Assembly (NCBI GenBank): GCA_036140295.1
Contig: JAYZYL010000002.1
Location: 440-64,439, forward strand
Length of the DNA stretch: 64,000 nt
Direction of reading: 5' to 3'
Source of the DNA: Pseudomonadota bacterium
GTDB taxonomy: Bacteria > Pseudomonadota > Gammaproteobacteria > GCA-002705445 > GCA-002716945
In this document: positions 1 through 64,000 of the stretch, in pieces
Layout of the letters: every line of letters begins with the position of its first letter
Numbering within the stretch: the stretch's first letter is position 1
Position numbers and translations under genes: made by a program
The notes under the pieces: generated by a model
Told to the model about the DNA's origin: nothing
Databases searched by the model: none
Seen by the model: the letters and a program-made list of their open reading frames with translations, nothing else

Positions 1-186
1 TCCAGAAAGTATGAGAAGAAAATTTATATGTTTTTTTGTTACCTTGCTTCTAATTATCTCTCATTTCTCTTTTTTTCCTATGTATTTAGTAAATGGTTTC
101 ATTAATTTATCAATTTTACTAATTACATTCTCTTTTTTAAAAGATATAATTTGGTTATATAGGAAAGAATACTCTTAAATTTAACA

Positions 187-774
187 ATGAGAATAAAAAA
201 TAAATATATTTTAGCCGCTATTATAGTTCTATTTCCAATGCTGTCGTTCTCTCAGGAATACAGCTATAAAATTGATGAAGAACATTTCAGTCTTGGTTTT
301 TTAGTAGAACATGCTGGCTATGCTAAAACATTAGGTATGTTTAGAAAAATAGAAGGTGGCTTCAATCATGATGATGAGAAAAATCAAATTTCAAATGTTA
401 AAATAATAGTAGATACATCAAGCGTGTTCACTAATCATGAAAAAAGAGATTCACATTTGCAAAGTCCAGATTTTTTAGATATACAAAAATTTCCTCAAAT
501 GATTTTTACAGCAGAGAATATTAAAATTACTAAAAATGAAACAACAATGAATGGTAAATTAACATTACTGGGTATTACAAAAGATATTACACTTAAAGGA
601 AAAATAAATAAAATTGCAGAATATCCTTTTGGATTCTCACCTCCAGTAGTAATGGGTATTTCTGCAAGAGGTAACTTTAAAAGATCAGATTTTGGTATGA
701 TGTATGCTGTAGAAGAAAAATTAGTTGGCGATACAGTTGAACTAATTATTGAATTTGAGGCAAAAAGAAACTAA
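187..774 (+). CDS. YceI-family periplasmic protein
   Basis: 195-aa ORF with a signal-like N-terminus (ILAAIIVLFPMLSFSQE). YceI-like pattern including SVFTNHEKRDSHLQSPDFLD. Family recognised from memory, not searched. Confidence 0.7.
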   Translation: MRIKNKYILAAIIVLFPMLSFSQEYSYKIDEEHFSLGFLVEHAGYAKTLGMFRKIEGGFNHDDEKNQISNVKIIVDTSSVFTNHEKRDSHLQSPDFLDIQKFPQMIFTAENIKITKNETTMNGKLTLLGITKDITLKGKINKIAEYPFGFSPPVVMGISARGNFKRSDFGMMYAVEEKLVGDTVELIIEFEAKRN

Positions 775-1441
775 TTTGGACGATAAAAGCCTTACCGTCG
801 ATCCAATTTCTATCAGGAAATATATTGACCTTTTTGGATACAATGAGCCAGAGGTATTGTCAAAATTAAGACTGGAAACAAAAAAGTTTGGACCACTTTC
901 AATTATGCAAATAGGTGCTGCACAAGGAGTATTGCTTAAGATGCTTTGCCAACTAGGAAAATTTAAAAAATGTTTAGAGATAGGTGTATTCACTGGATAT
1001 AGTTCAATTTGTATATCCAGCAGCCTAGCTGATGATGGAAAATTGTTTGCCCTTGATAACAATGAGGAATATATGGAAATAGCAAGAAAATATTGGAAGC
1101 TTGCAAAAGTTGAAAAAAAAATAAATTTAATTTTAGGTGATGCATGTCAATCATTAAATACATTGTGTGAAACTATGAAAGGGACTTTTGATTTTATTTT
1201 TATAGATGCCGATAAAAGTAACTATATAAAATATTACGAGGATTCTCTAATTCTTCTAAAACCACAAGGTTTGATAGCAATTGATAATACAATATGGAAA
1301 GGAAGGGTCTTAGATGATTCTGATAAATCAAAAGGTACTGAATCAATAAGAAAGCTAAATAAACATATAAAAAATGATGATAGAGTTGAACATTGTATTC
1401 TGACAATTTATGATGGCATGACATTGTGTATAAAAAAATAA
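749..1441 (+). CDS. Class I SAM-dependent O-methyltransferase (family 3, caffeoyl-CoA OMT-like)
   Basis: 230-aa ORF with SAM motif LEIGVFTGYSS, plus FALDNN and DFIFIDADK. The ATG at 749 overlaps the upstream stop by 26 nt; TTG at 776 is an alternative start. Confidence 0.75.
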   Translation: MNLRQKETNLDDKSLTVDPISIRKYIDLFGYNEPEVLSKLRLETKKFGPLSIMQIGAAQGVLLKMLCQLGKFKKCLEIGVFTGYSSICISSSLADDGKLFALDNNEEYMEIARKYWKLAKVEKKINLILGDACQSLNTLCETMKGTFDFIFIDADKSNYIKYYEDSLILLKPQGLIAIDNTIWKGRVLDDSDKSKGTESIRKLNKHIKNDDRVEHCILTIYDGMTLCIKK

Positions 1442-1442
1442 T

Positions 1443-2132
1443 ATGTATAAATTAATAAATTTTTATAAGTTTAAAGAGTTAGAGAATCTAGATATCTTGA
1501 AGAAAGAAATTCATACATATCTATATAAAAATAATATAAAAGGTACTGTATTAATTGCCGATGAAGGAATAAATGTCAATCTTTGTGGAAATGAAAATAT
1601 AATTGACCAGTCAATTGGTTTTCTTAAACAAATTATCAATATAAAAAGTATACATATAAATCAGTCAAAAGTGCAAGAAGAGTCATTTAAACGTTTAAAA
1701 GTGAAAATAAAAAAGGAAATTATAAAGATAGGGTTTAATGTAAATAAAAATTTAATTAATAAAAACATACGTTTAAAACCAAAGGATTGGCATAAATTAT
1801 TAGAGGAAAATGTAACATTACTTGATGTCAGGAACAAATTTGAGCATGCACTTGGAACATTTGAGAATGCCATTGGACTGGATCTTCTCAATTTTAATGA
1901 TTTTGAATCTAGCTTAGAACAACTTAACCACCTAAGTAAAAAAAATAAAGTAGCTATATTTTGTACTGGAGGAATAAGATGTGAGAAGGCTGCTGTTTTA
2001 TTAGATCGCTTTGGATTTAATCAAGTCATACAGCTTGATGGAGGTATTTTAAACTATATGAATGAGAATTTACCAAACTCAAAGTGGAAGGGAAAATGTT
2101 TTGTCTTTGATGATAGAATTACCATAGATTAA
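1443..2132 (+). CDS. trhO: Rhodanese-domain protein of the UPF0176/TrhO (YceA) family
   Basis: N-terminal INFYKF...ADEGINVNLCG pattern and rhodanese active-site loop CTGGIRCEKA. At 229 aa it is shorter than E. coli YceA. Confidence 0.65.
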   Translation: MYKLINFYKFKELENLDILKKEIHTYLYKNNIKGTVLIADEGINVNLCGNENIIDQSIGFLKQIINIKSIHINQSKVQEESFKRLKVKIKKEIIKIGFNVNKNLINKNIRLKPKDWHKLLEENVTLLDVRNKFEHALGTFENAIGLDLLNFNDFESSLEQLNHLSKKNKVAIFCTGGIRCEKAAVLLDRFGFNQVIQLDGGILNYMNENLPNSKWKGKCFVFDDRITID

Positions 2133-2156
2133 AAACTTTATTTTTAATTTACTTGA

Positions 2157-2804
2157 CTAGTTATTAGTGATTTTTGTTAGTATTTTTCTATATCGATCTT
2201 TATCAATTATTTGTGGATGATCAATAATTTCATTTAGAGTTTTAATCATTAATTCAGAGTCATTAATTTTTACTGAATAATGCAATTTATTTAAAAGCAT
2301 AGAAGTATCCTTTTCGTCAAGAATAAATAATTTATTGTATGTGTTTATAATTTTTTCTTTATTCCTTTTGCCTCCATCTACCTTCAATACATTTAAATAT
2401 TCTTTTAATACCGCAATATTGTTGCTCTTTAAGGATATTGCTGTTTCATACGCTCCTATTGATAAATTCAGATTATCAATAATTGAATAGGACCGTGCAA
2501 GCATAATCCAGCCTTCATAAAAGCCTGAATCTACTTGGAGTTTTTTTTCTAATTTAGGTATGCTTTTTTTTATCTTTGTAATGTCTTCTCTAATGTTTTT
2601 ATTTTTATCTAATATTCTCTGATATTCACCCATGTCCTGAATACCAGATTTTGGTATATATATAAAAAATAATGGTACTGTTAATAAGATTATTATAAAG
2701 AATTTAGAAAGATTATTAGTCTTAACTTTTTCCTCTTCCCCAATATTAGTTAATAATAAATAAAGATATATTCCTAAAATAGTAATTAATAAAATATAAA
2801 TCAT
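2157..2804 (-). CDS. ccmI: Cytochrome c-type biogenesis protein CcmI-like (TM + TPR)
   Basis: N-terminal TM helix and TPR-like C-terminal part. Sits directly downstream of, and overlaps, ccmH as in ccmFGHI operons. Confidence 0.5.
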   Translation of the reverse strand: MIYILLITILGIYLYLLLTNIGEEEKVKTNNLSKFFIIILLTVPLFFIYIPKSGIQDMGEYQRILDKNKNIREDITKIKKSIPKLEKKLQVDSGFYEGWIMLARSYSIIDNLNLSIGAYETAISLKSNNIAVLKEYLNVLKVDGGKRNKEKIINTYNKLFILDEKDTSMLLNKLHYSVKINDSELMIKTLNEIIDHPQIIDKDRYRKILTKITNN

Positions 2805-3184
2805 TTTGAACTAAAGTAACGTCTAAATAAAAAGTAAGTTAAAATTAAAAAAAATAGAAAAGGGCCAAGCCATAATAATATATTCTGCTTCGTAAATGGA
2901 GGTTGATAAAGAATAAAAGAACTGTATCTTTCAACTAAGAATTTTTTTATTTCTTCTTCACTTTTCCCATCATTAAGCATTTCTCTTACTTTATTTTTTA
3001 AATCTATAGCAAGTGGCGCTTCTGATTCTTCTAAATTTTGGTTTTGACAAACCATGCATCTTAATTCAGAAATTAGTTTTTTGTATGTTTCTTGTTCATT
3101 TGAAATTTGACTCATTACAGAAATTGGATGCAAAAAAAAGACAAACAATAAAAGAAAGAAAATTGATAAGTTATTTTTCTTCAT
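2801..3184 (-). CDS. ccmH: Cytochrome c-type biogenesis protein CcmH
   Basis: Signal peptide, LRCMVCQNQNLEESEAPLA (the CcmH CxxC motif) and a C-terminal TM helix. Confidence 0.85.
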   Translation of the reverse strand: MKKNNLSIFFLLLFVFFLHPISVMSQISNEQETYKKLISELRCMVCQNQNLEESEAPLAIDLKNKVREMLNDGKSEEEIKKFLVERYSSFILYQPPFTKQNILLWLGPFLFFLILTYFLFRRYFSSK

Positions 3185-3695
3185 TTATTTTCTCAATAAG
3201 TGGAACTATATCATTATATAAAGTTTCTCTATTTAATGCTCCTATGTATTTAGCGCGTATAATTCCTTTTTTATCGACCAAAAAAGTTTCTGGAACTCCA
3301 TATACGCCTAAATCTAGACTTAACTTTCCTTGCTCATCAAAAATATTAAGTTCATATGGGTTCCCTTGGATCTTCAGCCAGCCCAAAGCATCTCCTACTT
3401 TATCCTTATAATTTACGCCATAAATCTTAATTATTTTTTTTTCATGAATTTCTTCCAACACGGCATGTTCTTCAATGCAAGCTACGCACCAACTTGCCCA
3501 AATATTTAATAATTTTAGGTCTCCAGCCATAATATCTTGATTGATATGTTTTGATCCAGTAATGTTCATAAGTTGAAAATTTGGCATTTTTTTTCCAACA
3601 AGTGGAGATCTTATGATGCTAGGGTTATTTGACAGACCCAAAAAAAGTAAAATAGTAATTATGAAAAAAAATATTAGTGGTGATAGATGTTTCAT
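3171..3695 (-). CDS. ccmG: Thiol:disulfide oxidoreductase CcmG/DsbE
   Basis: N-terminal anchor and thioredoxin fold with WASWCVAC and GVYGVPETFLV. Confidence 0.85.
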   Translation of the reverse strand: MKHLSPLIFFFIITILLFLGLSNNPSIIRSPLVGKKMPNFQLMNITGSKHINQDIMAGDLKLLNIWASWCVACIEEHAVLEEIHEKKIIKIYGVNYKDKVGDALGWLKIQGNPYELNIFDEQGKLSLDLGVYGVPETFLVDKKGIIRAKYIGALNRETLYNDIVPLIEKINEEK

Positions 3696-5611
3696 AATTG
3701 TCTCTTCCTTCTATAAGCTACATTAATAATGCCACCCAAAGCCATGAGGATAGCACCAAGCCAAATTAATCTAACTAGCGGTTTATGATAAATTCGTACA
3801 GACCATTTATCCTGATCTATATGATTTCCCAACGTTACATATAGATCTTTGGAAAGACCGGGTTCTATTCCAGCCTCAGTCATAGGTAAGTCATTAGAAA
3901 AATAGAGTCTCTTCTCAGGAAATAATGTTGTTATTAATTTTCCATCTTTTTTTACATCAAATATTCCTACGAGTGCATCATAGTTTGCTGCTTTTATTTC
4001 CTTCATGTCTCTAAATATAAAGTTGTACTCCTTAACTTTAATTTGATCACTGATGCCCATGATAACTTCTTTCTCAGTTTTATCATTCTCAACAATAGTC
4101 GCGCCAAGAATAAAAACAGCAAGTCCTATATGGGCAAAATACATGCCTATATTCTTCCCGGGCCAAGAGAAACTCTTTGCCGTGATCATATTTTTTATTA
4201 ATTCGTAAACAAGATTAATAATTATCCAAAAAAATAGAAATAGACCAACCAGTATAGGTATAGAGTATTTATTAAAGGCATATAGAACTAAAAAGCTCAA
4301 AATAAAGGTCAAAAGAATACTTTGAAATAATTTAGAAATATTTCTATCCGAAAGGCTAGATGTCGAAAATTTTATTATTGGTATAAACCCTGCCAAAAAT
4401 ACAAGTGGTATCATTAATGGGAGAAAAACTAGATTATAATATGGTACTCCAACAGAAATTTTTTCCAAACCTAATAAATCTAAAAGCAAAGGGTATATTG
4501 TTCCTAACAGTATTGTAAAAGTTGCTGTTACCAACAATATATTATTTAAAAGAAAAAAAGTTTCCTTTGAGACTAGATTAAATTTATTTCTATCTTTTAT
4601 TTGGGGTGCGTTTAGAAAATAAATAAATAATGAACTACCAATAATAATAGACAAGAATGCTAAGATGAATACTCCTCTTGCAGGATCATTTGCAAATGAA
4701 TGAACAGAAATTAGTATTCCTGATCTTACTAAAAATGTACCTAATAAGCTTAATGAGAAAGCAAAAATTGACAGTAATATAGTCCAGTTCTTAAATACCT
4801 GCTTTTGTTCGCACATAATTAAAGAATGAATCAGTGCTGTAGTCATAAGCCAAGGCATAAATGAAGCATTTTCTACGGGGTCCCAAAACCACCAACCACC
4901 CCAGCCTAATTCATAATATGCCCACCAACTTCCAAGCGCTATCCCAAGGGTTAAAAAACTCCAAGAGGCTAAGACCCATGGCCTTATCCAATTTGCCCAC
5001 TCTGGTTTAAATTCTTTATGAATACAACAGGTAATGGCAAAACTAAATACTACGGATAAACCAACATAGCCCATATATAATATTGGAGGATGTACAATTA
5101 AACCAAAATCTTGTAGGAGTGGATTGAGATCTTTTCCGTCAATTGGTACTGACAAATTCTTTTCAAATGGATTAGAAGTAAAAACTAGAAACAAAAGAAA
5201 CCCAAGATTGAGCACGCCCATGATGCTTAAAAAGTTTTTTCTAAATTCTAAATCAAGAGTTTTACTAAAATAACTAGCTAAAAACATCCAAAAACTAAGT
5301 ATTAGGCACCAAAGCAACATTGAGCCTTCATGACCTGCCCAAGTTGCAGAAATTTTATAGAAATATGGCAAAGCTGAATTTGAGTTTGATGAAACATATT
5401 GCAAAGAAAAGTCATTAATCAAAAATGAATAAATTAAACAAATAAACGATAAAAGTACAATTGGGAATTGAATCTTGGATGCAGAAAATATTACTTGTTG
5501 GTATGACTTGTCAATTCTTGACAATAATGGTTGGGATGAAACTAATATTATTGAATTAAATAATGCAAGTAAGATTAGAAAAAACCCTATATATGAAATC
5601 ATGTTGCTCAT
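3692..5611 (-). CDS. ccmF: Cytochrome c heme lyase subunit CcmF
   Basis: 639-aa polytopic membrane protein with the WWD-type motif WGGWWFWDPVENAS. Confidence 0.9.
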   Translation of the reverse strand: MSNMISYIGFFLILLALFNSIILVSSQPLLSRIDKSYQQVIFSASKIQFPIVLLSFICLIYSFLINDFSLQYVSSNSNSALPYFYKISATWAGHEGSMLLWCLILSFWMFLASYFSKTLDLEFRKNFLSIMGVLNLGFLLFLVFTSNPFEKNLSVPIDGKDLNPLLQDFGLIVHPPILYMGYVGLSVVFSFAITCCIHKEFKPEWANWIRPWVLASWSFLTLGIALGSWWAYYELGWGGWWFWDPVENASFMPWLMTTALIHSLIMCEQKQVFKNWTILLSIFAFSLSLLGTFLVRSGILISVHSFANDPARGVFILAFLSIIIGSSLFIYFLNAPQIKDRNKFNLVSKETFFLLNNILLVTATFTILLGTIYPLLLDLLGLEKISVGVPYYNLVFLPLMIPLVFLAGFIPIIKFSTSSLSDRNISKLFQSILLTFILSFLVLYAFNKYSIPILVGLFLFFWIIINLVYELIKNMITAKSFSWPGKNIGMYFAHIGLAVFILGATIVENDKTEKEVIMGISDQIKVKEYNFIFRDMKEIKAANYDALVGIFDVKKDGKLITTLFPEKRLYFSNDLPMTEAGIEPGLSKDLYVTLGNHIDQDKWSVRIYHKPLVRLIWLGAILMALGGIINVAYRRKRQL

Positions 5612-6069
5612 TTTAATTGAAGTGATTTAGATGAATCAATTAGAATTTCTCTATTTACTTTTAAACTATCTTTAACTTCAGGAGGCATATAAGTTTCATC
5701 ATGTTTGGCTAGAACTTCCTCCGCAACAAAAATCCCATTATTAAGCAATTTGCCCCTGACAACAACACCTTGTCCCTCGCGGAAAAGATCAGGGAGTATC
5801 CCCTCATATTTAACTGTGATACTTTTTTCAAAATCAGTAATTCTAAATTCTTTATCTGTGGATGTTTTACTCTTAATTAGACTATTATCAACCACTACGC
5901 CACCAATTCTGAAAACATAATTTTCAGGAAATTCATTTTGAGAAATTTGTGATGGGCTTCTATAAAAAAGTAGATTTTCATTAAACGTTTTTATAAATAA
6001 AAAGAATAAAATAACTAGAAAAAATATGATTATAACAATGTAATATAATCTTACTGTTCTTGCCTTCAT
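5608..6069 (-). CDS. ccmE: Heme chaperone CcmE
   Basis: N-terminal anchor, OB-fold-like body and LAKHDETYMPPEV (heme-binding His motif). Confidence 0.85.
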   Translation of the reverse strand: MKARTVRLYYIVIIIFFLVILFFLFIKTFNENLLFYRSPSQISQNEFPENYVFRIGGVVVDNSLIKSKTSTDKEFRITDFEKSITVKYEGILPDLFREGQGVVVRGKLLNNGIFVAEEVLAKHDETYMPPEVKDSLKVNREILIDSSKSLQLK

Positions 6070-6073
6070 AAAA

Positions 6074-6199
6074 TTAATCTTTGTCCTTAATCTGCCTTAT
6101 GGATTCATTATACCTACGAAATAGTAAAAATAAATTCAAAAGCATTACGCCTATTACAATACTGTATGATGAGAAAATATATATAAAATATTGTGCCAT
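6074..6199 (-). CDS. ccmD: Heme exporter protein CcmD (41 aa, not in ORF track)
   Basis: Manual translation of the minus strand gives MAQYFIYIFSSYSIVIGVMLLNLFLLFRRYNESIRQIKDKD*. It has a single TM helix and a basic tail, and ends 5 nt before the ccmE start. Size and position fit CcmD. Confidence 0.5.
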   Translation of the reverse strand: MAQYFIYIFSSYSIVIGVMLLNLFLLFRRYNESIRQIKDKD

Positions 6200-6468
6200 T
6201 TAGGTGATATTATATATCATCATGGATAAAAGTGGTTATAAAAGAAAGAATACTAGAAGCAGTAATATTACAAGGGGTATTTTAGCAATAATACTCCTGT
6301 TCCCTCTCATATGGTTAATTGTTGTAATTATTAAGAATCTTTTATAAATATTTAGTTATCTAAAGTGTCTTTCCCGGCAAATTATCTATAATTTAAAACT
6401 TGCACTTATCTGTATATAGGATGATGATATTGTTATAAACACATGTTTGTTGTGAGAGAAATATAGAT

Positions 6469-6813
6469 ATGAATACTATTAAAGTAGATGGTAAAAATAT
6501 CGCTATAAATGAACAGGGTTATCTTCTCAATTTAGATGAATGGTCCGAAGCATATACAAAGGAAATTGCTAAAAAGGATAATATTGAATTATATAATGAT
6601 CACTGGGAAATAATTTTCTATTTTCGTGAATACTATCATGAGAATGACGCATCACCTACAATGCATCAAATGATTGTAAATTTAATGCCTAAAAATATTA
6701 AATTTCATGATAAGAAAAAATATGAAAAACATATCTATTCTCTGTTTCCATCAGATCCAATAAGAGAGATTTGTAAGTTAGCAGGACTTCCTATGCCAGA
6801 AGCTGATACTTAA
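6469..6813 (+). CDS. DsrC/TusE-family sulfur-relay-like protein (lacks the penultimate Cys)
   Basis: 114 aa with N-terminal G.L....W and YYHEN...SPTM patterns. The C-terminal arm ICKLAGLPMPEADT aligns with DsrC CK(I/L)AGLPKPTGCV. Confidence 0.8.
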   Translation: MNTIKVDGKNIAINEQGYLLNLDEWSEAYTKEIAKKDNIELYNDHWEIIFYFREYYHENDASPTMHQMIVNLMPKNIKFHDKKKYEKHIYSLFPSDPIREICKLAGLPMPEADT

Positions 6814-7149
6814 TGGGAAAATCTAATCTGTAAAGATTTATTGACTCATTCTAAATTTAATATAAAATTATGTTTAGGATGAAAAAGAAGGATTCTCATT
6901 TATTTCCAACATCTATTCAGCATAATAACCATGACCATGATTGTGGTTGTGTTAAATGTTACTTTAATGAGATCACTCTTGGTCCAAAAATTGAGTTTGT
7001 ATGGATAATAGAATATTTTTTAAGATTTATTATACAAAATTCAGATATAAATAACTTAAGACCATCCAGGCTCTTTAGTTCCTCTTACCCAAGATCACCT
7101 CCTTTATAAAATTAATCATTTAAAAAATTAATTTATTAAGGAGATTTTT

Positions 7150-9096
7150 ATGTATAAATATACATTACTGGTCCCTCTATTGATTATATGTGCAAATGTC
7201 TCGTTTGGTGAGACGATAAGTGATGTAGATGTGTCTTCACCATTATTTATAAACTCTGTAAATGAGAATAAGTATCCTGTTCATATAATTGGGAAAGAGG
7301 AGATAAATACTTATCAAAGTATAGGAAATAATATAGAAAACTTGTCTGGCGTTTCCAATGCAGATTATGGTATAGCAATAGGTCAACCTGTGATACGTGG
7401 TTTAACAGGTGATAGGACTAGATTGCTCTCAGATGGAGTTCAAATAAATGACCTAAGTCATATTAGTGGAGATCATTCCAACAATGTGAATTTAAATAAC
7501 ATCTCATATATTGAGATTTTCAAAGGTCCCTCTGCTTTATTTAGCTATGGAGCAACAAGTGGTGGAATTATAAATGTAGTCTCAGACATATTCTCAAATA
7601 AAAAATATTATAGTAAATTTAAACTAGATTATTTAACGGTAAACAATGGATATGGACATAATTTACTATTTAAGGAATATTTGCTAGATACAAATCTATT
7701 TTTTTCATTTAGTAATAAACATCTGGATAATTATAGTCTTCCAGACGGCGCATTATTTGAAGATGGTGTCAAAAAAAGAACTAAATCAAACTCAGATTAT
7801 AAAAACCAAAATATTAAACTAGGCTTATCCTTCCCGAGAGAATGGGGATATTTTGGTATAGCCTTTGAAAATACTGATGGTATTTATGGAATACCATTCC
7901 ATGCCGAGGAAGAAGAGGAAGAAGAGGAAGAAGAGGAACATAGAATCTTCTCAAAAATAGAGTCAGAAACCTTTACCTTGAAAGGGAGGTACAACAAGAT
8001 CATATTTTTTAATTCTATTGATTATTTCTACAGAGATTCTAATTATTTCTTGAAAGAGCATGAAGAAGATGGATCTGCATCTTTGAATAATAATAGTAAA
8101 GAACTTTCTATAAAACTTGATCTAGATGATGACAAATACGAAAAGAAATTACTCTTTCAATATGGTCACAGAAAATCTCCAATGACAGATGCTTATCTTC
8201 CCTCATCAGAGTCCTACGAAAGATCTATCGCTTACTTTGCAAGAACAAAAAATAAACCATATGAAATTGATTTTGCTGGGCGGTATGATTCTAATTCTAG
8301 AGATAGCAATAGTCAACGCTACGGAGATACATCTTTGAGCTTTGCAACAAGTTACTCCAAAAAGCTTAATCAATCTCTTTTTTATACTGTTGGGTATGCT
8401 CACACATCAAGAAGCCCAGCCATATCAGAATTGTTTGCTAATGGTGTTCATGGACCTACTCAAAGATATGAGAGAGGAAATAATAGACTTACTAGGGAAG
8501 TTTCAAGAAATATTGAATTAGGCTTACAGTATGCTGTAAATGATATTAATATAGATCTTAATTTATACAGAAATAATATTAATGATTTTATTTTCTTGAG
8601 TGACCAATCTACTACCACTAGCGGCAAAACTGATGCTAATTGGAGCCAAAAAAATGCTGTCTTTCAGGGGTTTGAAATATCCTTATCTAAAGAATACATC
8701 ATTGACAGGGGCGTTATTCAAATAAAATTAAGTAGAGATGATATTTCTGCAATTTTTGACGATAACACTTATATTCCAAGAGTCACGCCAGCCAGAAATA
8801 TTCTGTCTGCTAGATATGATGATAATGATAATACTAAATACTCATTAGATTTAATTCATGCTGAATCACAAGGAGATTTCTCATCGATTGAAGCGAAAAC
8901 AAACTCTTACATAAATCTAAATGTTGGGTTTTCTAAGATAATCCCTATAGGTCCTGATCAAAATATTACTTTAGACATTCATGCTAATAATATTCTGAAT
9001 AAAACTATAAGAAATCATGAATCATTTGTTAAGGATAATGTTCCTACACCAGGTGCCAATTTTGGAATGGTTATTAATTTTGACTATAAACTTTAG
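7150..9096 (+). CDS. TonB-dependent outer-membrane receptor (metal-type, substrate unknown)
   Basis: Signal peptide, plug domain (VIRGLTGDRTRLLSDGVQINDLSHISGDH...EIFKGPSALFSYGATSGGIINVVS) and a long beta-barrel. AAGGAG Shine-Dalgarno 6 nt upstream. Confidence 0.85.
   Translation: MYKYTLLVPLLIICANVSFGETISDVDVSSPLFINSVNENKYPVHIIGKEEINTYQSIGNNIENLSGVSNADYGIAIGQPVIRGLTGDRTRLLSDGVQINDLSHISGDHSNNVNLNNISYIEIFKGPSALFSYGATSGGIINVVSDIFSNKKYYSKFKLDYLTVNNGYGHNLLFKEYLLDTNLFFSFSNKHLDNYSLPDGALFEDGVKKRTKSNSDYKNQNIKLGLSFPREWGYFGIAFENTDGIYGIPFHAEEEEEEEEEEEHRIFSKIESETFTLKGRYNKIIFFNSIDYFYRDSNYFLKEHEEDGSASLNNNSKELSIKLDLDDDKYEKKLLFQYGHRKSPMTDAYLPSSESYERSIAYFARTKNKPYEIDFAGRYDSNSRDSNSQRYGDTSLSFATSYSKKLNQSLFYTVGYAHTSRSPAISELFANGVHGPTQRYERGNNRLTREVSRNIELGLQYAVNDINIDLNLYRNNINDFIFLSDQSTTTSGKTDANWSQKNAVFQGFEISLSKEYIIDRGVIQIKLSRDDISAIFDDNTYIPRVTPARNILSARYDDNDNTKYSLDLIHAESQGDFSSIEAKTNSYINLNVGFSKIIPIGPDQNITLDIHANNILNKTIRNHESFVKDNVPTPGANFGMVINFDYKL
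7906..7938 (+). repeat. Perfect (GAG GAA GAA)n trinucleotide/9-nt repeat encoding Glu11 inside the TonB-dependent receptor
   Basis: gaggaagaa x3 plus gaggaa read directly from the sequence. It is translated as H-A-E11-H. Confidence 0.95.
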
Positions 9097-9139
9097 TCCT
9101 GTTAATTATATTAATTAGTAAAAAGAGGTGGAATATTAT

Positions 9140-9162
9140 TAATGGCTATGGGTGAACTATGA
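9140..9162. repeat. attL-like copy of the tRNA-Met 3' end
   Basis: aatggctatgggtg (9140-9153) is identical to 13402-13415. The following aactatgaa matches gacttgaa with 1 mismatch and a 1-nt indel. Confidence 0.75.
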
Positions 9163-9195
9163 ATGAATATATAATGATTTTAAATGGAGGTAGAT

Positions 9196-9564
9196 ATGTA
9201 TAAATTGTTTGTTATTTTAATATTATGGATATTTTTTATTCCAAGCCTTTATGCAGAAAACTATATTGCATCAAGACAAGAATTGTGGTTTTCAGATTCG
9301 AGTTATTATAAAACATCACATCACATAAAAATTGGTAAAAGAGTTATGTTTAATAATTATGATTTTTTTGGTGAAGTAGGTATTGGCGAAGATATTGATG
9401 AAGGCACTCCAGTAGGTTCTGGGTCATCATTTGATTATATTAGATTTGGAGTTAGTAAAACTTTCTTTGATTCTTTTAAAGTTAATGTTAATTATCGTAG
9501 TAAGATGAAATCAGATGATAGAGACCTTAACTGGATTGTCATTAATACTAAATATAAATTTTAG
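9196..9564 (+). CDS. Hypothetical exported protein (OMP-like C-terminus)
   Basis: GGAGG lies 5 nt upstream of the ATG at 9196, so the ORF-track start at 9184 is probably inside the SD. Signal peptide MYKLFVILILWIFFIPSLYA/ENY. Ends in ...INTKYKF. Confidence 0.45.
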   Translation: MYKLFVILILWIFFIPSLYAENYIASRQELWFSDSSYYKTSHHIKIGKRVMFNNYDFFGEVGIGEDIDEGTPVGSGSSFDYIRFGVSKTFFDSFKVNVNYRSKMKSDDRDLNWIVINTKYKF

Positions 9565-9566
9565 TT

Positions 9567-9585
9567 GGACATCTTCAGATGCTCC
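9567..9585. terminator. Weak imperfect hairpin between convergent ORFs
   Basis: GGACATC-TTCA-GATG(C)TCC. Short stem with one bulge and no clear U-tract. Confidence 0.2.
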
Positions 9586-9594
9586 TTAAAACAC

Positions 9595-12500
9595 CTATCG
9601 ACATCTTGACAAGATATCATCTAACCATTTCTGTTGTTTGGGGCTTAAGGATTCGCCTTTTTCCAATCTTTTCATCACATTACCGCCTGGCTTTGTAAAA
9701 TCACGTTCTTTATTACTCATGATGTCTTTCTTGCGACAATCTTCTATTTCTTGGAGCAGTGATTTAACATCAGATTCTGATATTGATTTTGTCATTTTTG
9801 TTTTTCCTGAAGTTTTATCAGAGTTATCATTTGCTTTGAGATATTGGTCTATAAAATATTGATCATAATTCTTTATCCAATTACATTTTGTTACATGGCA
9901 TTTAAAATAGCCACCAAAACCATAAAATTTTTTGCCTGGTCTTCTTACGCTTCTAGAATGAAACACGACATCTGGGCTTCCACACTCGGGACATGGTGGG
10001 TTTTCTTTTCCAGCTAAAGCTTCAATGCTTGACCCTGATCTCTTACCCTTTCTATAAATCTCAAGTTGAGCTGATTGAAGTCCAATTTTATTATTAATCG
10101 TCCGCAACATTGTTTCTTCTGAGTTGTTATGAGATAAAGCATTAAGAGATCCTACCCAAAATATATCATTGTCGATCCATATATATTTTTGATGCATTTC
10201 ATACCTAAGATCAATAATTGCTCCAAGGTCTATTAATAACTGATAGGCTTTATATGATTGAGAAGGGTTCCTCATATCTGGAGGTCTGATAACGCATTTA
10301 ATTATGACGCCTTCCTCTGTTTTTTTTCGTATTATATCAGCCCACCATGCCACCCTTTTTTCGGTACAAAAAGGTGAATAAATTATAATCCATTTCTTTG
10401 CTTTATGGAGATCTGGCTTCAGAGTTTCATAAAAGGTTTTCTCATCACATGTAGTTACCTCTCTATCTTTGTATTTGGTTGTTGATACAGGTTTATAATC
10501 AGCCACATCTTTGCTTAATGTTTTTGGAGACAACTCCACTACTTCGCTAAGCTTTTTTTCAACACCTTTTTCTTGAATATCTATTAAAATATCTTTCATG
10601 AGTGCAGTTTGTTTTAGTCTTTCTTCCATATATTTAATATTCGCAAAGGTTATTAAAAAGCCTTTAGCTCGACTTAATGCTACATTCATGACTTTGAAGT
10701 CGTTAAACATTCCCCCTATCCATGGTAGACCATATGTCTCAACTGTATCGAAAATTATGATATCCTTTTCATTGCCCTGAAATCTATGTACTGTTCCGCA
10801 TTCAATATTTTTTAATTCTTCATCATCTAAAATCTTTCTGATAATTTTTGCTTGAGTATTATAAGGTGTTATTATTCCAAGATCTTTTGGTGATTTTATA
10901 AAATTACTCTTTACAAGACTTCGTACAAGATTTCTAATCGCGATAGCATGAAGAAGGTTATACTTAGAATTACTTCTTGGTTTTACATTGCAAAATGGCT
11001 GGTATTCTTGTGTATCAATGAGAATAAGAGAACTAGAAAAAAAATTAGGGTATGAATCTCTTAGCTTACCGGCTTTTTTATCAGTTATTAGACTTCCATA
11101 ATAAAATCTATTATTAATTAAATCGCAAATTACTTTCTCCATTCTGTACTGCACTTTGAGCTGAACAAGATTGTCGGGAAGAGTATTTGTTTCAACTGAG
11201 TCAGCTACGCCTGATTTTTGAAAAACGTCTATTGCCATCCATCTTTTAACAACCTCCTGTTTATCTTCATCAATATAGCTTTTATTCAAAGATTGGACAA
11301 TTGGTGGCAGCTGTTTAAAATCTCCTGTAACAGTAACTTTCTGACTAGCTAACCCTGAAACATAAAAAACTAATGGTAAATGAAGCATTGATGACTCATC
11401 GATGACAACGAGATCATATGTCTTAAATATTTTCCATTTCAAATAAGTCTGAGTTGCAGTTGCTGCTGTAACTCTACATTTATCTAAGAGTTCAGTTTTC
11501 TTCTTATCAATCTCATTTTGAACTTTTGTAATTTCACTAGTAATATCAGATATGTCTTTTTGCATTATGTCGCGTTTTGATTCAACAGGTTCAATACTTA
11601 AATTCTTAACTTTTTTTTCTAACTCTGATTCAGATTTTTTTAATCTTTTAAGATTTCCAGAAAGTTCTTTTAATTTCTCAGGTGCATTCTTTAATTTAAC
11701 TTTTAACTCATTAAGCTCCATTTTAAGTTCGCTTATATGCCTTTCAATGTCCTCTTTGCTTCTTTTGCCAGCGAACCAGTTTGCTACAGTACCTATAACA
11801 GTACTAGATCTAGCAGTGCCCAACTCTTTTTTAAGATCATTAATTGAACGTTCTTTAGTAGTAATTTCAGGTCCAGATTCATTTATGAATAATTTAAAGT
11901 CTTCTATTTCTGCTTCTCTATCAATATTTTCTTTTTTCATTTTTTGATATTTATAATAATTGTTTATGTCATCATCAATAGGTTTTATTTTTTCGTATAA
12001 TTTGTCTAACTTCTTTGTTAGTTCAGTGATTTTCATCTGAAGTGGCGTAGTAAGACGTTTGACCACTTCATCTAAATCAATATATTCTTTATACTTTCGA
12101 GATACCTCCTCATTGATAATTTTTCCAAATCTTAAGACAGAAGCTTCTTTGAAATCCTTATCTTTAATTTTTGTTAGCTGATCACATAAACTTTTTAATA
12201 AAATATCCACTGCCATATTGGTATTTGATACAAGCAATATTTTTTTATTATTCTTATAAAAATAATAAATGACCTCTGCCAATGTAAAGGTTTTACCTGT
12301 ACCCGGCGGCCCCCATAAGTAAAGCAATTCTGATCCCGATATCACTTTTAACGCATTAAACTGGTTGTCATTAAGGCTCTCGGGTTTTTCTTTTAAGGAT
12401 GAATTGATTTTTATTTTTGATTTTTTTAAACCTAAAGTTTTAAGGGCCAAGTCGGTATTAAATACACTCACATCATCTATTTTAGATACATTTTCTAATC

Positions 12501-12888
12501 TATCTTTTAGTCTCTCCAGCAGAAAGGAATTATTGGTTTTTATTGATGCATGAGCTATTTCTTTTCCTAAATTTTCATTTATTGAAATCCTAATATCCCT
12601 TCCAATAATCGATACTATTGACCCCGTATAAGTGTTCTCACCAACTATAAATTCAATTGGTGTTTCTTCGTTCAGTAATAATGAGTCATCTAGCTTAAAG
12701 CTATAAATGTATTCGTTAGCTACATGATCCTGCAAATTACCATTGGTTATTTCAATGGAATTTTCTATTGCCGTTTTTTTTACACAATCTATCTCAATCT
12801 CTAATGCTTCACCCATTTTGATAAATGCGGGATCAATCTTCGTTAGATCTTCATCTTCAGCCTTCTTTAAATCCTCATCTTGAGCCAT
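9595..12888 (-). CDS. SF1 (Upf1/DNA2-like, COG1112-type) helicase fused to an HKD/PLD nuclease and a topo-type C4 zinc ribbon; Mokosh type II (MkoC)-like
   Basis: Helicase motifs in order: Walker A LWGPPGTGKTF (nt 12289-12312), DLVVIDESSM, GDFKQLPP, QYRM, ITPYNTQ, VHRFQGNEKD, VALSRAK. HKD motif HQKYIWIDNDIFWVGSLN (nt 10141-10194). Zinc ribbon CPECG...CHVTKC (nt 9883-9993). Confidence 0.85.
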   Translation of the reverse strand: MAQDEDLKKAEDEDLTKIDPAFIKMGEALEIEIDCVKKTAIENSIEITNGNLQDHVANEYIYSFKLDDSLLLNEETPIEFIVGENTYTGSIVSIIGRDIRISINENLGKEIAHASIKTNNSFLLERLKDRLENVSKIDDVSVFNTDLALKTLGLKKSKIKINSSLKEKPESLNDNQFNALKVISGSELLYLWGPPGTGKTFTLAEVIYYFYKNNKKILLVSNTNMAVDILLKSLCDQLTKIKDKDFKEASVLRFGKIINEEVSRKYKEYIDLDEVVKRLTTPLQMKITELTKKLDKLYEKIKPIDDDINNYYKYQKMKKENIDREAEIEDFKLFINESGPEITTKERSINDLKKELGTARSSTVIGTVANWFAGKRSKEDIERHISELKMELNELKVKLKNAPEKLKELSGNLKRLKKSESELEKKVKNLSIEPVESKRDIMQKDISDITSEITKVQNEIDKKKTELLDKCRVTAATATQTYLKWKIFKTYDLVVIDESSMLHLPLVFYVSGLASQKVTVTGDFKQLPPIVQSLNKSYIDEDKQEVVKRWMAIDVFQKSGVADSVETNTLPDNLVQLKVQYRMEKVICDLINNRFYYGSLITDKKAGKLRDSYPNFFSSSLILIDTQEYQPFCNVKPRSNSKYNLLHAIAIRNLVRSLVKSNFIKSPKDLGIITPYNTQAKIIRKILDDEELKNIECGTVHRFQGNEKDIIIFDTVETYGLPWIGGMFNDFKVMNVALSRAKGFLITFANIKYMEERLKQTALMKDILIDIQEKGVEKKLSEVVELSPKTLSKDVADYKPVSTTKYKDREVTTCDEKTFYETLKPDLHKAKKWIIIYSPFCTEKRVAWWADIIRKKTEEGVIIKCVIRPPDMRNPSQSYKAYQLLIDLGAIIDLRYEMHQKYIWIDNDIFWVGSLNALSHNNSEETMLRTINNKIGLQSAQLEIYRKGKRSGSSIEALAGKENPPCPECGSPDVVFHSRSVRRPGKKFYGFGGYFKCHVTKCNWIKNYDQYFIDQYLKANDNSDKTSGKTKMTKSISESDVKSLLQEIEDCRKKDIMSNKERDFTKPGGNVMKRLEKGESLSPKQQKWLDDILSRCR

Positions 12889-12907
12889 GATAAACCCTTA
12901 AATTGTA

Positions 12908-13360
12908 GTGTTTTATCATTATAATAGATTTATGAATAGTATAATAATAATTTTGGGGTTGTTGTTAGTTCTGCTTGTTAGCTCTTATATATCGAGCAAC
13001 AAAAAAATGAGTGTTAGGGTGTCTGAGGGAAAACATATGTTGAGTAAAAATAAAACAACTGATTTACATTTATTGTGTAAAGACTATAAGTTTATAAATC
13101 GTTCAACAAATGAAAAATTTACTTCAGGATATTGGTATTTTTCATTAGAGAGAGCTTCCTCTTTGATTGGAGCTAATATCTATTTTCATAATACCAAGTC
13201 GGAATTATCATACACAGGTGGGATAATAACTAAAGTTGAACAGCAGAAATACAATGAACAAGACCGTATTGTATTTACTTTTGAGTTTAATCAAAAAAAT
13301 ATCGATAAATCATGGCAAGGAGATACAAATCCAAGAGCATGGTACAGTATTGTAAAATGA
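12908..13360 (+). CDS. Hypothetical protein divergent from the helicase gene (start ambiguous)
   Basis: The ORF runs from GTG 12908. ATG 12932 would give a TM-anchored protein (NSIIIILGLLLVLLVSSYI). ATG 13037 is preceded by GAGGGA and would give a soluble 107-aa protein. No family recognised. Confidence 0.4.
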   Translation: MFYHYNRFMNSIIIILGLLLVLLVSSYISSNKKMSVRVSEGKHMLSKNKTTDLHLLCKDYKFINRSTNEKFTSGYWYFSLERASSLIGANIYFHNTKSELSYTGGIITKVEQQKYNEQDRIVFTFEFNQKNIDKSWQGDTNPRAWYSIVK

Positions 13361-13401
13361 GAGCTGATTTTATTGACGTGTAGAGTGATAAATAAGGCCA
13401 A

Positions 13402-13423
13402 AATGGCTATGGGTGGACTTGAA
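13402..13423. repeat. attR-like repeat (3' end of tRNA-Met plus 2 nt)
   Basis: Partner of the repeat at 9140-9162. Confidence 0.75.
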
Positions 13424-13477
13424 CCACCGACCGCAGCGTTATGAGTGCTGTGCTCTAACCAACTGAGCTACATAGCC
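13404..13477 (-). tRNA. tRNA-Met (anticodon CAU, elongator-like)
   Basis: Reverse complement GGCTATGTAGCTCAGTTGGTTAGAGCACAGCACTCATAACGCTGCGGTCGGTGGTTCAAGTCCACCCATAGCCA folds as a cloverleaf and closely resembles E. coli elongator tRNA-Met. No CCA is encoded. tRNA-Ile2 (lysidine) is not formally excluded. Confidence 0.85.
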
Positions 13478-13478
13478 A

Positions 13479-14555
13479 TTAAATATTAAACCTAAAATAA
13501 ATAACATCTCCCTCTTGCACTATATAATCCTTTCCCTCTTGTCTCCATACTCCACTATTTTTTGATCCCTGCTCGCCATTATGTTTTATGTATTCATCGT
13601 AGGCAACTGTTTCTGCTCTTATAAAACCCTTTTGTATATCTGTATGTATAATACCCGAACAGTCTCGTGCATTAAAATCTTTTTTAGCAGACCAAGCCCT
13701 TGTTTCCTTAGGACCTGAGGTAAAAAATGTTTTGAATTGTAATAATTGATAACCCGTATTAATGATCTTATCTAAAGCATATGTATTATCACTCATTTCC
13801 TTTAAAAACTCTTGTTTTTCCCTATCATCTAATTCAGAAATATCCTGTTCAGTTCTGACGTCAATTGTTAAAAGTTTTATCTTACTGTTCAATTTATTCT
13901 GAAAATCTGTAAGATCACTCTGGCTCGTATTGCTATTTACATTAGCAATAACAAACATAGGTTTATTTGTAAGTAACGTCAAATCATTCAATTGTAAGGT
14001 ATCTTCACTAAACTCAAATGTTGATGCAAAATGTCCACTATTTAGATGTTTTAATAATAGATTTAATTCTTCAATTATTGAGTTTTTTGATTTTTGATCA
14101 ACTCTGCTTTTTTCAATCCTAATAATATATTTTTCAATTCTGTTTATATCAGCTAATATAAGTTCAGAATTAATGTCATCAAAATCATCATCAGGGCTCA
14201 GGGCCCCTTTAACGTGAATAATTTCATCATCCTTAAAAAATCTAACAACATGAGCAATAACGTCTGTATTATTGATATGATTTAGAAATTCATTACCAAG
14301 TCCTTCACCTTTTGATGCTCCCTTTATTAGTCCTGCAATATCAACGAATTCAATTGAAGCATTAATAACTTTTTCTGATTTATTTATTTCAGCTAATTTA
14401 TCTAGTCTAGTATCAGGTACCTTTACATATGCAACATTTGGATCAATTGTACAAAATGGATAGTTGCTTGCTGGTATTTTTTGTGATGTTAGTAAATTAA
14501 ATATCGATGATTTTCCAACGTTTGGCATTCCAATGAGTCCACATTTAAATCCCAT
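13479..14555 (-). CDS. ychF: Redox-regulated ATPase YchF
   Basis: GLIGMPNVGKSSIFN P-loop, NYPFCTIDPN, and C-terminal TGS-like region ending GDVIYFRFN. Confidence 0.9.
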   Translation of the reverse strand: MGFKCGLIGMPNVGKSSIFNLLTSQKIPASNYPFCTIDPNVAYVKVPDTRLDKLAEINKSEKVINASIEFVDIAGLIKGASKGEGLGNEFLNHINNTDVIAHVVRFFKDDEIIHVKGALSPDDDFDDINSELILADINRIEKYIIRIEKSRVDQKSKNSIIEELNLLLKHLNSGHFASTFEFSEDTLQLNDLTLLTNKPMFVIANVNSNTSQSDLTDFQNKLNSKIKLLTIDVRTEQDISELDDREKQEFLKEMSDNTYALDKIINTGYQLLQFKTFFTSGPKETRAWSAKKDFNARDCSGIIHTDIQKGFIRAETVAYDEYIKHNGEQGSKNSGVWRQEGKDYIVQEGDVIYFRFNI

Positions 14556-14556
14556 T

Positions 14557-15144
14557 TTAGAAATTCTCGCCGTTTAAAATATTCATAAGTTTTGAAAAAT
14601 CAAGATTAAAAAATTCATCATAATGGTTAATGCTGAAATCAATACTTTTTACCATCCTCTCCCTATCTTCCTTCGAAGGTTTGCCAAGTACATAATTATT
14701 TGTGTCATCTTTATGAATTGGTTTTCCAATCCCTATTCTTAATCTCCAAAAATTTTTAGATCCAAGCTGCTCAATAATACTGTCTAGACCTTTATGCCCC
14801 CCACTACTACCACCTAATTTCATACGTGTTTTCCCTACTACCAAATCAAGATCATCATGGATAATTAAAATATTCTCTGTCTTTATATTGGTGTTTTTTA
14901 TAAATTTCTTGATTGGCACTCCGCTATTATTTATATAGCTTAAGGGTTTCATGAAAGTTATACTTTTCCCGTTTTTTTCTAGATTAAATATTTCAGACTC
15001 AAATTTTTTAGACAAGATTAGATCTTTTCGAAATTTTTCAGATAGCAAGTCTATGAACCAAAAGCCAACGTTATGTCTAGTTCCTAATAAATTTTTATCA
15101 GGGTTTCCTAAACCAACAATAAGTTGTAGTGGCTGTTCATTCAT
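14557..15144 (-). CDS. pth: Peptidyl-tRNA hydrolase
   Basis: LIVGLGNP...TRHNVGF and GGHKGL motifs. Conserved position between ychF and rplY. Confidence 0.9.
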   Translation of the reverse strand: MNEQPLQLIVGLGNPDKNLLGTRHNVGFWFIDLLSEKFRKDLILSKKFESEIFNLEKNGKSITFMKPLSYINNSGVPIKKFIKNTNIKTENILIIHDDLDLVVGKTRMKLGGSSGGHKGLDSIIEQLGSKNFWRLRIGIGKPIHKDDTNNYVLGKPSKEDRERMVKSIDFSINHYDEFFNLDFSKLMNILNGENF

Positions 15145-15167
15145 AGTAGAAAGCGTGAGAACTAAGG

Positions 15168-15926
15168 TTAGCCTTTCTTAGGTTCACCTTTTTCTGTTTT
15201 TGTATCTTCTGCTTTTGTCTCACCTTTTTCTTTTTCCTTTTCAGATTCAGCTTTATCGCCTTTAGCTGCTGCTTCTTCTCCTTCTGCTGCTTCTTCTCCT
15301 TCTGCTGCTTCTTCTCCTTCTTCAGGTTTGACTTCTTCCTCTATCTTTTCTTCCTTAGGCATATAACAATTTACAACAGCAGTATCATGCTCTTTATCAC
15401 CCGCAGATAGCTCAACCCCTTCTGGAATTTTAATCTCAGAAATATGAATACTATTTCCAATATCAAGATTACTTACATCAACCTCAATATTGTCAGGGAT
15501 ACTTTTTGGCAAACAGCTTATTTGTAACTCTGTAAGAGCATGAGATAATTTTCCTCCAGATATTTTAATTCCTATACAACCATCTTCTCCAATGAATTTG
15601 ATAGGTACACTGACAGTAACTTTTTTATCCTGACGGACTATTTGGAAGTCTATATGAGTAATTTTTGATCTTTCAGGGTCTCTTTGGAGATTTTTTAGAA
15701 TTACTTCTTTGTTTTTACTCCCTATTTTTAAGTTAATAACATGACTGTAAAAAGCTGTATCTTTGATTTGTTTGTCAAGTTGAAAACTATTAATTAAGAC
15801 TGACTGGTTTCCGTCAGCATCTCCATATATTTCAGCTGGTATAAGATTGTTGCTCCTATACCGTCTAGACGCTCTTTTTCCAAACTTATCTCTTTCCTGA
15901 GCTTCAAGCATAAATTGTGATGTCAT
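15168..15926 (-). CDS. rplY: 50S ribosomal protein L25 (Ctc form) with a long acidic/lysine-rich tail
   Basis: R.....G..R..R..N.IPA..YG pattern and a two-domain Ctc-type body. The C-terminal ~60 aa are low-complexity E/A/G/K. Confidence 0.85.
   Translation of the reverse strand: MTSQFMLEAQERDKFGKRASRRYRSNNLIPAEIYGDADGNQSVLINSFQLDKQIKDTAFYSHVINLKIGSKNKEVILKNLQRDPERSKITHIDFQIVRQDKKVTVSVPIKFIGEDGCIGIKISGGKLSHALTELQISCLPKSIPDNIEVDVSNLDIGNSIHISEIKIPEGVELSAGDKEHDTAVVNCYMPKEEKIEEEVKPEEGEEAAEGEEAAEGEEAAAKGDKAESEKEKEKGETKAEDTKTEKGEPKKG
15265..15321. repeat. 18-nt tandem repeat x3 in the rplY tail (encodes EGEEAA x3)
   Basis: gctgcttcttctccttct repeated three times on the plus strand, read directly. 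Confidence 0.9.
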
Positions 15927-15962
15927 TTTACTTATTCCGTCATTAAATTTAGGATTATACTA

Positions 15963-16916
15963 CTATTCCATAAAAAGTGAACTGACAGATTCCTTTTGAT
16001 GGATTCTTCTTATGGTCTCGGCAAGCATTTCCGAAACTGAAATTTGTCTTATTTTTTTAATTTTTTTAGTTGTTTCTCGAAGGGGGATTGTATCAGTAAC
16101 AACAATCTCGTCAAGTTCAGATTTTTCTATATTCTCATTTGCGTTTCCTGATAACACTGGATGTGTGATATATGCGACCACTTTTTTGGCTCCCTTCTCT
16201 TTTAATGCTTTGGCAGCATGACAAAGTGTTCCTGCAGTATCAACTATATCATCAACAATCATACAAGACATATCTTGTACATTCCCAATGATTTGCATAA
16301 CTTCAGAAACATTTTGATCTGTTCTCCTTTTGTCTACAATTGCTAAATCAGAATTCAATTGTTTTGCTAATGCTCTTGCCCTTACGACACCGCCAACATC
16401 AGGGGATACTACAATCATATCTGGATATTTCTGTTTATATATATCTGCAACCAAAAGTGGGGTTGCATAAATATTATCTACTGGTATGTCAAAGAATCCT
16501 TGTATTTGATCGGCGTGAAGGTCAATTGTTAATAACCTGTCTATTCCCATACCGGTAATCATATTAGCAACGACTTTTGCTGTAATTGGAACTCTTGCAG
16601 ATCGAACTCTTCTGTCTTGTCTTGAATATCCAAAATATGGAAGTACTGCTGTGATTCTATCTACAGAAGATCGCCTTAATGCATCTGTCATAACCATTAA
16701 TTCCATTAAATTTTTATTAGTAGGGTTACATGTTGGCTGAATAATAAATATATCTTGTCCTCTTACATTTTCTTGTATTTCTACAGATATTTCCCCATCA
16801 CTAAATGTCCCAACGGCAGCTTTTCCAACGGATAGGTTTAAGTTTTTAGCAACAGCAACAGCTAATTGTGGGTTAGAGTTTCCGGCAAAAACCATTAGTG
16901 ATTTTTCATCTTTCAT
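15963..16916 (-). CDS. prs: Ribose-phosphate pyrophosphokinase
   Basis: [12 protein letters not shown] and the PRPP-binding loop [12 protein letters not shown]. Confidence 0.95.
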
Positions 16917-16934
16917 ATGTAGTTCCTCTTTGTT

Positions 16935-17006
16935 CTGGGGTGGAAGGATTCGAACCTCCGAATGACGGGATCAAAACCCGCTGCCTTACCGCTTGGCTAC
17001 ACCCCA
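16935..17006 (-). tRNA. tRNA-Gln (anticodon UUG)
   Basis: Reverse complement TGGGGTGTAGCCAAGCGGTAAGGCAGCGGGTTTTGATCCCGTCATTCGGAGGTTCGAATCCTTCCACCCCAG is near-identical in pattern to E. coli tRNA-Gln. Sits in the conserved ispE-tRNA-Gln-prs position. Confidence 0.9.
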
Positions 17007-17033
17007 ATCTTTTTATTTTTTTCTCAAACATAT

Positions 17034-17840
17034 TTATTCAAGACCCTTCACAATTGATCCATTGAAAGATTTTGGCATCAGTTTAAAAGCATTTTCTGCA
17101 CTCTCAAAATCAGTAAAATCAGTAAATATTGTTCCACCTGTTCCGCTCATCTTCACTTTTCCAAATTGGGACAGCCAATTCTTTGCTCTTGCTATTGTAG
17201 GATATCTTTTCATGACTATACTTTCAAATATATTATTAGTTTTGTCTTGAAGAAAATCATCATGTGTTACCTTATTCCTTTCCTTCTTGATTTTAATCAT
17301 TTTATACAAATCTTTTGTAAATATAGGTTTCTTACTATACATCAAAAGATACCATTTTGATTCAAGTTTTATTTTTTTGAGTTTTTCGCCCCTCCCTTCA
17401 ACCCAAGCATTCTTACCATTTATAAAAAAAGGAACATCGCTTCCAAGTTCAAGACCAATAGCCATAAGATCTTTTTTAGAAGCAGTTAAATCCCAAATTT
17501 TAGATAATGCTATAAGCGTTGTTGCAGCATTTGAACTTCCACCTCCCAGCCCAGATCCGACCGGTATATTTTTAACAAGATTAATCTCCATTCCAAAATT
17601 TTTTATTTGATATGATTCACGTAAAATATCTAGAGACTTTGTCACTAAATTTTCCTCTTTTAAATACTTTATATTTGAGTTAAAAATTATTTTATTATCT
17701 TGCCTCTTATTAAAAGATAAATAATCAAACAAATCCACTAAATGAAATATACTTTGAATATTGTGGTAACCATCATTTCTTTTATCGACAATATTTAGGA
17801 ACAAATTTAATTTGGCTGGGGATTTATAGTGGTGCATCAC
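17034..17840 (-). CDS. ispE: 4-diphosphocytidyl-2-C-methyl-D-erythritol kinase
   Basis: SPAKLNLFLNIV N-terminus and the GHMP kinase motif PVGSGLGGGSSNAA. Confidence 0.85.
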   Translation of the reverse strand: MMHHYKSPAKLNLFLNIVDKRNDGYHNIQSIFHLVDLFDYLSFNKRQDNKIIFNSNIKYLKEENLVTKSLDILRESYQIKNFGMEINLVKNIPVGSGLGGGSSNAATTLIALSKIWDLTASKKDLMAIGLELGSDVPFFINGKNAWVEGRGEKLKKIKLESKWYLLMYSKKPIFTKDLYKMIKIKKERNKVTHDDFLQDKTNNIFESIVMKRYPTIARAKNWLSQFGKVKMSGTGGTIFTDFTDFESAENAFKLMPKSFNGSIVKGLE

Positions 17841-19542
17841 TATGAAGAATAGTTAGATTATTCAGTAAGCTAGAGTTTTCTGGGTTCCTTCTAATTTCTC
17901 TCTCCATTACCTCTCTAGATTTTTTATGCAAACCACTTTTAATTAATATTTCACAGAAGTGCTCAACAATCTCAGGATCTTGGTCTTTATTATATGCAAG
18001 CTCTATATAATAGAGTGCATTTTCTAAATCACCTTTTTTATATAATACCCAACCCATACTATCTAATATAGCTGCGTTGCCGGGATCATATTCTAATGCC
18101 TTTCTAATATATTTTTCTGCTTCATCGTAACGGTCTGTATGGATTACCAAACTATATCCTAATGCATTAAGAGTATTAGTGTTATTGCTATCAATAGAAA
18201 GTATAAGTTTTAAATCTTTTTCCATTAACTCTACATTTTTCATAGACTCATAGGCCATAGCTCTTGCGTAAATGAGTCTTAGGTTTTTTTTATGCTCCGG
18301 TATATGTCGATTAACTAAATTAACTACTTCACCATATCTTTCTGCCTCATTGAACAAATTAATTTCAGCCAAAAGAATATTAACTTTCATTAGATCTGAA
18401 ACATAACGTTTTTTTAAACTTTCTAGGAAAGTTATTGCTTCTGATAGGTTACGTGCCTTCGCAATAGAAGATGATTTTTTTATTTGTGCTGCAAATTTTC
18501 TGTCCCCGCTTGTAACTCTTTCAAAATGCCTTATGGATTCAAGGTAGTTACCTTTATCATAATCAATTGAGCCAAGGAAATAATTTACATCACTAGACAT
18601 AAGATCCATTGATAATAAATATGAAAGATGTTTTTCTGCTAAATCAAAGGCTTTTGAGTTATAACACATGATTCCAATTCGAAAAATAAGATCGACATTT
18701 CCAGAATCTATTTCTAGAACGTCATTGATTAATCTTTCTGCAGAATTCAAATCACCAATTGACAAATAAATTGAAATTAATTCAAACTGAACTTGCCGAT
18801 CTGTGTTTTTCTTTGATTTTAGATAATTATTCAGTACTTCAATCGCTTCATTAGGTTTATTTATAGATGATAAAGATGCTGCTTTATATCTAATTAAAGT
18901 TCTATCATTGTATGTTCCTATCTTTTCTATGTATTCTAAAGCTTTTATATTTTGGTTATAAAAGCGTAATAATTCAATGAAGTTCTCAGTAAGAAGTCTG
19001 TTGTTATGTTTTTCTAAATAATTATCAAAAAATTTGATGACGTTAGAGCGGTTTCTATTCTCAGACAAAATAGTTATTAATCTAGCATAATAGGATTTAT
19101 CATCCTCATTGATTATGTTCATATAGTTCTGAAATATTAATTCTGCTTTTTGAAAATCTCCTTCTTCTAAGGATGCACTAATTCCAATGTTGTGAGCTTG
19201 TAAATCACCTGGCTCTAACTCTAACCATCTACTAATAATAATTCCAGTGTTTTGAAATTTATTGAGCTGCATACTAATCCTAGCCATTTTTTTAAATAAT
19301 TTTGTATCAGTCATAAGGTCAATATCTCTCATAAATAGTTTTAAAGCTTCTTTATATTTAGATTTTTCGAGAGCAAAATTTATGTAAATTATATTATAAA
19401 TCTGTATATATTTGCTTTCTGAACCATAGTATCTTGGAGCTTCAGTTCCTTTAACTGTAGATTTAGTAGTATTTGGGCCTTGGTTACAGGACATCAAAAA
19501 TAATGATAGTATTATTATTAAAATTTTAGAAATTCTTGCCAT
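17824..19542 (-). CDS. TPR-repeat lipoprotein
   Basis: Lipobox LSLFLMSC and many TPR-like repeats. Occupies the position of the TPR gene found upstream of lolB-ispE in pseudomonads. Confidence 0.7.
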   Translation of the reverse strand: MARISKILIIILSLFLMSCNQGPNTTKSTVKGTEAPRYYGSESKYIQIYNIIYINFALEKSKYKEALKLFMRDIDLMTDTKLFKKMARISMQLNKFQNTGIIISRWLELEPGDLQAHNIGISASLEEGDFQKAELIFQNYMNIINEDDKSYYARLITILSENRNRSNVIKFFDNYLEKHNNRLLTENFIELLRFYNQNIKALEYIEKIGTYNDRTLIRYKAASLSSINKPNEAIEVLNNYLKSKKNTDRQVQFELISIYLSIGDLNSAERLINDVLEIDSGNVDLIFRIGIMCYNSKAFDLAEKHLSYLLSMDLMSSDVNYFLGSIDYDKGNYLESIRHFERVTSGDRKFAAQIKKSSSIAKARNLSEAITFLESLKKRYVSDLMKVNILLAEINLFNEAERYGEVVNLVNRHIPEHKKNLRLIYARAMAYESMKNVELMEKDLKLILSIDSNNTNTLNALGYSLVIHTDRYDEAEKYIRKALEYDPGNAAILDSMGWVLYKKGDLENALYYIELAYNKDQDPEIVEHFCEILIKSGLHKKSREVMEREIRRNPENSSLLNNLTILHSDAPL

Positions 19543-19603
19543 AGTAGTATAATATCACATATTACAAACATCGGAGATTGTATTATTTTCATACAGAAAG
19601 ATT

Positions 19604-20851
19604 ATGTCAATTAATGTATTAGGCCTCAATCATAAAACGGCTCCTATAGATATAAGAGAAAAAGTTGTATTTAATAGGGAAGAAATTTCCTTAACTTTGG
19701 GCAAACTTAAAAAAATTAAAGGGGTAAATGAAGTTGTTGTTCTTTCAACTTGCAATAGAACGGAAATCTATACAGAAAATGATTCTGATAATGAGCAAGT
19801 TATACATTGGTTAAATAATAACCAAATTGGTGTCAAAGATTATTTGCCCTACACTTATACTTATTCGCAAAATGATGCGGTAAAACATTTATTCCGTGTA
19901 GCATCCGGCATGGATTCAATGGTAATTGGTGAAACAGAAATACTTGGTCAAGTAAAAGACGCCTATAAATTAGCTAATGAGAATAAATCAATAAATTCAT
20001 CCCTAAAGAGGTTGTTTGAATTTGCTTTCTCTGTAGCTAAAGAAGTTCGCACAAATACTGAAATAGGTTCTAACCCTGTTACATTTATGTTTACATCTAT
20101 AACTTTAATTAAAAAGATTTTTACTTCAGTGGAAGATCAAAAGGCATTACTGGTTGGTTCAGGAGAAATGATAAATCTTGCTATAAAATATTTTCAATCT
20201 AATAAAATAAATCAAATAACATTAACTAGTAGAAATATTGAAAAAGGAAAAGAAGTGGCTGATGAGAATAATTGTAAATTTAGTCGCTTACAGGATGTAG
20301 GAAACATAATTTCTGATTATGATATAATTATTACTTCTACTGCAAGCTCTCTACCTATAATTGGGAAAGGAATGATTGAGAGTTCATTAAAAAAAAGAAC
20401 AAACCAACCTATAGTAATAATAGATCTTGGGGTGCCTAGGGATGTAGAATCTGAAATCAAAGAAATTGATGGAGTTTATCTCTATACCATAGATGATTTG
20501 GGAAAAGTAATAGAAAATAATTATAAAATTAGACAACAAGCTTTTACTCAAGCAGAAAAAATTATTAATTATAAGATAATTGAATTTAAGCATTGGTTAG
20601 CAAATAAGAAATCAGATGAATTTGTTAAAACCTATCGTGAATATGTGGATGATATTACCGATGGCGCTATTATCAAAACAAAAAATATGATTAGTGATGG
20701 TAGAAATGTAGATGAAGCTTTACTATATCTTGCAAATTCTCTGAAAAATAAATTAACTCATGAAACAACATCCAAATTAAAAGAAATTTTTCCTCTGTTG
20801 GATGAATCAGCAAGTCTGCGAATTAAAGAAATTTTAAAAAAAGATAAATGA
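19604..20851 (+). CDS. hemA: Glutamyl-tRNA reductase
   Basis: [23 protein letters not shown] and [10 protein letters not shown]. Confidence 0.9.
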
Positions 20852-21960
20852 CTCCAAAATCACTGAAGGACTTAAAGAATCTAGTCCCCAAACTTGCAGG
20901 TAATCCAAAACTAATTGATAAACTAGATGAGATACGTATTCGTTATGCTGAAATCACTGAAGAACTTGAAAAGCCAAATATCTATAAAGACCGTAAATTA
21001 TCAAATAAACTTCACAAAGAGCAGTCAAGACTTGAAAAAACTGTAAATCATTTTCAAAACTATCGAGACTTACTAGAAAACATTGAAGGAACTTCTAAAT
21101 TAATTGATGAAGAAGAGGATAAAGATCTTTCGGATATGGCAGAAGAGGAACTTGTACATCTGACTAATAAAAAAGAAGAGTTAGAAAATACTCTACGAGA
21201 AATGCTAATTGAAGAAGATCCAAATGATTCCAAAGATGTTTTCCTTGAAATTAGAGCTGGTACAGGGGGAGATGAAGCTGCAATTTTTGCTGGAAATTTA
21301 TTTAAGATGTACTGTAAATTCTTTGAAAAAAATAACTGGAAAATGGAATTAATGAATGTAAATGAAAGTGATCATGGAGGATATAAAGAAATAATACTAA
21401 AGGTAACCGGCAATGAGGTTTATTCTAAACTTAAGTTTGAGTCTGGTACACATAGGGTCCAAAGAGTACCTGAAACTGAGACTCAAGGAAGAGTTCATAC
21501 ATCAGCTGCTACTGTTGCCATACTTCCTATTGTAGATGAAATTGATCAAGTTGAAATTAATCCTGCCGAACTTAGAATTGACACTTATCGAGCATCTGGA
21601 GCTGGAGGTCAACATGTCAATAAAACTGATTCTGCTGTAAGAATCACACACATCCCAACAGGCACGGTATCAGAATGCCAAGAAGATAGATCTCAACATA
21701 AAAATAGAGCTAAGGCAATGTCTCTTTTATATTCAAAACTTTTAATTCATGAACAAGAAAAACAAAAAAAGAACACTGATCAAGAAAGGAAAAGCTTGGT
21801 TGGTAGTGGAGATAGATCTGAGAGAATTAGAACGTACAATTATCCTCAGGGCAGAATTACAGATCATAGAATTAATTTAACTTTATATAAACTTGAAAGT
21901 ATTTTAGAAGGGGATATAGAACCATTAATTGATGAACTAAAAAAAGTAGAGTCTAAATAA
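20848..21960 (+). CDS. prfA: Peptide chain release factor 1
   Basis: PET tripeptide ([13 protein letters not shown]) and the GGQ motif [11 protein letters not shown]. 4-nt overlap with hemA. Confidence 0.95.
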
Positions 21961-21965
21961 ACCAT

Positions 21966-22832
21966 ATGCCAATTACTATAAAAAAAGCCTTAAGTGATTC
22001 TAAAATATTTCTAAAACAAGAACTACCTCACTCTATTCCACAAAATAATTTAGACGCCGAATATTGTTTGATGGAAGTTTTAAAAAAAAGTAGAGTTTTC
22101 TTACATTTATCAAGTGAAACAGAAATTAGTGATCTTGAGTTTAATCAATATAATGAGATGCTTAAACAAAGAAGTTTAGGGCGTCCTTTAGCACAAATTT
22201 TAGGCTTCCAAAGCTTTTTCAAAAATAAATTTTTGGTAGATAAAAATGTTCTTGTCCCAAGACCAGAAACTGAAACTCTAGTACCAGAAATAATAAAAAA
22301 AGGAGATGAAATATATAAGAGAAATGGAACTGTAACTATAATAGATGCTGGAGCTGGAACTGGATGCATTGGGATATCATTAGCGATTGAAAGAAAAAAT
22401 TGGAATATATTTCTAATTGAAAATTCATTAAAAGCACTTAATATTTTGACCTTAAACTGTAAAAGTTTTGGTTTGAAGAATTGTAAGATTATTTATTCAG
22501 ACTGGCTATCTTCAATTAGAAATGATACTGCAGATATTCTAGTATCAAACCCACCATATATTGATAAATTAGATAATAATATCGATGAAAATGTTAGACG
22601 CTTTGAGCCAGGATCTTCTCTTTTTGCAAATGATAACGGGTTGTCTGAAATAAAGAAAATAATTATTGAGTCAAGAAGAGTAATAAAAAAAACAGGCTTG
22701 TTGTTTCTTGAAAATGGCTATAATCAGTCCGAAAACATAACCCTAATGCTCAAAAAAAACTATTATAAAGACATAAAAACTATATTGGATTATAATGGAA
22801 TAGATAGATTCACAATGTCTCAAAATTCTTAG
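21966..22832 (+). CDS. prmC: Release-factor glutamine N5-methyltransferase
   Basis: VLVPRPETE, DAGAGTGCIG and NPPY. Confidence 0.85.
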   Translation: MPITIKKALSDSKIFLKQELPHSIPQNNLDAEYCLMEVLKKSRVFLHLSSETEISDLEFNQYNEMLKQRSLGRPLAQILGFQSFFKNKFLVDKNVLVPRPETETLVPEIIKKGDEIYKRNGTVTIIDAGAGTGCIGISLAIERKNWNIFLIENSLKALNILTLNCKSFGLKNCKIIYSDWLSSIRNDTADILVSNPPYIDKLDNNIDENVRRFEPGSSLFANDNGLSEIKKIIIESRRVIKKTGLLFLENGYNQSENITLMLKKNYYKDIKTILDYNGIDRFTMSQNS

Positions 22833-22834
22833 AA

Positions 22835-23116
22835 ATGGATAAAAGTACAATTATTAAGATAGCTGATTTGGCAAAAATCGAAATTAGTGATGATGAATTA
22901 GATGAAATAACATCTAGCTTGGGCAAGATATTAAGTCTTGTTAATGAAATGAAATCTGTTTCTACAGAGGATATTGTCCCTATGGCTCACCCCCTTAATC
23001 TTAATCAAAGATTGAGAAAAGATGTGGTATTAGAAAAAAATGAAAGGGACGAGATACAAAAAAATAATAAATTTGTTCATAAAGGATATTATAAAGTACC
23101 TAAAATAATCGAATAA
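22835..23116 (+). CDS. gatC: Glu/Asp-tRNA amidotransferase subunit C
   Basis: 93 aa with the IAxLAKIEIS pattern, immediately upstream of gatA. Confidence 0.85.
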
Positions 23117-23117
23117 A

Positions 23118-24572
23118 ATGCATAATAAAACAATAATTGAACTGCAAAAAGATTTAGCTGAAAAAAATATTAGTGCTGTTGAGCTTGCAAAACACTTTAT
23201 TGATAGAATAAAAAAGATTGATTCAGGATTGAATTCATTTATAACACTTACTGAAGAGTATGCAATTAATCAGGCAAAAAAAATTGATTCAGAATTAGCG
23301 AAGAAACAGTTTCGTCCTCTTTCTGGTATTCCTGTAGCTCAAAAAGACATTTTTTGTATGAAAAATATAAGGACAACTTGTGGCTCTAAAATGCTTGAGA
23401 ATTTTGTAAGCCCTTACGACGCTACTGTTATAGAAAAACTTAATGATGCCGGAATGATTGTTTTGGGTAAAACCAACATGGACGAATTTGCAATGGGTTC
23501 ATCTAATGAAACAAGTTTCTTTGGGAATGTTAAAAATCCATGGAATCATGATTGTGTTCCAGGAGGCTCTTCCGGAGGTTCAGCAGCTAGTGTTTCAGCT
23601 GCACTGGCTCCATGCTCCACAGGGACAGATACAGGTGGATCAATTAGACAACCAGCTTCTCTATGTGGTGTATGCGGAATAAAACCAACATATGGACGCG
23701 TATCAAGGTATGGTATGATTGCGTTTGCTTCGAGTTTAGACCAAGCAGGAGTTTTTGCAAAAACAGCAGAAGACTGTTCAATTCTTTTAAATCAGATATC
23801 TGGGCATGACCCTAGAGACTCAACATCTTCAGAAGTTGATGTACCAAACTATCATGCAGAATGTATTAAAAAATTTGAACCAATTAAAATTGGTATTCCA
23901 AATGAATTCCTAGATGGCTTAGATGAAACTGTAAAATCTGTTTTTTTTGAAGCTATTAAATTGATGGAAAAAAATAATTGTTCAGTTAAAAAAATAAGTT
24001 TGAAAAATTCTAAACTAGGAGTCTCCGCTTACCAGGTTGTTGCTCCAGCAGAATGTTCTTCAAATTTGTCTCGCTATGATGGGGTGAGGTTTGGTTACAG
24101 GGCTAGTGATGTTTCTAATATTGATCAATTATATAAAAAATCAAGGTCTCAAGGGTTTGGGAAAGAAGTAAAAAGAAGAATCTTGATAGGAACATATGCT
24201 CTATCAGCAGGTTATTATGATGCTTATTACTTAAAGGCTCAAAAAATTAGACAATTAATATCAAGTGAATTCACAGAAGCATTTAAAAAGGTTGATTTAA
24301 TATTGGGTCCAACAACTCCAGATTCTGCATTTAAGATTGGAGAAAAAGCTAATGATCCAATTGCAATGTATCTATCTGATGTATTTACAGTAAGTGCAAA
24401 TTTGGCAGGATTACCGGCAATGTCAATTCCTATGGGTTTTAAAAACAATCTACCATTAGGCCTGCAAATAATTGGAAATCATTTTGACGAGTCAAAAATT
24501 TTATCTTTAGCGCACCATTTTCAACAAATGATAGACTGGCATAACTATAAACCAAAAATCGGAGAAGATTAA
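23118..24572 (+). CDS. gatA: Glu/Asp-tRNA amidotransferase subunit A
   Basis: Amidase signature [11 protein letters not shown]...[12 protein letters not shown]. Confidence 0.95.
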
Positions 24573-24575
24573 TTT

Positions 24576-27058
<2,483 letters not shown>

Positions 27059-27060
27059 GA

Positions 27061-27903
27061 ATGGAAACTGTCTTTAAAAAATCTTTTAAAGTTTTCTATA
27101 CTTTTATAGCTTTAGTTATTTTATCAATATTAACAATTACTGCTGATTACAAATATAACCAGTTAGATAATTTGAGGTCTCTGATAAATGATACTGTAAT
27201 TTTTCCAATAGATTACCTTAGTACCATGCCAAAAAAAATATTTGAAATTTCAATCCAAGATACAGAAGTAATATCTGAATTAGAAAATAAAGTTATAATT
27301 TTAGAAAAAGAAAACTTAAAATTAAAGGTTCAACTACAAGAATATCAGGCTATAAAGGATGAGAACCTTAGATTACGAAAAATCTCAGAGGAATCATCTA
27401 AAATATCAAATAGACAAACTTTGGCAAAAGTAATAAACAATAATGCTCATCCTAGTAAAAAAATTATTTCTATAGATAAAGGAAAGAAGGATGGTATTTT
27501 CATTGGTCAAAATGTTCTAGGATTAAAAGGTCTTGTTGGGCAAATAATAGAATCTAGTTATTTGTCTTCAAAAGTACTCTTAATTAGCGATTTAAATTCC
27601 AATATTCCTGCTCAAGTAACAAGGACAGGTGAAAAAATTATAGTGAAGGGTAGAGATGAAAATGATAAATTAGATGTTTTGTTTGCTCAAATTAGTATGG
27701 ATATTAAAGTAGGAGATATTGTTTCAACATCTGGCATGGCTGATAGATTTAAAGCAAATATTCCAATAGGACAAATATCATTCATTGATAATAATAAAGA
27801 AAGAAAATTTGCGACTGTTCATGTAGTTCCTCATGAAAATATAGGTAGTTCCTCAGAATTAATATTAATTTGGGACTATAAACCAAAAGAACCTAATGAA
27901 TAA
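27061..27903 (+). CDS. mreC: Rod-shape-determining protein MreC
   Basis: N-terminal anchor, coiled coil (LEKENLKLKVQLQE) and beta-rich C-terminal domain. mreBCD order. Confidence 0.85.
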   Translation: METVFKKSFKVFYTFIALVILSILTITADYKYNQLDNLRSLINDTVIFPIDYLSTMPKKIFEISIQDTEVISELENKVIILEKENLKLKVQLQEYQAIKDENLRLRKISEESSKISNRQTLAKVINNNAHPSKKIISIDKGKKDGIFIGQNVLGLKGLVGQIIESSYLSSKVLLISDLNSNIPAQVTRTGEKIIVKGRDENDKLDVLFAQISMDIKVGDIVSTSGMADRFKANIPIGQISFIDNNKERKFATVHVVPHENIGSSSELILIWDYKPKEPNE

Positions 27904-28366
27904 TTTTCTAGTTATCTTTCTGTCACTAATCTTGTCACTTGCCTTGACAATTATAACATTTGCACTTGGTGAATTTTCTCCTGATTGGCTTTATCTAACA
28001 GTTATTTACTGGATTCTTGCTGTCCCAAATAGCATTGGGTTAATCACAGCGTGGTTTATAGGCTTGCTTACAGATGTTACTTTTGGCTCAATTCTAGGCT
28101 CAAATGCATTAACCTTTGTAATAATTTCATTCATAATTATAAAAACCTATAAATTTATTAGATATCTAACCGTATATCAACAGTCATTAATTATATTTAT
28201 ACTACTATTCATCAAACAAACTATTTTAATGTGGATTGATGGAGCAGTAGGAATAGAAATACCTAGTTTCTCAACCTATTATTGGTCAGTATTGACAAGC
28301 GCGATAGCATGGCCTCTTGTATTTTTTACGCTTAGGTATGTCAGAAGAAAATATAATGTTGCTTGA
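27896..28366 (+). CDS. mreD: Rod-shape-determining protein MreD
   Basis: 156-aa polytopic membrane protein downstream of, and overlapping, mreC. Confidence 0.7.
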   Translation: MNNFLVIFLSLILSLALTIITFALGEFSPDWLYLTVIYWILAVPNSIGLITAWFIGLLTDVTFGSILGSNALTFVIISFIIIKTYKFIRYLTVYQQSLIIFILLFIKQTILMWIDGAVGIEIPSFSTYYWSVLTSAIAWPLVFFTLRYVRRKYNVA

Positions 28367-29064
28367 TGCAAATTATTTATGACAAAAAAAATAAAGAATT
28401 TGCTGACTACTTTCAGCATATTCTAAATTCTGATCTAAATTATAATAAGATTAAAAATTTAGCTATAAAAATAAAAAACAATAAAGTTGAATTAATTAAC
28501 TATAATTATAAAAAAGAAGTTTCTATCTCAGTAGATTTTTTCAATGAAGATAATAAAAATAATATTAGTTTAAAAAAGATTTTTAAAAATGAAGGTTCCA
28601 GTATTTTAGATTGTACCGCAGGTTTTGGAAGGGATGGGTTTATTTTAGCTTCTCTTGGTTTTAATGTAACAATGATTGAAAGAAATCCAATCATCACTTT
28701 GTTATTGCGAAATGGAATTAAACGATCTATCTCACAAGTTAAAAATAACTTATGCCTTCTTTATGGAGATTCATATGAGTATTTGAAAACATATAATGAT
28801 TTTTTTGATTATATATATATAGACTTTATGTTTAAAAAAATTAAAAATACATCTCTTTCGTCAAAATATGATGAAGTTTTAAAAATCTTAGCAAATGATA
28901 AAAAAAATAGAATACGGTTACTAGAAATTGCAAAAGAGAAGTGTAAGAATAAAGTTATTGTTAAGGGTTCAAAAAACCTCAACTCAATAACTGGAGTTGA
29001 TCCTGATTATTCTGTTAAAACAAACTTGGTAAGGTATGATATATTTTTAAGTAAAATAAATTAA
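28363..29064 (+). CDS. rsmJ: 16S rRNA (guanine1516-N2)-methyltransferase RsmJ-like
   Basis: DCTAGFGRDGFILASLGFNVTMIERNP matches the RsmJ (YhiQ) signature as recalled. Confidence 0.7.
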   Translation: MMQIIYDKKNKEFADYFQHILNSDLNYNKIKNLAIKIKNNKVELINYNYKKEVSISVDFFNEDNKNNISLKKIFKNEGSSILDCTAGFGRDGFILASLGFNVTMIERNPIITLLLRNGIKRSISQVKNNLCLLYGDSYEYLKTYNDFFDYIYIDFMFKKIKNTSLSSKYDEVLKILANDKKNRIRLLEIAKEKCKNKVIVKGSKNLNSITGVDPDYSVKTNLVRYDIFLSKIN

Positions 29065-29079
29065 CTATGGGTAATACGA

Positions 29080-29313
29080 ATGCATGAAATAATAAAAAAA
29101 ATATTAAGTGATTCATTTAATATATACAAAATTGAAGTTGGAGGAACAGATGCCAAATATGATGTAACAATTATTACTGATGATTTTGCGGGTAAGAATA
29201 CTATTGAAAGACATAAAATGGTTTATGCCCTACTTAATAAGTTTATTGAGACAGGAGAAATACATGCTTTAACAATAAGGTCACTAACTAAAGATGAGGA
29301 TGAAGAATCATAA
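29080..29313 (+). CDS. BolA/IbaG-family protein
   Basis: 77 aa with the RHKMVYALL....IHAL pattern. Confidence 0.7.
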   Translation: MHEIIKKILSDSFNIYKIEVGGTDAKYDVTIITDDFAGKNTIERHKMVYALLNKFIETGEIHALTIRSLTKDEDEES

Positions 29314-30379
29314 ACTAAAAATTTATGCAGACAGAAAAATTATTCATATTGATATGGACTGTTTCTTTGCAGCAGTTGAAATAAGAGAAAAACCAGAATT
29401 AAAATATTTGCCAGTTGCTGTTGCTGGTAGTGAAAAAAAACGTGGTGTTGTGACTACCTGTAATTATGTAGCTAGAGAATATGGGGTTAAATCAGCCATG
29501 CCATCAGTTACAGCAAAACAGTTATGTCCTAATATCATATTTCTTCCTGTAAATTTTGCAAAATACAAAAAAGTTTCTAGCGATATTAAAGAAATTTATA
29601 AATGTTATACAAAGATAATTGAGCCAATTGCTCTTGATGAAGCATATCTTGATGTTACAAATTCAAGATATTGCGATGGTGATCCTGAAAATATGGCACG
29701 TCAAATACGACAAAAGATTTTTGATGATTTCAAGCTGACAGCTTCTGCAGGAATTTCTTCTAATAAGTTTTTGGCTAAGATTGCAAGTGATTGGAATAAA
29801 CCAAATGGTCAATTTTCCATCAGAGATGATGAGATTAAAGATTTTATCCCAAAAGTTCCAATTAGGAAAATTTTTGGTATCGGAGAAAAAAATGAGAAAA
29901 AATTATTATCACACAACATTAAAGATTGTTCTGATTTACAAAAATTAAACAAGTCTATATTAATAGATATGTTTGGAAAATATGGAATAACTCTATTTAA
30001 TTTGTGTAGAGGTATAGATGATAGAGAAGTTGAATCTAATAGAATTAGCAAGAGTCTCAGCGTGGAAGATACATTTGCTGTAGATCTGCTGTCACTAAAT
30101 GAATGTACTAAAGAAATGAAGTTAATTTTCCAAAAGCTTATTACCCGCCTAGAAACATCAAAAGACAGGGAAAGGCCTATTAAATCATGTTTTATAAAAA
30201 TTAAATATAGTGACTTTAAGATTACAAGCTCTCAAACTGCATGTAGTGACTTAAATTTTGATATTATTTCTAATCTTTTAGTAAAATCATATCAAGAAAA
30301 ACCAAGCCCTATAAGACTTTTGGGTGTTGGTGTACGATTTTCAGATTTTGAAGATAATCAACTTGATTTAAAAATTTGA
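29294..30379 (+). CDS. dinB: DNA polymerase IV
   Basis: IIHIDMDCFFAAVE, SLDEAYLDVT-like ALDEAYLDVT, and SAGISSNKFLAKIASD. Confidence 0.9.
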   Translation: MRMKNHKLKIYADRKIIHIDMDCFFAAVEIREKPELKYLPVAVAGSEKKRGVVTTCNYVAREYGVKSAMPSVTAKQLCPNIIFLPVNFAKYKKVSSDIKEIYKCYTKIIEPIALDEAYLDVTNSRYCDGDPENMARQIRQKIFDDFKLTASAGISSNKFLAKIASDWNKPNGQFSIRDDEIKDFIPKVPIRKIFGIGEKNEKKLLSHNIKDCSDLQKLNKSILIDMFGKYGITLFNLCRGIDDREVESNRISKSLSVEDTFAVDLLSLNECTKEMKLIFQKLITRLETSKDRERPIKSCFIKIKYSDFKITSSQTACSDLNFDIISNLLVKSYQEKPSPIRLLGVGVRFSDFEDNQLDLKI

Positions 30380-30442
30380 ATGAGCTAATAAATCCTTTTT
30401 ATTACTAGCATTTATGTCAAATATTTTTTATGATGTTAGTTT

Positions 30443-31738
30443 ATGAAAATTGAAACAATTGCAATTCACGGTGGTTATTCACCTGAACCGACTACTAATG
30501 CTGTTGCCGTACCAATCTATCAAACTACTTCTTATTCTTTTGATGATACGCAACACGGAGCTGATCTTTTTGACTTAAAAGTAGCTGGTAATATATATAC
30601 AAGAATAATGAACCCTACCACTGATGTATTGGAGAAAAGGGTTGCGGCAATGGAAGGTGGGATAGGAGGTTTAGGTTTGGCATCTGGATCTGCAGCCACA
30701 ACTTATGCAATTATGACTATATGTGAAGCTGGGGATAATATCGTAAGTACAGCGACACTATATGGAGGAACTTATACTCTCTTTGCTCATCAACTTCCAA
30801 GGTTTGGTGTAGATGTGAAATTTGGTGATCATGATAAATTACCGCAATTGGAAAAACTTATAGATTCAAAAACAAAAGCAATTTTTTGTGAATCAATTGG
30901 GAATCCTGCTGCTAATGTGGTGGACATACCAAAAGTAGCAAAAATTGCTCATGATAATGAAATTCCACTTATAGTTGATAATACTGTTCCATCTCCATAT
31001 TTATTTAGACCTATTGAGCATGGAGCAGATATAGTTGTACATTCTTTAACTAAATATATGGGTGGGCATGGAAATTCTATTGGAGGAATTATAATTGACT
31101 CAGGTAAGTTCCCATGGGCTAAACATAAAAGAAAATTTAGTAGATTAAATAATCCTGATCCTTCATACCATGGAGTTATTTTTACTGAAGCATTAGGAGA
31201 AGCAGCATTTATTGGAGCAGCTAGAACTGTTCCTTTAAGGAATATGGGTGCAGCTATTTCACCATTTAATAGTTTCTTAATTCTCCAAGGAATTGAAACA
31301 TTACCTGTGCGTATGGATAGGCACTGTGAAAATGCTATAGAAGTTGCTAAATTCTTGCAAAAATGTCCTCAAGTTAATTGGGTCAACTATCCAGGGCTTG
31401 AAGACCATGTTGATTATCCATTGGTCAAGAAATTAATGAACGGAAAAGCATCAAGTGTATTAAGTTTTGGTATAGATGGTGGACGTGAGAGTGGTGGAAA
31501 ATTCATAGATAACCTACAACTTATAACCCGACTTGTTAATATTGGTGATGCAAAATCTCTTGCATGTCATCCAGCTTCAACAACACATAGACAATTATCT
31601 CCAGAAGAATTAAAAAAAGCTGGGGTACCTGAAGACCTTGTAAGACTATCTATTGGTATAGAAAATGTTAGTGATATCATAGATGACATCAAACAAGCTA
31701 TAGAAAAAGTTTTTAGTAAAAAGAAAAAAGTAAGTTAA
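30443..31738 (+). CDS. metY: O-acetylhomoserine sulfhydrylase (PLP-dependent)
   Basis: Cys/Met-metabolism PLP enzyme pattern. SLTKYMGGHG holds the PLP lysine. HPASTTH. Confidence 0.85.
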   Translation: MKIETIAIHGGYSPEPTTNAVAVPIYQTTSYSFDDTQHGADLFDLKVAGNIYTRIMNPTTDVLEKRVAAMEGGIGGLGLASGSAATTYAIMTICEAGDNIVSTATLYGGTYTLFAHQLPRFGVDVKFGDHDKLPQLEKLIDSKTKAIFCESIGNPAANVVDIPKVAKIAHDNEIPLIVDNTVPSPYLFRPIEHGADIVVHSLTKYMGGHGNSIGGIIIDSGKFPWAKHKRKFSRLNNPDPSYHGVIFTEALGEAAFIGAARTVPLRNMGAAISPFNSFLILQGIETLPVRMDRHCENAIEVAKFLQKCPQVNWVNYPGLEDHVDYPLVKKLMNGKASSVLSFGIDGGRESGGKFIDNLQLITRLVNIGDAKSLACHPASTTHRQLSPEELKKAGVPEDLVRLSIGIENVSDIIDDIKQAIEKVFSKKKKVS

Positions 31739-31743
31739 GATTA

Positions 31744-33522
<1,779 letters not shown>

Positions 33523-33593
33523 TCATTGTGACCAGTTGTATTATTTCAAATATTTTTAAACTATAATATCACAATACTAAATTTAATAGAGAA

Positions 33594-34226
33594 ATGAAAG
33601 AATATAATAATAGTACAAATAACATGGTCAACAGTATTGTAAGGCCATCAAATGTTATAGATCAAAAAATTCTAAACATTTTAGAAGATATTTCCCGAAA
33701 TGACTTTGTGCCAGAAAAGTTTAAAGAATTTGCTTATGCAGATTTTCAGATACCAATTGGAAATAATAGTAAAATGTTGCCTCCATCTATTGAAGGAAAA
33801 ATCTTACAAGCATTAGATCTAAAAGGCGATGAGAATATTTTGAAAATTGGTGCTGGAACTGGATATATGACATGCTGCTTATCAAGATTATGCAAAAACA
33901 TACATTCTATTGATATTTCCAATGATTTGATTGAAAGTGCTAAAAAAAATATCTATAAATATGATGAGACAGAAAATATAACTTTTGAGCATATAGATAT
34001 AAAAGAAAAATGGGAAATGATCAATATATATGATGTTGTTGTGATGACATCATATATTTCTGATGAGACTGTTTTGGTAAATAATTTAAAAGAATATTCA
34101 AAAGCATTTCTATTTACTGGTTTCCCAAAACAACCAATTAAAAAAGCTATTTTAATTAAAAAGTTTAAAAAGAATAGTTTAACGAAAAATATTTTATTTG
34201 AAACAGATGCAGAACCTCTACTTTAA
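33594..34226 (+). CDS. Protein-L-isoaspartate O-methyltransferase-like SAM methyltransferase
   Basis: ILKIGAGTGYMT SAM motif and a PCMT-like N-terminal region. Confidence 0.55.
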   Translation: MKEYNNSTNNMVNSIVRPSNVIDQKILNILEDISRNDFVPEKFKEFAYADFQIPIGNNSKMLPPSIEGKILQALDLKGDENILKIGAGTGYMTCCLSRLCKNIHSIDISNDLIESAKKNIYKYDETENITFEHIDIKEKWEMINIYDVVVMTSYISDETVLVNNLKEYSKAFLFTGFPKQPIKKAILIKKFKKNSLTKNILFETDAEPLL

Positions 34227-34231
34227 TTTTT

Positions 34232-34555
34232 ATGAAAGAAAAAAACCCAACTGAAATAAAAGCACTATTGGATAGTTCAATACAAGAGATATTAATACTT
34301 GATGTAAGAGAGTATTGGGAATATGATATATGTCATATTGATGGCTCTCTTAATGTACCGATAGGGCAAATAATAAATCGGTTAGATGAAATTGAGAAAG
34401 ATAAAACTTTAGTTGTAGTGTGTCATCATGGAATAAGAAGTAGAGCCGTAGGACAATATCTTTCAAATCATGGATTTTTAGAAGTTTTAAATTTAACTGG
34501 TGGAATTGATAGGTGGTCAAAAGAAATTGATGAAGATATGCCAAGATATGTTTAA
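34232..34555 (+). CDS. Single-domain rhodanese sulfurtransferase
   Basis: 107 aa with active-site loop CHHGIRS, DVRE..E and GGI..W. Confidence 0.8.
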   Translation: MKEKNPTEIKALLDSSIQEILILDVREYWEYDICHIDGSLNVPIGQIINRLDEIEKDKTLVVVCHHGIRSRAVGQYLSNHGFLEVLNLTGGIDRWSKEIDEDMPRYV

Positions 34556-35861
34556 AATAAATAATATTATTATATTTTTTGTTGGAGCGTTTTTGTCTGC
34601 ATCATTGAATGCTGCAGATCTACTAGATGTTTATAAGCGTGCTTTAGAAAATGATAATAAAATTAAAATAACTGATGCTGACTATTTTATTGCTAAGGAA
34701 CAATATGATCAATCTTTATCAACAGTCTTCCCTGAAATAAATCTAACCGCCCAAACAGAAGAAAATAAAATTGATAAATATACAGGTGGTGGGAGTATAA
34801 GAGATAATAGGTCAGACTCATATTCATTAAATATTTCTCAACCTATATTGCGCTTAGGCTTATTTGATAAGTTAGAAAAAGCTTCCGACAATATAGAAAA
34901 ATATAATGAGAATAGAAATTTTGTAAAAGAGGATTTAATAATAGAGTCTACTAAAATTTATTTTTCTCTAATTGATCTAATGAATGGGATTTCTGCTTTA
35001 AAAATTAAAAAGTCTATGGCAGAGCTTAAACTTTCTAACGCAGGATTATTATATGAAAAAGGTGCTTTAACTAATATAAAATTGAATGAACTTAAAAATG
35101 ATTACAGATTTTCAGAAATTGATTTGCAGCAATTGGAGAATGAGTTTTCTTCTGTTAAGCAGGATGTTTTTTTATTAACAGGAAAAGAGATAGTTGATGT
35201 ACATAATCTCAGCACTGAGATTAGTTTTCCAGTAACAGAATATGATTTGTCTGTAATTCTTTCAAAAGCTTTGTCGGATGATGAAATGATTAAGATGGCT
35301 TTATATGATATTAATATTGCAAAGAATGATTTGAGTTCAAATAAAGCTGAACATTATCCTACTGTAGATCTTCTTGCTACATATGATTATTTAGATACAA
35401 GCTCTGGTTCATATCGTGGGGCATCCACACGAGAAGGGTCAACTGTTACTCTTGTATTAAATTTTCCAATTTTTCAAGGTGGTTATATAAATTCTAAAGT
35501 TAGAGAATCTAGATATAACTTAGAGAAGACAAAATATAATCTTGATTTAACAAGAAAAAATTTACAAAAGGATGTTATCAATTCATACAATGACTTTGTT
35601 TACAATCAAAATCTCGTTAAAGCTTCAAAAAATGGACTCCAAGAGGCAAAACAAAATTATGAAACTATAAAAGATGGTTTTGTATTGGGAGTAAATACTG
35701 ACATTCAGGTAATAGAGGCAAATTATAATTTACATACTGCAAAAAAGGATTACATAAAAGCAGTAATGGATTATCTTGTTTCAGATCTAAAAATTAAGAA
35801 ATATTCTTCGAGTTTAAATTCTAAAGACATTGAATTGATAAATCAGTGGTTAATCTGGTAA
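34548..35861 (+). CDS. tolC: TolC-family outer-membrane channel protein
   Basis: The likely start is the ATG at 34548 (MFKINNIIIFFVGAFLSASLNA signal peptide), because the ORF-track start at 34500 overlaps the rhodanese gene. Two OEP repeats; DLL..Y..A..ND. Confidence 0.8.
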   Translation: MFKINNIIIFFVGAFLSASLNAADLLDVYKRALENDNKIKITDADYFIAKEQYDQSLSTVFPEINLTAQTEENKIDKYTGGGSIRDNRSDSYSLNISQPILRLGLFDKLEKASDNIEKYNENRNFVKEDLIIESTKIYFSLIDLMNGISALKIKKSMAELKLSNAGLLYEKGALTNIKLNELKNDYRFSEIDLQQLENEFSSVKQDVFLLTGKEIVDVHNLSTEISFPVTEYDLSVILSKALSDDEMIKMALYDINIAKNDLSSNKAEHYPTVDLLATYDYLDTSSGSYRGASTREGSTVTLVLNFPIFQGGYINSKVRESRYNLEKTKYNLDLTRKNLQKDVINSYNDFVYNQNLVKASKNGLQEAKQNYETIKDGFVLGVNTDIQVIEANYNLHTAKKDYIKAVMDYLVSDLKIKKYSSSLNSKDIELINQWLIW

Positions 35862-35876
35862 GAATTAATATATTTA

Positions 35877-37112
35877 ATGATTAAATATAATTTACTATTA
35901 TATCTGATAAGCCCTTATCTATTATTATCGATCATATTTGGTAGTTTCCAGAGGAAAAGTGGATTTAAATTTATATCACAAAGACTTGGTTTATCTTCAA
36001 TAAAAAACTTTTCTAACACTATATGGTTACATGCAGCATCTATTGGTGAAACAAAACTTGCATTATTAATCTATAACAAATTAAAAGAATCGAATCCAGA
36101 ACAGAAGTTCCTAATTACTACGAATACTGAGTCTTCATCAAGATTAATTAAAAGCCTAAATAATAAAAACATAGAACACTTATATCTCCCCATTGACTGG
36201 TTTTTTGCAATGAAAAGATTCTTTGCCTCAATTAATCCCAAGATATGTATAATTGTTGAGACAGAAATTTGGCCTAATTTATTAAATAGGTGCAAAAAAA
36301 ATAATGTTCCATCAATCATTATAAATGCTAGACTCTCAAAAAAATCAACTGATAAATCAAATTTTATAAAGAACGTTTATAAGGAAGCATTGCTAGATAT
36401 AACAAAAATTCTTTGCAAATCAGACCTTGAAAAAGATAAGTATATTAAGTTGGGGGCAGCAGAAGATAAAATTGATGTTGTTGGAAATCTAAAGTTTTCT
36501 GAATATAGAGAACTAAAAAATAAAGAAAGTCTAATTGATCGTAGATATGTACTTGCTGCATCAACTCACCATGATGAGGAGATGCAGATTATTCAAGAAT
36601 GGCTAAAACTAAAAGAAAAAAAATTATTATTGGTTGTAGTGCCTCGTCATCCAGAAAGACTTGGTGATATATTGTCTCAGTTACCCTTATCAGATATTGA
36701 AATTTCAATAAGAAGTAAAAATGAGGAAGTAAAAAATGAAACACAAATTTACATTGCAGATACATATGATGAACTTGACAAATGGATAAAACATTCTGAA
36801 TTTGTTTTTATGGGTGGGTCATTAATTGATCATGGAGGACAAAATTTCTTAGAAGCTGCTTTCTATAGTAAGACCATTATTGTAGGTCCTTTTATGTATA
36901 ATTTTATATCTGAAACTGAAGAATTTTTGAAAAAGAATGCTCTTCTAATGGTAAAAGAGTCCTCAATGTTGAAAGGTGTTTTTCAGAAACTGATTAAATC
37001 AAAAAATAAGAGAGAGTTATTTGGAAATAATGCTAAGAAGATTATGGAATCAAAAAAAGATATAGCTGACCACTATTGTAAAGCTATTCAAGAATTAATA
37101 GCTGATTCATAG
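35877..37112 (+). CDS. waaA: 3-deoxy-D-manno-octulosonic acid (Kdo) transferase
   Basis: IWLHAASIGE, PRHPER and the GGSL...GGQN pattern. Confidence 0.85.
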   Translation: MIKYNLLLYLISPYLLLSIIFGSFQRKSGFKFISQRLGLSSIKNFSNTIWLHAASIGETKLALLIYNKLKESNPEQKFLITTNTESSSRLIKSLNNKNIEHLYLPIDWFFAMKRFFASINPKICIIVETEIWPNLLNRCKKNNVPSIIINARLSKKSTDKSNFIKNVYKEALLDITKILCKSDLEKDKYIKLGAAEDKIDVVGNLKFSEYRELKNKESLIDRRYVLAASTHHDEEMQIIQEWLKLKEKKLLLVVVPRHPERLGDILSQLPLSDIEISIRSKNEEVKNETQIYIADTYDELDKWIKHSEFVFMGGSLIDHGGQNFLEAAFYSKTIIVGPFMYNFISETEEFLKKNALLMVKESSMLKGVFQKLIKSKNKRELFGNNAKKIMESKKDIADHYCKAIQELIADS

Positions 37113-37795
37113 CCTTTGAGTACCTTGGAATAATCAGTCTCTATAAGGAATTCATGTTTATAAAAAGATCTTTTCAATCTATCTATATTAGAAGTTTTAT
37201 TTCTCTCTGTTAGTATTTTCTTCTCAGATTTATCAAAATCTAATATCCAAACGTGTATATCGTCATTGTTTATGATATCTCCCTTAATTAAAATGTTATG
37301 TATATTTAAGTCTCCATGAAAAATATTTAGTAAATGCATTTTTGCAATCTGTTTTCCAATTTCTTGAAAAAGAGATTCCTTCCCTCTTTCGTTTATACCC
37401 GTACTTACTTCATGAGTAAAATATTGTGAAAGTGTTTGCGCCGGAATACTCTCTGTAATTAAATTTGCTCTATAAAATATACCATTATATGACACCCACC
37501 CCATTATTGGCCTACAAGTATTGAAGCTAGATTTGTACAAATAATTTAATATTTCAAATTCTCGATATGATCGAGTATTGATAAGGTTTCTGTAGAGGTA
37601 TGTATCATTCATAAATGTCATCATTCCTTTACGAAAATAATGCTTCTTTACCCATTTATTGTTATTAATCCATTCCACATTATGAGTCTCATCACTAGAG
37701 AACAAGTTGTTTAAAAATGATTCTTCTATATTAATTTCTATGCCTTTATCATAGAATATAAATTGATTTTTAATTTTTTTTATTACGATACTCAC
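37088..37795 (-). CDS. kdkA: Kdo/LPS-core kinase-like protein
   Basis: Protein-kinase-like catalytic loop HGDLNIHNILI and ILDFDKS. Convergent with, and overlaps, the waaA end by 25 nt. Confidence 0.55.
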   Translation of the reverse strand: MSIVIKKIKNQFIFYDKGIEINIEESFLNNLFSSDETHNVEWINNNKWVKKHYFRKGMMTFMNDTYLYRNLINTRSYREFEILNYLYKSSFNTCRPIMGWVSYNGIFYRANLITESIPAQTLSQYFTHEVSTGINERGKESLFQEIGKQIAKMHLLNIFHGDLNIHNILIKGDIINNDDIHVWILDFDKSEKKILTERNKTSNIDRLKRSFYKHEFLIETDYSKVLKGYESAINS

Positions 37796-37799
37796 AAAT

Positions 37800-38801
37800 A
37801 TGTCTCAAAAAAGTAAATTACCTTCTACAATCTGTATTTTAAGATTGTCAGCTATTGGTGATATTACACATATGATACCAATTATAAAGACAATTCAACA
37901 TAACTTACCTCAATCAAATATTACATGGATTATTGGCAAAACAGAATACCAACTTGTAAAAAATATTAAAGGAGTTCATTTCATTATTATAGATAAGGAG
38001 AAAACTATTAAATCTATAATCAATCTAAAAAAAGAAATTGGCAATAAGGAGTTTGATATTTTTTTACATATGCAAAAATCTTTAAGGTCAAAATTTTTAA
38101 GCGTTTTTATAAAAGCTAAAAAGAAACTGGCATTTAAAGATATTCATGCGCCAGAAAGATCACATGTGTTAGACACATTTTTTTACTTTCTAGAGGCTAT
38201 TGGTATAAAAGATAGGATTCTTGATTGGTCTTTAGATTTTGATAAACCTAGCCAAAATCTATTAAAAAATTATAAGAAATATGTTGTCTTTAATCCTTTT
38301 ACAAGTTTAAGAAGGTTTAACTATAGGGAATGGGAATTAAAAAATTATGAGGTTATTGCAAAATATTTGTCAGAAAAATATAATCTAAATTCTATAATAG
38401 TAGGAGGAAATAGTAATTATGAAATTCAAGCATCTAAAAAAATTAATCTAGAAAAATTTATACTTAACTTAGTTGGCAAAACAAATCTTCAAGAATTATC
38501 TGCTATTTTAGAGAAATGTCAATTCTATATAGGTCCTGATTCAGGAACGATGCATATCGCATCAATGCTTTCAAAACCTACTATAGGGTTATTTGCAACT
38601 TCTAATCCAAAGAGAACTGGTCCTTATCAAAATCAAGAATATGTTATTAATAAATATAATCAAGCTTTAAAAATATACATGGGTTCTCATGAAGATGATG
38701 TAAAATGGGGTGTTCGAATTAGAAATAAAAATGCAATGTCTTTAATTAACATTGACCACGTAATTGAGATGATTGACAAGGTGCAAAGAAATATAAGTTA
38801 A
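37800..38801 (+). CDS. LPS heptosyltransferase (glycosyltransferase family 9)
   Basis: ILRLSAIGDITH N-terminus and GPDSGTMHIAS. Confidence 0.75.
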   Translation: MSQKSKLPSTICILRLSAIGDITHMIPIIKTIQHNLPQSNITWIIGKTEYQLVKNIKGVHFIIIDKEKTIKSIINLKKEIGNKEFDIFLHMQKSLRSKFLSVFIKAKKKLAFKDIHAPERSHVLDTFFYFLEAIGIKDRILDWSLDFDKPSQNLLKNYKKYVVFNPFTSLRRFNYREWELKNYEVIAKYLSEKYNLNSIIVGGNSNYEIQASKKINLEKFILNLVGKTNLQELSAILEKCQFYIGPDSGTMHIASMLSKPTIGLFATSNPKRTGPYQNQEYVINKYNQALKIYMGSHEDDVKWGVRIRNKNAMSLINIDHVIEMIDKVQRNIS

Positions 38802-38805
38802 TTTT

Positions 38806-39291
38806 TTAAATTTTTTTAATATTATCTATAATTTTTGTTGTTGATTTACCATCTAATAGTCTTACTAATTTTATTTCTTTCCCATTATCTTTCATACATT
38901 TTTCCCCTGCGATAAATTTATTTTTATAGTCATCTCCTTTTACAAGGATATCGGGGATTATTTCACAGACAATATTCTCGGGGGTTTCTTCTTCAAAAAT
39001 AAAAATATAATCAACGGAAGATATTGAAGATAATACAAATGCTCTGTCCTCGACAGTATTAATAGGTCTAGTTTTAGGTTTGATTTTCTTGACTGAACTA
39101 TCACTATTTATCGCAACTACTAAGATGTCACCAAAACTCTTAGCTTCATTTAACAAATGTACATGTCCGGCATGAATTATGTCAAAACAGCCATTCGTGA
39201 AAACAACATGCTTTCCATTCCCTTGATATTTATTACATAAATCTTTAAGTTTTTTTAAATCAGGTATAACTTTATTATTGTTTGCAGGCAT
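38806..39291 (-). CDS. hldC: D-glycero-beta-D-manno-heptose-1-phosphate adenylyltransferase (RfaE domain II as a separate protein)
   Basis: Cytidylyltransferase motif FTNGCFDIIHAGHV. The ATG at 39291 is preceded by AGAGGAA; the ORF track extends to 39315. Confidence 0.8.
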   Translation of the reverse strand: MPANNNKVIPDLKKLKDLCNKYQGNGKHVVFTNGCFDIIHAGHVHLLNEAKSFGDILVVAINSDSSVKKIKPKTRPINTVEDRAFVLSSISSVDYIFIFEEETPENIVCEIIPDILVKGDDYKNKFIAGEKCMKDNGKEIKLVRLLDGKSTTKIIDNIKKI

Positions 39292-40201
39292 CAGATAATT
39301 CCTCTTGCGTAACACTTGTCGCGCCTAGTTTTTGTACTGATAGTCCAGCCGCCACGTTAGATAGTTTAACGGCTGCTACTAAACCTTTCCCTGATGCAAT
39401 GCTTGCAGCTAGAACCGATATTACAGTGTCACCAGCTCCAGTAACATCAAAAACATCTTGCTCTTGGGCTTTATAAGACGTTGCTGAACTTTTTTGAAAA
39501 AGTGTCATCCCTTTTTTTCCTCTAGTAACAAGTAAAGCTGTTAATTTAAGCTTTTTTCTAAGTTTTTCAGCCTTGTTATAAAAGTCAGATTTTGTTTTTG
39601 ATAAACCCACAATATCATCAAATTCTTTTTGATTTGGTTTCAGTAAAAATGCATTTTTATAACAATCGAAGTTATCGCCTTTTGGGTCAATAAAAGTTTT
39701 AACATTGAATTTTGAAGAATATTTTAAAATATCTACAATGATTGGCTTAACTACTCCTTTATCATAATCAGAAATAATAATAGCGTCATAGTTTTTAATT
39801 GTTTTAATAATTTTATCTAAAAGCTTCTTATGTAATTTTGTTTTGTCTCGATCTTCATGATCAATTCTCATAAGCTGTTGGTTTTTCCCAGTGATACGTA
39901 ATTTTGTTGTAGTACGTATTTTTGGGTCTATTATCACTTGAAAATCTATCCCGTATTTTTTTAACATATGTGATATCTGATCATTGGCATCATCGTTCCC
40001 TGTTATGCCCGAAAGAGTAACGTTCATTCCAAGAGCAGCTAAATTCATTGCTACATTTGCCGCTCCCCCTGGTTTATTAACAGATGAGGTAATATTAATT
40101 ACTGGAACTGGTGCTTCTGGCGAGATCCTTTCAACATTACCGGACCAATATTTGTCTAACATTACATCACCAATAACAAGTATGTTTTTTCTCTTAATCA
40201 T
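39275..40201 (-). CDS. hldA: D-glycero-beta-D-manno-heptose-7-phosphate kinase (RfaE domain I as a separate protein)
   Basis: PfkB/ribokinase-family motifs GGAANVA and DVTGAGDTV. Confidence 0.85.
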   Translation of the reverse strand: MIKRKNILVIGDVMLDKYWSGNVERISPEAPVPVINITSSVNKPGGAANVAMNLAALGMNVTLSGITGNDDANDQISHMLKKYGIDFQVIIDPKIRTTTKLRITGKNQQLMRIDHEDRDKTKLHKKLLDKIIKTIKNYDAIIISDYDKGVVKPIIVDILKYSSKFNVKTFIDPKGDNFDCYKNAFLLKPNQKEFDDIVGLSKTKSDFYNKAEKLRKKLKLTALLVTRGKKGMTLFQKSSATSYKAQEQDVFDVTGAGDTVISVLAASIASGKGLVAAVKLSNVAAGLSVQKLGATSVTQEELSDACKQ

Positions 40202-41120
40202 TTACAATAGTTAACCATTCCTCATGTTTTTTTTCGTTTCCACTAACTAAATTAAAATAGTTTTGTTGTAGTTTTTTTGTTATTTCACCGGGGGTGCCTT
40301 CGCCTATTTTTTTATCATTTATCTTAATAATAGGTGTAACCTCTGCTGCTGTTCCAGTAAAAAAAGCTTCATCGCAATCAAATGCTTCATCTAAACTTAT
40401 CTTTTTCTCAGAAGTTTTTATTCCAATATCATTTGCAAGAGTTATAATTGTTTTTCTAGTAATGCCGTCTAACACTGTAGCTAAATCAGGTGTGAACAAT
40501 TCCCCATCTTTTACAATAAAAAAATTTTCGCCTGATCCTTCATTAACGCTATCATCTGTTCCTAAAATAAGTGCTTCATCATAGCCAGAATTTAAAGCAT
40601 CCCTCAGAGCAAGCATAGAATTTAAATAGTTTCCTGTTGCTTTTGCTTGATACAACATAGACAATTCATTTCTTTTTGGAAAAGGAGAGACTTTTACTTT
40701 TATGCCATGAGCTATTTTATCTTGACCTAAATATGACCCCCAGTCCCATGCAGCAATTGCACAATGTACCATCAAATTATCAGCTCTTAATCCCATACCT
40801 TCAGATCCATAAAAACATAATGGCCGTATATATGCATTTTGTAAATTATTTATCTTAACAGTATCACATTGGGCCTTCATGAATAAATCGGGTGTAAATG
40901 GAATATCCATTCCTATAAGTTTTGCGGAGTTAAATAGTCTATCCGTATGATCTTTTAGCCTAAATATTGCAGGCCCCTGATTAGTTTTATATGCCCTTAC
41001 ACCTTCAAAAACACCAGTACCGTAGTGAAGTGTATGAGTAAGCAAATGTATCTTTACTTCTTTCCATTCTTGAAAGGAGCCATCTATCCAAATTTGGCCT
41101 TCCAGGTCTGACATATTCAT
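40194..41120 (-). CDS. ilvE: Branched-chain amino acid aminotransferase
   Basis: Class IV aminotransferase with HYGTGVFEGVRAY, EGSGENFF and GITR. Confidence 0.9.
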   Translation of the reverse strand: MNMSDLEGQIWIDGSFQEWKEVKIHLLTHTLHYGTGVFEGVRAYKTNQGPAIFRLKDHTDRLFNSAKLIGMDIPFTPDLFMKAQCDTVKINNLQNAYIRPLCFYGSEGMGLRADNLMVHCAIAAWDWGSYLGQDKIAHGIKVKVSPFPKRNELSMLYQAKATGNYLNSMLALRDALNSGYDEALILGTDDSVNEGSGENFFIVKDGELFTPDLATVLDGITRKTIITLANDIGIKTSEKKISLDEAFDCDEAFFTGTAAEVTPIIKINDKKIGEGTPGEITKKLQQNYFNLVSGNEKKHEEWLTIVND

Positions 41121-41246
41121 GTATATTTTCCTTTATCTTTTTTAAGAATCAATTGAAAACTATAACATGGCTTATATGACATGGACACCTGTATTATGTA
41201 TGTGTTTGGCTATTAAACCCATTGATTTCTAGTAAATTTATGAGAT

Positions 41247-41265
41247 AATGAGAACCGTTCTCATT
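41247..41265 (+). promoter_or_regulatory. Fur-type 9-1-9 inverted repeat (candidate metalloregulator operator)
   Basis: AATGAGAAC-C-GTTCTCATT is a perfect palindrome, preceded by GAT so that GATAATGA matches the start of the Fur consensus. It lies 16-34 nt upstream of the likely start of the Fe3+ ABC binding protein. Confidence 0.45.
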
Positions 41266-41280
41266 CATGAGCTTATAAGT

Positions 41281-42354
41281 ATGAAAAAAATTATTACAGG
41301 TTTTTTAGCCGTTTTTCTACTTTTTGGTATGTCTGTCGTCCAAGAAGTATTTATTGAGGGTAATGTTTATACATATGCCGCAGAAAAAGAGCGGGGTGAA
41401 CAAGTTGTTAATGTATACTCTGCCAGAAAAGAGTATTTAATTAGACCTTTAATAAAAGTCTTTGAAAAAAAATACAATATTAATGTAAATATAGTATCTG
41501 GAAAAGCTAAAGCTCTTCAGAAAAGATTAGAGCTTGAAGGAAAAAATACAATGGCTGATGTGCTTCTAACGGTTGATGCTGGTAATCTATATAGAGCTAA
41601 AACAAAAAAATTAACAAAAAGCATAAACTCAAAGAAATTAAATGGACTCATTCCTAATAATTTACGAGATATTGATGGTCATTGGTATGGTCTATCAATA
41701 AGAAGTCGTGTAATTATGTATAATCCTAAAACTGTAAGCATAAGAGATTTATCTACATATGAAAATCTTGCTGATTCTAAATGGAAAGGTAAAATATGTA
41801 TGAGATCATCAAGTAATATATATAATCAATCACTTTTAGCTTCGTTAATTACGCACTTAGGAGAGAAAAAAGCAAAGCGTTGGGCTCAGTCTATTGTAAA
41901 AAATTTTTCTCGTAGCCCTAAAGGCAATGACCGTACTCAAATGACCTCAGTTGTTCTTGGTGAATGTGACTTAACTTTAGCAAATACTTATTATTTAGGT
42001 AAATGGATGACATCAAAAAATGCAAATGAAAAAAAATATTCTAGAGAAATAAGAGTTTTTTTTCCAAACCAAAATGATCGTGGAGCCCATGTTAATATAA
42101 GTGGTGCTGCAATTACAAAATATTCAAAAAATACAATGAATGGAATTAAATTTATTGAGTTTCTAGCTAGCAATGAAGCTCAAGAACTCTATGCAAAATC
42201 AAACCATGAATACCCTATCAGGGAAGACGTTCAAGTCAGCAGTATTGTAAAATCATGGGGATATCCTTTTAAAATAGATAAAATTGATCTTGATAAATTG
42301 GGCATTAACAATGCTATTGCTACCAAGATTTTTGATCAAGTCAATTGGCAATAA
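41281..42354 (+). CDS. Fe(3+) ABC transporter substrate-binding protein (FbpA/AfuA-like)
   Basis: The likely start is MKKIITGFLAVFLLFG (signal peptide); the ORF-track ATG at 41248 lies inside the palindrome. VVNVYSAR... pattern. Confidence 0.8.
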   Translation: MKKIITGFLAVFLLFGMSVVQEVFIEGNVYTYAAEKERGEQVVNVYSARKEYLIRPLIKVFEKKYNINVNIVSGKAKALQKRLELEGKNTMADVLLTVDAGNLYRAKTKKLTKSINSKKLNGLIPNNLRDIDGHWYGLSIRSRVIMYNPKTVSIRDLSTYENLADSKWKGKICMRSSSNIYNQSLLASLITHLGEKKAKRWAQSIVKNFSRSPKGNDRTQMTSVVLGECDLTLANTYYLGKWMTSKNANEKKYSREIRVFFPNQNDRGAHVNISGAAITKYSKNTMNGIKFIEFLASNEAQELYAKSNHEYPIREDVQVSSIVKSWGYPFKIDKIDLDKLGINNAIATKIFDQVNWQ

Positions 42355-43973
42355 TAAAAATCTTTATGACTAAAACAAAATATACTGCCATTTTTTTTCT
42401 GACCTTAATAATGTTTCCTATATTAACAGTTTTTTCTTATTTGTTTTTACCATCAACAGAAATATGGACACATTTGGTAGATAATTTATTACTAACATAC
42501 CTTTTAAATACCATATTCATTGTCTTTTGGGTCTCTTTATTTACAGGTTTAATTGGAGTGACCTGCGCATGGCTAGTGACTATATATGATTTTCCAGGTA
42601 AAGATATATTTAAATGGTTATTGGTTCTTCCTATTGCTATACCAGCTTATGTAAGCGCATTTATTTATGCTGGATCAATTGAGCCGTCAGGTATTTTTTT
42701 TACTACGATGGAACATTTTTTTGGTATGGGGGCAGGCATATACAACTTTATTGATATGCGTAACATTTATGGGGTGGTATTCATACTTACAGCATGTCTA
42801 TATCCATATGTTTATTTATTGTGCTACTCATCTTTTTCCCAACAATCATATTGCGTTTTTGAAGTTGGTAGATCTATGGGGTTAACCAATACTAGTTGTT
42901 TTCTAAAAATTGGGCTTCCTTTGGCAAGACCTGCCATTATTGCTGGTTTGACTTTTGTAATAATGGAAACACTAGCAGAATATGGAACAGTAGATTACTA
43001 TGGTGTAAGTACTTTCACCACTGGAATTTTTAGAGCATGGTTTTCTTTTGGTGATGAAAATAGTGCTCTTCATTTGGCTGCTATACTTTTAACATTTGTT
43101 TTTGTAGTTCTAGTACTTGAAAAATATTCTCGTGGCAATAGTCAGTACGTTCATACATCTCAAATGATAAGAAAACCTAAGCAATATACTTTGTTAGGCT
43201 TAAAATCAGTATTTGCATTTAGTTGGTGTTTTCTGATTATCCTTTTAAGTTCAATAATTCCTATTACCCAATTATTGGTATGGCTTATAGAAACATATTC
43301 TTACGTTTTTGATGACTCTTATCTGCAACTTATATGGAATACAACATGGATTGCTGCATTATCGGCATTCCTAATAGTATCTGTATCGCTTTATTTTTCC
43401 TATTTAGATAGATCTCTTAAGGATATAATTACAAGTTTTTCAATTAAAGTTCTGTCTCTTGGTTACTCTATACCTGGTGTAGTTATTGCAATTGGAATCA
43501 TGGTCCCTATTGCCTTTCTTGATGACCTCCATTCTACCCTGACTAATGGAAACCCCTTCTTCTATATAAGTGGGTCATTCATTGCTTTAATACTAGGATA
43601 TCTCATTAGGTTCTCAACAATCTCACTCAAAACAAATGAATCTGGATTAAGTAAAATTAAAACTAATATAGACTACACTGCAAGGGCTTTTGGTATGTCA
43701 AAATTTTCAATTATAAAAAAAATTCATGTGCCTATGATGAAAATTACAATTATAACTTCTCTTATTTTAGTTTTTGTAGATGTAGTAAAAGAACTTCCAG
43801 CCACCCTTATTATGAGGCCTTTTAATTTTAATACTCTTGCAGTCAATATATATGAATTAGCATCTGCAGAACAATTATCATATATTGCTCCTTCTGCTCT
43901 TACCCTTATCATTATTAGCTTAATTCCTGTTATAATATTAATTAGGAATACTGTTAGTAATGTCTATAAATAA
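42345..43973 (+). CDS. Iron ABC transporter permease (duplicated MalFG-type domains)
   Basis: 542-aa polytopic protein with two EAA-like loops (GRSMGL..., ARAFGMSKF). Confidence 0.85.
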   Translation: MAIIKIFMTKTKYTAIFFLTLIMFPILTVFSYLFLPSTEIWTHLVDNLLLTYLLNTIFIVFWVSLFTGLIGVTCAWLVTIYDFPGKDIFKWLLVLPIAIPAYVSAFIYAGSIEPSGIFFTTMEHFFGMGAGIYNFIDMRNIYGVVFILTACLYPYVYLLCYSSFSQQSYCVFEVGRSMGLTNTSCFLKIGLPLARPAIIAGLTFVIMETLAEYGTVDYYGVSTFTTGIFRAWFSFGDENSALHLAAILLTFVFVVLVLEKYSRGNSQYVHTSQMIRKPKQYTLLGLKSVFAFSWCFLIILLSSIIPITQLLVWLIETYSYVFDDSYLQLIWNTTWIAALSAFLIVSVSLYFSYLDRSLKDIITSFSIKVLSLGYSIPGVVIAIGIMVPIAFLDDLHSTLTNGNPFFYISGSFIALILGYLIRFSTISLKTNESGLSKIKTNIDYTARAFGMSKFSIIKKIHVPMMKITIITSLILVFVDVVKELPATLIMRPFNFNTLAVNIYELASAEQLSYIAPSALTLIIISLIPVIILIRNTVSNVYK

Positions 43974-45012
43974 ACCTAAACTTGAAATAAAGAATATTAG
44001 CTTGAATCTTGGCGATGAAGAAGTTATTAAAGATTTGAATCTATCAATTTTTGAAAATGAAATAGTATCAATTCTTGGAGCCAGTGCATCAGGCAAGACG
44101 TCTCTGCTTAGAGTTATAGCCGGCTTTGAGAATATATGTTCTGGAGTTATAACTTTAAATCAGAAGGTTGTAAACAACCAACAAAAGACTGTTCAGCCAG
44201 AATTAAGAAATATAGGAATTATTTTCCAAGACTTAGCTTTATTTCCGCATTTAACAGTTAGTCAAAATATAGCTTTTGGAATTATGGGAGTCTCAGATCA
44301 ATATAAAATTGAAAGATGTAAAGACCTTCAAAATATTCTTGGGATTGGGAATATTTCGGAAAAATTTCCTCACCAAATTTCTGGAGGTCAACAACAACGA
44401 GTTGCTATTGCAAGAGCTATAGCTCCAAAACCAGAAATGTTATTGTTAGATGAGCCATTTAGTGCAATTGATGAAGAATTAAGAGAACAATTAGTAAAAG
44501 ATGTAAAAAATTTGTTAAAAAATGAGCGTATTACTACAATTTTAATTACTCACAATGTAAAAGAAGCTTTTGGGTTATCTGATAAAGTTGCTTTCTTATC
44601 GGAAAAAAAGATTTCTCAGTATGACACGCCTTATAATATTTATCACAAGCCTATATCTCGTGAAATTTCAAATTTTTTTGGTATTAGTAGTTATATAAAA
44701 GGAAAAATTTTAGATAATAATAATGTGAAAACATCACTTGGTACACTTTTTGGCGAATCAACAAAACCATATACTAAAGGACAAAAAGTAGATGTTCTGA
44801 TCCGTCCTGATGATGTAATTCATGATGATGAATCAGCAGATTCAGCAAAAGTTGTAGACAAAATATTTCATGGATCAGATTTTTTATATGAATTAGAGTT
44901 AATAGATGGGCAACGTATTTTTTGTTACACCCCTAGCCATCATAATCATTCCATAAATGAAATGATTGGTATAAAAATGCAAATTGATCATCTTATAATA
45001 TTTAATTTATAA
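43960..45012 (+). CDS. Iron ABC transporter ATP-binding protein (FbpC-like)
   Basis: Walker A GASASGKTS, signature ISGGQQQRVAIARA and Walker B LLLDEP. Confidence 0.9.
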   Translation: MSINKPKLEIKNISLNLGDEEVIKDLNLSIFENEIVSILGASASGKTSLLRVIAGFENICSGVITLNQKVVNNQQKTVQPELRNIGIIFQDLALFPHLTVSQNIAFGIMGVSDQYKIERCKDLQNILGIGNISEKFPHQISGGQQQRVAIARAIAPKPEMLLLDEPFSAIDEELREQLVKDVKNLLKNERITTILITHNVKEAFGLSDKVAFLSEKKISQYDTPYNIYHKPISREISNFFGISSYIKGKILDNNNVKTSLGTLFGESTKPYTKGQKVDVLIRPDDVIHDDESADSAKVVDKIFHGSDFLYELELIDGQRIFCYTPSHHNHSINEMIGIKMQIDHLIIFNL

Positions 45013-46659
45013 TTATAGGTCTCGAAGTTTCCTTCTTAATATCTTTCCAACATTATTCTTCGGTAACTCGCTAATAAACTCAACATGTTTTGGTATCTTA
45101 TAAATAGTTAATCCTTCTTTGCAGAAGGCTATTATTTCTCCTTTAGTTAAACTGGAATTGTTTGACACAACAAATAATTTAATGCTTTCACCTCTATTCT
45201 TGTCTTCAATTCCAATAACACCAGCCTCCAAAATATCTGGATGGGTTGTTACATAATCTTCAATTTCATTTGGATAAACATTAAAGCCAGAAGATATTAT
45301 CATGTCTTTTTTTCTATCAACAATCTTTATAAAACCATCTTCATTTATTTTTGCTATATCACCAGTCTTAAAATAACCATCTTTTGTAAAAGCATTTTGA
45401 GTATCCTCTTCTGAATTCCAATATTTGCTCATTACTTGTGGTCCCTTAACACATAATTCTCCTTCCTTTCCAATTTCTAACTCATTTTCCCTTTCGTCTC
45501 TTACAGAAACTTCTGTCGATGGAACTGGTAAACCAATATAACCATTAAATTGATCTTCTATTATATTTATTGCGATAACTGGAGATGTCTCCGTAAGGCC
45601 ATACCCTTGCGTTATATTTGTTCCAGTAATTTTTTTCCATTTACTTGCAGTGTCTTTTAAGACGGCCATTCCCCCTCCAACTGTAAATTTAAAATTATTA
45701 AATTTTATTTTCTTAAATTCAGAATTTGTGATTAATAAATTAAATAATGTATTTACTCCTGTCATAACGGTAAATTTATTTTTCTTCATAGTTTTGACAA
45801 AATTTTTTACATCTCTTGGGTTTGTAATTAATAGGTTTTCAGAGCCTAATTTAAAAAATGTCAAGAAGTTAACTGTAAGTGAAAATATATGATATAAAGG
45901 AAGAGGTGTTAGAATTATCTCTTTGCCTTCATCTACATAATTCTTGATCCATATGTGCACTTGTTCAATATTCGACAAAATATTTCCATGAGTTAAAACA
46001 GCTGCCTTTGACTTACCTGTAGTTCCACCAGTATATTGCAAAAATGCTATATCATCTTTCTTTAAAGAACATTCTTTTATTTCCTCATATTTTTTTATCG
46101 TGTCACTAAATTTTATTGTTTTTCTCTTAAAATTAACTTTTTCACCCTTTATGAATAGTATAGATCTAACAATGATTTTCATAAAAGGACTTAATAGATC
46201 AGCCGGACTGCAAACTATAATATTTTTAATCTTTGTTTTCTCAATTATTGGTTCTAATTCTCCAAAAAATTTATCAAGAACTATAATTACTTCTGCTTCA
46301 GAATCAACTAACACACCAAGTAACTCTCTTGACTTAAATAAAGGGTTAATATTAATAACAGTTGCCCCTGCAATAAAGGATCCAAATAATGATACTGGGT
46401 ATGTCATTAAATTCGGAAGCATTATAGCTATTTTAGTATTTTTTTGTACTCCTATATTATTTTGTAAATAAGACCCAAAACATTTAGAATGCTTTTCTAT
46501 TTCATTAAATGTTAGTGTTGACTTTAGGTTTCTAAATGCAATATTTTTTCTAAATAGATTTGTAGTGTCATAAAACAAATCTAAAAGAGAATTATATTTG
46601 TTATTACTAATTTCTGTCGGTGTGTTTTTTGGATAATTTCTTGTCCAAATTTTTTCCAT
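45013..46659 (-). CDS. fadD: Long-chain fatty acid-CoA ligase
   Basis: AMP-binding motif YTGGTTGKSKAA, GYGLTE, TGD and a C-terminal GKILRR. Confidence 0.85.
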   Translation of the reverse strand: MEKIWTRNYPKNTPTEISNNKYNSLLDLFYDTTNLFRKNIAFRNLKSTLTFNEIEKHSKCFGSYLQNNIGVQKNTKIAIMLPNLMTYPVSLFGSFIAGATVININPLFKSRELLGVLVDSEAEVIIVLDKFFGELEPIIEKTKIKNIIVCSPADLLSPFMKIIVRSILFIKGEKVNFKRKTIKFSDTIKKYEEIKECSLKKDDIAFLQYTGGTTGKSKAAVLTHGNILSNIEQVHIWIKNYVDEGKEIILTPLPLYHIFSLTVNFLTFFKLGSENLLITNPRDVKNFVKTMKKNKFTVMTGVNTLFNLLITNSEFKKIKFNNFKFTVGGGMAVLKDTASKWKKITGTNITQGYGLTETSPVIAINIIEDQFNGYIGLPVPSTEVSVRDERENELEIGKEGELCVKGPQVMSKYWNSEEDTQNAFTKDGYFKTGDIAKINEDGFIKIVDRKKDMIISSGFNVYPNEIEDYVTTHPDILEAGVIGIEDKNRGESIKLFVVSNNSSLTKGEIIAFCKEGLTIYKIPKHVEFISELPKNNVGKILRRKLRDL

Positions 46660-46690
46660 TACTTAAATATATACTAAATAGTGAAATAAC

Positions 46691-46713
46691 AAAGCCTCTT
46701 TTATAGAGGCTTT
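46691..46713 (-). terminator. Rho-independent terminator-like hairpin downstream of groEL
   Basis: AAAGCCTCT-TTTAT-AGAGGCTTT is a perfect 9-bp stem, flanked by T-rich tracts on both strands. Confidence 0.55.
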
Positions 46714-46743
46714 GAATTTTTTAATAATAAATACTGAGGTCTC

Positions 46744-48429
<1,686 letters not shown>

Positions 48430-48720
48430 TTATTCATCAATAACTGCTGTAATGTCATCTTCTCTCATTACTAACATTTCTTCGCCATCAACTTTTACCT
48501 CAGTGCCAGAGTACTTTCCGAACAGAATTTTATCTCCTTTTTTAACATCAAGCGGTCTGATTTCTCCATTTTCTAAAATCTTGCCTTTTCCAACTGCAAC
48601 CACTTCACCCTTTATAGGTTTTTCAGTAGCCGAATCGGGGATTACAATTCCGCCAGGAGATGTCTTCTCTTCTTCCATTCTCCTTACCATAACGCGGTCG
48701 TGCAATGGTCGTATATTCAT
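48430..48720 (-). CDS. groES: Co-chaperonin GroES
   Basis: [10 protein letters not shown]...GGIVIP and the 96-aa length. Confidence 0.95.
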
Positions 48721-48753
48721 ATAAAATACCTCTTAATTATCATTATTCTCTAG

Positions 48754-48780
48754 TTAGCGCTCTTACCCCTAGAGTGCTAA
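48754..48780 (-). promoter_or_regulatory. CIRCE operator (HrcA-binding inverted repeat)
   Basis: TTAGCGCTC-N9-GAGTGCTAA versus the consensus TTAGCACTC-N9-GAGTGCTAA (1 mismatch). Located 34-60 nt upstream of the groES start. Confidence 0.75.
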
Positions 48781-48807
48781 TAATAGCGATCTTTTGCCAA
48801 ATTTCAA
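48780..48807 (-). promoter_or_regulatory. Sigma70-like promoter of groESL
   Basis: On the minus strand: TTGAAA, a 16-nt spacer, then TATTAT immediately abutting CIRCE. Confidence 0.4.
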
Positions 48808-48822
48808 GAGTCTGAATAAGAT

Positions 48823-49248
48823 TTATTTATCTTCATTTATATGATCTACATCAATAACAGTTTTACCTCTTTTACCAGCTCTTCTTTTTCTTAAAAAAAA
48901 ATGAGTATATTTTTGTAAGAATAAGTGTCGTATAGGAGGAATTAGGAGTAATACACCGACAGAATCTGTAAAAAACCCAGGAACTATTAGTAAGAATCCT
49001 GCTAAAAAAAATATCATTCCTGACAATATTTCAATTTCTGGCCGGATTCCCTGAAGAATTTTATTTTGTATTTCTGAAAAATAGGAAATACTTCCATTTT
49101 TTATCAAATAAAATCCAATAATGGCTGTACCAAAAATCAAAATTATAGTGTTTAAAGTACCAATTTTAGACCCTACCTCAATAAATAGGATTATTTCAAT
49201 TATCGGGATGATGATGAAAAGTATCGCCAATATATATTTTGATCTCAT
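48823..49248 (-). CDS. fxsA: FxsA-family inner-membrane protein
   Basis: PGFFTDSVGVLLLIPPIR motif, TM helices and a basic tail. Confidence 0.7.
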   Translation of the reverse strand: MRSKYILAILFIIIPIIEIILFIEVGSKIGTLNTIILIFGTAIIGFYLIKNGSISYFSEIQNKILQGIRPEIEILSGMIFFLAGFLLIVPGFFTDSVGVLLLIPPIRHLFLQKYTHFFLRKRRAGKRGKTVIDVDHINEDK

Positions 49249-49267
49249 AATATTTTAATATTGAATT

Positions 49268-49588
49268 ATGAAGAATGACTTCATATTAACATTAACATCT
49301 ACGGATAGGAAAATAATATCAAAAAAAATAAGCAAGAAACTGCTTGAAGAGAAAGCTTGTGCATGTGTAAATATTATCCCAAAGGTAGAAAGTCATTATT
49401 TTTGGAATGGAAAATTACAAAAATCTAATGAGTGGTTAATTATGATAAAATCTCAAAGAAAATATTATAAAAGAATAGAGTCTATAATTAAAAAATTGCA
49501 TAACTATGAGGTTCCTGAGATAATTTCTATAAAAATAGATCAAGGAATCATAGAATATTTACAATGGATAAAAAATGAAACTCAATAA
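49268..49588 (+). CDS. cutA: Divalent-cation tolerance protein CutA
   Basis: 106 aa with CACVNIIP.VESHYFWNG. Confidence 0.8.
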   Translation: MKNDFILTLTSTDRKIISKKISKKLLEEKACACVNIIPKVESHYFWNGKLQKSNEWLIMIKSQRKYYKRIESIIKKLHNYEVPEIISIKIDQGIIEYLQWIKNETQ

Positions 49589-51350
49589 TACTATTTTTTT
49601 AATTTTTCTGCTATTTCTATCACCCCTATTTATCGGAGCTTCAGGAAACTTTGTATATGCAGAACAAGGTCCATCTAAAAATATAAATCAATCTAATGAA
49701 TTTTTACATCCTGATAAAGCCTTTATCCCCTCACTAACAAAAATAAATGATACGCATTTTAAAGTTAAGTGGAAAATAGAGAGTGGCTATTATTTATATA
49801 TGGGTATGTTTAAGTTTGAAGTTGAAGATGATGATATTTCCATAGATAAAATAACAATGCCTGATGGAATAAAAAAAAGTGATCAATTTTTTGGAGATGT
49901 AGATGTTTTTTATAACTATGCAGAAGCTAATATATTTCTTAAAAGTCCTCCAAAAAGTAATTTTAATCTAATAGTTTATTATCAAGGATGTGCTGATGCT
50001 GGATTATGTTATCCTCCAGTTAAAAAGACCTTAAAAGTAAATATCCAGTCTAATGAAGGTTATTTTCATAAAACAAGTTATAATGATGATCAGGTAAGTT
50101 TCAGCAAATCTCTATATACAAAATCTATTTTTTATAATATTTTTTTCTTTTACCTAATTGGTATATTACTGGCATTCACACCTTGTGTATTTCCAATGAT
50201 CCCTATACTCACTGGCTTGATAATTGGGCAGGGAGAAAATTCTTCAACAAATAAAGCCTTTCTTTTATCGCTAACATATATTTTCTTCATGTCCCTTACA
50301 TATGCATTAATTGGCGTTATATTTGCTTTATCGGGGAGTAATATACAAGCAAATTTACAAAACCCATATATTATCGGTGCCTTTGCGTTTTTATTCATAA
50401 TTTTATCATTAACAATGTTTAAAGTTATAAATCTCCAGATGCCTAAATTTATACAGACATCTTTATCGGAAACTAGTGGAGGATTAAAATCGGGTTCTTT
50501 TTTTGGAGTTGGTGCGATGGGTGCGCTTTCTGCTTTAATAGTTGGGCCTTGTGTAACTGCTCCTTTAATAGGTGCGTTGGTATATATTGCATCTTCTAAA
50601 GACTACATTCTTGGTGGTTTTGCTTTATTTGCACTTGGACTTGGAATGGGGACTCCTCTTTTAATTTTAGGAACTTCAGCGGCAACTCTAATGAAAAAAA
50701 TTGGACCATATTTAGATTTAATTAATAAGTTTTTTGGATTACTTTTTATTATTGTGGCAATTTGGTTGCTAGAAAGAATTGTCTCTATCCAAACAGCAGC
50801 ATACTTATGGGCTATATTGCCTGCAATGGTCATTATTTTAATTAACAAAGGGAGCGTTAAACCAAAAACAACACTTTATAGTTTTTTTAACAAATCAATT
50901 TCTCTAGTTATGACTATGTATTTTTTCTTATTAATCTATGGGGCAAATATAAATCAAAATTTTTCTCCTGCAACAAGTTTTATAGAAAGACCAATTATTA
51001 ATGAGTTTATCAAGGTTGATAATTCAGAAGATCTTTTTAAAAAAATAAAGAAATCAAATGATATAACTATGGTTGACTTATATGCAGATTGGTGTGTTGC
51101 TTGTAAGGAATTTGAAATGTATGTTTTTAATGATCATAAAGTTTCAAAAGTTTTAAAGAATTTAAATTTAGTAAAATTTGATATTACTGAAACAAATAAG
51201 AACCAAACATCGTTTCTAGAACAGTATAATCTATTTGGTCCTCCAGTCTTAATGTTCTTCAATCCAAAAGGTGATGAAATCATTGAATTAAGAATTGTAG
51301 GTTTTGTAGACGCTGAAAATTTTATGAAGAAAATTGATATTCTAAATTAG
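49575..51350 (+). CDS. dsbD: Thiol:disulfide interchange protein DsbD
   Basis: N-terminal periplasmic domain (YYQGCADAGLCYPP), TM core with CVFPMIPIL and GPCVTAP, and a C-terminal thioredoxin domain with WCVACKE. Confidence 0.85.
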   Translation: MKLNNTIFLIFLLFLSPLFIGASGNFVYAEQGPSKNINQSNEFLHPDKAFIPSLTKINDTHFKVKWKIESGYYLYMGMFKFEVEDDDISIDKITMPDGIKKSDQFFGDVDVFYNYAEANIFLKSPPKSNFNLIVYYQGCADAGLCYPPVKKTLKVNIQSNEGYFHKTSYNDDQVSFSKSLYTKSIFYNIFFFYLIGILLAFTPCVFPMIPILTGLIIGQGENSSTNKAFLLSLTYIFFMSLTYALIGVIFALSGSNIQANLQNPYIIGAFAFLFIILSLTMFKVINLQMPKFIQTSLSETSGGLKSGSFFGVGAMGALSALIVGPCVTAPLIGALVYIASSKDYILGGFALFALGLGMGTPLLILGTSAATLMKKIGPYLDLINKFFGLLFIIVAIWLLERIVSIQTAAYLWAILPAMVIILINKGSVKPKTTLYSFFNKSISLVMTMYFFLLIYGANINQNFSPATSFIERPIINEFIKVDNSEDLFKKIKKSNDITMVDLYADWCVACKEFEMYVFNDHKVSKVLKNLNLVKFDITETNKNQTSFLEQYNLFGPPVLMFFNPKGDEIIELRIVGFVDAENFMKKIDILN

Positions 51351-51442
51351 TAAGATTCTGTATTTTTATTAAATTCTTGTAATTTCACTGAAATTCGTTA
51401 AACTTCTACTAAAATTAGTTAACTTTATTTTTGGGGTGAATC

Positions 51443-51877
51443 TTGTCTGATATTTTAGTAATTAATGGACCAAACCTAAATCTTTTGGGAACAAGAGAGC
51501 CAGATGTTTATGGCACTCAATCACTTTCTGATATAGAAAACAAACTAAAAAAAATTGCTTCTCCTAGCCAATTAGAATTCTTGCAAAGCAATGCAGAACA
51601 TGAAATTATTGATGCAATTCAAGTAGCAAAAAAAAATGGAATAAAGTTTATAATTATTAATCCGGGTCCATTAACTCATACTAGTATAGCATTAAGAGAC
51701 ACTTTTTTAAGTACCCAAATTCCTTTCATTGAAGTTCACATATCTAACATCTTTAAAAGAGAAGAGTTTAGAAAAAAATCTTTTTTAAGTGATATAAGTC
51801 ATGGTCTGATAACTGGACTAGGTGCAAAAGGATATGAATATGCTTTAATTGAAGCTATCAGCAATATTCAGGATTAA
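51443..51877 (+). CDS. aroQ: Type II 3-dehydroquinate dehydratase
   Basis: [20 protein letters not shown] and INPG..THTS. TTG start per the ORF track. Confidence 0.9.
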
Positions 51878-51879
51878 TT

Positions 51880-52323
51880 ATGGATCTTAGAAAAATAAAA
51901 AAACTTATGGAGCTTCTTGAACAGTCAGGTATATCTGAAATTGAAGTGAAAGAAGGGGAAGAATCTATAAAGTTATCCCGTACATCAAAGACTAAAAACA
52001 TTAACCCACAAACTCCAACAGAAAATCAAAAACAGAATATTTCTGGTCAAACTCAAGAACATTCACCTAATCAGCAAAAAGAGATAATAGGTAATACAAT
52101 TGACTCCCCTATGGTAGGTATATTCTATCGCTCTCCTTCTCCTGACTCAAAACCTTTCGTAGAAAAGGGTCAAAAAGTAAACAAAGGTGATACTGTTTGT
52201 ATTTTGGAAGCTATGAAGATGATGAACCAGGTTACAGCTGAAGAAAGCGGTGTTATTAAGGATATACTAGTTGAAGATGCTGAACCTGTAGAATTTGGTC
52301 AACCTCTGTTTATAATTGAATAA
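51880..52323 (+). CDS. accB: Biotin carboxyl carrier protein
   Basis: Biotinylation motif [11 protein letters not shown]. Confidence 0.9.
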
Positions 52324-52325
52324 TA

Positions 52326-53666
52326 ATGATAAACAAAATACTTATAGCCAATAGAGGTGAAATAGCACTTCGTGTACTTCGTGCATGTAAAAAATTAGGA
52401 ATAAAAACTGTTGCTGTACATTCAACTATTGATAGACAGCTCCCACATGTAAGATTAGCAGATGAATCTGTATGTATAGGACCAGCAGATCCCAGAAAAA
52501 GCTATTTAAATATACCATCAATTATAAGCGCTGCAGAATTAACAGATGCTGATGCAATTCATCCAGGATATGGGTTTTTATCAGAATCTGCTACCTTTGC
52601 TGAAATTGTTGAAACTAATAAATTTATTTTTATTGGCCCATCAACTGATGTGTTAAAAAAAATGGGTAATAAAATAAAAGCAAAAACTGCAATGAAAAAA
52701 TTTGGGGTGCCATGTATACCAGGGTGCGATGATGCTTTACCTAATGATATTAATCAAACTATTAAAAGAGTTGAGCAAATAGGTTATCCGATAATGTTGA
52801 AAGCAATACATGGAGGTGGTGGAAGAGGAATGAGAGTTGTAGAAAATAAACAAAATCTCTCTGAATCAATAGATATAACATCTGCTGAATCTCTAAATGC
52901 CTTTGGTAATGGAGATTTATACTTTGAAAAATATTTTGACTCTCCTAGACATATAGAAATACAGGTTCTATGTGATAATTTTGGTAATGCTATCCATTTG
53001 GGAGAAAGGGACTGTTCTCTTCAAAGACATAATCAAAAAATTATTGAAGAATCTAATGCTGTAAATATTTCTAGAAAATCAATTGAAGAAATTGGGAAAA
53101 TTTGCACAAAGGCATGTAAAAGTTTAGGTTATACTGGTGTCGGAACATTTGAATTTCTATATCAAGATGACAAATTTTACTTTATAGAAATGAATACAAG
53201 GATACAAGTTGAACATCCTGTAACAGAGCTTATAACTGGGATTGACTTAATTTCTGAACAAATACTTGTTTCCTGTAATGAAAAATTATCTCTCACCCAA
53301 CAAGATATAAAATTTAAAGGTCATGCAATAGAATGTAGAATAAATGCTGAAGACCCTAGAACTTTTATTCCATCGCCAGGAAAAATTAAGGTTTTTCATG
53401 CCCCAGGTGGTCCAGGAGTCAGGTTTGATTCACACATTTACACAGGATATGAGGTTCCCCCTAGCTATGATTCCTTGCTAGCGAAAATAATAGTACTTGG
53501 TTACAACAGAAATGTTGCAATTAAAAAAATGATGCACGCATTAAATGAAACTGTAATTGAAGGTATCAAAACAAACATCCCTTTACATAGGGATTTGCTT
53601 GGATCTGACTTTTTTGGAAATGGAAATTTCACCATTAATACATTATCTAATTATATTAACAACTAA
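52326..53666 (+). CDS. accC: Biotin carboxylase
   Basis: ILIANRGEIALRV, ATP-grasp GGGGRGMRVV and EMNTRIQVEHPVTE. Confidence 0.95.
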   Translation: MINKILIANRGEIALRVLRACKKLGIKTVAVHSTIDRQLPHVRLADESVCIGPADPRKSYLNIPSIISAAELTDADAIHPGYGFLSESATFAEIVETNKFIFIGPSTDVLKKMGNKIKAKTAMKKFGVPCIPGCDDALPNDINQTIKRVEQIGYPIMLKAIHGGGGRGMRVVENKQNLSESIDITSAESLNAFGNGDLYFEKYFDSPRHIEIQVLCDNFGNAIHLGERDCSLQRHNQKIIEESNAVNISRKSIEEIGKICTKACKSLGYTGVGTFEFLYQDDKFYFIEMNTRIQVEHPVTELITGIDLISEQILVSCNEKLSLTQQDIKFKGHAIECRINAEDPRTFIPSPGKIKVFHAPGGPGVRFDSHIYTGYEVPPSYDSLLAKIIVLGYNRNVAIKKMMHALNETVIEGIKTNIPLHRDLLGSDFFGNGNFTINTLSNYINN

Positions 53667-53782
53667 TAATAAACAACTAATTGATAAATTCTTCCTTAAC
53701 GGTTAAGTCATTAATTGTGATATAGTATGGTTTCGGATGCTTTCCATTAAGCGCTCAGATGAGTGTTTTGGATATATTTTAA

Positions 53783-54040
53783 ATGAAAAAAACTAAAGAC
53801 AGAAAAAGCCTGAATAATAATTCACTTAGTAAAATAATTAAGCAAGAAACCATATCATATATAAAAAAAATGAATGGTGCGGGTATAAGCAATCTTCATT
53901 CACTTTTTGTTGCAGAGACAGAAAAAGCTCTAATTTCTACTGTGCTTGGTTACCTGAATGGCAATGTCACTAAAACCGCTGATTACCTAGGCATGAATAG
54001 AGGAACTCTAATTAAAAGAATCAAGGATTATAATATTTGA
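53783..54040 (+). CDS. fis: Fis-family DNA-binding protein
   Basis: 85 aa with C-terminal HTH GNVTKTADYLGMNRGTLIKRIKDYNI, compared with E. coli [25 protein letters not shown]. Confidence 0.75.
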   Translation: MKKTKDRKSLNNNSLSKIIKQETISYIKKMNGAGISNLHSLFVAETEKALISTVLGYLNGNVTKTADYLGMNRGTLIKRIKDYNI

Positions 54041-54053
54041 TAGAATTTTTTAC

Positions 54054-55610
54054 ATGGGATCGAAAATAAATAAAAAATTTGCGATTATAAGTGTCTCAGA
54101 TAAAAGTAATATTGATATAGTTGCTAAAAAATTGGTTAAAAATAATTATCAAATACTTTCAACTGGTGGAACAGCCAAGTTTCTTGCAAAAAAAAATATA
54201 CCAAATATTTCAATCTCTAAATTTACAGAGTTTGATGAGATCTTAGATGGAAGAGTAAAGAGTTTACATCCAAAAATACATGCTGGAATTTTAGCAAAAA
54301 ATAAAAAAGATTTAGAGGGATTAAAAAATGGCTATAGTTTGATTGATTTAGTTATTGTTAACTTATATCCATTTAAAAAAGTCATTTCTCAACCAAATTG
54401 TAAATTAACAGATGCTATTGAGAATATTGATATTGGCGGACCAACTATGTTACGTGCTGCTGCAAAAAACTATAAAAGAGTAACTGTTGTAACAGATCCC
54501 AATGATTATAATATGATAATAAATGAAATAGAGAAATTTGGATGTACAAGAGAGAAAACTAGATATAGTTTAGCTCAAAAAGTTTTTTCTATTATCTCTG
54601 ATTATGATCAATCAATAACAAACTATTTATCAAAAAATGATGATGTTTTAGAAAACCTTCCTGATTCTTTTAAAATAGTGCTAAGAAAGAAACAGACATT
54701 GAGATATGGGGAAAATCCTCATCAAAAGGGAAAATTGTATAGTATTACCAGCCCTAAAATAAATGGTTTTGATTTTACACAAATATCAGGAAAAGAATTA
54801 TCTTACAATAATTTGGTAGATGCTGAAAGCGCATATAGTTGTGTGCAACAATTTACCAATTCAGCATGTGTAATTGTAAAGCATGCAAACCCTTGTGGAG
54901 TAGCTGAAAATAAAAATATAGCAAAAGCATATGATCATGCATATGAAACTGATCCGGTTTCTTCCTTTGGTGGAATAATTGCTTTTAACAAAAATTTAAA
55001 TGATAAACTACTTGCCAAGATTATTGATCGCCAATTTGTTGAAGTAATCATAGCTCCTGAGTTCGGAAAAAAATGTAGAAAAATCATGGAAAATAAACCA
55101 AATATAAGATTATTACTGATTAAAAATATAAAAAGTAAAACGAAATCCTATGATATGAAAGCGCTTAAAGGAAATTTTCTTATACAAGAGTCAGATTCAA
55201 AAACTATTACGAAGAAAGACTTAAGAATTGTAACAAAGAAAAAGCCAACAAAAAATGAAATTGAAGATTTATTATTTGCCTTCAAAGTAGCTAGATATGT
55301 TAAATCGAATGCCATTGTTTTCGCAAAAAATAAGAGGACTTTGGGTATAGGTGCAGGACAAATGAGCAGAATAGATTCAACAAATATTGCAGAAAGCAAA
55401 GCTAAAAAGCAAAAAATTAAACTTGATGGTTGTGTAATGGCATCCGAGGCTTTTTTCCCGTTTCGCGATAATGTTGATCTAGCAAAGAAAATTGGAGTTA
55501 AAAGTATAATACAACCGGGTGGCTCAATTAAGGATGATGAAATTATCTCCATTACTGACCAGCACAAAATATCTATGGTCTTTACAGCTACCAGGGTGTT
55601 TAAACACTAG
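54054..55610 (+). CDS. purH: Bifunctional AICAR transformylase/IMP cyclohydrolase
   Basis: ISVSDK, STGGTAKFL, GRVKSLHPKIHAGIL and a C-terminal RVFKH. Confidence 0.95.
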   Translation: MGSKINKKFAIISVSDKSNIDIVAKKLVKNNYQILSTGGTAKFLAKKNIPNISISKFTEFDEILDGRVKSLHPKIHAGILAKNKKDLEGLKNGYSLIDLVIVNLYPFKKVISQPNCKLTDAIENIDIGGPTMLRAAAKNYKRVTVVTDPNDYNMIINEIEKFGCTREKTRYSLAQKVFSIISDYDQSITNYLSKNDDVLENLPDSFKIVLRKKQTLRYGENPHQKGKLYSITSPKINGFDFTQISGKELSYNNLVDAESAYSCVQQFTNSACVIVKHANPCGVAENKNIAKAYDHAYETDPVSSFGGIIAFNKNLNDKLLAKIIDRQFVEVIIAPEFGKKCRKIMENKPNIRLLLIKNIKSKTKSYDMKALKGNFLIQESDSKTITKKDLRIVTKKKPTKNEIEDLLFAFKVARYVKSNAIVFAKNKRTLGIGAGQMSRIDSTNIAESKAKKQKIKLDGCVMASEAFFPFRDNVDLAKKIGVKSIIQPGGSIKDDEIISITDQHKISMVFTATRVFKH

Positions 55611-55613
55611 ACT

Positions 55614-56918
55614 ATGTCATTTAAAATTTTGATTATTGGTCAGGGTGGAAGGGAACATGCAATTGCATGGAATCTTAGCAAACATAGTGAGGTTGACTCC
55701 ATATATGTAGCTCCTGGAAATGGAGGGACATTTTTAGAAGAAAATGTCACGAACATTAATATACGGTCAGAAGATACAGAAAGTTTAATAGAGTTTGCAA
55801 AAAAAAATTCTATTAATTTAACAATCGTTGGCCCCGAAGCACCACTTGTAGATGGAATAGTGGATGAGTTTATGAAAGAAGGCCTAAAAATATTTGGGCC
55901 TATCAAAGAACATTCTAAATTAGAAGGGTCAAAAGTCTTTGCAAAATTATTTTTGGAAAGAAATGATATTTCAACTGCATTTTACAAATCATTTTCAAAA
56001 AATAGAGATGCAAAAGAATTTCTAAAAGATCAAAAATTTCCAATTGTAGTTAAAGCTGATGGCCTTGCATCAGGAAAGGGAGTAATAATAGCTGAAGATT
56101 TTGACGATGCGTGTAAAGCAGTAGATGCTCTTCTAAATGAAGATGGATCAAAAATGGTAGTGATAGAAAGTTTTCTAACTGGAATAGAGTTATCTTCAAT
56201 ATTTATTTGTAATGATAATAACAAAGTAGGTCTTCCATGGGTAAAGGACTACAAATCAAGAGATGAATATAATTCTGGACCCAATACTGGAGGAATGGGT
56301 GCCGTTACTCATCCCTTAAGCTTTGAACATAAAAATTTTGTTTTTAAATTAAATCTTGCCATACAGGATATATTTAAAAAAACAGTTACTGGAATTAATA
56401 ATGAAACTTCATCTAATTATTTAGGTTTTTTATATATTGGTTTGATGATTGATAATAAAGGAAAAGCAAACGTTCTTGAATATAATTGTAGGTTTGGAGA
56501 TCCTGAAACTCAAAATATTATGATGTTGTTTAACTTTAAAAATTGGAATTTACTAGATTTTATTACTGATAATGTAGAGCTTCCCCCTTTATCCATTGAA
56601 AGAAATTTATATGCTTGCACTATTGTTTTAGCTGCACAAGGTTATCCTGGAAATTTTAAAAAAAATTTTTTTATAGATTTATCTAATATAGATGAAAGTA
56701 ACCATCTCAAAATTATTCATGCCGGAACAACAATCTCTAATCAAAAAATAAAAGTAACTGGTGGAAGAATTCTGTCAGTTAATGTAATTGCAGAAAGTAA
56801 AGATGCTGCTATTAAAATTGCATATGAAAATATAGAAAAAATTAAAGCTTATGAAGATGAAGAGTTTAAAAAAGAGAATAATAGCTTAATATTTTTTAGG
56901 AAAGATATAGGGAATTAA
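55614..56918 (+). CDS. purD: Phosphoribosylamine-glycine ligase
   Basis: ILIIGQGGREHAI, VVKADGLASGKGV and EYNCRFGDPE. Confidence 0.9.
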   Translation: MSFKILIIGQGGREHAIAWNLSKHSEVDSIYVAPGNGGTFLEENVTNINIRSEDTESLIEFAKKNSINLTIVGPEAPLVDGIVDEFMKEGLKIFGPIKEHSKLEGSKVFAKLFLERNDISTAFYKSFSKNRDAKEFLKDQKFPIVVKADGLASGKGVIIAEDFDDACKAVDALLNEDGSKMVVIESFLTGIELSSIFICNDNNKVGLPWVKDYKSRDEYNSGPNTGGMGAVTHPLSFEHKNFVFKLNLAIQDIFKKTVTGINNETSSNYLGFLYIGLMIDNKGKANVLEYNCRFGDPETQNIMMLFNFKNWNLLDFITDNVELPPLSIERNLYACTIVLAAQGYPGNFKKNFFIDLSNIDESNHLKIIHAGTTISNQKIKVTGGRILSVNVIAESKDAAIKIAYENIEKIKAYEDEEFKKENNSLIFFRKDIGN

Positions 56919-58175
56919 TTACCTCTTCATTGATTCAAAAAACTCTGAGTTGGTTTTTGAAGATTGGAGTTTTCCTAACATAAATTCCATTGCATCAAGC
57001 TCATCCATAGAGTGCAGAACTTTCCGTAGTATCCAAATTTTTTGGAGTTCATCTGGAGTTGTTAACAACTCTTCTCTCCTAGTTCCTGATCTATTGATGT
57101 TAATAGCTGGATAAATTCTCTTTTCTGAAATTCTTCTGTCTAGATGAATTTCCATATTTCCAGTACCTTTGAATTCCTCATATATGACTTCATCCATTTT
57201 AGAGCCAGTATCAATCAATGCTGTTGCTAAAATTGTAAGGCTTCCTCCTTCCTCTACATTTCTTGCTGCACCAAAAAATCTCTTAGGTTTGGTTAATGCG
57301 CTAGCATCCACCCCACCTGTAAGAACTTTTCCTGAAGACGGAGCTAAAGTATTATATGCTCTTGCAAGTCTAGTAATTGAATCCAATAAAATGACAACAT
57401 CTTTCTTATGCTCAACAAGCCTTTTAGCTTTTTCAATAACCATTTCGGCTACTTGAACATGTCGGTGAGCAGGTTCATCAAATGTACTTGCAACTACCTC
57501 TCCCTTCACCATTCTTGTCATTTCTGTTACTTCTTCAGGTCGTTCATCAATGAGAAGCACAATTAAAACACAATCAGGATTATTCGTAGTGAGACTCTGT
57601 GCAATATTTTGAAGCATAATTGTTTTTCCTGCTTTTGGAGGAGAAATAATTAAACCTCTTTGCCCTTTACCAATAGGGGATGCTATATCAATTAATCTAG
57701 CAGCTATATCTTCACTACTTCCATTGCCACGTTCTAGTCTTAGTCTTTCGTTAGCATGGAGTGGTGTTAAATTTTCAAACAAAATTTTATTTCGTGAACT
57801 TTCAACACTGTCATGATTTACACCATCAACTTTTAATAACGCAAAATATCTTTCCCCTTCTTTTGGAGGTCTTATTTTTCCAGATACAGTATCACCCGTC
57901 CTTAATGAAAATTTTCTGATCTGACTAGGTGAAACATAAATATCATCAGGTCCAGCTAAGTAAGAGCTCCCTGCTGATCTTAAAAATCCAAAACCATCTT
58001 GGAGAATTTCTAAAATACCACTTCCAGAAATATCTTCCCCACTAGATGAATGATTTTTTAGAATAGTAAAAATAACATCTTGCTTTCTCAAGCGATTAAT
58101 ATTTTCCGCACCCATACCTTCAGCAATCTGTATTAGTTCTTGTATTGGTTTTTCTTTAAGTTCAGTTAAATTCAT
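56919..58175 (-). CDS. rho: Transcription termination factor Rho
   Basis: MNLTELK N-terminus, RNA-binding domain, and P-loop [15 protein letters not shown]. Confidence 0.95.
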
Positions 58176-58227
58176 AATTTGTCTCTGACGGGTTTAAAAT
58201 ATTTCTATGGGTCTAAAAAATTTAAAA

Positions 58228-58551
58228 TTATAAGTTTTTATCTAAAAAAGATACGAGTTCTGATTTTGATAATACACCAACATTAGTCTCTGCCTTATCT
58301 CCATTTTTAAAAATCATTATTGTTGGAATTCCTCTTATTCCAAATTTCATTGTAGTGTCTGGGTTTTCATCAACATTAAGTTTAGCGAATTTAATTTTGC
58401 CTTCATAATCTTTAGAAGTATCATCGATAATTGGTGAGAGTGCCTTACAAGGGCCACACCATTCTGCCCAAAAATCTAAAAGAACTGGTATATCTGATTT
58501 AAGAACCTCTTCCTCAAAGGAAGCATCTGTTACTACAACAACATTGCTCAT
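58228..58551 (-). CDS. trxA: Thioredoxin
   Basis: 107 aa with WAEWCGPCK. Confidence 0.92.
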   Translation of the reverse strand: MSNVVVVTDASFEEEVLKSDIPVLLDFWAEWCGPCKALSPIIDDTSKDYEGKIKFAKLNVDENPDTTMKFGIRGIPTIMIFKNGDKAETNVGVLSKSELVSFLDKNL

Positions 58552-58727
58552 TAAAAAATTTCCTCCTGTAAAATGATTTTGTTTTCAAAATGAAAAAGAG
58601 TTGTTGAAATGATTAACCCTAATTATAATTTGTTTTTAAAATATATCAAGCTTTATATTGATAATGCTTTTTTATCACTTAATTAATTTAAATTGTACTT
58701 AACTGAAGTTTTAGGAGAAAAAATTGA

Positions 58728-60650
58728 TTAAATAAGGCTCATATTGAGTACGCCTTCCATTTTTTCTGCCATTTCAGATTTTCCAGTTCTACTATCACCA
58801 ATGGTTGCTATAGTAATATCAACTTCTTTTGCTTTTCCATTGCTTACTCTTTTTCTTTTTTCAATAGCAGTTTTTTTAATTAAGTCAATCATGTCATGTG
58901 CTGCTCTCTCAGGTCCATGATGCTCAACCATTTCTCTCTCCGAAAAACCGCCTTTCTTAAGAACGTCATCGGTACTTTCTTTATAAACACCTGCCATCAA
59001 CATACTATGTGCAACGCCAATTTTCATTTTTCCTTCTGAAACACGTTTTTCAAAATTATCAAAAAATCTTTTTTCTATTTTTTCAAATTTTTCACACATG
59101 TCAGCATGTTCAGGCAGAACCTTCCATTCTTTGTCTTTCAATAAAGGAAACGGGTTAGCCCAATAACTTATCTCAACCTCTCCTCTATGTGTCTGAGTAC
59201 TACCTGCAGCAACACGAGCGCCACTTCTAAAATGCTCAAGCGCATCACCTGGCTTCATATCTGCTTTCATGCATGATTCACCTGTAGGAATAATATCGTA
59301 ATTATTTAGATATAATAGAATATCTAATTCTGATCCAGTTGAAATTTCAGAGTATTCTGTAACAGGAACAATTTGTCTTGCATTAGTTCCGGAATGTTTA
59401 TTATATCCAATTTCTCTTCCTTCCATTTGCATTTTTGCATACTCACTAAATCCATCTAAACATGCAAAAGCTCCTGTTTCCGTCCCATAAAAATAAGGAA
59501 CTTCTTCATTAGAACCATTCTTCTCGAGTATAGCTCTACCCATATCATCTGCCTTAATTAACGAATCAAAAATATAAGGTTCATTTGTTTTCTCATCAAA
59601 CCTAACTACATATCTTGTAGCTCCGCAATGAAGAGGTAAATCTCCTTTAATGATACACAACACATTGTGAAGAGTTAACATTGGTTTTTTCCCATAGCCA
59701 AAATATTGACATTCATCTAACCCGGGTATAAGCCCAACTAGCAGGTCATTTTCCCTATCATGATAATAGCCTAAATCTTTCATGTCAGAATTAGGGCAAC
59801 CAAGTATAAATATTCCATCTGGTTGTTTTTTTGTTATGTTCTCAACTTTCGCAAAGGGAAATAAGTTTAATAGGCCTGGTTCTAATTCAATATAGCCACG
59901 AGTTTTATGTATGTAACATAAAATATTCCAAGCTCCTATTTCGAATGGTATTGCAACATATTCTTCCGGTTTAAATGATTCATTTTTAAATGGATTATGA
60001 TCAAGAGCAAAAAACGGGAAGGCTCTTTTATTTGCATGCGTTGTATAGTAAACACCTGTCCTCATATCTGCTGCCGTTGTCATTGGCACTTGATTTAAAT
60101 TAGAATAATCACCAGGTAGTTTCACAAAATGACCAGATATTTCACCTACAGCAACATTCGGATGGCAATCAAGGCCCTTAGTTCTTCTGACACCCTCTCC
60201 AAGGCCGACTTTAATTAATAATATTCTTCGTGTTTCAATAAGTAAGTCTGATAGTTTTTCTGCCTTAGACGAAACCTTATCTTTTATTTGTTCAGCATTG
60301 AGAGATTTTTCAATCACTTCATTGTGTAATCTTACAAGTCTAGTATAGGATTTAGTCCTATAATGGTGAAACGCTCCATCTAAAAATTGGACAGCATCAC
60401 GGAAATCTCGTAATTCATCTCGAGAAAAAGGTGTAACTCCTTCAAGTATTGAGATGTATAGTTTTGCTTCAATATTTTTAATATATTCTATTTTGTGTAG
60501 GACTTCTTCTTTAACCTTTGAGTCATCTCTCTTCTTTAGTTCATTTATAAACTGTTTCTTATAAATTTCTAAGTATTTAGCAAAGGCCTTACTTTTCAAT
60601 AGCTGTGCTGGAGTTGAACAGCCGTCCCGAATTTCTAAAATTTCTTCCAT
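58728..60650 (-). CDS. Uncharacterised divergent PEPCK-fold (PEPCK/HprK superfamily-like) protein
   Basis: QYFGYGKKPMLTLHNVLCIIKGDLPLHCGAT aligns without gaps to the E. coli PckA segment [31 protein letters not shown] (recalled from memory). REIGYNKHS compares with RLIGDDEHG. The central P-loop position reads YGTETGAFAC (no Lys). An HprK-like GDSRTGKSE lies 12 aa from the C terminus (nt 58773-58799). Confidence 0.5.
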   Translation of the reverse strand: MEEILEIRDGCSTPAQLLKSKAFAKYLEIYKKQFINELKKRDDSKVKEEVLHKIEYIKNIEAKLYISILEGVTPFSRDELRDFRDAVQFLDGAFHHYRTKSYTRLVRLHNEVIEKSLNAEQIKDKVSSKAEKLSDLLIETRRILLIKVGLGEGVRRTKGLDCHPNVAVGEISGHFVKLPGDYSNLNQVPMTTAADMRTGVYYTTHANKRAFPFFALDHNPFKNESFKPEEYVAIPFEIGAWNILCYIHKTRGYIELEPGLLNLFPFAKVENITKKQPDGIFILGCPNSDMKDLGYYHDRENDLLVGLIPGLDECQYFGYGKKPMLTLHNVLCIIKGDLPLHCGATRYVVRFDEKTNEPYIFDSLIKADDMGRAILEKNGSNEEVPYFYGTETGAFACLDGFSEYAKMQMEGREIGYNKHSGTNARQIVPVTEYSEISTGSELDILLYLNNYDIIPTGESCMKADMKPGDALEHFRSGARVAAGSTQTHRGEVEISYWANPFPLLKDKEWKVLPEHADMCEKFEKIEKRFFDNFEKRVSEGKMKIGVAHSMLMAGVYKESTDDVLKKGGFSEREMVEHHGPERAAHDMIDLIKKTAIEKRKRVSNGKAKEVDITIATIGDSRTGKSEMAEKMEGVLNMSLI

Positions 60651-60803
60651 TGTGTTTTTCCTTTATAAATAAAATTTCTAAATTACTCTTAAAATCATAG
60701 GCTATTTCAGTATAATATTCCTGTAAATTTAAAGTTTTGTGAATTATAATATTACTTTTTTCAATCATCAATTAAAATATACGTAAATATTTGTGGATTT
60801 TTT

Positions 60804-61997
60804 ATGTCAAATTTGATAAAGCCTCATGGACTGAATGAACTATCACCCCTGTTTATTAGTGATGAAAGCGAAAGGAAGCGCCTAATTGAGGAATCTAAAA
60901 ACCTTAAAAAAATAATGTTAAATTCTTCGGCTGCATCAAATTCTGTGATGTTAGGGGCTGGTTATTTTACTCCATTGACCGGTTATATGGACAAAGAAAA
61001 TGCACTGAGTGTTGCAAAATCAATGATCACAACAGATGGGTTATTTTGGCCTGTTCCAATACTTAATCTTTCTCATTGCGTAGCTGAGATTAAAGAAGGT
61101 GATCAAATAGCGCTCCTTGATCCAAATGTGGACGGAAATCCCCCGATAGCGATTCAAGAAATTAAATCTATTGAAGAGTTATCAGATGATGAGATGAATA
61201 TTTTAGTTAAAAATATATTTGGAACTGATGATATTTCTCATCCAGGCGTTAAAAGCTTTCTTTCGTCAGGTAAATTTTTAATTTCTGGTGATATACAAGT
61301 TTTAAATTTTAGTTATTTTCCAAAAGATTTCCCTAATACGTTTGCCACTGCTAAAGAAATTAGAAATAAAATTAATGCTGCGGGTTGGTCTAAAGTGGTT
61401 GCATTCCAGACAAGGAATCCTATGCATCGTGCTCATGAAGAATTATGTAAAATGGCACTGGAAAGAATTAATGCAGATGGAGTTCTTGTTCATATGACAT
61501 TAGGAAAGCTTAAAGAGGGAGATATACCTGGTGATGTTAGAGATCAAGCGATTAGAAAAATGGTAGAACTATATTTTCCTCCAAATACTGTAATGATTTC
61601 AGGGTTTGGTTTTGATATGCTTTACGCTGGCCCAAGAGAAGCATTACTACATGCAGTATTTCGACAAAATTGTGGTTGTTCACACTTAATAGTTGGTAGG
61701 GACCATGCTGGAGTAGGTGATTACTATGGGGCCTTTGATGCGCAAGAAATTTTTAATACTGAACTCGTTAAGAAATCATTAGAGATTGAGATTTTTGCTG
61801 CAGACCATACGGCGTATTCAAAAAAATTAAAAAAAGTTGTTATGATGAGGGATGTTCAAGATCATACCAAAGATGATTTTGTACTTTTATCTGGAACAAA
61901 GGTTAGAGAAATGCTGTCTAATGGAATTAACCTTCCAGAAGAGTTTGCACGAAAAGAAGTGGCAGATATTTTGATGAAGTACTATCAAACTAAGTAG
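60804..61997 (+). CDS. sat: Sulfate adenylyltransferase (ATP sulfurylase, homo-oligomeric type)
   Basis: QTRNPMHRAHE and GRDHAGVGDYYG motifs, with a PUA-like N-terminal domain. Confidence 0.9.
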   Translation: MSNLIKPHGLNELSPLFISDESERKRLIEESKNLKKIMLNSSAASNSVMLGAGYFTPLTGYMDKENALSVAKSMITTDGLFWPVPILNLSHCVAEIKEGDQIALLDPNVDGNPPIAIQEIKSIEELSDDEMNILVKNIFGTDDISHPGVKSFLSSGKFLISGDIQVLNFSYFPKDFPNTFATAKEIRNKINAAGWSKVVAFQTRNPMHRAHEELCKMALERINADGVLVHMTLGKLKEGDIPGDVRDQAIRKMVELYFPPNTVMISGFGFDMLYAGPREALLHAVFRQNCGCSHLIVGRDHAGVGDYYGAFDAQEIFNTELVKKSLEIEIFAADHTAYSKKLKKVVMMRDVQDHTKDDFVLLSGTKVREMLSNGINLPEEFARKEVADILMKYYQTK

Positions 61998-62120
61998 ATT
62001 GCAGAAAAATTGCATTTTTTGTAAATAATTAATTCCTAATATAGCAATAATCTATTATAATCGCATGAGACAGATATCTTATGAATCAATGTATATCAAA
62101 AAAAGGGGGAGTAAGGAGAT

Positions 62121-62915
62121 ATGTTAGCTATTAATCCATTTTCTGAACTTTCGGCATCCATACCGTCCGTTGCGATGCAGGTCTTTGTTATTTTAATGAT
62201 TCTTTTGGTAATTGGTGGGACGGTACTTGATATGATTCATAAGAAAAATGTAAAGTATTTTTTTGAAAATGCAAAAAAGGCTAAAGAGTCTGCAACAAGA
62301 GATGTCAGTACTGGAGAGAAGGCTTCAATTATACTAAAAACTGTTGCGTCAGATATTTTAACATCATCAGAGTTTTGTACTTTCCAGCGTCGAACCGCAC
62401 ACCTTCTTGGAATGTATGGAACTATATTGTTTTGGATAACTTCTTTTATTATGATCTTTAACTACTCAACACCAACATCAGTTACGCCTCCTATTCTACC
62501 GTTACTGTGGCATGTTGGGGCAATTATGACATGTGTTGGTGGATTTTGGTTTTGGTTTGTCATTAGAGTTAACGTTTCTGCAGAAGGTCATCCATGGTAC
62601 GAAGTAATTTTTGCAGATTTATTTGTCTTATCACTTCTTGCAACACAATTAACTGCTCTTTTATGGTCTTATTTCCAAGCCACAGGTGCAGTAGTATTAG
62701 ATTCCCTATTTTTAGTTTTGTTTATTATTTCGAATGCTGTTTTATTTGGTGGAGTTTATTGGTCTAAGTTTGCCCACATGTTTTATAAGCCCGGAGCAGC
62801 AATACAAAAACATCTAGCGGAAGCAGATGGCTCTAGAAGTAACTTACCAGAACCGGCAGATAAACCTAAACAGTTTGGATTAGGTATAAGACGTGAAGAA
62901 CCAAGAAATTATTAA
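62121..62915 (+). CDS. aprM: Putative APS reductase membrane anchor AprM
   Basis: 264-aa protein with about 5 TM helices, immediately upstream of aprBA as in AprM-type sulfur oxidisers. Assignment rests mostly on context. Confidence 0.55.
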   Translation: MLAINPFSELSASIPSVAMQVFVILMILLVIGGTVLDMIHKKNVKYFFENAKKAKESATRDVSTGEKASIILKTVASDILTSSEFCTFQRRTAHLLGMYGTILFWITSFIMIFNYSTPTSVTPPILPLLWHVGAIMTCVGGFWFWFVIRVNVSAEGHPWYEVIFADLFVLSLLATQLTALLWSYFQATGAVVLDSLFLVLFIISNAVLFGGVYWSKFAHMFYKPGAAIQKHLAEADGSRSNLPEPADKPKQFGLGIRREEPRNY

Positions 62916-62951
62916 TGAATTTTATGATTAAAACATCAAGGAGAAAGTAAT

Positions 62952-63443
62952 ATGTCAACATTTGTATATATGACAAAATGCGATGGATGTGGAATGTGTG
63001 TTGATATCTGTCCGTCAGACATTATGCATATTGATAAAACATTAAGACGTGCAGTTAATATTGAACCTAATATGTGCTGGGAATGCTATTCTTGCGTAAA
63101 AGCATGCGATCAAAATGCAATAGACGCTAGAGGGTATGCAGACTTTGCGCCGTTAGGTCATAGCGTTCGTGTACTTCGTGAAGAAGAAAAAGGAACAATT
63201 TCCTGGAAAATTAAATTTAGAAATGGTCATGAAAAAAACTTTGTTTCCCCAATTACCACTAAACCATGGGGAGAGTGTATTCCAAAACTTTCTGAAGAAG
63301 CAGCACCGAGTAAAGAAGCTATGGATTCAGAATTACTCTACAATGAACCAAAATACCTAAAAACTGGAGATGTAGAAACAGCAGATGATGGTTTACCAGA
63401 AATGACCAAAGTTGGGAAATTAAAACAAGGAGTGTATTACTAA
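62952..63443 (+). CDS. aprB: Adenylylsulfate reductase beta subunit
   Basis: Two ferredoxin-type clusters, CDGCGMCVDICP and CWECYSCVKAC, plus a long C-terminal tail. Confidence 0.88.
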   Translation: MSTFVYMTKCDGCGMCVDICPSDIMHIDKTLRRAVNIEPNMCWECYSCVKACDQNAIDARGYADFAPLGHSVRVLREEEKGTISWKIKFRNGHEKNFVSPITTKPWGECIPKLSEEAAPSKEAMDSELLYNEPKYLKTGDVETADDGLPEMTKVGKLKQGVYY

Positions 63444-64000
63444 TGGCTATTAAAACTATTTATGAAGATTGTGATGTCCTAATAGTTGGAGGTGGTATGG
63501 CTGGAACTGGTGCCACATTTGAGTCCAGATACTGGGGTAAAGACAAGAAAATTATTTGTGTTGAGAAAGCCAATATAGACCGTAGTGGAGCAGTAGCCCA
63601 AGGTTTATATGCTATTAACTGTTATATGGGTATGCAATGGGGTGAAAATCAACCTGAAGATCATGTCCGTTATGCACGAAATGATTTGATGGGTATGGTT
63701 CGTGAAGATCTTGCTTATGATATGGCAAGACATGTTGATTCTGCTGTTCATATGTTTGAAGAATGGGGCTTACCTATGATGCGTAATAAGGAGACAGGTA
63801 GATATCAACGTGAAGGTAAATGGCAAATTATGATTCATGGTGAGAGCTACAAACCAATTGTTGCAGAAGCTGCTAAAAAGTCTGCTGACAAGATATATAA
63901 CAGGGTTATGATTACTCATCTCTTAATGGATGAAACTGAAGAAAATAGAATTGGCGGTGCATGCGGGTTTAATATGCGTACGGGTGATTTCTATGTATTC
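63443..64000 (+). CDS. aprA: Adenylylsulfate reductase alpha subunit (5' partial, runs off the window)
   Basis: Manual translation gives MAIKTIYEDCDVLIVGGGMAGTGATFE...RSGAVAQGLYAINCYMG, with an FAD-binding GGGxAG fold. TAATG overlap with the aprB stop. Not in the ORF track because no stop codon falls within the window. Confidence 0.85.
   Translation, partial: MAIKTIYEDCDVLIVGGGMAGTGATFESRYWGKDKKIICVEKANIDRSGAVAQGLYAINCYMGMQWGENQPEDHVRYARNDLMGMVREDLAYDMARHVDSAVHMFEEWGLPMMRNKETGRYQREGKWQIMIHGESYKPIVAEAAKKSADKIYNRVMITHLLMDETEENRIGGACGFNMRTGDFYVF

What the first reader, a model, noticed from the sequence alone, without database searches (positions are those of the whole stretch)
9140..13423. Direct repeat of the tRNA-Met 3' end brackets a 4.3-kb integrase-less islet
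Seen in sequence: the 14-mer AATGGCTATGGGTG at 9140-9153 is identical to 13402-13415, which covers the 3' acceptor/T-arm end of tRNA-Met on the minus strand plus 2 flanking nt. Similarity continues for about 9 more nt (aactatgaa vs gacttgaa; 1 mismatch, 1 indel). The repeat is relatively GC-rich in an AT-rich genome. It lies on the 3' side of the tRNA, which is the geometry left by tRNA-targeting integrative elements (attL/attR). Between the repeats are only three ORFs: a small exported protein, the helicase-PLD gene and a small divergent ORF. There is no integrase or excisionase. Inference: this is a decayed or trans-mobilised defence islet inserted between a TonB-dependent receptor gene and the ychF-tRNA-Met unit. 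The tRNA 5' end is 1 nt from the ychF stop.
Basis: seen in the sequence. Interest (0 to 1): 0.75.

Follow-up and report, generated by a model that had tools for sequence, protein, structure and literature searches.

The report
Integrase-less defence islet at tRNA-Met
A 4.2-kb block of three genes, including a probable anti-phage helicase-nuclease, is bracketed by a duplicated piece of the tRNA-Met gene end, and it sits in a spot where related marine bacteria repeatedly gain and lose small gene cassettes; this kind of genome variation is already known.

Summary
The repeat is real. About 1.3e-5 copies are expected by chance in 10 kb. Imperfect similarity continues 9 nt into the T-loop.

The distal copy is a real junction. 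A second metagenome contig (L001) is 100% identical for 10.3 kb, about 94% identical over the last 236 nt, and unrelated beyond 9140. A third contig (L083) ends at 9143.

No same-species empty site was found. In 40 related loci (YchF 54-70% identical) the same site is hypervariable. There are 22 downstream sequence types in 34 loci. There are 11 exact copies of the relatives' own tRNA 3' 12-mer downstream and 0 upstream. Two strain pairs show an occupied versus an empty site. No locus carries an integrase.

The cargo is an Upf1-like helicase fused to a PLD nuclease and a zinc ribbon, resembling type II Mokosh. It comes with a conserved 107-aa partner of unknown fold and a small exported beta-barrel-like protein. 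A homologue in an OM43 genome lies in an integrase-bearing island at tRNA-His.

This is a recombinase-less, att-flanked cassette in a tRNA-anchored additive flexible genomic island. It is a new member of a known kind, of moderate interest.

The parts
9141..9163 (.). Distal direct repeat: a partial copy of the tRNA-Met 3' end, with an exact core at 9141-9154 and an imperfect extension to 9163. It marks the outer boundary of the islet.
   Evidence: L001 becomes unrelated beyond 9140 and L083 ends at 9143.
9196..9564 (+). Small exported protein: 122 aa from the MYKLF start, or 126 aa from 9184. It has a signal peptide ending LYA|E and a C-terminal ...YKF. It gives a weak, sub-threshold match to the cyanophage outer-membrane beta-barrel family.
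   Evidence: (PF24653, E=5e-4, below the gathering score). Its 5' part holds 11 of the 14 L001/window mismatches; the other 3 lie in or next to the repeat.
9595..12888 (-). A 1097-aa fusion protein: SF1B Upf1-like helicase, single HKD PLD nuclease, C4 zinc ribbon and a C-terminal tail. It resembles type II Mokosh.
   Evidence: Pfam AAA_11, AAA_12 and PLDc_2. PADLOC MkoA 1.2e-64 and MkoC 2e-46. Best PDB sequence hits are NAM7/Upf1, DNA2 and SMUBP-2. Motifs are GPPGTGKT at 193, DE at 497-498, HQKYIWID at 899, and Cys at 966, 969, 997 and 1002. All are invariant in 15 homologues.
13037..13360 (+). A 107-aa beta-rich protein of an uncharacterised family, transcribed divergently from the helicase gene. 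It is a probable functional partner.
   Evidence: A 47%-identical homologue lies in the same divergent position next to the 58%-identical helicase in L128. 172 representative homologues were found. No Pfam family matches. The AF2 model has pLDDT 94. Foldseek found no significant match.
13402..13423 (.). tRNA-proximal direct repeat: the 3' end of tRNA-Met plus 2 flanking nt. It marks the inner boundary of the islet.
13404..13477 (-). Intact tRNA-Met(CAT) gene with no encoded CCA. It is the integration target.
   Evidence: Rfam, 69.6 bits.
13479..14555 (-). ychF, the conserved core-genome anchor. The ychF-tRNA-Met unit is shared by all 40 relatives.
6208..9140 (.). Flanking block: a DsrC-like gene (6469-6813), orf79 (6870-7109) and a TonB-dependent receptor (7150-9096). 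It may be an older part of the same variable region, but it has no recognisable second repeat.
   Evidence: In one group of relatives ccmD/ccmE follow tRNA-Met within about 60-300 nt. L083 spans only 6379-9143 and breaks on both sides. No degenerate repeat was found.

Best explanation
The two repeats are the attL/attR-type scars of site-specific recombination at the 3' end of tRNA-Met. The 4,247 bp between the repeat cores (9155-13401) form a horizontally acquired cassette with no recombinase of its own. It is one unit of a tRNA-anchored 'additive' flexible genomic island that a whole clade of AT-rich marine Gammaproteobacteria maintains just downstream of the ychF-tRNA-Met unit.

What is shown: the repeat; the junction polymorphism at its outer edge; the clade-wide recurrence of tRNA-end repeats that delimit diverse integrase-less cassettes; and presence/absence polymorphism between near-identical strains of relatives.

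What is inferred: a tyrosine-type integrase encoded elsewhere (on a helper element or elsewhere in the chromosome) inserts and excises such cassettes in trans, or carries them along by tandem accretion. The crossover would lie within the 12-14-bp identical core. Homologous recombination between conserved cassette ends then reshuffles cargo.

The cargo most likely acts as a single-protein anti-phage system of the Mokosh type II kind. The Upf1-like ATP-dependent helicase would sense or translocate on phage nucleic acid and the HKD nuclease would cleave it. The conserved 107-aa neighbour may act as a partner or regulator. The cargo function is inferred from homology only.
For: Repeat: exact 14-mer plus 8/9 extension into the T-loop; 0 of 100 shuffles reproduce it; 1.3e-5 expected. 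Imperfect similarity continuing beyond the identical core is what attP/attB homology gives, and a target-site duplication would not show it.

Junction in the same lineage: L001 is 100% identical from window 19715 to 9388. It has 14 mismatches confined to 9152-9387 and is unrelated beyond 9140. L083 carries the exact receptor protein and stops at 9143.

Clade-level evidence:
- 40 loci share the ychF-tRNA-Met unit.
- 34 loci with at least 80 nt downstream fall into 22 downstream sequence types.
- There are 11 exact copies of the relatives' own 12-nt tRNA end in 89 kb downstream, 0 in 98 kb upstream, 0 in reverse orientation, and 0.005 expected.
- Up to 3 copies occur in tandem, in L103.
- L117 versus L093 is 99% identical on both flanks, with a 985-nt one-gene insert. 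L106 versus L112 has 100% identical flanks and a 5.09-kb insert. In both pairs the overlap equals the repeat.
- Cassettes with unrelated interiors share conserved ends. L097 and L098 share about 90 nt next to the tRNA and about 86 nt at the distal repeat.
- No integrase was found in any of these loci or in the window.

Cargo mobility: the 53%-identical helicase homologue also lies downstream of tRNA-Met and ychF in L124. The 39%-identical homologue in OM43 MBRSG12 lies in a 13.4-kb island with a tyrosine integrase next to tRNA-His and a direct repeat of at least 32 nt.

Cargo function: domains and motifs. One homologue sits in a defence island with type I R-M, SIR2 with a HerA-like ATPase, and Fic.

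Precedent in the literature:
- Additive islands arise by sequential insertions at a tRNA (PMC3698932).
- Recurring 20-bp tRNA-Lys end repeats delimit islands of 330 bp to 42 kb in Ca. Methylopumilus (PMC10872708).
- Partial tRNAs separate tandem elements and remnants in Prochlorococcus islands (bioRxiv 10.1101/2020.12.28.424599).
Against: - No empty site and no excised circle was found for the window's own species.
- No candidate recombinase was identified anywhere.
- The islet's GC content (31.15% versus 31.08%) and its tetranucleotide profile (60th percentile) are indistinguishable from the host's.
- The window's cassette ends share no sequence with the conserved ends seen in relatives.
- All relatives are distant, with YchF at most 70% identical. 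The hotspot evidence is therefore by analogy across a family-level clade.
- The integrase-bearing elements found with a tRNA-Met-like attP (L130-L132) use a longer site of about 45 nt that includes CCA. They have a higher GC content and probably belong to other hosts.
- The 100% / 94% / unrelated mosaic in L001 can also be read as homologous recombination or as a strain-chimeric assembly.
Confidence: 0.6

Rival explanations
1. The islet is the decayed, now immobile remnant of a once autonomous element that integrated at tRNA-Met and later lost its integrase and replication genes. The tycheposon- or prophage-like parent left only cargo and the two scars. Present-day variation at the site then comes only from homologous recombination using the conserved flanks.
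For: - Remnants with partial tRNAs are described in tRNA-linked islands (bioRxiv 10.1101/2020.12.28.424599, read).
- A helicase homologue sits in an intact integrase-bearing island in OM43.
- The islet's composition is fully host-like, which is consistent with long residence.
- The L001 mosaic of 100%, then 94%, then unrelated sequence looks like a homologous-recombination tract.
Against: - No integrase fragment or pseudogene was seen in the islet or in 89 kb of hotspot sequence from relatives.
- Relatives have cassettes as small as 985 nt with precise repeat boundaries that differ between 99%-identical strains.
- Unrelated cargoes share conserved terminal sequences. Functional ends explain this more easily than independent decay does.
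Confidence: 0.28
2. The junction at the distal repeat is an assembly artefact. The MAG contig, or L001, would be a chimera of two strains or loci joined at a short shared sequence, so the islet's left boundary is not a real genomic junction.
For: Three assemblies disagree or break at 9140-9143. Metagenome assemblers break or mis-join where strains differ.
Against: A repeat of 14-23 nt is shorter than usual assembly k-mers. L083 independently carries the receptor flank up to and 3 nt into the repeat. L001 independently carries the islet up to and through the repeat, with its own 2-nt variant of it. Both sides of the window's junction are therefore each seen in a second assembly. Breaks at this point are what real strain heterogeneity produces.
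Confidence: 0.05
3. The repeat is a chance match, or part of a promoter or regulatory element for the small exported-protein gene, and has nothing to do with mobility.
For: The repeat lies 20-40 nt upstream of the orf126 start. Promoter-like hexamers overlap the region, although such matches are no more frequent than in shuffled sequence.
Against: The chance expectation is 1.3e-5. The repeat is in direct orientation and anchored exactly at the tRNA 3' end. It follows the lineage-specific acceptor-stem sequence in the window and in relatives. The same geometry recurs 11 times downstream and never upstream in relatives.
Confidence: 0.03
4. The repeat is a target-site duplication made by a DDE-type or Tn7-like transposase that targets the tRNA end.
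For: Some transposons do home to sites downstream of tRNA genes (general knowledge).
Against: - No transposase and no terminal inverted repeats were found.
- A duplication of 12-14 bp is longer than the 5-bp duplication made by Tn7-type elements (general knowledge).
- Imperfect similarity extends beyond the exact core into the T-loop. In L091 and L112 the similarity reaches 21 nt. This is typical of att-site homology and not of target duplications.
Confidence: 0.03

Closest known systems
Additive flexible genomic islands anchored at tRNA genes (Alteromonas, PMC3698932; Ca. Methylopumilus fGI-2 at tRNA-Lys, PMC10872708)
   Same: Sequential insertions occur at one tRNA. Recurring direct repeats of the last 12-20 nt of the tRNA delimit cassettes. 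Cassette size and content vary widely between strains, from under 1 kb to several kb, and many genes are hypothetical. The host has a streamlined pelagic genome.
   Different: The target here is tRNA-Met next to ychF, in an AT-rich marine gammaproteobacterial clade. The exact core is shorter (12-14 nt). The window holds a single repeat and a single cassette, with a defence-type gene. In relatives, unrelated cargoes share conserved cassette ends; I did not check whether the cited papers describe that.
CIMEs (cis-mobilizable elements): att-flanked elements that have lost their integration and transfer genes (definition in PMC6323972)
   Same: The islet is flanked by both recombination-site copies and has no integrase, excisionase or transfer genes. 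Relatives show tandem arrays that are consistent with accretion.
   Different: No cognate ICE, IME or helper integrating at this site was found. It is untested whether the repeats are still functional att sites. CIMEs are mainly described in Firmicutes, in connection with ICEs.
Tycheposons and their remnants in Prochlorococcus genomic islands (bioRxiv 10.1101/2020.12.28.424599)
   Same: Both involve marine streamlined hosts, tRNA-linked islands, partial-tRNA flanks, tandem elements separated by partial tRNAs, degenerate remnants, and defence or niche cargo. tRNA-Met is among the reported target tRNAs (PMC10872708).
   Different: The hallmark tyrosine recombinase and replication module are absent here and in all 40 related loci. 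The att core is 12-23 nt, against about 40 nt.
Mokosh type II anti-phage system (bioRxiv 10.1101/2022.05.11.491447)
   Same: A single polypeptide carries an N-terminal Upf1-like COG1112-type helicase and a C-terminal PLD nuclease. The ATP-binding and HKD catalytic motifs are intact. PADLOC MkoA and MkoC profiles match.
   Different: Only about 40-45% of the PADLOC profile lengths are matched. The protein has an added invariant C4 zinc ribbon, recognised as Zn_ribbon_Top1 in most homologues, and a C-terminal tail. Its two closest lineages have a conserved divergent 107-aa neighbour. No phage assay has been done.
P4-type integrase satellites or prophages that integrate in tRNA genes (for example L130 from IMG/VR)
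   Same: They target the 3' part of tRNA-Met. Their attP mimics the tRNA 3' end, so integration would leave a partial tRNA repeat.
   Different: L130 carries its own integrase, an AlpA-like gene and replication and morphogenesis genes. Its tRNA mimic runs from the anticodon loop to CCA, about 45 nt. The window's islet has none of these genes and a much shorter repeat.

Membership tests
tRNA-anchored additive flexible genomic island | Located immediately 3' of a tRNA gene that stays intact | tested here: met
   The islet starts 1-2 nt after the intact tRNA-Met at 13404-13477.
tRNA-anchored additive flexible genomic island | Direct repeats of the tRNA 3' end delimit the inserted units | tested here: met
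   The window has one distal copy at 9141-9163. Relatives have 1-3 copies of their own 12-mer, 11 exact copies downstream against 0 upstream.
tRNA-anchored additive flexible genomic island | The number and content of units differ between strains at the same site | tested here: met
   Shown in relatives: L117/L093 and L106/L112, and 22 downstream types in 34 loci. In the window's own lineage there is only indirect evidence, from L001's different continuation and L083's break.
tRNA-anchored additive flexible genomic island | Insertions are mediated by a mobile-element recombinase | tested here: inconclusive
   No integrase was found in the islet, the 64-kb window or the 40 loci. The rest of the genome was not available.
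CIME (cis-mobilizable element) | Retains attL and attR | tested here: inconclusive
   Both repeat copies are present with a 14-nt identical core. Whether they still work as recombination sites cannot be tested with sequence tools.
CIME (cis-mobilizable element) | Lacks integration and transfer genes | tested here: met
   Pfam and PADLOC scans of all three ORFs found no integrase, excisionase, relaxase or transfer domain.
CIME (cis-mobilizable element) | A cognate autonomous element uses the same att site | tested here: not met
   None was found in 40 related loci or in IMG/VR using the window's junction and arm sequences. L130-L132 target tRNA-Met but have a different, longer att site.
Tycheposon | Element-encoded tyrosine recombinase | tested here: not met
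Tycheposon | Flanked by a full tRNA and a partial tRNA | tested here: met
Tycheposon | Replication module (primase or replicative helicase) | tested here: not met
   The only helicase is Upf1-like and fused to a PLD nuclease. No primase or replication-initiator domain was found.
Mokosh type II | Upf1-like (COG1112-type) helicase domain with an intact ATP-binding site | tested here: met
   AAA_11 9e-27 and AAA_12 2.9e-36. Best PDB hits are NAM7/Upf1. Walker A is at 193-200 and DE at 497-498, invariant in the family.
Mokosh type II | PLD-family nuclease with an intact HKD site, C-terminal to the helicase in the same protein | tested here: met
   PLDc_2 at 826-927, E=1.1e-7. HQKYIWID is at 899-906. 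H899, K901 and D906 are invariant.
Mokosh type II | Full-length match to the curated MkoC model | tested here: inconclusive
   MkoC scores 2e-46 but covers only profile positions 667-1106 of 1136. MkoA scores 1.2e-64 and covers 604-1099 of 1112.
Mokosh type II | Protects against phage, dependent on the ATPase and PLD sites | not testable with these tools
   Requires a plaque assay.
Integron gene cassette array | IntI integrase with attI, and attC sites at cassette ends | tested here: not met
   No integrase of any kind was found next to the array. The cassettes are delimited by tRNA-end repeats. attC-type folding was not tested.

The most novel reading that the evidence does not exclude
The tRNA-Met site in this gammaproteobacterial clade may be an integron-like cassette platform. 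A family of very small (about 1-5 kb), recombinase-less gene cassettes with conserved terminal arms would be inserted, stacked and exchanged at a 12-14-bp core in the tRNA 3' end. An as yet unidentified trans-acting recombinase would do this. The window's cassette would deliver a previously undescribed two-gene variant of Mokosh type II: a helicase-PLD-zinc-ribbon protein plus a 107-aa protein of a new fold family.
Probability: 0.25. Interest if true: 0.65.

Novelty: new member of a known kind. Interest (0 to 1): 0.4.

Why it matters
This is a clean, well-bounded example of how streamlined, largely uncultured marine bacteria acquire defence genes. They receive them in small recombinase-less cassettes stacked at a tRNA end. 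The evidence includes presence/absence polymorphism between near-identical strains and conserved cassette ends in relatives.

The finding provides exact predicted empty-site and circle-junction sequences that can be searched for in population data. It also flags two uncharacterised cargo components for defence-system work. One is a variant of the Mokosh-like helicase-nuclease that carries a zinc ribbon. The other is a widespread 107-aa domain with no Pfam family and no structural relative.

It does not change the current picture of flexible genomic islands. It extends that picture to another lineage and another tRNA.

Tried and rejected
1. A same-species empty site was not found. The exact predicted junction (receptor flank joined to the tRNA) gave 0 hits in metagenome contigs. 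The second scan showed that the species, with acceptor stem GGCTATG, is absent from that collection. This is therefore no evidence either way.

2. The genome-contig scan with YchF gave only one near relative, L003 at 68% identity. There, tRNA-Met is followed directly by genes that look like nitric-oxide reductase subunits (norB/norC-like by eye, not scanned), with no repeat.

3. The integrase search used three approaches: phmmer with the OM43 island integrase, catalytic-motif regular expressions (which are leaky), and inspection by eye of all window ORFs of at least 180 aa. Nothing was found.

4. Excised-circle and arm searches in IMG/VR gave 0 hits. The queries were the window's distal repeat copy with its inner arm, its tRNA-proximal junction, and the two conserved arm families of relatives.

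5. The compositional test showed no anomaly in the islet.

6. A second degenerate repeat that would bound the TonB-receptor block was not found.

7. The helicase family has no true homologue in IMG/VR, only Walker-A fragments.

8. For the 107-aa protein, the word-indexed search found only the protein itself and the single-sequence AF2 model was poor (pLDDT 55). The alignment-based model was good (pLDDT 94), but Foldseek against PDB and BFVD gave nothing below E=0.01.

9. The 106-aa gene next to the helicase homologue in L141 is unrelated to it.

10. The target-duplication, chance and assembly-artefact readings were considered and ranked low (see the rival explanations).
Full report
OBSERVATION

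The 14-mer AATGGCTATGGGTG occurs exactly twice in the window, at 9141-9154 and 13402-13415 on the same strand. No dinucleotide-preserving shuffle gave two matches. Base composition predicts 1.3e-5 copies in 10 kb. The repeat finder recovers the pair independently as 18 nt at 94% identity with 4261-nt spacing.

tRNA-Met(CAT) lies at 13404-13477 on the minus strand. The proximal copy is therefore the last 12 nt of the tRNA plus two trailing bases. Similarity continues imperfectly for 9 nt into the T-loop. The ychF stop is one base from the tRNA 5' end.

Between the repeat cores lie 4,247 bp with three genes:
- a small exported protein (9196-9564);
- a 1097-aa helicase-PLD protein (9595-12888, minus strand);
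- a small divergent ORF that is really 107 aa (13037-13360).

IS THE DISTAL COPY A REAL JUNCTION?

Three independent assemblies bear on this.

- L001 is an ENA metagenome contig. It is 100% identical to the window from 19715 down to 9388. It then has 14 mismatches, all between 9387 and 9152. These fall in the 5' part of the exported-protein gene and in the repeat, where L001 has its own 2-nt variant. Beyond 9140 it is unrelated and continues into a lipoprotein-like gene that is absent from the window.
- L083 is an NCBI metagenome contig that encodes the identical TonB-dependent receptor. It covers only window 6379-9143 and so stops three bases into the repeat.
- L002 covers 9459-13394 at 100% identity, which is the islet interior only.

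Each side of the window's junction is thus seen in a second assembly, and the population is heterogeneous exactly at the repeat.

RELATIVES

The species itself is missing from the two large collections I could scan. The genome scan gave one relative at 68% YchF identity with no repeat. The predicted empty-site junction gave no hit.

A degenerate pattern spanning the ychF end and the tRNA 5' half gave 40 metagenome loci. All have YchF 54-70% identical to the window's, and their acceptor stems are GGTCATG or GGTTATG rather than GGCTATG. In these loci the DNA immediately after tRNA-Met is hypervariable:

- 34 loci with at least 80 nt downstream fall into 22 sequence types.
- Their own tRNA 3' 12-mer (mostly CACCCATGACCA) recurs 11 times in 89 kb downstream and never in 98 kb upstream. 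It never occurs in reverse orientation. The expected number is 0.005.
- Up to three copies stand in tandem at spacings of about 1.1-1.2 kb, in L103.
- Because the repeat follows each lineage's acceptor-stem sequence, it derives from the tRNA and is not an unrelated motif.

- L117 and L093 are 99.2% identical up to the tRNA end and 98.6% identical after it. L117 has an extra 985 nt with one lipoprotein gene, and the two alignments overlap by 17 nt in L093.
- L106 and L112 have 100% identical flanks. L106 has an extra 5.09 kb of glycosyltransferase genes, with a 23-nt overlap.

Junction sequences are modular. The same sequence follows either the tRNA or a downstream repeat in different loci.

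Cassettes with unrelated interiors share conserved ends. L097 and L098 share about 90 nt next to the tRNA and about 86 nt at the distal repeat. Two arm families recur upstream of the repeats.

Cargo in relatives includes a Z1/SNF2-type ATPase, an EEP nuclease, a Dam-type methylase, an FkbM methyltransferase, lipoproteins, a two-component system and glycosyltransferases.

No integrase was found in any of these loci or in the 64-kb window. The window otherwise encodes housekeeping genes.

EXTENT OF THE VARIABLE REGION

In the GGTTATG group, ccmD-ccmE start about 60-300 nt after tRNA-Met. In the window, homology to that ccmD upstream region begins only near 6190-6207. The receptor, orf79 and DsrC block (6208-9140) is therefore also extra relative to those relatives. 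L083 isolates exactly that block. I found no second tRNA-end repeat there. At 70% YchF identity, ordinary rearrangement cannot be excluded.

CARGO: THE HELICASE-NUCLEASE

The large protein has AAA_11 and AAA_12 helicase domains and a PLDc_2 domain. Its best solved relatives by sequence are NAM7/Upf1, DNA2 and SMUBP-2. It matches PADLOC MkoA (1.2e-64) and MkoC (2e-46), but over only about 40-45% of those profiles.

Its key motifs are Walker A (193-200), DE (497-498), the HKD motif HQKYIWID (899-906) and four cysteines of a zinc ribbon (966, 969, 997, 1002). All are invariant across 15 homologues of 34-58% identity.

This fits the published definition of type II Mokosh, a single protein with an N-terminal Upf1-like helicase and a C-terminal PLD nuclease (bioRxiv 10.1101/2022.05.11.491447). 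The zinc ribbon and C-terminal tail are additions.

The homologues travel:
- The 53% homologue also lies downstream of tRNA-Met and ychF in a relative, in the opposite orientation and with different neighbours (L124).
- The 39% homologue in OM43 strain MBRSG12 lies in a 13.4-kb island. A tyrosine integrase sits next to tRNA-His, and an exact repeat of at least 32 nt of the tRNA end bounds the island.
- Another homologue lies in a defence island with type I restriction-modification, SIR2 with a HerA-like ATPase, and Fic.
- None occurs on IMG/VR contigs.

CARGO: THE 107-AA PROTEIN

It has a 47%-identical homologue in the same divergent position next to the 58%-identical helicase (L128). It belongs to a family of at least 172 cluster representatives. 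No Pfam model matches the domain. In larger proteins it is fused to resolvase, PIF1-type helicase, HNH or UDG domains.

An alignment-based AlphaFold2 model is confident (pLDDT 94). It has no significant Foldseek match in PDB or BFVD.

CARGO: THE EXPORTED PROTEIN

It has a signal peptide and a C-terminal aromatic residue. It gives only a sub-threshold match to a cyanophage outer-membrane beta-barrel family.

COMPOSITION

The islet's GC content (31.15% versus 31.08%) and its tetranucleotide distance (60th percentile of equal-sized windows) are ordinary. It also does not argue against exchange within a compositionally similar gene pool.

MECHANISM

The shown facts fit site-specific integration at the tRNA 3' end. 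These are a short exact core anchored at the tRNA end, imperfect homology extending into the T-loop, precise presence/absence between strains, tandem stacking, and conserved cassette ends.

Because no cassette carries a recombinase, I infer that an enzyme encoded elsewhere acts in trans, or that cassettes ride along by accretion next to a helper. Homologous recombination between conserved ends, for which the L001 mosaic is a candidate trace, would then shuffle cargo.

Integrase-bearing elements that mimic the tRNA-Met 3' half do exist. L130 is a 9,255-bp circular element with a P4-type integrase. However, its attP mimic is about 45 nt long and includes CCA. L130 has 40.6% GC, and the related L131 and L132 have 47.3% and 34.7%, so they probably serve other hosts.

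The main alternative is that the window's islet is a fixed remnant. I cannot exclude this for this particular islet.

COMPARISON WITH WHAT IS KNOWN

The arrangement matches several described phenomena:
- additive flexible genomic islands, defined by sequential insertions at a tRNA (PMC3698932);
- recurring 20-bp tRNA-Lys end repeats that delimit islands of 330 bp to 42 kb in Ca. Methylopumilus (PMC10872708);
- CIMEs, which keep attL and attR but have lost their integration genes (PMC6323972);
- partial-tRNA-flanked remnants in Prochlorococcus islands (bioRxiv 10.1101/2020.12.28.424599).

It is not a tycheposon or an integron by their defining genes. I therefore rate it a new member of a known kind.

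The less ordinary aspects are the very small recombinase-less cassettes with shared ends across a clade, and the uncharacterised 107-aa partner of the helicase-nuclease.

VERDICT

Interest is moderate (0.4).

Noticed in passing
L001 10676-10730; also L128 179-228, L124 3577-3637 and 3286-3323, L111 (two sites), and L101, L103, L097, L085, L113, L115: A stretch of about 50 nt encoding a lipoprotein signal peptide (MNKILPIILVVVLSGCGG...) recurs at 78-96% nucleotide identity at the start of otherwise unrelated small genes in many tRNA-Met cassettes. These belong to lineages whose core proteins are only about 55-70% identical. It may be a conserved 5' module that could serve as a recombination anchor.
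   Followed up: partly
window 13037-13360 (+): The 107-aa protein belongs to a widespread family of at least 172 representatives. The family has no Pfam model and a confident predicted fold (pLDDT 94), but no significant structural match. In larger proteins it is fused to resolvase, PIF1-type helicase, HNH or UDG domains. Residues H11, W33, A40, G45, H51, S58, G61 and G62 are near-invariant.
   Followed up: yes
L130 1-9396 (IMGVR_UViG_3300033553_000547): A circular 9,255-bp element with a 141-nt terminal overlap. It carries a P4-type tyrosine integrase, an AlpA-like HTH protein, a replication-type HTH protein, an S49 protease and a 600-aa ORF with no Pfam match. Its attP mimics tRNA-Met from the anticodon loop to CCA without being a tRNA gene. 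This is a satellite-like element that targets tRNA-Met in some other host.
   Followed up: partly
L126 6142-19620 (Methylophilales bacterium MBRSG12, CP011003): A 13.4-kb island at tRNA-His. It holds a tyrosine integrase at 6307-7275, the helicase-PLD-zinc-ribbon homologue at 10001-13552 and an HNH/HIT fusion gene. An exact repeat of at least 32 nt of the tRNA-His 3' end lies at 19589-19620.
   Followed up: partly
window 6208-9140; L083: The DsrC-like, orf79 and TonB-receptor block is assembled as a separate contig elsewhere, with breaks at window 6379 and 9143. In one group of relatives its place is occupied directly by ccmD-ccmE after tRNA-Met. It may be an older part of the same variable region, but no second repeat was found.
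   Followed up: partly
L133-L140 (for example L133 4574-5561): Homologues (66-68% identity) of the L001 lipoprotein lie directly downstream of a tRNA-Ala(TGC) gene next to a DsrC-like gene. They are followed by different genes in different contigs, either PhyH or methyltransferases. This is a second tRNA-adjacent variable spot in related genomes.
   Followed up: no
window about 7900-7940 (within the TonB-dependent receptor gene 7150-9096): The receptor contains an uninterrupted run of 11 glutamates (…FHAEEEEEEEEEEEHRIF…). This is unusual for a TonB-dependent receptor barrel.
   Followed up: no
L144 1398-13392; L141 1-15027: Other helicase-PLD-zinc-ribbon homologues sit beside a 2112-aa DEAD/Helicase_C/MZB protein and a UvrD helicase (L144). 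Another sits inside a type I R-M locus with embedded SIR2 and DUF87/HerA-like genes, followed by Fic (L141). These neighbourhoods are consistent with a defence role.
   Followed up: no
relatives L084-L123, immediately 3' of each tRNA-end core: Most cores, both the tRNA end and the downstream repeats, are followed after 0-3 variable bases by AATCT(A/G). The window's two copies lack this motif. It may be part of the recombination site in those lineages.
   Followed up: no

What the first reader, a model, noticed from the sequence alone, without database searches (positions are those of the whole stretch)
9595..12888. Single-polypeptide Upf1/DNA2-like helicase + HKD (PLD) nuclease + topo-type zinc ribbon: a Mokosh-II-like candidate defence gene with extra modules
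Seen in sequence: a 1097-aa minus-strand ORF with these parts in order. (i) About 170 aa of unassigned N-terminus. (ii) SF1 helicase motifs: Walker A LWGPPGTGKTF (nt 12289-12312), motif II DLVVIDESSM (about nt 11389-11409), GDFKQLPP, QYRM, ITPYNTQ, VHRFQGNEKD, VALSRAK. (iii) One complete HKD motif, HQKYIWIDNDIFWVGSLN, which fits HxK(x)4D(x)6GSxN (nt 10141-10194). (iv) A C-x2-C...C-x4-C ribbon, CPECGSPD...FKCHVTKC (nt 9883-9993), shaped like topoisomerase-IA C4 fingers. (v) A K/E/S-rich tail of about 95 aa. Established knowledge: a COG1112-type RNA/DNA helicase plus a PLD nuclease defines Mokosh anti-phage systems, and type II carries both on one protein. Single-HKD nucleases such as Nuc and Zucchini work as dimers. 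Inference: this is a nucleic-acid-targeting defence or anti-mobile-element enzyme. To my knowledge the zinc ribbon, the coiled-coil insert and the two small flanking ORFs are not part of the described Mokosh definition, so this may be an undescribed variant. It is the only obviously accessory gene in a window that is otherwise core genome.
Basis: partly seen in the sequence, partly recalled or inferred. Interest (0 to 1): 0.85.

Follow-up and report, generated by a model that had tools for sequence, protein, structure and literature searches.

The report
Mokosh-like helicase-nuclease on tRNA islet
The gene encodes a single large protein that joins an RNA/DNA helicase, a PLD-type nuclease and a zinc ribbon; it is a distant, differently built relative of the Mokosh type II anti-phage protein, and it sits on a 4.3-kb islet inserted at a tRNA-Met gene that near-identical strains lack.

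Summary
Window 9595-12888 (-) is an intact 1097-aa ORF. It has a Upf1-like SF1 helicase (AAA_11 9e-27, AAA_12 2.9e-36), one PLDc_2/HKD nuclease domain (1.1e-7, above the Pfam cut-off) and a conserved C4 ribbon. All catalytic residues are invariant in 32 relatives.

It is related to Mokosh type II (MkoC) but is not a canonical member. The PADLOC MkoC model gives 157 bits over part of the protein. Two bona fide MkoC proteins give 1244 and 1387 bits end to end. hhalign aligns only residues 163-946 (probability 99.9%, 23% identity). The N-terminal beta-barrel, the ribbon and the helical tail have no MkoC counterpart.

The protein belongs to a large unnamed family: all 150 listed (top-scoring) 50%-identity cluster representatives score 760-1514 bits. 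Most members carry two ribbons, and the Pfam topoisomerase model hits only the second one, which this protein lacks.

New here: the gene lies on a 4,261-bp islet without an integrase, at the 3' end of tRNA-Met, bounded by a duplicated tRNA end. Contigs 98-99.9% identical in the flanks show the empty site.

Relatives often sit beside restriction-modification, McrBC, SIR2/HerA or AIPR genes, and three times in a DrmD/type IIG/DruE-like operon. Anti-phage function is inferred, not tested. Verdict: new variant of a known kind, moderate interest.

The parts
9141..9158 (.). Distal att-like repeat: a partial copy (AATGGCTATGGGTGAACT, 17/18) of the 3' end of tRNA-Met. Outer boundary of the islet.
   Evidence: the repeat finder family D10. 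The 16-mer is expected 0.17 times per window at up to 3 mismatches and is found here with 1 mismatch. Empty-site contigs L150 and L152 join exactly here, and L068 diverges exactly here.
9184..9564 (+). orf126: small secreted beta-rich protein, convergent with the helicase gene. Islet cargo, not a conserved partner.
   Evidence: ORF list. Weak Phage_OMP hit, 5e-4, below cut-off. No PADLOC hit. Absent from relatives' loci. Present next to tRNA-Met in L151, which lacks the helicase.
9565..9594 (.). 30-nt spacer between the two convergent stop codons. It holds a short hairpin (CATCTgaaGATG) and is the inner breakpoint of the L151 allele.
   Evidence: Sequence and L151 comparison. Only a degenerate 9/11 match to the tRNA T-arm.
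9595..12888 (-). The 1097-aa helicase-PLD-zinc ribbon gene (NCBI MEC9205689.1, annotated 'AAA domain-containing protein').
12484..12831 (-). N-terminal module, aa 20-135: helix, six-stranded beta-barrel, helix. Probably the stalk plus 1B barrel of Upf1-like helicases.
   Evidence: AF2 model, block pLDDT 74-94. Conserved G50, Y62, F64, G108. Foldseek alignments to Upf1/IGHMBP2 span 800-820 columns with TM 0.70-0.76 per target, which implies the N-terminus is included (indirect). No Pfam hit. Not aligned to the MkoC N-terminus.
12286..12318 (-). Walker A (motif I) LWGPPGTGKTF.
11479..12048 (-). Long antiparallel coiled-coil hairpin (aa 281-470) inserted in RecA1 between motifs Ia and II.
   Evidence: AF2 helices 281-358, 378-400, 402-427 and 432-470, with block pLDDT mostly 86-95 and a dip to 57-71 at the tip, residues 361-380. 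SMC/Rad50/tropomyosin-type profile hits.
11386..11415 (-). Motif II (Walker B) DLVVIDESSM.
10639..11178 (-). RecA2 lobe (AAA_12, aa 571-750) with motifs QYRM, ITPYNTQ, VHRFQGNEKD and VALSRAK.
   Evidence: Pfam 2.9e-36. Motif positions.
10051..10458 (-). Single-HKD PLD nuclease domain (aa 811-946). HKD motif at nt 10141-10194.
   Evidence: PLDc_2 1.1e-7. MkoB 3.6e-4. Foldseek NucT 3.6e-8, Nuc 1.1e-7 (TM 0.70), Zucchini 1.9e-7. H899, K901, D906, G913, S914 and N916 invariant.
9883..9993 (-). C4 zinc ribbon 1 (C966-x2-C969 ... C997-x4-C1002), conserved across the family.
   Evidence: Only weak generic Zn-ribbon Pfam hits. The family profile matches E. coli Topo I residues 712-795, E 4e-6.
9598..9882 (-). 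Helical tail (aa 1003-1097) shared only with the closest relatives P0002-P0005. It replaces the second, Top1-type ribbon of the rest of the family.
   Evidence: C-terminal comparison. AF2 helices 1038-1096, block pLDDT 82-94 in the two models. No significant Pfam hit.
12908..13360 (+). orf150 (gene callers prefer a 117-aa version that starts at about 13007), divergent from the helicase gene. Islet cargo of unknown function.
   Evidence: No Pfam or PADLOC hit. Not found beside any relative.
13402..13419 (.). Proximal att repeat, which is the 3' end of the intact tRNA-Met.
13403..13478 (-). tRNA-Met (CAT), the integration target, abutting the ychF stop codon.
   Evidence: ARAGORN. Same arrangement in L067, L068, L150-L152.

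Best explanation
The gene encodes a stand-alone helicase-nuclease that most likely acts against invading nucleic acid (phage or other mobile DNA), in the manner of Mokosh type II. It arrived as cargo of a 4.26-kb islet that integrated into the 3' end of tRNA-Met.

Proposed mechanism, with the status of each step:
1. The Upf1-like SF1B motor loads on single-stranded nucleic acid and translocates 5'->3' using ATP. The fold and motifs are shown. The polarity and the substrate are inferred from Upf1, IGHMBP2 and DNA2.
2. The N-terminal barrel/stalk and the C4 ribbon hold the single strand. This is inferred from the Upf1 1B domain and from the ssDNA-binding zinc ribbons of E. coli topoisomerase I.
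3. The single-HKD PLD domain cuts the strand through a phospho-histidine intermediate. The fold and catalytic residues are shown. The chemistry is inferred from Nuc and Zucchini.
4. One HKD is only half an active site, so cleavage should need two protomers to pair. The long coiled-coil hairpin is the obvious candidate for pairing or licensing. This step is inference only.

Whether the target is ssDNA or RNA is open. The topoisomerase-type ribbons of the family lean towards ssDNA.
For: Architecture and intact catalytic residues.

Structure:
- Full-length AF2 model, pLDDT 84.5, matches SETX, IGHMBP2, Upf1 and Dna2 at 1e-27 to 1e-31.
- C-terminal model, pLDDT 87.7, matches NucT, Nuc, Zucchini and PLD3 at 4e-8 to 1e-6.

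Homology to proven defence proteins:
- PADLOC MkoA 1.2e-64, MkoC 2e-46, MkoB 3.6e-4.
- hhalign to two bona fide MkoC proteins: probability 99.9%, E 6e-32, over residues 163-946.
- Millman et al. [quoted passage not shown] They show that ATP-binding-site and PLD-site mutants lose defence.
- Preprint 10.1101/2025.07.10.664194 finds EcMokosh II monomeric at rest and protective against an ssDNA phage.

Accessory status:
- tRNA-Met abuts the islet. An 18-nt repeat of the tRNA 3' end bounds it.
- Contigs L150 and L152, 98.5-99.9% identical in the flanks, have tRNA-Met followed directly by the TonB receptor gene.
- Homologue P0004 (53% identical) sits at the same tRNA-Met/ychF site in another marine lineage, inverted and with different cargo.
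- P0013 in Methylophilales MBRSG12 lies in an integrase-bearing island next to a tRNA cluster.

Neighbourhoods of relatives:
- Type I R-M + SIR2 + DUF87, and Fic.
- Type I S subunit + McrBC.
- AIPR.
- WYL.
- A DrmD-like / type IIG / DruE-like / UvrD-like operon three times.

No neighbour family is conserved across 66 loci, so the gene can act alone. Distribution is patchy over many phyla.
Against: - No experiment exists on this protein or on any member of its family. Defence is inferred from distant homology (23% identity to MkoC) and from context.
- The MkoC profile match is partial and weak next to real members: 157 against 1244-1387 bits.
- Defence context is not universal. Ten large neighbours in seven of the more distant loci gave no PADLOC hit at 1e-10. 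No formal enrichment statistic was computed.
- Within the islet itself there is no other known defence gene and no integrase.
- Dimerisation through the coiled coil and the choice of substrate are untested.
Confidence: 0.65

Rival explanations
1. The enzyme serves the mobile islet itself rather than the host. For example, it could act as a processing, replication or transfer helicase-nuclease, or as an addiction-type function that stabilises an integrase-less element at tRNA-Met.
For: The gene is the only large cargo of a 4.26-kb islet bounded by att-like repeats. PLD nucleases of the Nuc type are structurally its closest relatives. Canonical MkoC copies were found on plasmids next to a MobF relaxase and an IS91 transposase.
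Against: There are no relaxase, replication-initiator or integrase features in the protein. The same family occurs in chromosomal R-M/McrBC/SIR2 islands and inside multi-gene defence-like operons, where no transfer role is evident. No full-length member was found in viral contigs or plasmids.
Confidence: 0.12
2. It is normally one subunit of a larger DISARM/Druantia-like system, filling the PLD-nuclease position of DrmC. The copy in this window would be an orphan that works poorly or not at all on its own.
For: In L003, L004 and L164 the family member sits between a DrmD-like SNF2 helicase (1.2e-104) plus a type IIG/DrmMI-like methyltransferase (1.8e-288) and a DruE-like 2100-aa helicase (1.7e-101) plus a UvrD/GajB-like helicase. 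The order is conserved while the proteins are only 59-75% identical.
Against: Most loci, including the closest relatives (P0004, P0010, P0013, P0015), lack these partners, and no neighbour family is conserved. No DrmC profile hit at E<=1. The window copy has every catalytic residue intact. It is 100% identical in contigs from two further samples (L068, L069), which argues against decay.
Confidence: 0.1
3. It is a housekeeping RNA- or DNA-processing enzyme of the host, for example an RNA-decay or repair helicase-nuclease analogous to Upf1, IGHMBP2 or DNA2.
For: The best NCBIfam and PDB matches are eukaryotic housekeeping helicases: IGHMBP2 family 8.5e-50, Upf1, DNA2, SETX.
Against: Strains 98-99.9% identical in the flanks lack the gene altogether. 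Distribution is patchy across phyla with no fixed locus. The NCBIfam score is far below the family cut-off: 169.8 against 348.9.
Confidence: 0.03

Closest known systems
Mokosh type II (MkoC; Millman et al. 2022)
   Same: One polypeptide with a Upf1-like COG1112-type SF1 helicase first and a single-HKD PLD nuclease after it. It is homologous from the Walker A region to the end of the PLD domain (hhalign probability 99.9%, residues 163-946 against MkoC 257-1157). There is a large insert between Walker A and motif II in both. It usually has no obligatory partner gene.
   Different: Only about 23% identical. It scores 157 bits, partial, on the PADLOC MkoC model, against 1244-1387 bits end to end for real MkoC. 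The N-terminal 162 aa (barrel/stalk) do not align to the 256-aa MkoC N-terminus. It adds a conserved C4 ribbon, plus a second Top1-type ribbon in most of the family or a helical tail here. MkoC lacks all of these.
Mokosh type I (MkoA + MkoB)
   Same: The helicase core is most similar to the MkoA profile (1.2e-64, residues 162-773). The PLD weakly matches MkoB (3.6e-4).
   Different: Type I splits helicase and PLD into two genes and adds a Ser/Thr kinase domain to MkoA. Here they are fused and no kinase domain is present.
Upf1 / IGHMBP2 / SETX / DNA2 (eukaryotic SF1B helicases)
   Same: Fold and all helicase motifs. The predicted barrel + stalk lies ahead of RecA1.
   Different: A 190-aa coiled-coil hairpin takes the place of the small 1C insertion. 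A PLD nuclease and a zinc ribbon are fused at the C-terminus. It is a bacterial accessory gene.
Nuc / NucT / Zucchini (MitoPLD): single-HKD nucleases that work as dimers
   Same: Best structural matches of residues 811-946, TM 0.60-0.70 per target. The full HxK(x)4D(x)6GSxN motif is present.
   Different: Those are small free-standing proteins of 150-200 aa. Here the domain is tethered to a motor, so dimer formation must involve the whole 127-kDa protein.
C-terminal zinc ribbons of E. coli topoisomerase I (Pfam PF01396; PDB 4RUL)
   Same: The family profile aligns its tandem ribbons to Topo I residues 712-795 (E 4e-6). The second ribbon of relatives passes the Pfam threshold (41-57 bits against a cut-off of 32).
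   Different: The window protein keeps only ribbon 1, which Pfam PF01396 does not detect.
DISARM class 1 (DrmD, DrmMI, DrmA, DrmB, DrmC) and Druantia (DruE)
   Same: In three loci a family member occupies a position between DrmD-like/DrmMI-like genes and a DruE-like gene, supplying the PLD nuclease domain that DrmC supplies in DISARM.
   Different: None of these genes is in the window. No DrmC profile hit.
tRNA-integrated genomic islands
   Same: Insertion at the 3' end of a tRNA gene, duplication of the tRNA end as direct repeats, and an empty site in sister strains.
   Different: Only 4.26 kb and without an integrase or any other mobility gene.

Membership tests
Mokosh type II (MkoC) | [quoted passage not shown] | tested here: met
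   AAA_11/AAA_12 at 172-750 and PLDc_2 at 826-927. Foldseek to Upf1 and to Nuc.
Mokosh type II (MkoC) | Intact ATP-binding site and HKD active site (both needed for defence in Millman et al.) | tested here: met
   GPPGTGKT, DE, H899, K901 and D906 are present and invariant in the family.
Mokosh type II (MkoC) | Full-length match to the MkoC profile (PADLOC PDLC03924) at the level of accepted members | tested here: not met
   157 bits in three partial stretches, best 487-925 on model 667-1106. Accepted members give 1387 and 1244 bits over model 1-1135.
Mokosh type II (MkoC) | Homology of the helicase-PLD core to MkoC | tested here: met
   hhalign probability 99.9%, E 6e-32, 736 columns. BLASTP 1e-17.
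Mokosh type II (MkoC) | MkoC-type N-terminal region (about 256-290 aa before Walker A) | tested here: not met
   The hhalign alignment starts at query 163 / template 257. The N-terminal 162 aa are unaligned.
Mokosh type II (MkoC) | Protection against phage | not testable with these tools
   Needs expression and phage challenge.
Mokosh type I (MkoA/MkoB) | Separate helicase (with Ser/Thr kinase domain) and PLD genes | tested here: not met
   Fused protein, no kinase domain, no adjacent PLD gene.
Upf1-like SF1B helicases | SF1 motifs I, Ia, II, III, IV, V, VI and a two-RecA fold with accessory barrel/stalk | tested here: met
Single-HKD PLD nucleases (Nuc/Zucchini type) | One HxK(x)4D(x)6GSxN motif on a Nuc-like fold | tested here: met
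Single-HKD PLD nucleases (Nuc/Zucchini type) | Homodimer that builds one active site from two HKD halves | not testable with these tools
   Only monomer prediction was available. EcMokosh II is reported monomeric at rest.
Topoisomerase I-type C4 zinc ribbon (Pfam PF01396) | Match to PF01396 above threshold | tested here: not met
   No hit on the window protein or on its isolated ribbon, even at E<=10. Relatives pass only on a second ribbon that is absent here.
Topoisomerase I-type C4 zinc ribbon (Pfam PF01396) | Four conserved Cys in a CxxC...CxnC ribbon related to the Topo I C-terminal domains | tested here: inconclusive
   The Cys are conserved. The family profile hits Topo I 4rul at E 4e-6 across both ribbons. 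AF2 shows a small beta ribbon.
DISARM DrmC | PLD protein encoded within a drmA/drmB-containing operon and matching DrmC profiles | tested here: not met
   No drm genes in the window. No DrmC hit at E<=1.
tRNA-integrated genomic island | Insertion at a tRNA 3' end, flanked by direct repeats of that end | tested here: met
tRNA-integrated genomic island | Empty site in close relatives | tested here: met
   L150 and L152.
tRNA-integrated genomic island | Island-encoded integrase | tested here: not met
   Only three ORFs and none is integrase-like. The Methylophilales island carrying P0013 does have one.

The most novel reading that the evidence does not exclude
The helicase-PLD-zinc-ribbon family is a defence system in its own right, not a Mokosh subtype. 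In this reading the topoisomerase-type ribbons direct a Upf1-like motor to single-stranded DNA, such as rolling-circle or conjugative intermediates and ssDNA phages. The coiled-coil hairpin licenses the split HKD site by pairing two motors on one substrate. The same protein can be plugged in as the nuclease module of a hybrid DISARM/Druantia-like operon.
Probability: 0.25. Interest if true: 0.6.

Novelty: new variant of a known kind. Interest (0 to 1): 0.45.

Why it matters
- Mokosh is widespread, yet its mechanism is unsolved. A large sister family would give a natural comparison for what the motor senses and how a half-site nuclease is switched on. This family keeps the helicase-PLD core but swaps the N-terminus and adds ssDNA-type zinc ribbons.
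- The family is currently annotated only as 'AAA domain-containing protein'. It scores far below real MkoC on the existing profile, so it may be missed or mislabelled in defence censuses.
- The tRNA-Met islet has three alleles in near-identical marine strains. It is a clean natural presence/absence system in a low-GC (about 31%) marine genome, and could be used for read-recruitment studies of defence-gene turnover.
- The recurrent DrmD / type IIG / helicase-PLD / DruE / UvrD operon hints at a modular hybrid system that has not been described.

Tried and rejected
- Metagenome scan with YchF to find the empty site. Only two close relatives turned up, and both contigs end at ychF. The empty site was found instead through members of the 90% YchF cluster.
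The genome scan missed the closest relatives. The absence of full-length viral hits is therefore only weak evidence.
- Plasmid and phage tblastn with the whole protein found no full-length relative.
- Seven other helicase-PLD proteins from the first search (P0028, P0036, P0040, P0045, P0049, P0050, P0069) were tested as possible canonical MkoC. All scored only 109-153 bits. Real MkoC was then recovered from Arsenophonus and Agrobacterium plasmids.
- Pfam on the isolated N-terminus, ribbon, coiled coil and tail gave nothing significant.
- The NCBIfam name 'PLuB system helicase-like protein' (3.4e-33) could not be traced in the literature held.
- Supplementary files of the 2025 nuclease-NTPase preprint are not held.
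- A conserved partner gene was sought by all-against-all clustering of 921 neighbour ORFs from 66 loci. None was found.
- A third att copy was sought in the window. The only candidate is a 3-mismatch match at 3729 (-), inside a gene, which I judged to be chance.
- An att remnant at the inner junction (9565-9594) was looked for. Only a 9/11 match was found, so it is unresolved whether the helicase module inserted second or was deleted in L151.
- GC content of the islet does not differ from the rest of the window, so composition gave no evidence for or against transfer.
- Promoter and terminator scans were no better than shuffled sequence.

Full report
**1. The observation**

Window 9595-12888 (minus strand) is one uninterrupted ORF of 1097 aa. 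Their coordinates are exact or within a few bases:
- Walker A: aa 191-201.
- Motif II: aa 492-501.
- HKD: aa 899-916, nt 10141-10194.
- Cysteines 966, 969, 997 and 1002: nt 9883-9993.
- A 95-aa tail.

Profile searches confirm the domains:
- Pfam AAA_11 9e-27, AAA_12 2.9e-36, PLDc_2 1.1e-7 (32.2 bits, cut-off 27).
- PDB sequence search: Upf1/NAM7 1.8e-22, then DNA2 and IGHMBP2.

In an alignment of 32 relatives (27-58% identity) every helicase and HKD catalytic residue is invariant. C966 is invariant and the other three cysteines are at least 90% conserved.

**2. Anatomy from structure prediction**

The full-length AF2 model has mean pLDDT 84.5. It shows these parts in order:
- Helix 20-40, a six-stranded beta-barrel 44-118 and helix 122-135.
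- RecA1, starting near residue 172.
- An antiparallel coiled-coil hairpin of about 190 residues (helices 281-358 and 378-470) inserted between motifs Ia and II.
- RecA2.
- A linker.
- A PLD domain, 811-946.
- A small beta ribbon holding the four cysteines.
- A helical bundle, 1038-1096.

Foldseek places the whole model with SETX, IGHMBP2, Upf1 and Dna2, at E 1e-27 to 1e-31 and TM 0.70-0.76 per target for IGHMBP2 and Upf1. The alignments span 800-820 columns. That is more than residues 170-785 could supply, so the N-terminal barrel is probably the counterpart of the Upf1 stalk/1B module. This point is an indirect inference.

A separate model of residues 797-1097 has pLDDT 87.7. It matches NucT (3.6e-8), Nuc (1.1e-7, TM 0.70), Zucchini/MitoPLD and PLD3. 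Nuc and Zucchini work as dimers.

**3. The family**

The protein is deposited as MEC9205689.1, 'AAA domain-containing protein', from a Pseudomonadota MAG.

A profile search of 1.84 billion cluster representatives returned 150 listed hits. All score 760-1514 bits, and most match end to end. The family is therefore large and unnamed.

Members occur in marine Gammaproteobacteria-like metagenomes and in Methylophilales, Desulfobacterium, Bacillota, Planctomycetota, Hydrogenedentota, Frankiaceae, Nanopelagicales and Streptomyces. This patchy distribution suggests horizontal transfer.

C-terminal comparison shows three forms:
- Most members have ribbon 1, a basic linker and a second ribbon.
- Some end after ribbon 1.
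- The window protein and its four closest relatives (P0002-P0005) replace ribbon 2 with a conserved helical tail (...DF.KPGGNV.KRL...LS.KQQKWL.DIL).

Pfam Zn_ribbon_Top1 fires only on ribbon 2 of relatives, at 41-57 bits. It does not fire on the window protein. The family profile does align both ribbons to the zinc-ribbon region of E. coli topoisomerase I (4rul residues 712-795, E 4e-6).

**4. Relation to Mokosh**

[quoted passage not shown] They show that both active sites are needed for defence.

PADLOC models fire on the window protein: MkoA 1.2e-64, MkoC 2e-46 (157 bits, partial) and MkoB 3.6e-4.

To calibrate these scores I recovered two real MkoC proteins from plasmids:
- Arsenophonus nasoniae WP_280626512.1: 1387 bits.
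- Agrobacterium WP_099086640.1: 1244 bits.

Both match the model end to end. Against them the window protein is 23.5% identical over about 480 aa.

hhalign of the family alignment against the MkoC pair gives probability 99.9% and E 6e-32. It covers only residues 163-946, matched to MkoC 257-1157. The N-terminal 162 aa and everything after the PLD domain have no MkoC counterpart.

Canonical MkoC has no CxxC ribbon and ends 57-89 aa after the HKD. It also has a long Walker A to motif II spacer, about 400 aa against 300 aa here. The coiled-coil insert is therefore not a distinguishing feature, whereas the ribbon and the termini are.

I file the protein as a distant architectural relative of MkoC, that is, a new variant. 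It is not a member of the MkoC family as currently modelled.

**5. The islet**

- ARAGORN finds tRNA-Met (CAT) at 13403-13478 (-), abutting the ychF stop codon.
- The last 16 nt of this tRNA recur at 9143-9158 with one mismatch. The 16-mer is expected 0.17 times per window even at three mismatches.
- Two contigs from other marine metagenomes, L150 and L152, were found through the 90% YchF cluster. They are 97.8-98.5% identical to the window on the ychF side and 99.9% on the other side.
- In them, tRNA-Met runs straight into the TonB-receptor flank...CCACCCATAGCCATT|AATAATATTCC....

The window therefore carries a 4,261-bp insertion, 9141-13401, with duplication of the tRNA end. It contains orf126, the helicase-PLD gene and orf150, and it has no integrase.

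Other alleles:
- L068 carries the same islet at 99.8% identity. It diverges from the window exactly at the outer repeat, into a lipoprotein-like ORF. This suggests tandem cargo at the site.
- L151 is 99.7% identical in the flank. It has tRNA-Met, five unaligned bases, and then the 3' end of orf126. It thus lacks orf150 and the helicase gene, a 3,837-bp difference. The contig ends there, so this allele needs confirmation.
- A 53%-identical homologue (P0004, TARA contig L067) lies at the same tRNA-Met/ychF site in a more distant organism (YchF 63% identical). It is inverted and has different neighbours.
- In Methylophilales MBRSG12 the homologue P0013 lies in an island that starts with an integrase just after a tRNA-Pro/Arg/His cluster. 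An overlapping HNH-HIT gene follows it.

The gene is thus strain-variable cargo of tRNA-associated islands.

**6. The small flanking ORFs**
- Both are on the opposite strand to the helicase gene.
- orf126 has a signal-peptide-like start and a weak, sub-threshold Phage_OMP hit. orf150 has no Pfam hit.
- Neither has a PADLOC hit.
- Neither occurs beside any relative.
- orf126 persists in L151 without the helicase.
- Gene callers start orf150 at an internal Met, giving 117 aa. That leaves a 118-nt divergent promoter region.

They are islet cargo, not demonstrable system components.

**7. Context of relatives**

Defence-type neighbours are frequent but not universal.
- L006: type I R-M with an inserted SIR2 + DUF87 pair, and Fic.
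- L165: type I S subunit, DUF6161 and McrBC.
- L009: AIPR.
- L005: WYL.
- One further full-length locus carries a type I R-M set. The pooled scan found type I R, M and S subunits in two of the 16 loci, one of them L006.
- L003, L004 and L164 share a conserved operon: a DrmD-like SNF2 helicase (1.2e-104), a type IIG/DrmMI-like methyltransferase (1.8e-288), a small ORF, the family member, a DruE-like 2100-aa helicase (1.7e-101) and a UvrD/GajB-like helicase. L164 is cut upstream, so only the family member, the DruE-like gene and the UvrD-like gene are seen there. Between L003 and L004 the proteins are 59-75% identical, so this is not one recent island.

Against this, ten large neighbours in seven more distant loci had no PADLOC hit at 1e-10. 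I computed no formal enrichment. No neighbour family is shared across loci, which fits a protein that can act alone.

**8. Mechanism**

Shown:
- A Upf1-like motor with intact ATPase motifs.
- A Nuc/Zucchini-like half-site nuclease with an intact HKD.
- A conserved C4 ribbon.
- A coiled-coil hairpin.
- Accessory, island-borne status.

Inferred from the named families:
- 5'->3' translocation on a single strand (Upf1, IGHMBP2, DNA2).
- Strand capture by the barrel and the ribbon (Upf1 1B domain; Topo I ribbons bind ssDNA).
- Metal-independent cleavage through phospho-histidine (Nuc, Zucchini).
- A need for two HKD halves, and hence activation by pairing. The coiled coil is the likely mediator. 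EcMokosh II is reported monomeric at rest and active against an ssDNA phage.

I put 0.65 on 'stand-alone anti-mobile-element helicase-nuclease working like Mokosh II'. The rivals:
- Element-selfish function: 0.12.
- Orphan subunit of a DISARM/Druantia-like system: 0.10.
- Housekeeping enzyme: 0.03, contradicted by the empty site.

**9. Verdict**

The protein is not an oddity. It represents a large, unnamed, Mokosh-related family. The extra modules that truly set it apart from MkoC are the N-terminal barrel and the zinc ribbon(s) or tail, not the coiled coil.

The most useful new facts are:
- The calibrated distance from canonical MkoC.
- The precise tRNA-Met islet with its empty site and alternative alleles.
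- The recurrent hybrid operon in distant relatives.

Novelty: new variant of a known kind. Interest: 0.45.

Noticed in passing
L003 1534-21755; L004 384-21736; L164 1-13392: A recurrent operon: DrmD-like SNF2 helicase, type IIG/DrmMI-like methyltransferase, small ORF, helicase-PLD-ribbon family member, DruE-like 2100-aa DEAD/MZB helicase, and UvrD/GajB-like helicase. In L003 a ZorA-like gene follows. Proteins are 59-75% identical between L003 and L004. It looks like an undescribed DISARM/Druantia hybrid in which the family member supplies the PLD nuclease.
   Followed up: partly
L151 11078-11314 versus window 9410-9564 and 13402: A third allele of the tRNA-Met site. The tRNA is followed after 5 nt by the 3' end of orf126, so orf150 and the helicase gene (3,837 bp) are missing. 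The contig ends inside orf126. Insertion order versus deletion, and assembly error, are not resolved. The inner junction in the window has only a 9/11 match to the tRNA T-arm.
   Followed up: partly
L068 6750-7296 (window side: left of 9141): A contig with the identical islet continues beyond the outer att repeat into a lipoprotein-like ORF (MNKILPIILVVVLSGCGG...) instead of the TonB receptor gene. This suggests a second, tandem cargo segment at the same tRNA-Met site in that strain.
   Followed up: no
L001 13494-14540 (and L002 3665-4702): In Methylophilales MBRSG12 a 328-349-aa HNH + HIT fusion gene follows the homologue P0013. It abuts or overlaps the 3' end, depending on the start called. 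It lies inside an integrase-bearing island next to tRNA-Pro/Arg/His and may be a lineage-specific partner.
   Followed up: no
window 12889-13006: The start of orf150 is ambiguous. The GTG at 12908 gives 150 aa with a hydrophobic N-terminus and leaves only 19 nt to the divergent helicase start. Gene callers use an internal ATG (117 aa), which leaves 118 nt for two divergent promoters.
   Followed up: partly
window 7150-9096 (+), about residues 253-266 of the product: The TonB-dependent receptor next to the islet contains an uninterrupted run of 12 glutamates (HAEEEEEEEEEEEEHRIF), which is unusual inside a beta-barrel receptor.
   Followed up: no
window 15168-15926 (-): Ribosomal protein L25 (rplY position) carries a C-terminal extension of about 60 aa that is acidic and lysine-rich, with EEAAEG repeats.
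   Followed up: no
plasmid hits H61-H67 (Clostridium botulinum plasmids): The RecA2 part of the query hits genes annotated 'serine/threonine-protein kinase' on C. botulinum plasmids. This is what a type I Mokosh MkoA (kinase + helicase) would look like.
   Followed up: no
L162 2592-6080; L163 2523-6050: Bona fide MkoC genes (1244-1387 bits) sit on an Arsenophonus plasmid between an IS91 transposase and a MobF relaxase, and on Agrobacterium pAt plasmids upstream of an HxsABC radical-SAM cluster. Both are annotated only as 'AAA domain-containing protein'.
   Followed up: no
window 1-9140 and 13402-24555: The flanks of the islet are 97.8-99.9% identical to contigs from several independent marine metagenomes (SANC23, ZHAN22, ICM0335 and others). 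The host is therefore a recurrent marine population, about 31% GC, deposited only as 'Pseudomonadota bacterium'. Its taxonomy was not resolved here.
   Followed up: no

Follow-up and report, generated by a model that had tools for sequence, protein, structure and literature searches.

Closest described systems

PckA (PF01293, TIGR00224; E. coli 1AQ2/6V2M) is a PEPCK of two-domain fold in which the Walker A loop, GLSGTGKTT, lies between the metal-binding His and the Asp-Asp motif. HprK/P, whose C-terminal domain (PF07475, TIGR00679) belongs to the same superfamily, has a kinase domain of ~170 aa that acts on protein and has a Walker A that reads G(D/E)SGxGKSE, with a helix behind it. The PPi-dependent PEPCK of Propionibacterium, Entamoeba and Actinomyces, which measures ~1100-1150 aa, is a third and divergent type of PEPCK-fold enzyme with a phosphoryl donor of its own. 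Displaced P-loops are known from the circularly permuted GTPases RsgA/YjeQ, RbgA/YlqF and YqeH, which are functional with their Walker A placed after motifs that usually come later.

The protein analysed here, P0001, is encoded in a stretch of 64,000 nucleotides, from now on referred to as the window. It shares with PckA the two-domain PEPCK fold, equivalents of Y207, G209, K212, K213, H232, D268, D269, E282 and R333 and, in the same order, motifs resembling FLSGYTAKVAGTE, GAPF and NTGW. It differs in giving no PF01293 or TIGR00224 HMM match, in an extra N-terminal helical region of ~150 aa, in a Cys at the position of K288 and in its Walker A, which is of the HprK type (GDSRTGKSE) and is located not between the His and the Asp-Asp motif but 14 residues from the C-terminus. 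With HprK/P it has the superfamily and a nearly identical Walker A followed by a helix in common; unlike HprK/P, it gives no match to the respective HMMs, and its P-loop is not trailed by a kinase domain of ~100 residues. The permuted GTPases represent whole-domain circular permutations, whereas in P0001, a putative kinase of a different fold class, one element of ~25 aa has moved and the rest follows the order of PckA. PPi-dependent PEPCK, compared here by description only, is much larger than P0001 and serves as a precedent for unrecognised PEPCK classes. A literature search for a PEPCK- or HprK-superfamily member arranged like P0001 found none, and we know of no described member with a relocated C-terminal P-loop.

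The gene and its family

The following genes and sites surround P0001 in the window:

56919-58175, minus strand: rho, downstream of P0001 on the same strand
58228-58551, minus strand: trxA, downstream of P0001 on the same strand
58622-58649: promoter-like site of trxA's own
58728..60650, minus strand: ORF of P0001, PEPCK-fold protein of 640 aa, stop codon included
60743..60771, minus strand: promoter-like site TTGATG-17-TATAAT upstream of P0001, a consensus match only, located in an AT-rich spacer
60804..61997, plus strand: sat (sulfate adenylyltransferase), divergent neighbour of P0001, 153 nt away
62121-62915: aprM-like ORF, after sat
62952-63443: aprB, after the aprM-like ORF
63443-64000: aprA, 5' part, after aprB

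The gene is real and conserved. The ORF translates without internal stops, and 397 homologues were identified, the best 120 of which share 59-88% identity with P0001. Within the window genome's own family of ~1-Mb genomes, 22 of 25 genomes carry it (one of them with a match restricted to the last 22 residues), making the gene near-universal in this group of marine Gammaproteobacteria. P0001 itself is without a Pfam or NCBIfam family at E ≤ 0.01.

Searches at E ≤ 1e-3 recovered 313 representatives of the wider family, and at least 595 loci are present in the species-genome collection. The permuted clade, to which P0001 belongs, is annotated as 'hypothetical'. Its canonical sister family, of ~570-600 aa (~60 representatives span 550-600 aa; Clostridium, Anaerococcus, Thermosulfurimonas, Chloroflexota, KSB1 and others), is homologous to P0001 over the full length, with profile E-values down to 1e-54 and 23-33% identity. 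Canonical relatives number at least 5826 at E ≤ 1e-30, and some of these records bear the names PEPCK or EcfA2 on marginal grounds. For the Clostridium relatives, for example, the name 'PEPCK' derives from an 80-residue PF01293 match whose 27.2 bits just exceed the cut-off of 26.5; scores of the best relatives on this model do not go beyond 25-27 bits, over ~80 residues. The family is thus large, experimentally uncharacterised and marginally recognised by PF01293; one characterised member would give the whole family a name. DUF4914 (PF16260) was considered as a family assignment and rejected: its matches, found for some canonical relatives, are sub-threshold and confined to the P-loop region, and no paper on DUF4914 was found.

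P0001 shares the invariant motifs of the family, namely YFGYxKK, PxH, DDMG, GTExGAF, NAR and ANPF. The canonical sister family has all of these together with the N-terminal helical region, but unlike P0001 it has GDSGAGKSE mid-chain (22 residues past the His in the ~60 representatives) and an Arg where P0001 has C397, and it lacks the C-terminal tail.

A PEPCK fold visible by structure and profile comparison

The first AF2 model of P0001, based on 20 close homologues, was poor (pLDDT 62.8), and its Foldseek matches at E ≤ 0.01 were to PEPCK only, with TM-scores of ~0.2. Adding 59 canonical relatives remedied this and yielded a second model with a pLDDT of 92.5 and a pTM of 0.91. When this model was compared with the PDB using Foldseek, the 50 best matches listed were all PEPCK, over ~450-550 columns, the best one being E. 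coli PckA (6v2m, E 5.9e-13, prob 1.00). It should be noted that TM-scores between P0001 and PEPCK are low (0.33-0.44) and that identity is ~12-14%. Independently of the models, hhalign aligned the canonical subfamily with the PckA alignment over 398 columns (Prob 90.6%, E 1.3e-6); for the whole family, the E-value was ~1e-4.

Sequence searches against PDB chains with P0001 or with the X-clade (permuted-clade) profile gave nothing useful, the profile having no match at all, and a mixed family profile retrieved generic P-loop matches only, e.g. ABC transporters and Rab GTPases. It takes a fold search or a profile-profile comparison to see the relationship to PEPCK. Based on these two lines of evidence, P0001 almost certainly has a PEPCK fold and is homologous to PckA, which bears out the resemblance noticed in the first-pass annotation. 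The N-terminal ~150 aa are helical, as that annotation had also described, and have no counterpart in PckA. They are retained in the canonical relatives, which the family profile matches from about position 10.

Features of the protein are listed here from the N- to the C-terminus, all on the minus strand:

60201..60650: N-terminal helical region, aa 1-150 (AF2 helices at 14-147; the hhalign alignment to PckA begins at aa 142)
59685..59705: YFGYGKK, aa 316-322, equivalent to PckA Y207-G209-K212-K213 (hhalign)
59619..59630: HCGA, aa 341-344, with H341 equivalent to PckA H232 (alignment)
59577..59600: former Walker A site, aa 351-358 (DEKTNEPY), a turn (alignment against canonical relatives)
59538..59555: KADDMG, aa 366-371, equivalent to PckA IGDDEHG, with D368/D369 for D268/D269 (alignment)
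59460..59492: FYGTETGAFAC, aa 387-397, equivalent to PckA FNFEGGCYAK, with E391 for E282 (alignment)
59361..59387: TNARQIVPV, aa 422-430, equivalent to PckA TENTRVSYP, with R425 for R333 (alignment)
59196..59231: FRSGARVAAGST, aa 474-485, equivalent to the PckA FLSGYTAKVAGTE motif (alignment)
58731..58841: C-terminal tail, aa 604-640, consisting of a linker, a strand (609-617), the P-loop and a helix (624-635) (AF2 secondary structure)
58773..58799: GDSRTGKSE, aa 618-626, HprK-type Walker A with Arg at position 4 (sequence)

Probable relocation of the P-loop to the C-terminus

All canonical representatives (at least 400 aa, with P-loop and His motif) carry G[DEG]xxxGKS 21-23 aa past the His. 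In P0001, a deletion of 24-26 aa at aa 351-358 has removed the strand, the GDSGAGKSE loop and the helix that canonical relatives have at this site. A mid-chain Walker A ~22 residues past the His is likewise absent in 24/24 aligned members of the permuted clade and in 114/114 close homologues. Permuted proteins instead have GDSR[TA]GKS ~20 aa from the end; of the 114 full-length close homologues, 110 have the exact string GDSRTGKSE, 14-23 residues from the end and at identities as low as 59%. The tail profile aligns to precisely the canonical P-loop segment (hhalign Prob 96.8%, E 2.1e-10), and in the AF2 monomer the mean pLDDT of the tail is 94 for aa 611-620, 88 for aa 621-630 and 78 for aa 631-640. 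These findings sustain the earlier observation of an HprK-like P-loop at the extreme C-terminus, 14 residues before the stop rather than the 12 first counted. They also favour the proposal of a rearranged enzyme whose P-loop would be supplied from the tail, as the mid-chain element is deleted and an equivalent tail element is conserved.

A frameshift, or a lost continuation of the protein past the P-loop, was considered and rejected: behind the TAA stop codon lies an AT-rich spacer of 176 nt and then trxA, and in every homologue the chain stops 14-23 residues past the loop.

Permuted and canonical groups are split by one long branch with an SH-aLRT of 100, and among the representatives listed there are no intermediates with both a mid-chain and a C-terminal loop. 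The P-loop was very probably relocated a single time, on one branch of the tree. Several changes co-vary with the relocation: R->C at 397, G->R in the loop and new invariant arginines at 489 and 582. Taken together, the permuted clade gained invariant R621, R489, R582 and R372 and lost R397. P0001 thus represents an apparent natural move of a strand, Walker A and helix by ~270 residues along the chain under which strong constraint was kept.

Mapped catalytic residues are retained

Using verified E. coli PckA numbering, hhalign maps Y207 to Y316, K212 to K321, K213 to K322, H232 to H341, D268 to D368, D269 to D369, E282 to E391 and R333 to R425. As the first-pass annotation had suggested, conservation of these positions was evaluated in an alignment of homologues, and the mapped residues are invariant or nearly so across 83 aligned family sequences: Y316, G318, K321, D368 and D369 in 83/83 and K322 in 81/83. 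C342 of the HCGA motif is clade-specific, canonical relatives having Gly at this position. C397 aligns with PckA K288, where canonical relatives have Arg. Around PckA R65 (TGRSPKDK), the profile-profile alignment is of low confidence and pairs this residue with K177, which is not conserved; the adenine-binding R449 of PckA has no aligned position in P0001. By inference only, R209, which is conserved in 82/83 sequences, more than any other Arg ahead of the catalytic motifs, is a candidate for the role of R65.

The motifs that the first-pass annotation had read by eye, QYFGYGKKPMLTLHNVLCIIKGDLPLHCGAT, REIGYNKHS and FYGTETGAFAC, are all found in P0001, and its coordinates for HCGA (nt 59619-59630, aa 341-344) and GDSRTGKSE (nt 58773-58799, aa 618-626) are exact. 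Its alignment of the KK pair and the His to PckA is upheld by profile-profile comparison (K321/K322/H341 for K212/K213/H232). Two other assignments have to be revised. REIGYNKHS is not a remnant of RLIGDDEHG that lost both Asp residues; the true equivalent is IKADDMG (aa 365-371), whose Asp pair is invariant in the family. FYGTETGAFAC is not a dead kinase-1a loop but aligns to PckA FNFEGGCYAK, downstream of the Asp-Asp motif.

The same findings make a catalytically dead pseudo-enzyme or scaffold, the other option raised at first, hardly credible: Walker A is missing from its canonical site and matches to Pfam and NCBIfam models are lacking, but the supposedly lost Asp-Asp pair is present, conservation extends to the mapped catalytic residues as well as to the tail loop, and the gene is kept in genomes of ~1 Mb.

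A proposed PEP/oxaloacetate phosphotransferase

We hypothesize that P0001 is an active PEPCK-fold phosphotransferase with a relocated P-loop, an explanation that, judged as a whole, we consider narrowly likely. The ancestral form of the family, of ~570-600 aa, would have carried an HprK-like Walker A, GDSGAGKSE, at the PckA-like site 22 residues past the metal-binding His. In the permuted clade, the strand/P-loop/helix element would have been deleted at this site and an equivalent element added behind the final helix of the catalytic domain. The tail probably completes the active site in cis: it would fold back and return Walker A residues K624 and S625 to the active site, where they would adjoin the retained Y316, K321, K322, H341, D368, D369, E391 and R425. 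The enzyme would interconvert oxaloacetate and PEP, or a carboxylate and enol phosphate closely resembling them, with a nucleotide or PPi as the presumed phosphoryl partner.

Activity on PEP/oxaloacetate is the most likely function suggested by the sequence data, and the assignment of these two compounds as the substrates is put forward tentatively, at a confidence just short of even. It is proposed because canonical relatives adjoin oxaloacetate and aspartate genes and because the window's own genus lacks the other enzymes of this conversion that were searched for. The functional neighbourhood evidence comes from canonical relatives only. Their tight same-strand neighbours, in different phyla, include citrate synthase and oxaloacetate decarboxylase alpha / pyruvate carboxylase B, and further tight neighbours are class I/II and class V aminotransferases, fumarase/aspartase and asd with aspartokinase. 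AsnC/Lrp regulators are located nearby in 13/35 loci, and metallo-beta-lactamase-fold proteins are also found among the neighbours.

Ppc, PckA, GTP-PEPCK and pyruvate carboxylase were searched for in the window's own genus and none was found. Across the family of the window's genome, PckA is present in 1/31 genomes, GTP-PEPCK and PYC/OAD in 0/31 and Ppc in 14/31. The three genomes of this family without P0001 all have Ppc, but complementarity between the two is not significant (p = 0.07). Carriers outside this family have PckA in 1/9 and Ppc in 8/9 cases, and one genome (G052) encodes P0001 and canonical PckA together. P0001 is therefore not simply a replacement. In the window's genus it would be the sole identifiable PEP-oxaloacetate link and, to judge from gene content, it may be the only such link in these tiny marine genomes. 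As such, P0001 may fill a PEP-oxaloacetate gap in reconstructions of abundant uncultured sulfur oxidisers.

Alternative functions

A PEPCK-fold kinase or decarboxylase for another small acid, i.e. a different 2-oxo or enol acid, is an unlikely alternative that would accommodate the ~12-14% identity to PckA, the extra N-terminal domain, the unaligned R65 region and the coexistence with PckA in G052. Class V aminotransferases and metallo-beta-lactamase-fold proteins are also not oxaloacetate-specific neighbours. However, all mapped oxaloacetate/PEP and Mn ligands are kept, the citrate synthase, OAD/PYC-B, fumarase/aspartase and aspartate-family neighbours handle oxaloacetate or its direct derivatives, and the own genus is without every other PEP-oxaloacetate enzyme tested.

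The position of the gene beside sat could point to a different role. As described at first, sat is divergent from P0001 across 153 nt and is followed by the aprM-like ORF, aprB and aprA. In sulfur oxidisers, Sat turns APS into ATP and sulfate, and P0001 could be its PPi-linked partner, catalyzing PEP + CO2 + Pi -> oxaloacetate + PPi (or the reverse) and providing PPi for Sat. We regard this as quite improbable. The HprK-type loop would handle Pi/PPi in this case; HprK/P uses PPi as donor and makes PPi by phosphorolysis. The gain of R621, R489, R582 and R372 and the loss of R397 would fit a changed phosphoryl partner. In a 300-genome sample of Gammaproteobacteria, aprA is present in 10/11 genomes with full-length P0001 but in 67/289 without it (Fisher p = 7e-6); carriers span 10 GTDB families, and the association persists outside the window genome's family (p = 9e-5). 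If P0001 stood for a hitherto undescribed type of PEP/oxaloacetate enzyme, with a split active site that receives its Walker A from the tail and with Pi/PPi in place of a nucleotide in this reaction, it would be the anaplerotic enzyme of streamlined, Ppc-less sulfur-oxidising Gammaproteobacteria and at the same time supply the PPi that Sat consumes in forming ATP from APS. This more specific version, though still less probable, would explain both the pairing with sat-aprMBA and the near-restriction to aprA-bearing genomes.

Divergent pairing with sat is found in all tested homologues at least 75% identical to P0001 but in none of the permuted homologues of 53-70% identity (~35 loci), and permuted homologues outside the window genome's family have unrelated housekeeping neighbours. 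The sat/apr link proposed in the first-pass annotation is thus retained in part: the phyletic association with aprA supports it, and conserved linkage holds in the own family, but gene order is weak evidence and is lost at 53-70% identity. Operon coupling with sat/apr was rejected for the same confinement of synteny. In addition, P0001 occurs in just 10/77 aprA-positive genomes of the sample, so that Sat/Apr does not need it, and the association itself may stem from a common autotrophic sulfur-oxidiser lifestyle or common ancestry. A permuted homologue is also encoded on a code-25 (SR1/Gracilibacteria) contig, and SR1/Gracilibacteria are not known for Apr/Sat sulfur oxidation.

The GDSxxGKSE Walker A, a variant of that of HprK/P, might also point to an HprK/P-like or PDRP-like regulatory protein kinase/phosphorylase with a protein substrate, which we consider distinctly improbable. 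Among canonical relatives, P0197 matches TIGR00679 (hpr-ser, E 2.5e-5) and P0163 weakly matches Hpr_kinase_C, and HprK structures 1jb1/2qmh are among the weak profile matches. All of these matches are, however, confined to the P-loop, the 50 best Foldseek matches listed do not include an HprK structure, and the family has no conserved partner gene beside it. The family further keeps equivalents of Y207, K212, K213, H232 and R333 along with FLSGYTAK-like and GAPF-like motifs; to our knowledge, HprK is without counterparts of the PEPCK substrate and metal motifs.

Genomic context of protein X

The 640-aa protein X (P0001) is encoded by 640 open codons on the minus strand. The sequence strings quoted for it in the first-pass annotation are all present as placed, and its neighbors are as described there: sat, an aprM-like ORF, aprB and aprA lie on the opposite strand, 153 nt away. 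trxA followed by rho is found downstream of X on the same strand. The relevant features, by window position, are:

58622-58649 (-), strong promoter-like site in the X-trxA spacer, TTGATA-16-TATAAT, 11/12 matches
58728-60650 (-), X ORF
58773-58799 (-), GDSRTGKSE loop
58788-58790 (-), codon of R621, loop position 4 (alignment A2)
59460-59462 (-), codon of C397 (alignment A2)
59619-59630 (-), HCGA motif
60689-60716 (+), promoter-like site upstream of sat
60743-60771, candidate X promoter, sharing the 153-nt divergent spacer with the sat site
62121-62915 (+), 264-aa ORF in the sat-aprB interval

Between the Walker A-like loop of X and its TAA stop codon lie 14 residues. There is no sign of a lost continuation of the protein beyond the loop, because the stop codon is separated from trxA by an AT-rich 176-nt spacer and trxA has its own ribosome-binding site. 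Given the promoter-like site in this spacer, transcription of trxA-rho is probably independent of that of X. The 264-aa ORF does not match any Pfam model; its sole match, a weak one, is to QmoC (NF038018, E 1.4e-7), within the C-terminal membrane portion, which fits the AprM-type membrane anchor assumed earlier.

X did not match any Pfam or NCBIfam model or any PDB sequence. The protein collection contains 397 homologs, the best 120 of which share 59-88% identity with X and are nearly all unnamed. Within its own family of ~1-Mb genomes, referred to as f1, X is present in 22/25 genomes, one match covering only the last 22 residues.

X is a variant of the PEPCK fold

An initial AlphaFold2 model based on 20 close homologs was poor (pLDDT 62.8). 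Searching 1.84 billion representatives with a profile returned 313 proteins at E <= 1e-3, mostly 550-600 aa long. Alignment A2, which combines 59 of these wider-family proteins with 24 sequences from X's clade, yielded a confident model (pLDDT 92.5, pTM 0.91). Among the best 50 Foldseek matches listed against the PDB, only PEP carboxykinases were found, ATP-type enzymes first (E. coli PckA 6v2m, E 5.9e-13, prob 1.00) and GTP-type enzymes after them, with TM-scores of 0.33-0.44 across ~450-550 columns. Profile-profile comparison with 15 gammaproteobacterial PckA sequences likewise recovered the proposed PEPCK relationship, both for the canonical relatives, i.e. family members of ~550-600 aa with a mid-chain Walker A (Prob 90.6%, E 1.3e-6, 398 columns), and for the whole family (E ~1e-4). 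X differs from both PckA and HprK in not matching the family models of either. It represents a new variant, in structure, of the PEPCK fold inside an uncharacterized family.

Using PckA numbering checked against the E. coli K-12 pck sequence, Y207, G209, K212, K213, H232, D268, D269, E282 and R333 correspond to Y316, G318, K321, K322, H341, D368, D369, E391 and R425 of X, each invariant or near-invariant across all 83 aligned family members. In PckA, K213, H232 and D269 are Mn2+ ligands while Y207 and R333 contact the substrate. The ungapped alignment of QYFGYGKK...LHCGA with PckA WYGGEMKK...MHCSA proposed in the first-pass annotation is correct. Two further assignments have to be revised. REIGYNKHS had been equated with RLIGDDEHG, implying loss of both Asp residues; the real counterpart is IKADDMG (aa 365-371), which keeps both, and REIGYNKHS is an unrelated stretch downstream of it. 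FYGTETGAFAC aligns to PckA FNFEGGCYAK, downstream of the Asp-Asp motif, and is therefore not a degenerate P-loop. The true Walker A site, between the hairpin following H341 and the Asp-Asp strand, is a clean gap in X. The suggestion that X is a pseudo-enzyme is unlikely given the strong conservation of the mapped catalytic residues and the tail loop. The original observation is confirmed and its interpretation partly supported.

Relocation of the Walker A loop to the C-terminus

Within the set of 50%-identity representatives, limited to proteins of >= 400 aa, all canonical proteins with both a P-loop and the P-x-His motif carry G[DEG]xxxGKS 21-23 residues past this motif, nearly always as GDSGAGKS. 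X's clade, referred to as the permuted clade, lacks this mid-chain loop and instead carries GDSR[TA]GKS ~20 residues before the C-terminus. The 24-26 residues missing from the permuted clade correspond to the canonical (strand)-GDSGAGKSE-(helix) segment, with both flanks alignable, and a profile of the clade's last 45 residues matches exactly this segment (Prob 96.8%, E 2.1e-10), more strongly than it does the PckA P-loop (E 7e-5). Because the canonical C-terminus can be aligned to X as far as ~residue 600, the tail of X, consisting of a linker, a strand (609-617), the loop and a helix (624-635), is by alignment a ~40-residue addition. Exact GDSRTGKSE is found in 110/114 full-length homologs at >= 59% identity, none of which has a mid-chain loop, and the tail loop is, judging by this conservation, strongly constrained.

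In a maximum-likelihood tree, one branch (SH-aLRT 100, length ~1.35) separates 24 permuted from 59 canonical proteins. As the loop is mid-chain in PckA, in HprK and in the canonical relatives, this position would be ancestral and relocation would represent a single event. We hypothesize that the tail folds back onto the catalytic domain, restoring Walker A in cis, since only a 5-residue linker follows the last domain helix and model confidence in the tail is high, with mean pLDDT values of 94 (aa 611-620) and 88 (aa 621-630).

Several positions switch with the relocation. In A2, all 24 permuted proteins have Cys at position 397, the column of PckA K288, where 58/59 canonical proteins have Arg; at position 4 of the Walker A motif, the permuted clade has Arg and canonical proteins have Gly. 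Together, these substitutions look like a positive charge shifting along with the loop. Further, residue 342 is Gly in canonical proteins and Cys in the permuted clade, and R489 and R582 are invariant or near-invariant in the permuted clade only. R372 is likewise specific to this clade.

Distribution of the permuted clade

The permuted clade extends beyond Gammaproteobacteria, based on P0122, a 637-aa permuted-type homolog on a 2.5-kb contig (L118:497-2410 (+), ENA ERZ24794644) with the motifs VGDSRTGKSE, in its tail, and GAFAC. Its gene contains 32 in-frame TGA codons, rendered as Trp in the protein collection (table 4), and those inside conserved motifs fall on invariant Gly positions. Translation with table 25 (SR1/Gracilibacteria, TGA = Gly) restores YFGYLKKP, GTEIGAF and GDSRTGKSE, and the invariant glycines of this family may thus be used as a code-25 detector. 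It should be noted that two permuted homologs with ~57% identity to X, labeled 'Nitrospira sp. bin75' (L059) and 'Candidatus Bathyarchaeota archaeon' (L077), probably reflect binning or labeling errors and not true occurrences in these taxa; L059 shares the ORF layout around the gene with L058, labeled Gammaproteobacteria. Copies with 65-70% identity in AG-xxx single-cell genomes labeled Alphaproteobacteria are likewise probably mislabeled or misbinned.

Relation to sat and apr

The divergent sat-X arrangement, with aprMBA past sat, is retained in every relative that shares >= 75% identity with X, and most of them also have trxA-rho downstream. It is missing from every permuted homolog of 53-70% identity, which adjoin unrelated housekeeping genes such as those for ValRS, PepA and primase, and from the P0087 and P0119 homolog loci; this gene order is therefore lineage-specific synteny. 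X is, however, associated with aprA at the phyletic level. Across 300 evenly drawn gammaproteobacterial genomes, full-length X occurs in 11, spread over 10 GTDB families, and aprA is present in 10/11 genomes with X vs 67/289 without (Fisher p = 7e-6; p = 9e-5 without f1). Record titles of permuted loci include Thiotrichales, Thiohalomonas, Thiohalophilus, Ectothiorhodospiraceae and Candidatus Porisulfidus. Because only 10/77 aprA-positive genomes encode X, the association may simply reflect a common sulfur-oxidizing autotrophic lifestyle or ancestry. The idea that X is linked to PPi chemistry together with sat/apr is kept alive by this association and by the HprK-type loop of X, a type that goes with PPi chemistry in HprK/P, and is in our judgment improbable.

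Predicted role at the PEP-oxaloacetate node

A role of X at the PEP-oxaloacetate node is predicted on three indirect grounds: the retained PckA residues, the gene neighbors of canonical relatives and the scarcity of alternative enzymes in f1. Tightly spaced same-strand genes of oxaloacetate and aspartate metabolism adjoin canonical relatives in unrelated phyla.

Neighbors of canonical relatives
Chloroflexota genome: citrate synthase and ProB
Brevinema: oxaloacetate decarboxylase alpha / pyruvate carboxylase B
Peptoniphilaceae: class I/II aminotransferase, one of six such in the tally
Thermosulfurimonas and a TGA-recoding contig: class V aminotransferases
FCPU426: fumarase/aspartase
KSB1: asd and aspartokinase

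An AsnC/Lrp regulator is located near 13/35 canonical loci, which are non-independent because they are mostly from Clostridium. Among 31 f1 genomes, canonical PckA was found in 1, Ppc in 14 and GTP-PEPCK and PYC/OAD in none, while PPDK_N gave only weak matches in 7 (E 1e-5 to 1e-10, within 780-1005-aa ORFs). The lone PckA match, on contig C62 of genome G006, may be contamination. None of Ppc, PckA, GTP-PEPCK and PYC was found in the four genomes of the window's genus, two of which are >= 96% complete. All three f1 genomes lacking X encode Ppc, a non-significant pattern (p = 0.07). Outside f1, X-bearing genomes encode PckA in 1/9 and Ppc in 8/9 cases, which fits a gluconeogenic, PckA-like role of X in these genomes and shows that X is no simple substitute for a single enzyme.

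Annotation of canonical relatives

Some NCBI names of canonical relatives, namely Clostridium members (P0288-P0391) and P0135, P0315 and P0316, have a marginal basis. The Clostridium members carry the name 'phosphoenolpyruvate carboxykinase (ATP)', and the sole family match found for these proteins is an 80-residue PF01293 match scoring 27.2, 23.8 and 20.2 bits, at or below the gathering cut-off of 26.5. Other canonical relatives bear the name 'energy-coupling factor transporter ATP-binding protein EcfA2'; here the P-loop has very likely led to mis-annotation. Finally, the 646-aa representative P0242 joins the C-terminal half of a canonical-type protein, with the P-loop at aa 58 and GTExGAF at aa 104, to a SAICAR synthetase (PurC) domain (aa 310-511). 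The substrates of PurC include aspartate and ATP. Either a true gene fusion or an error of assembly or gene calling could account for P0242.
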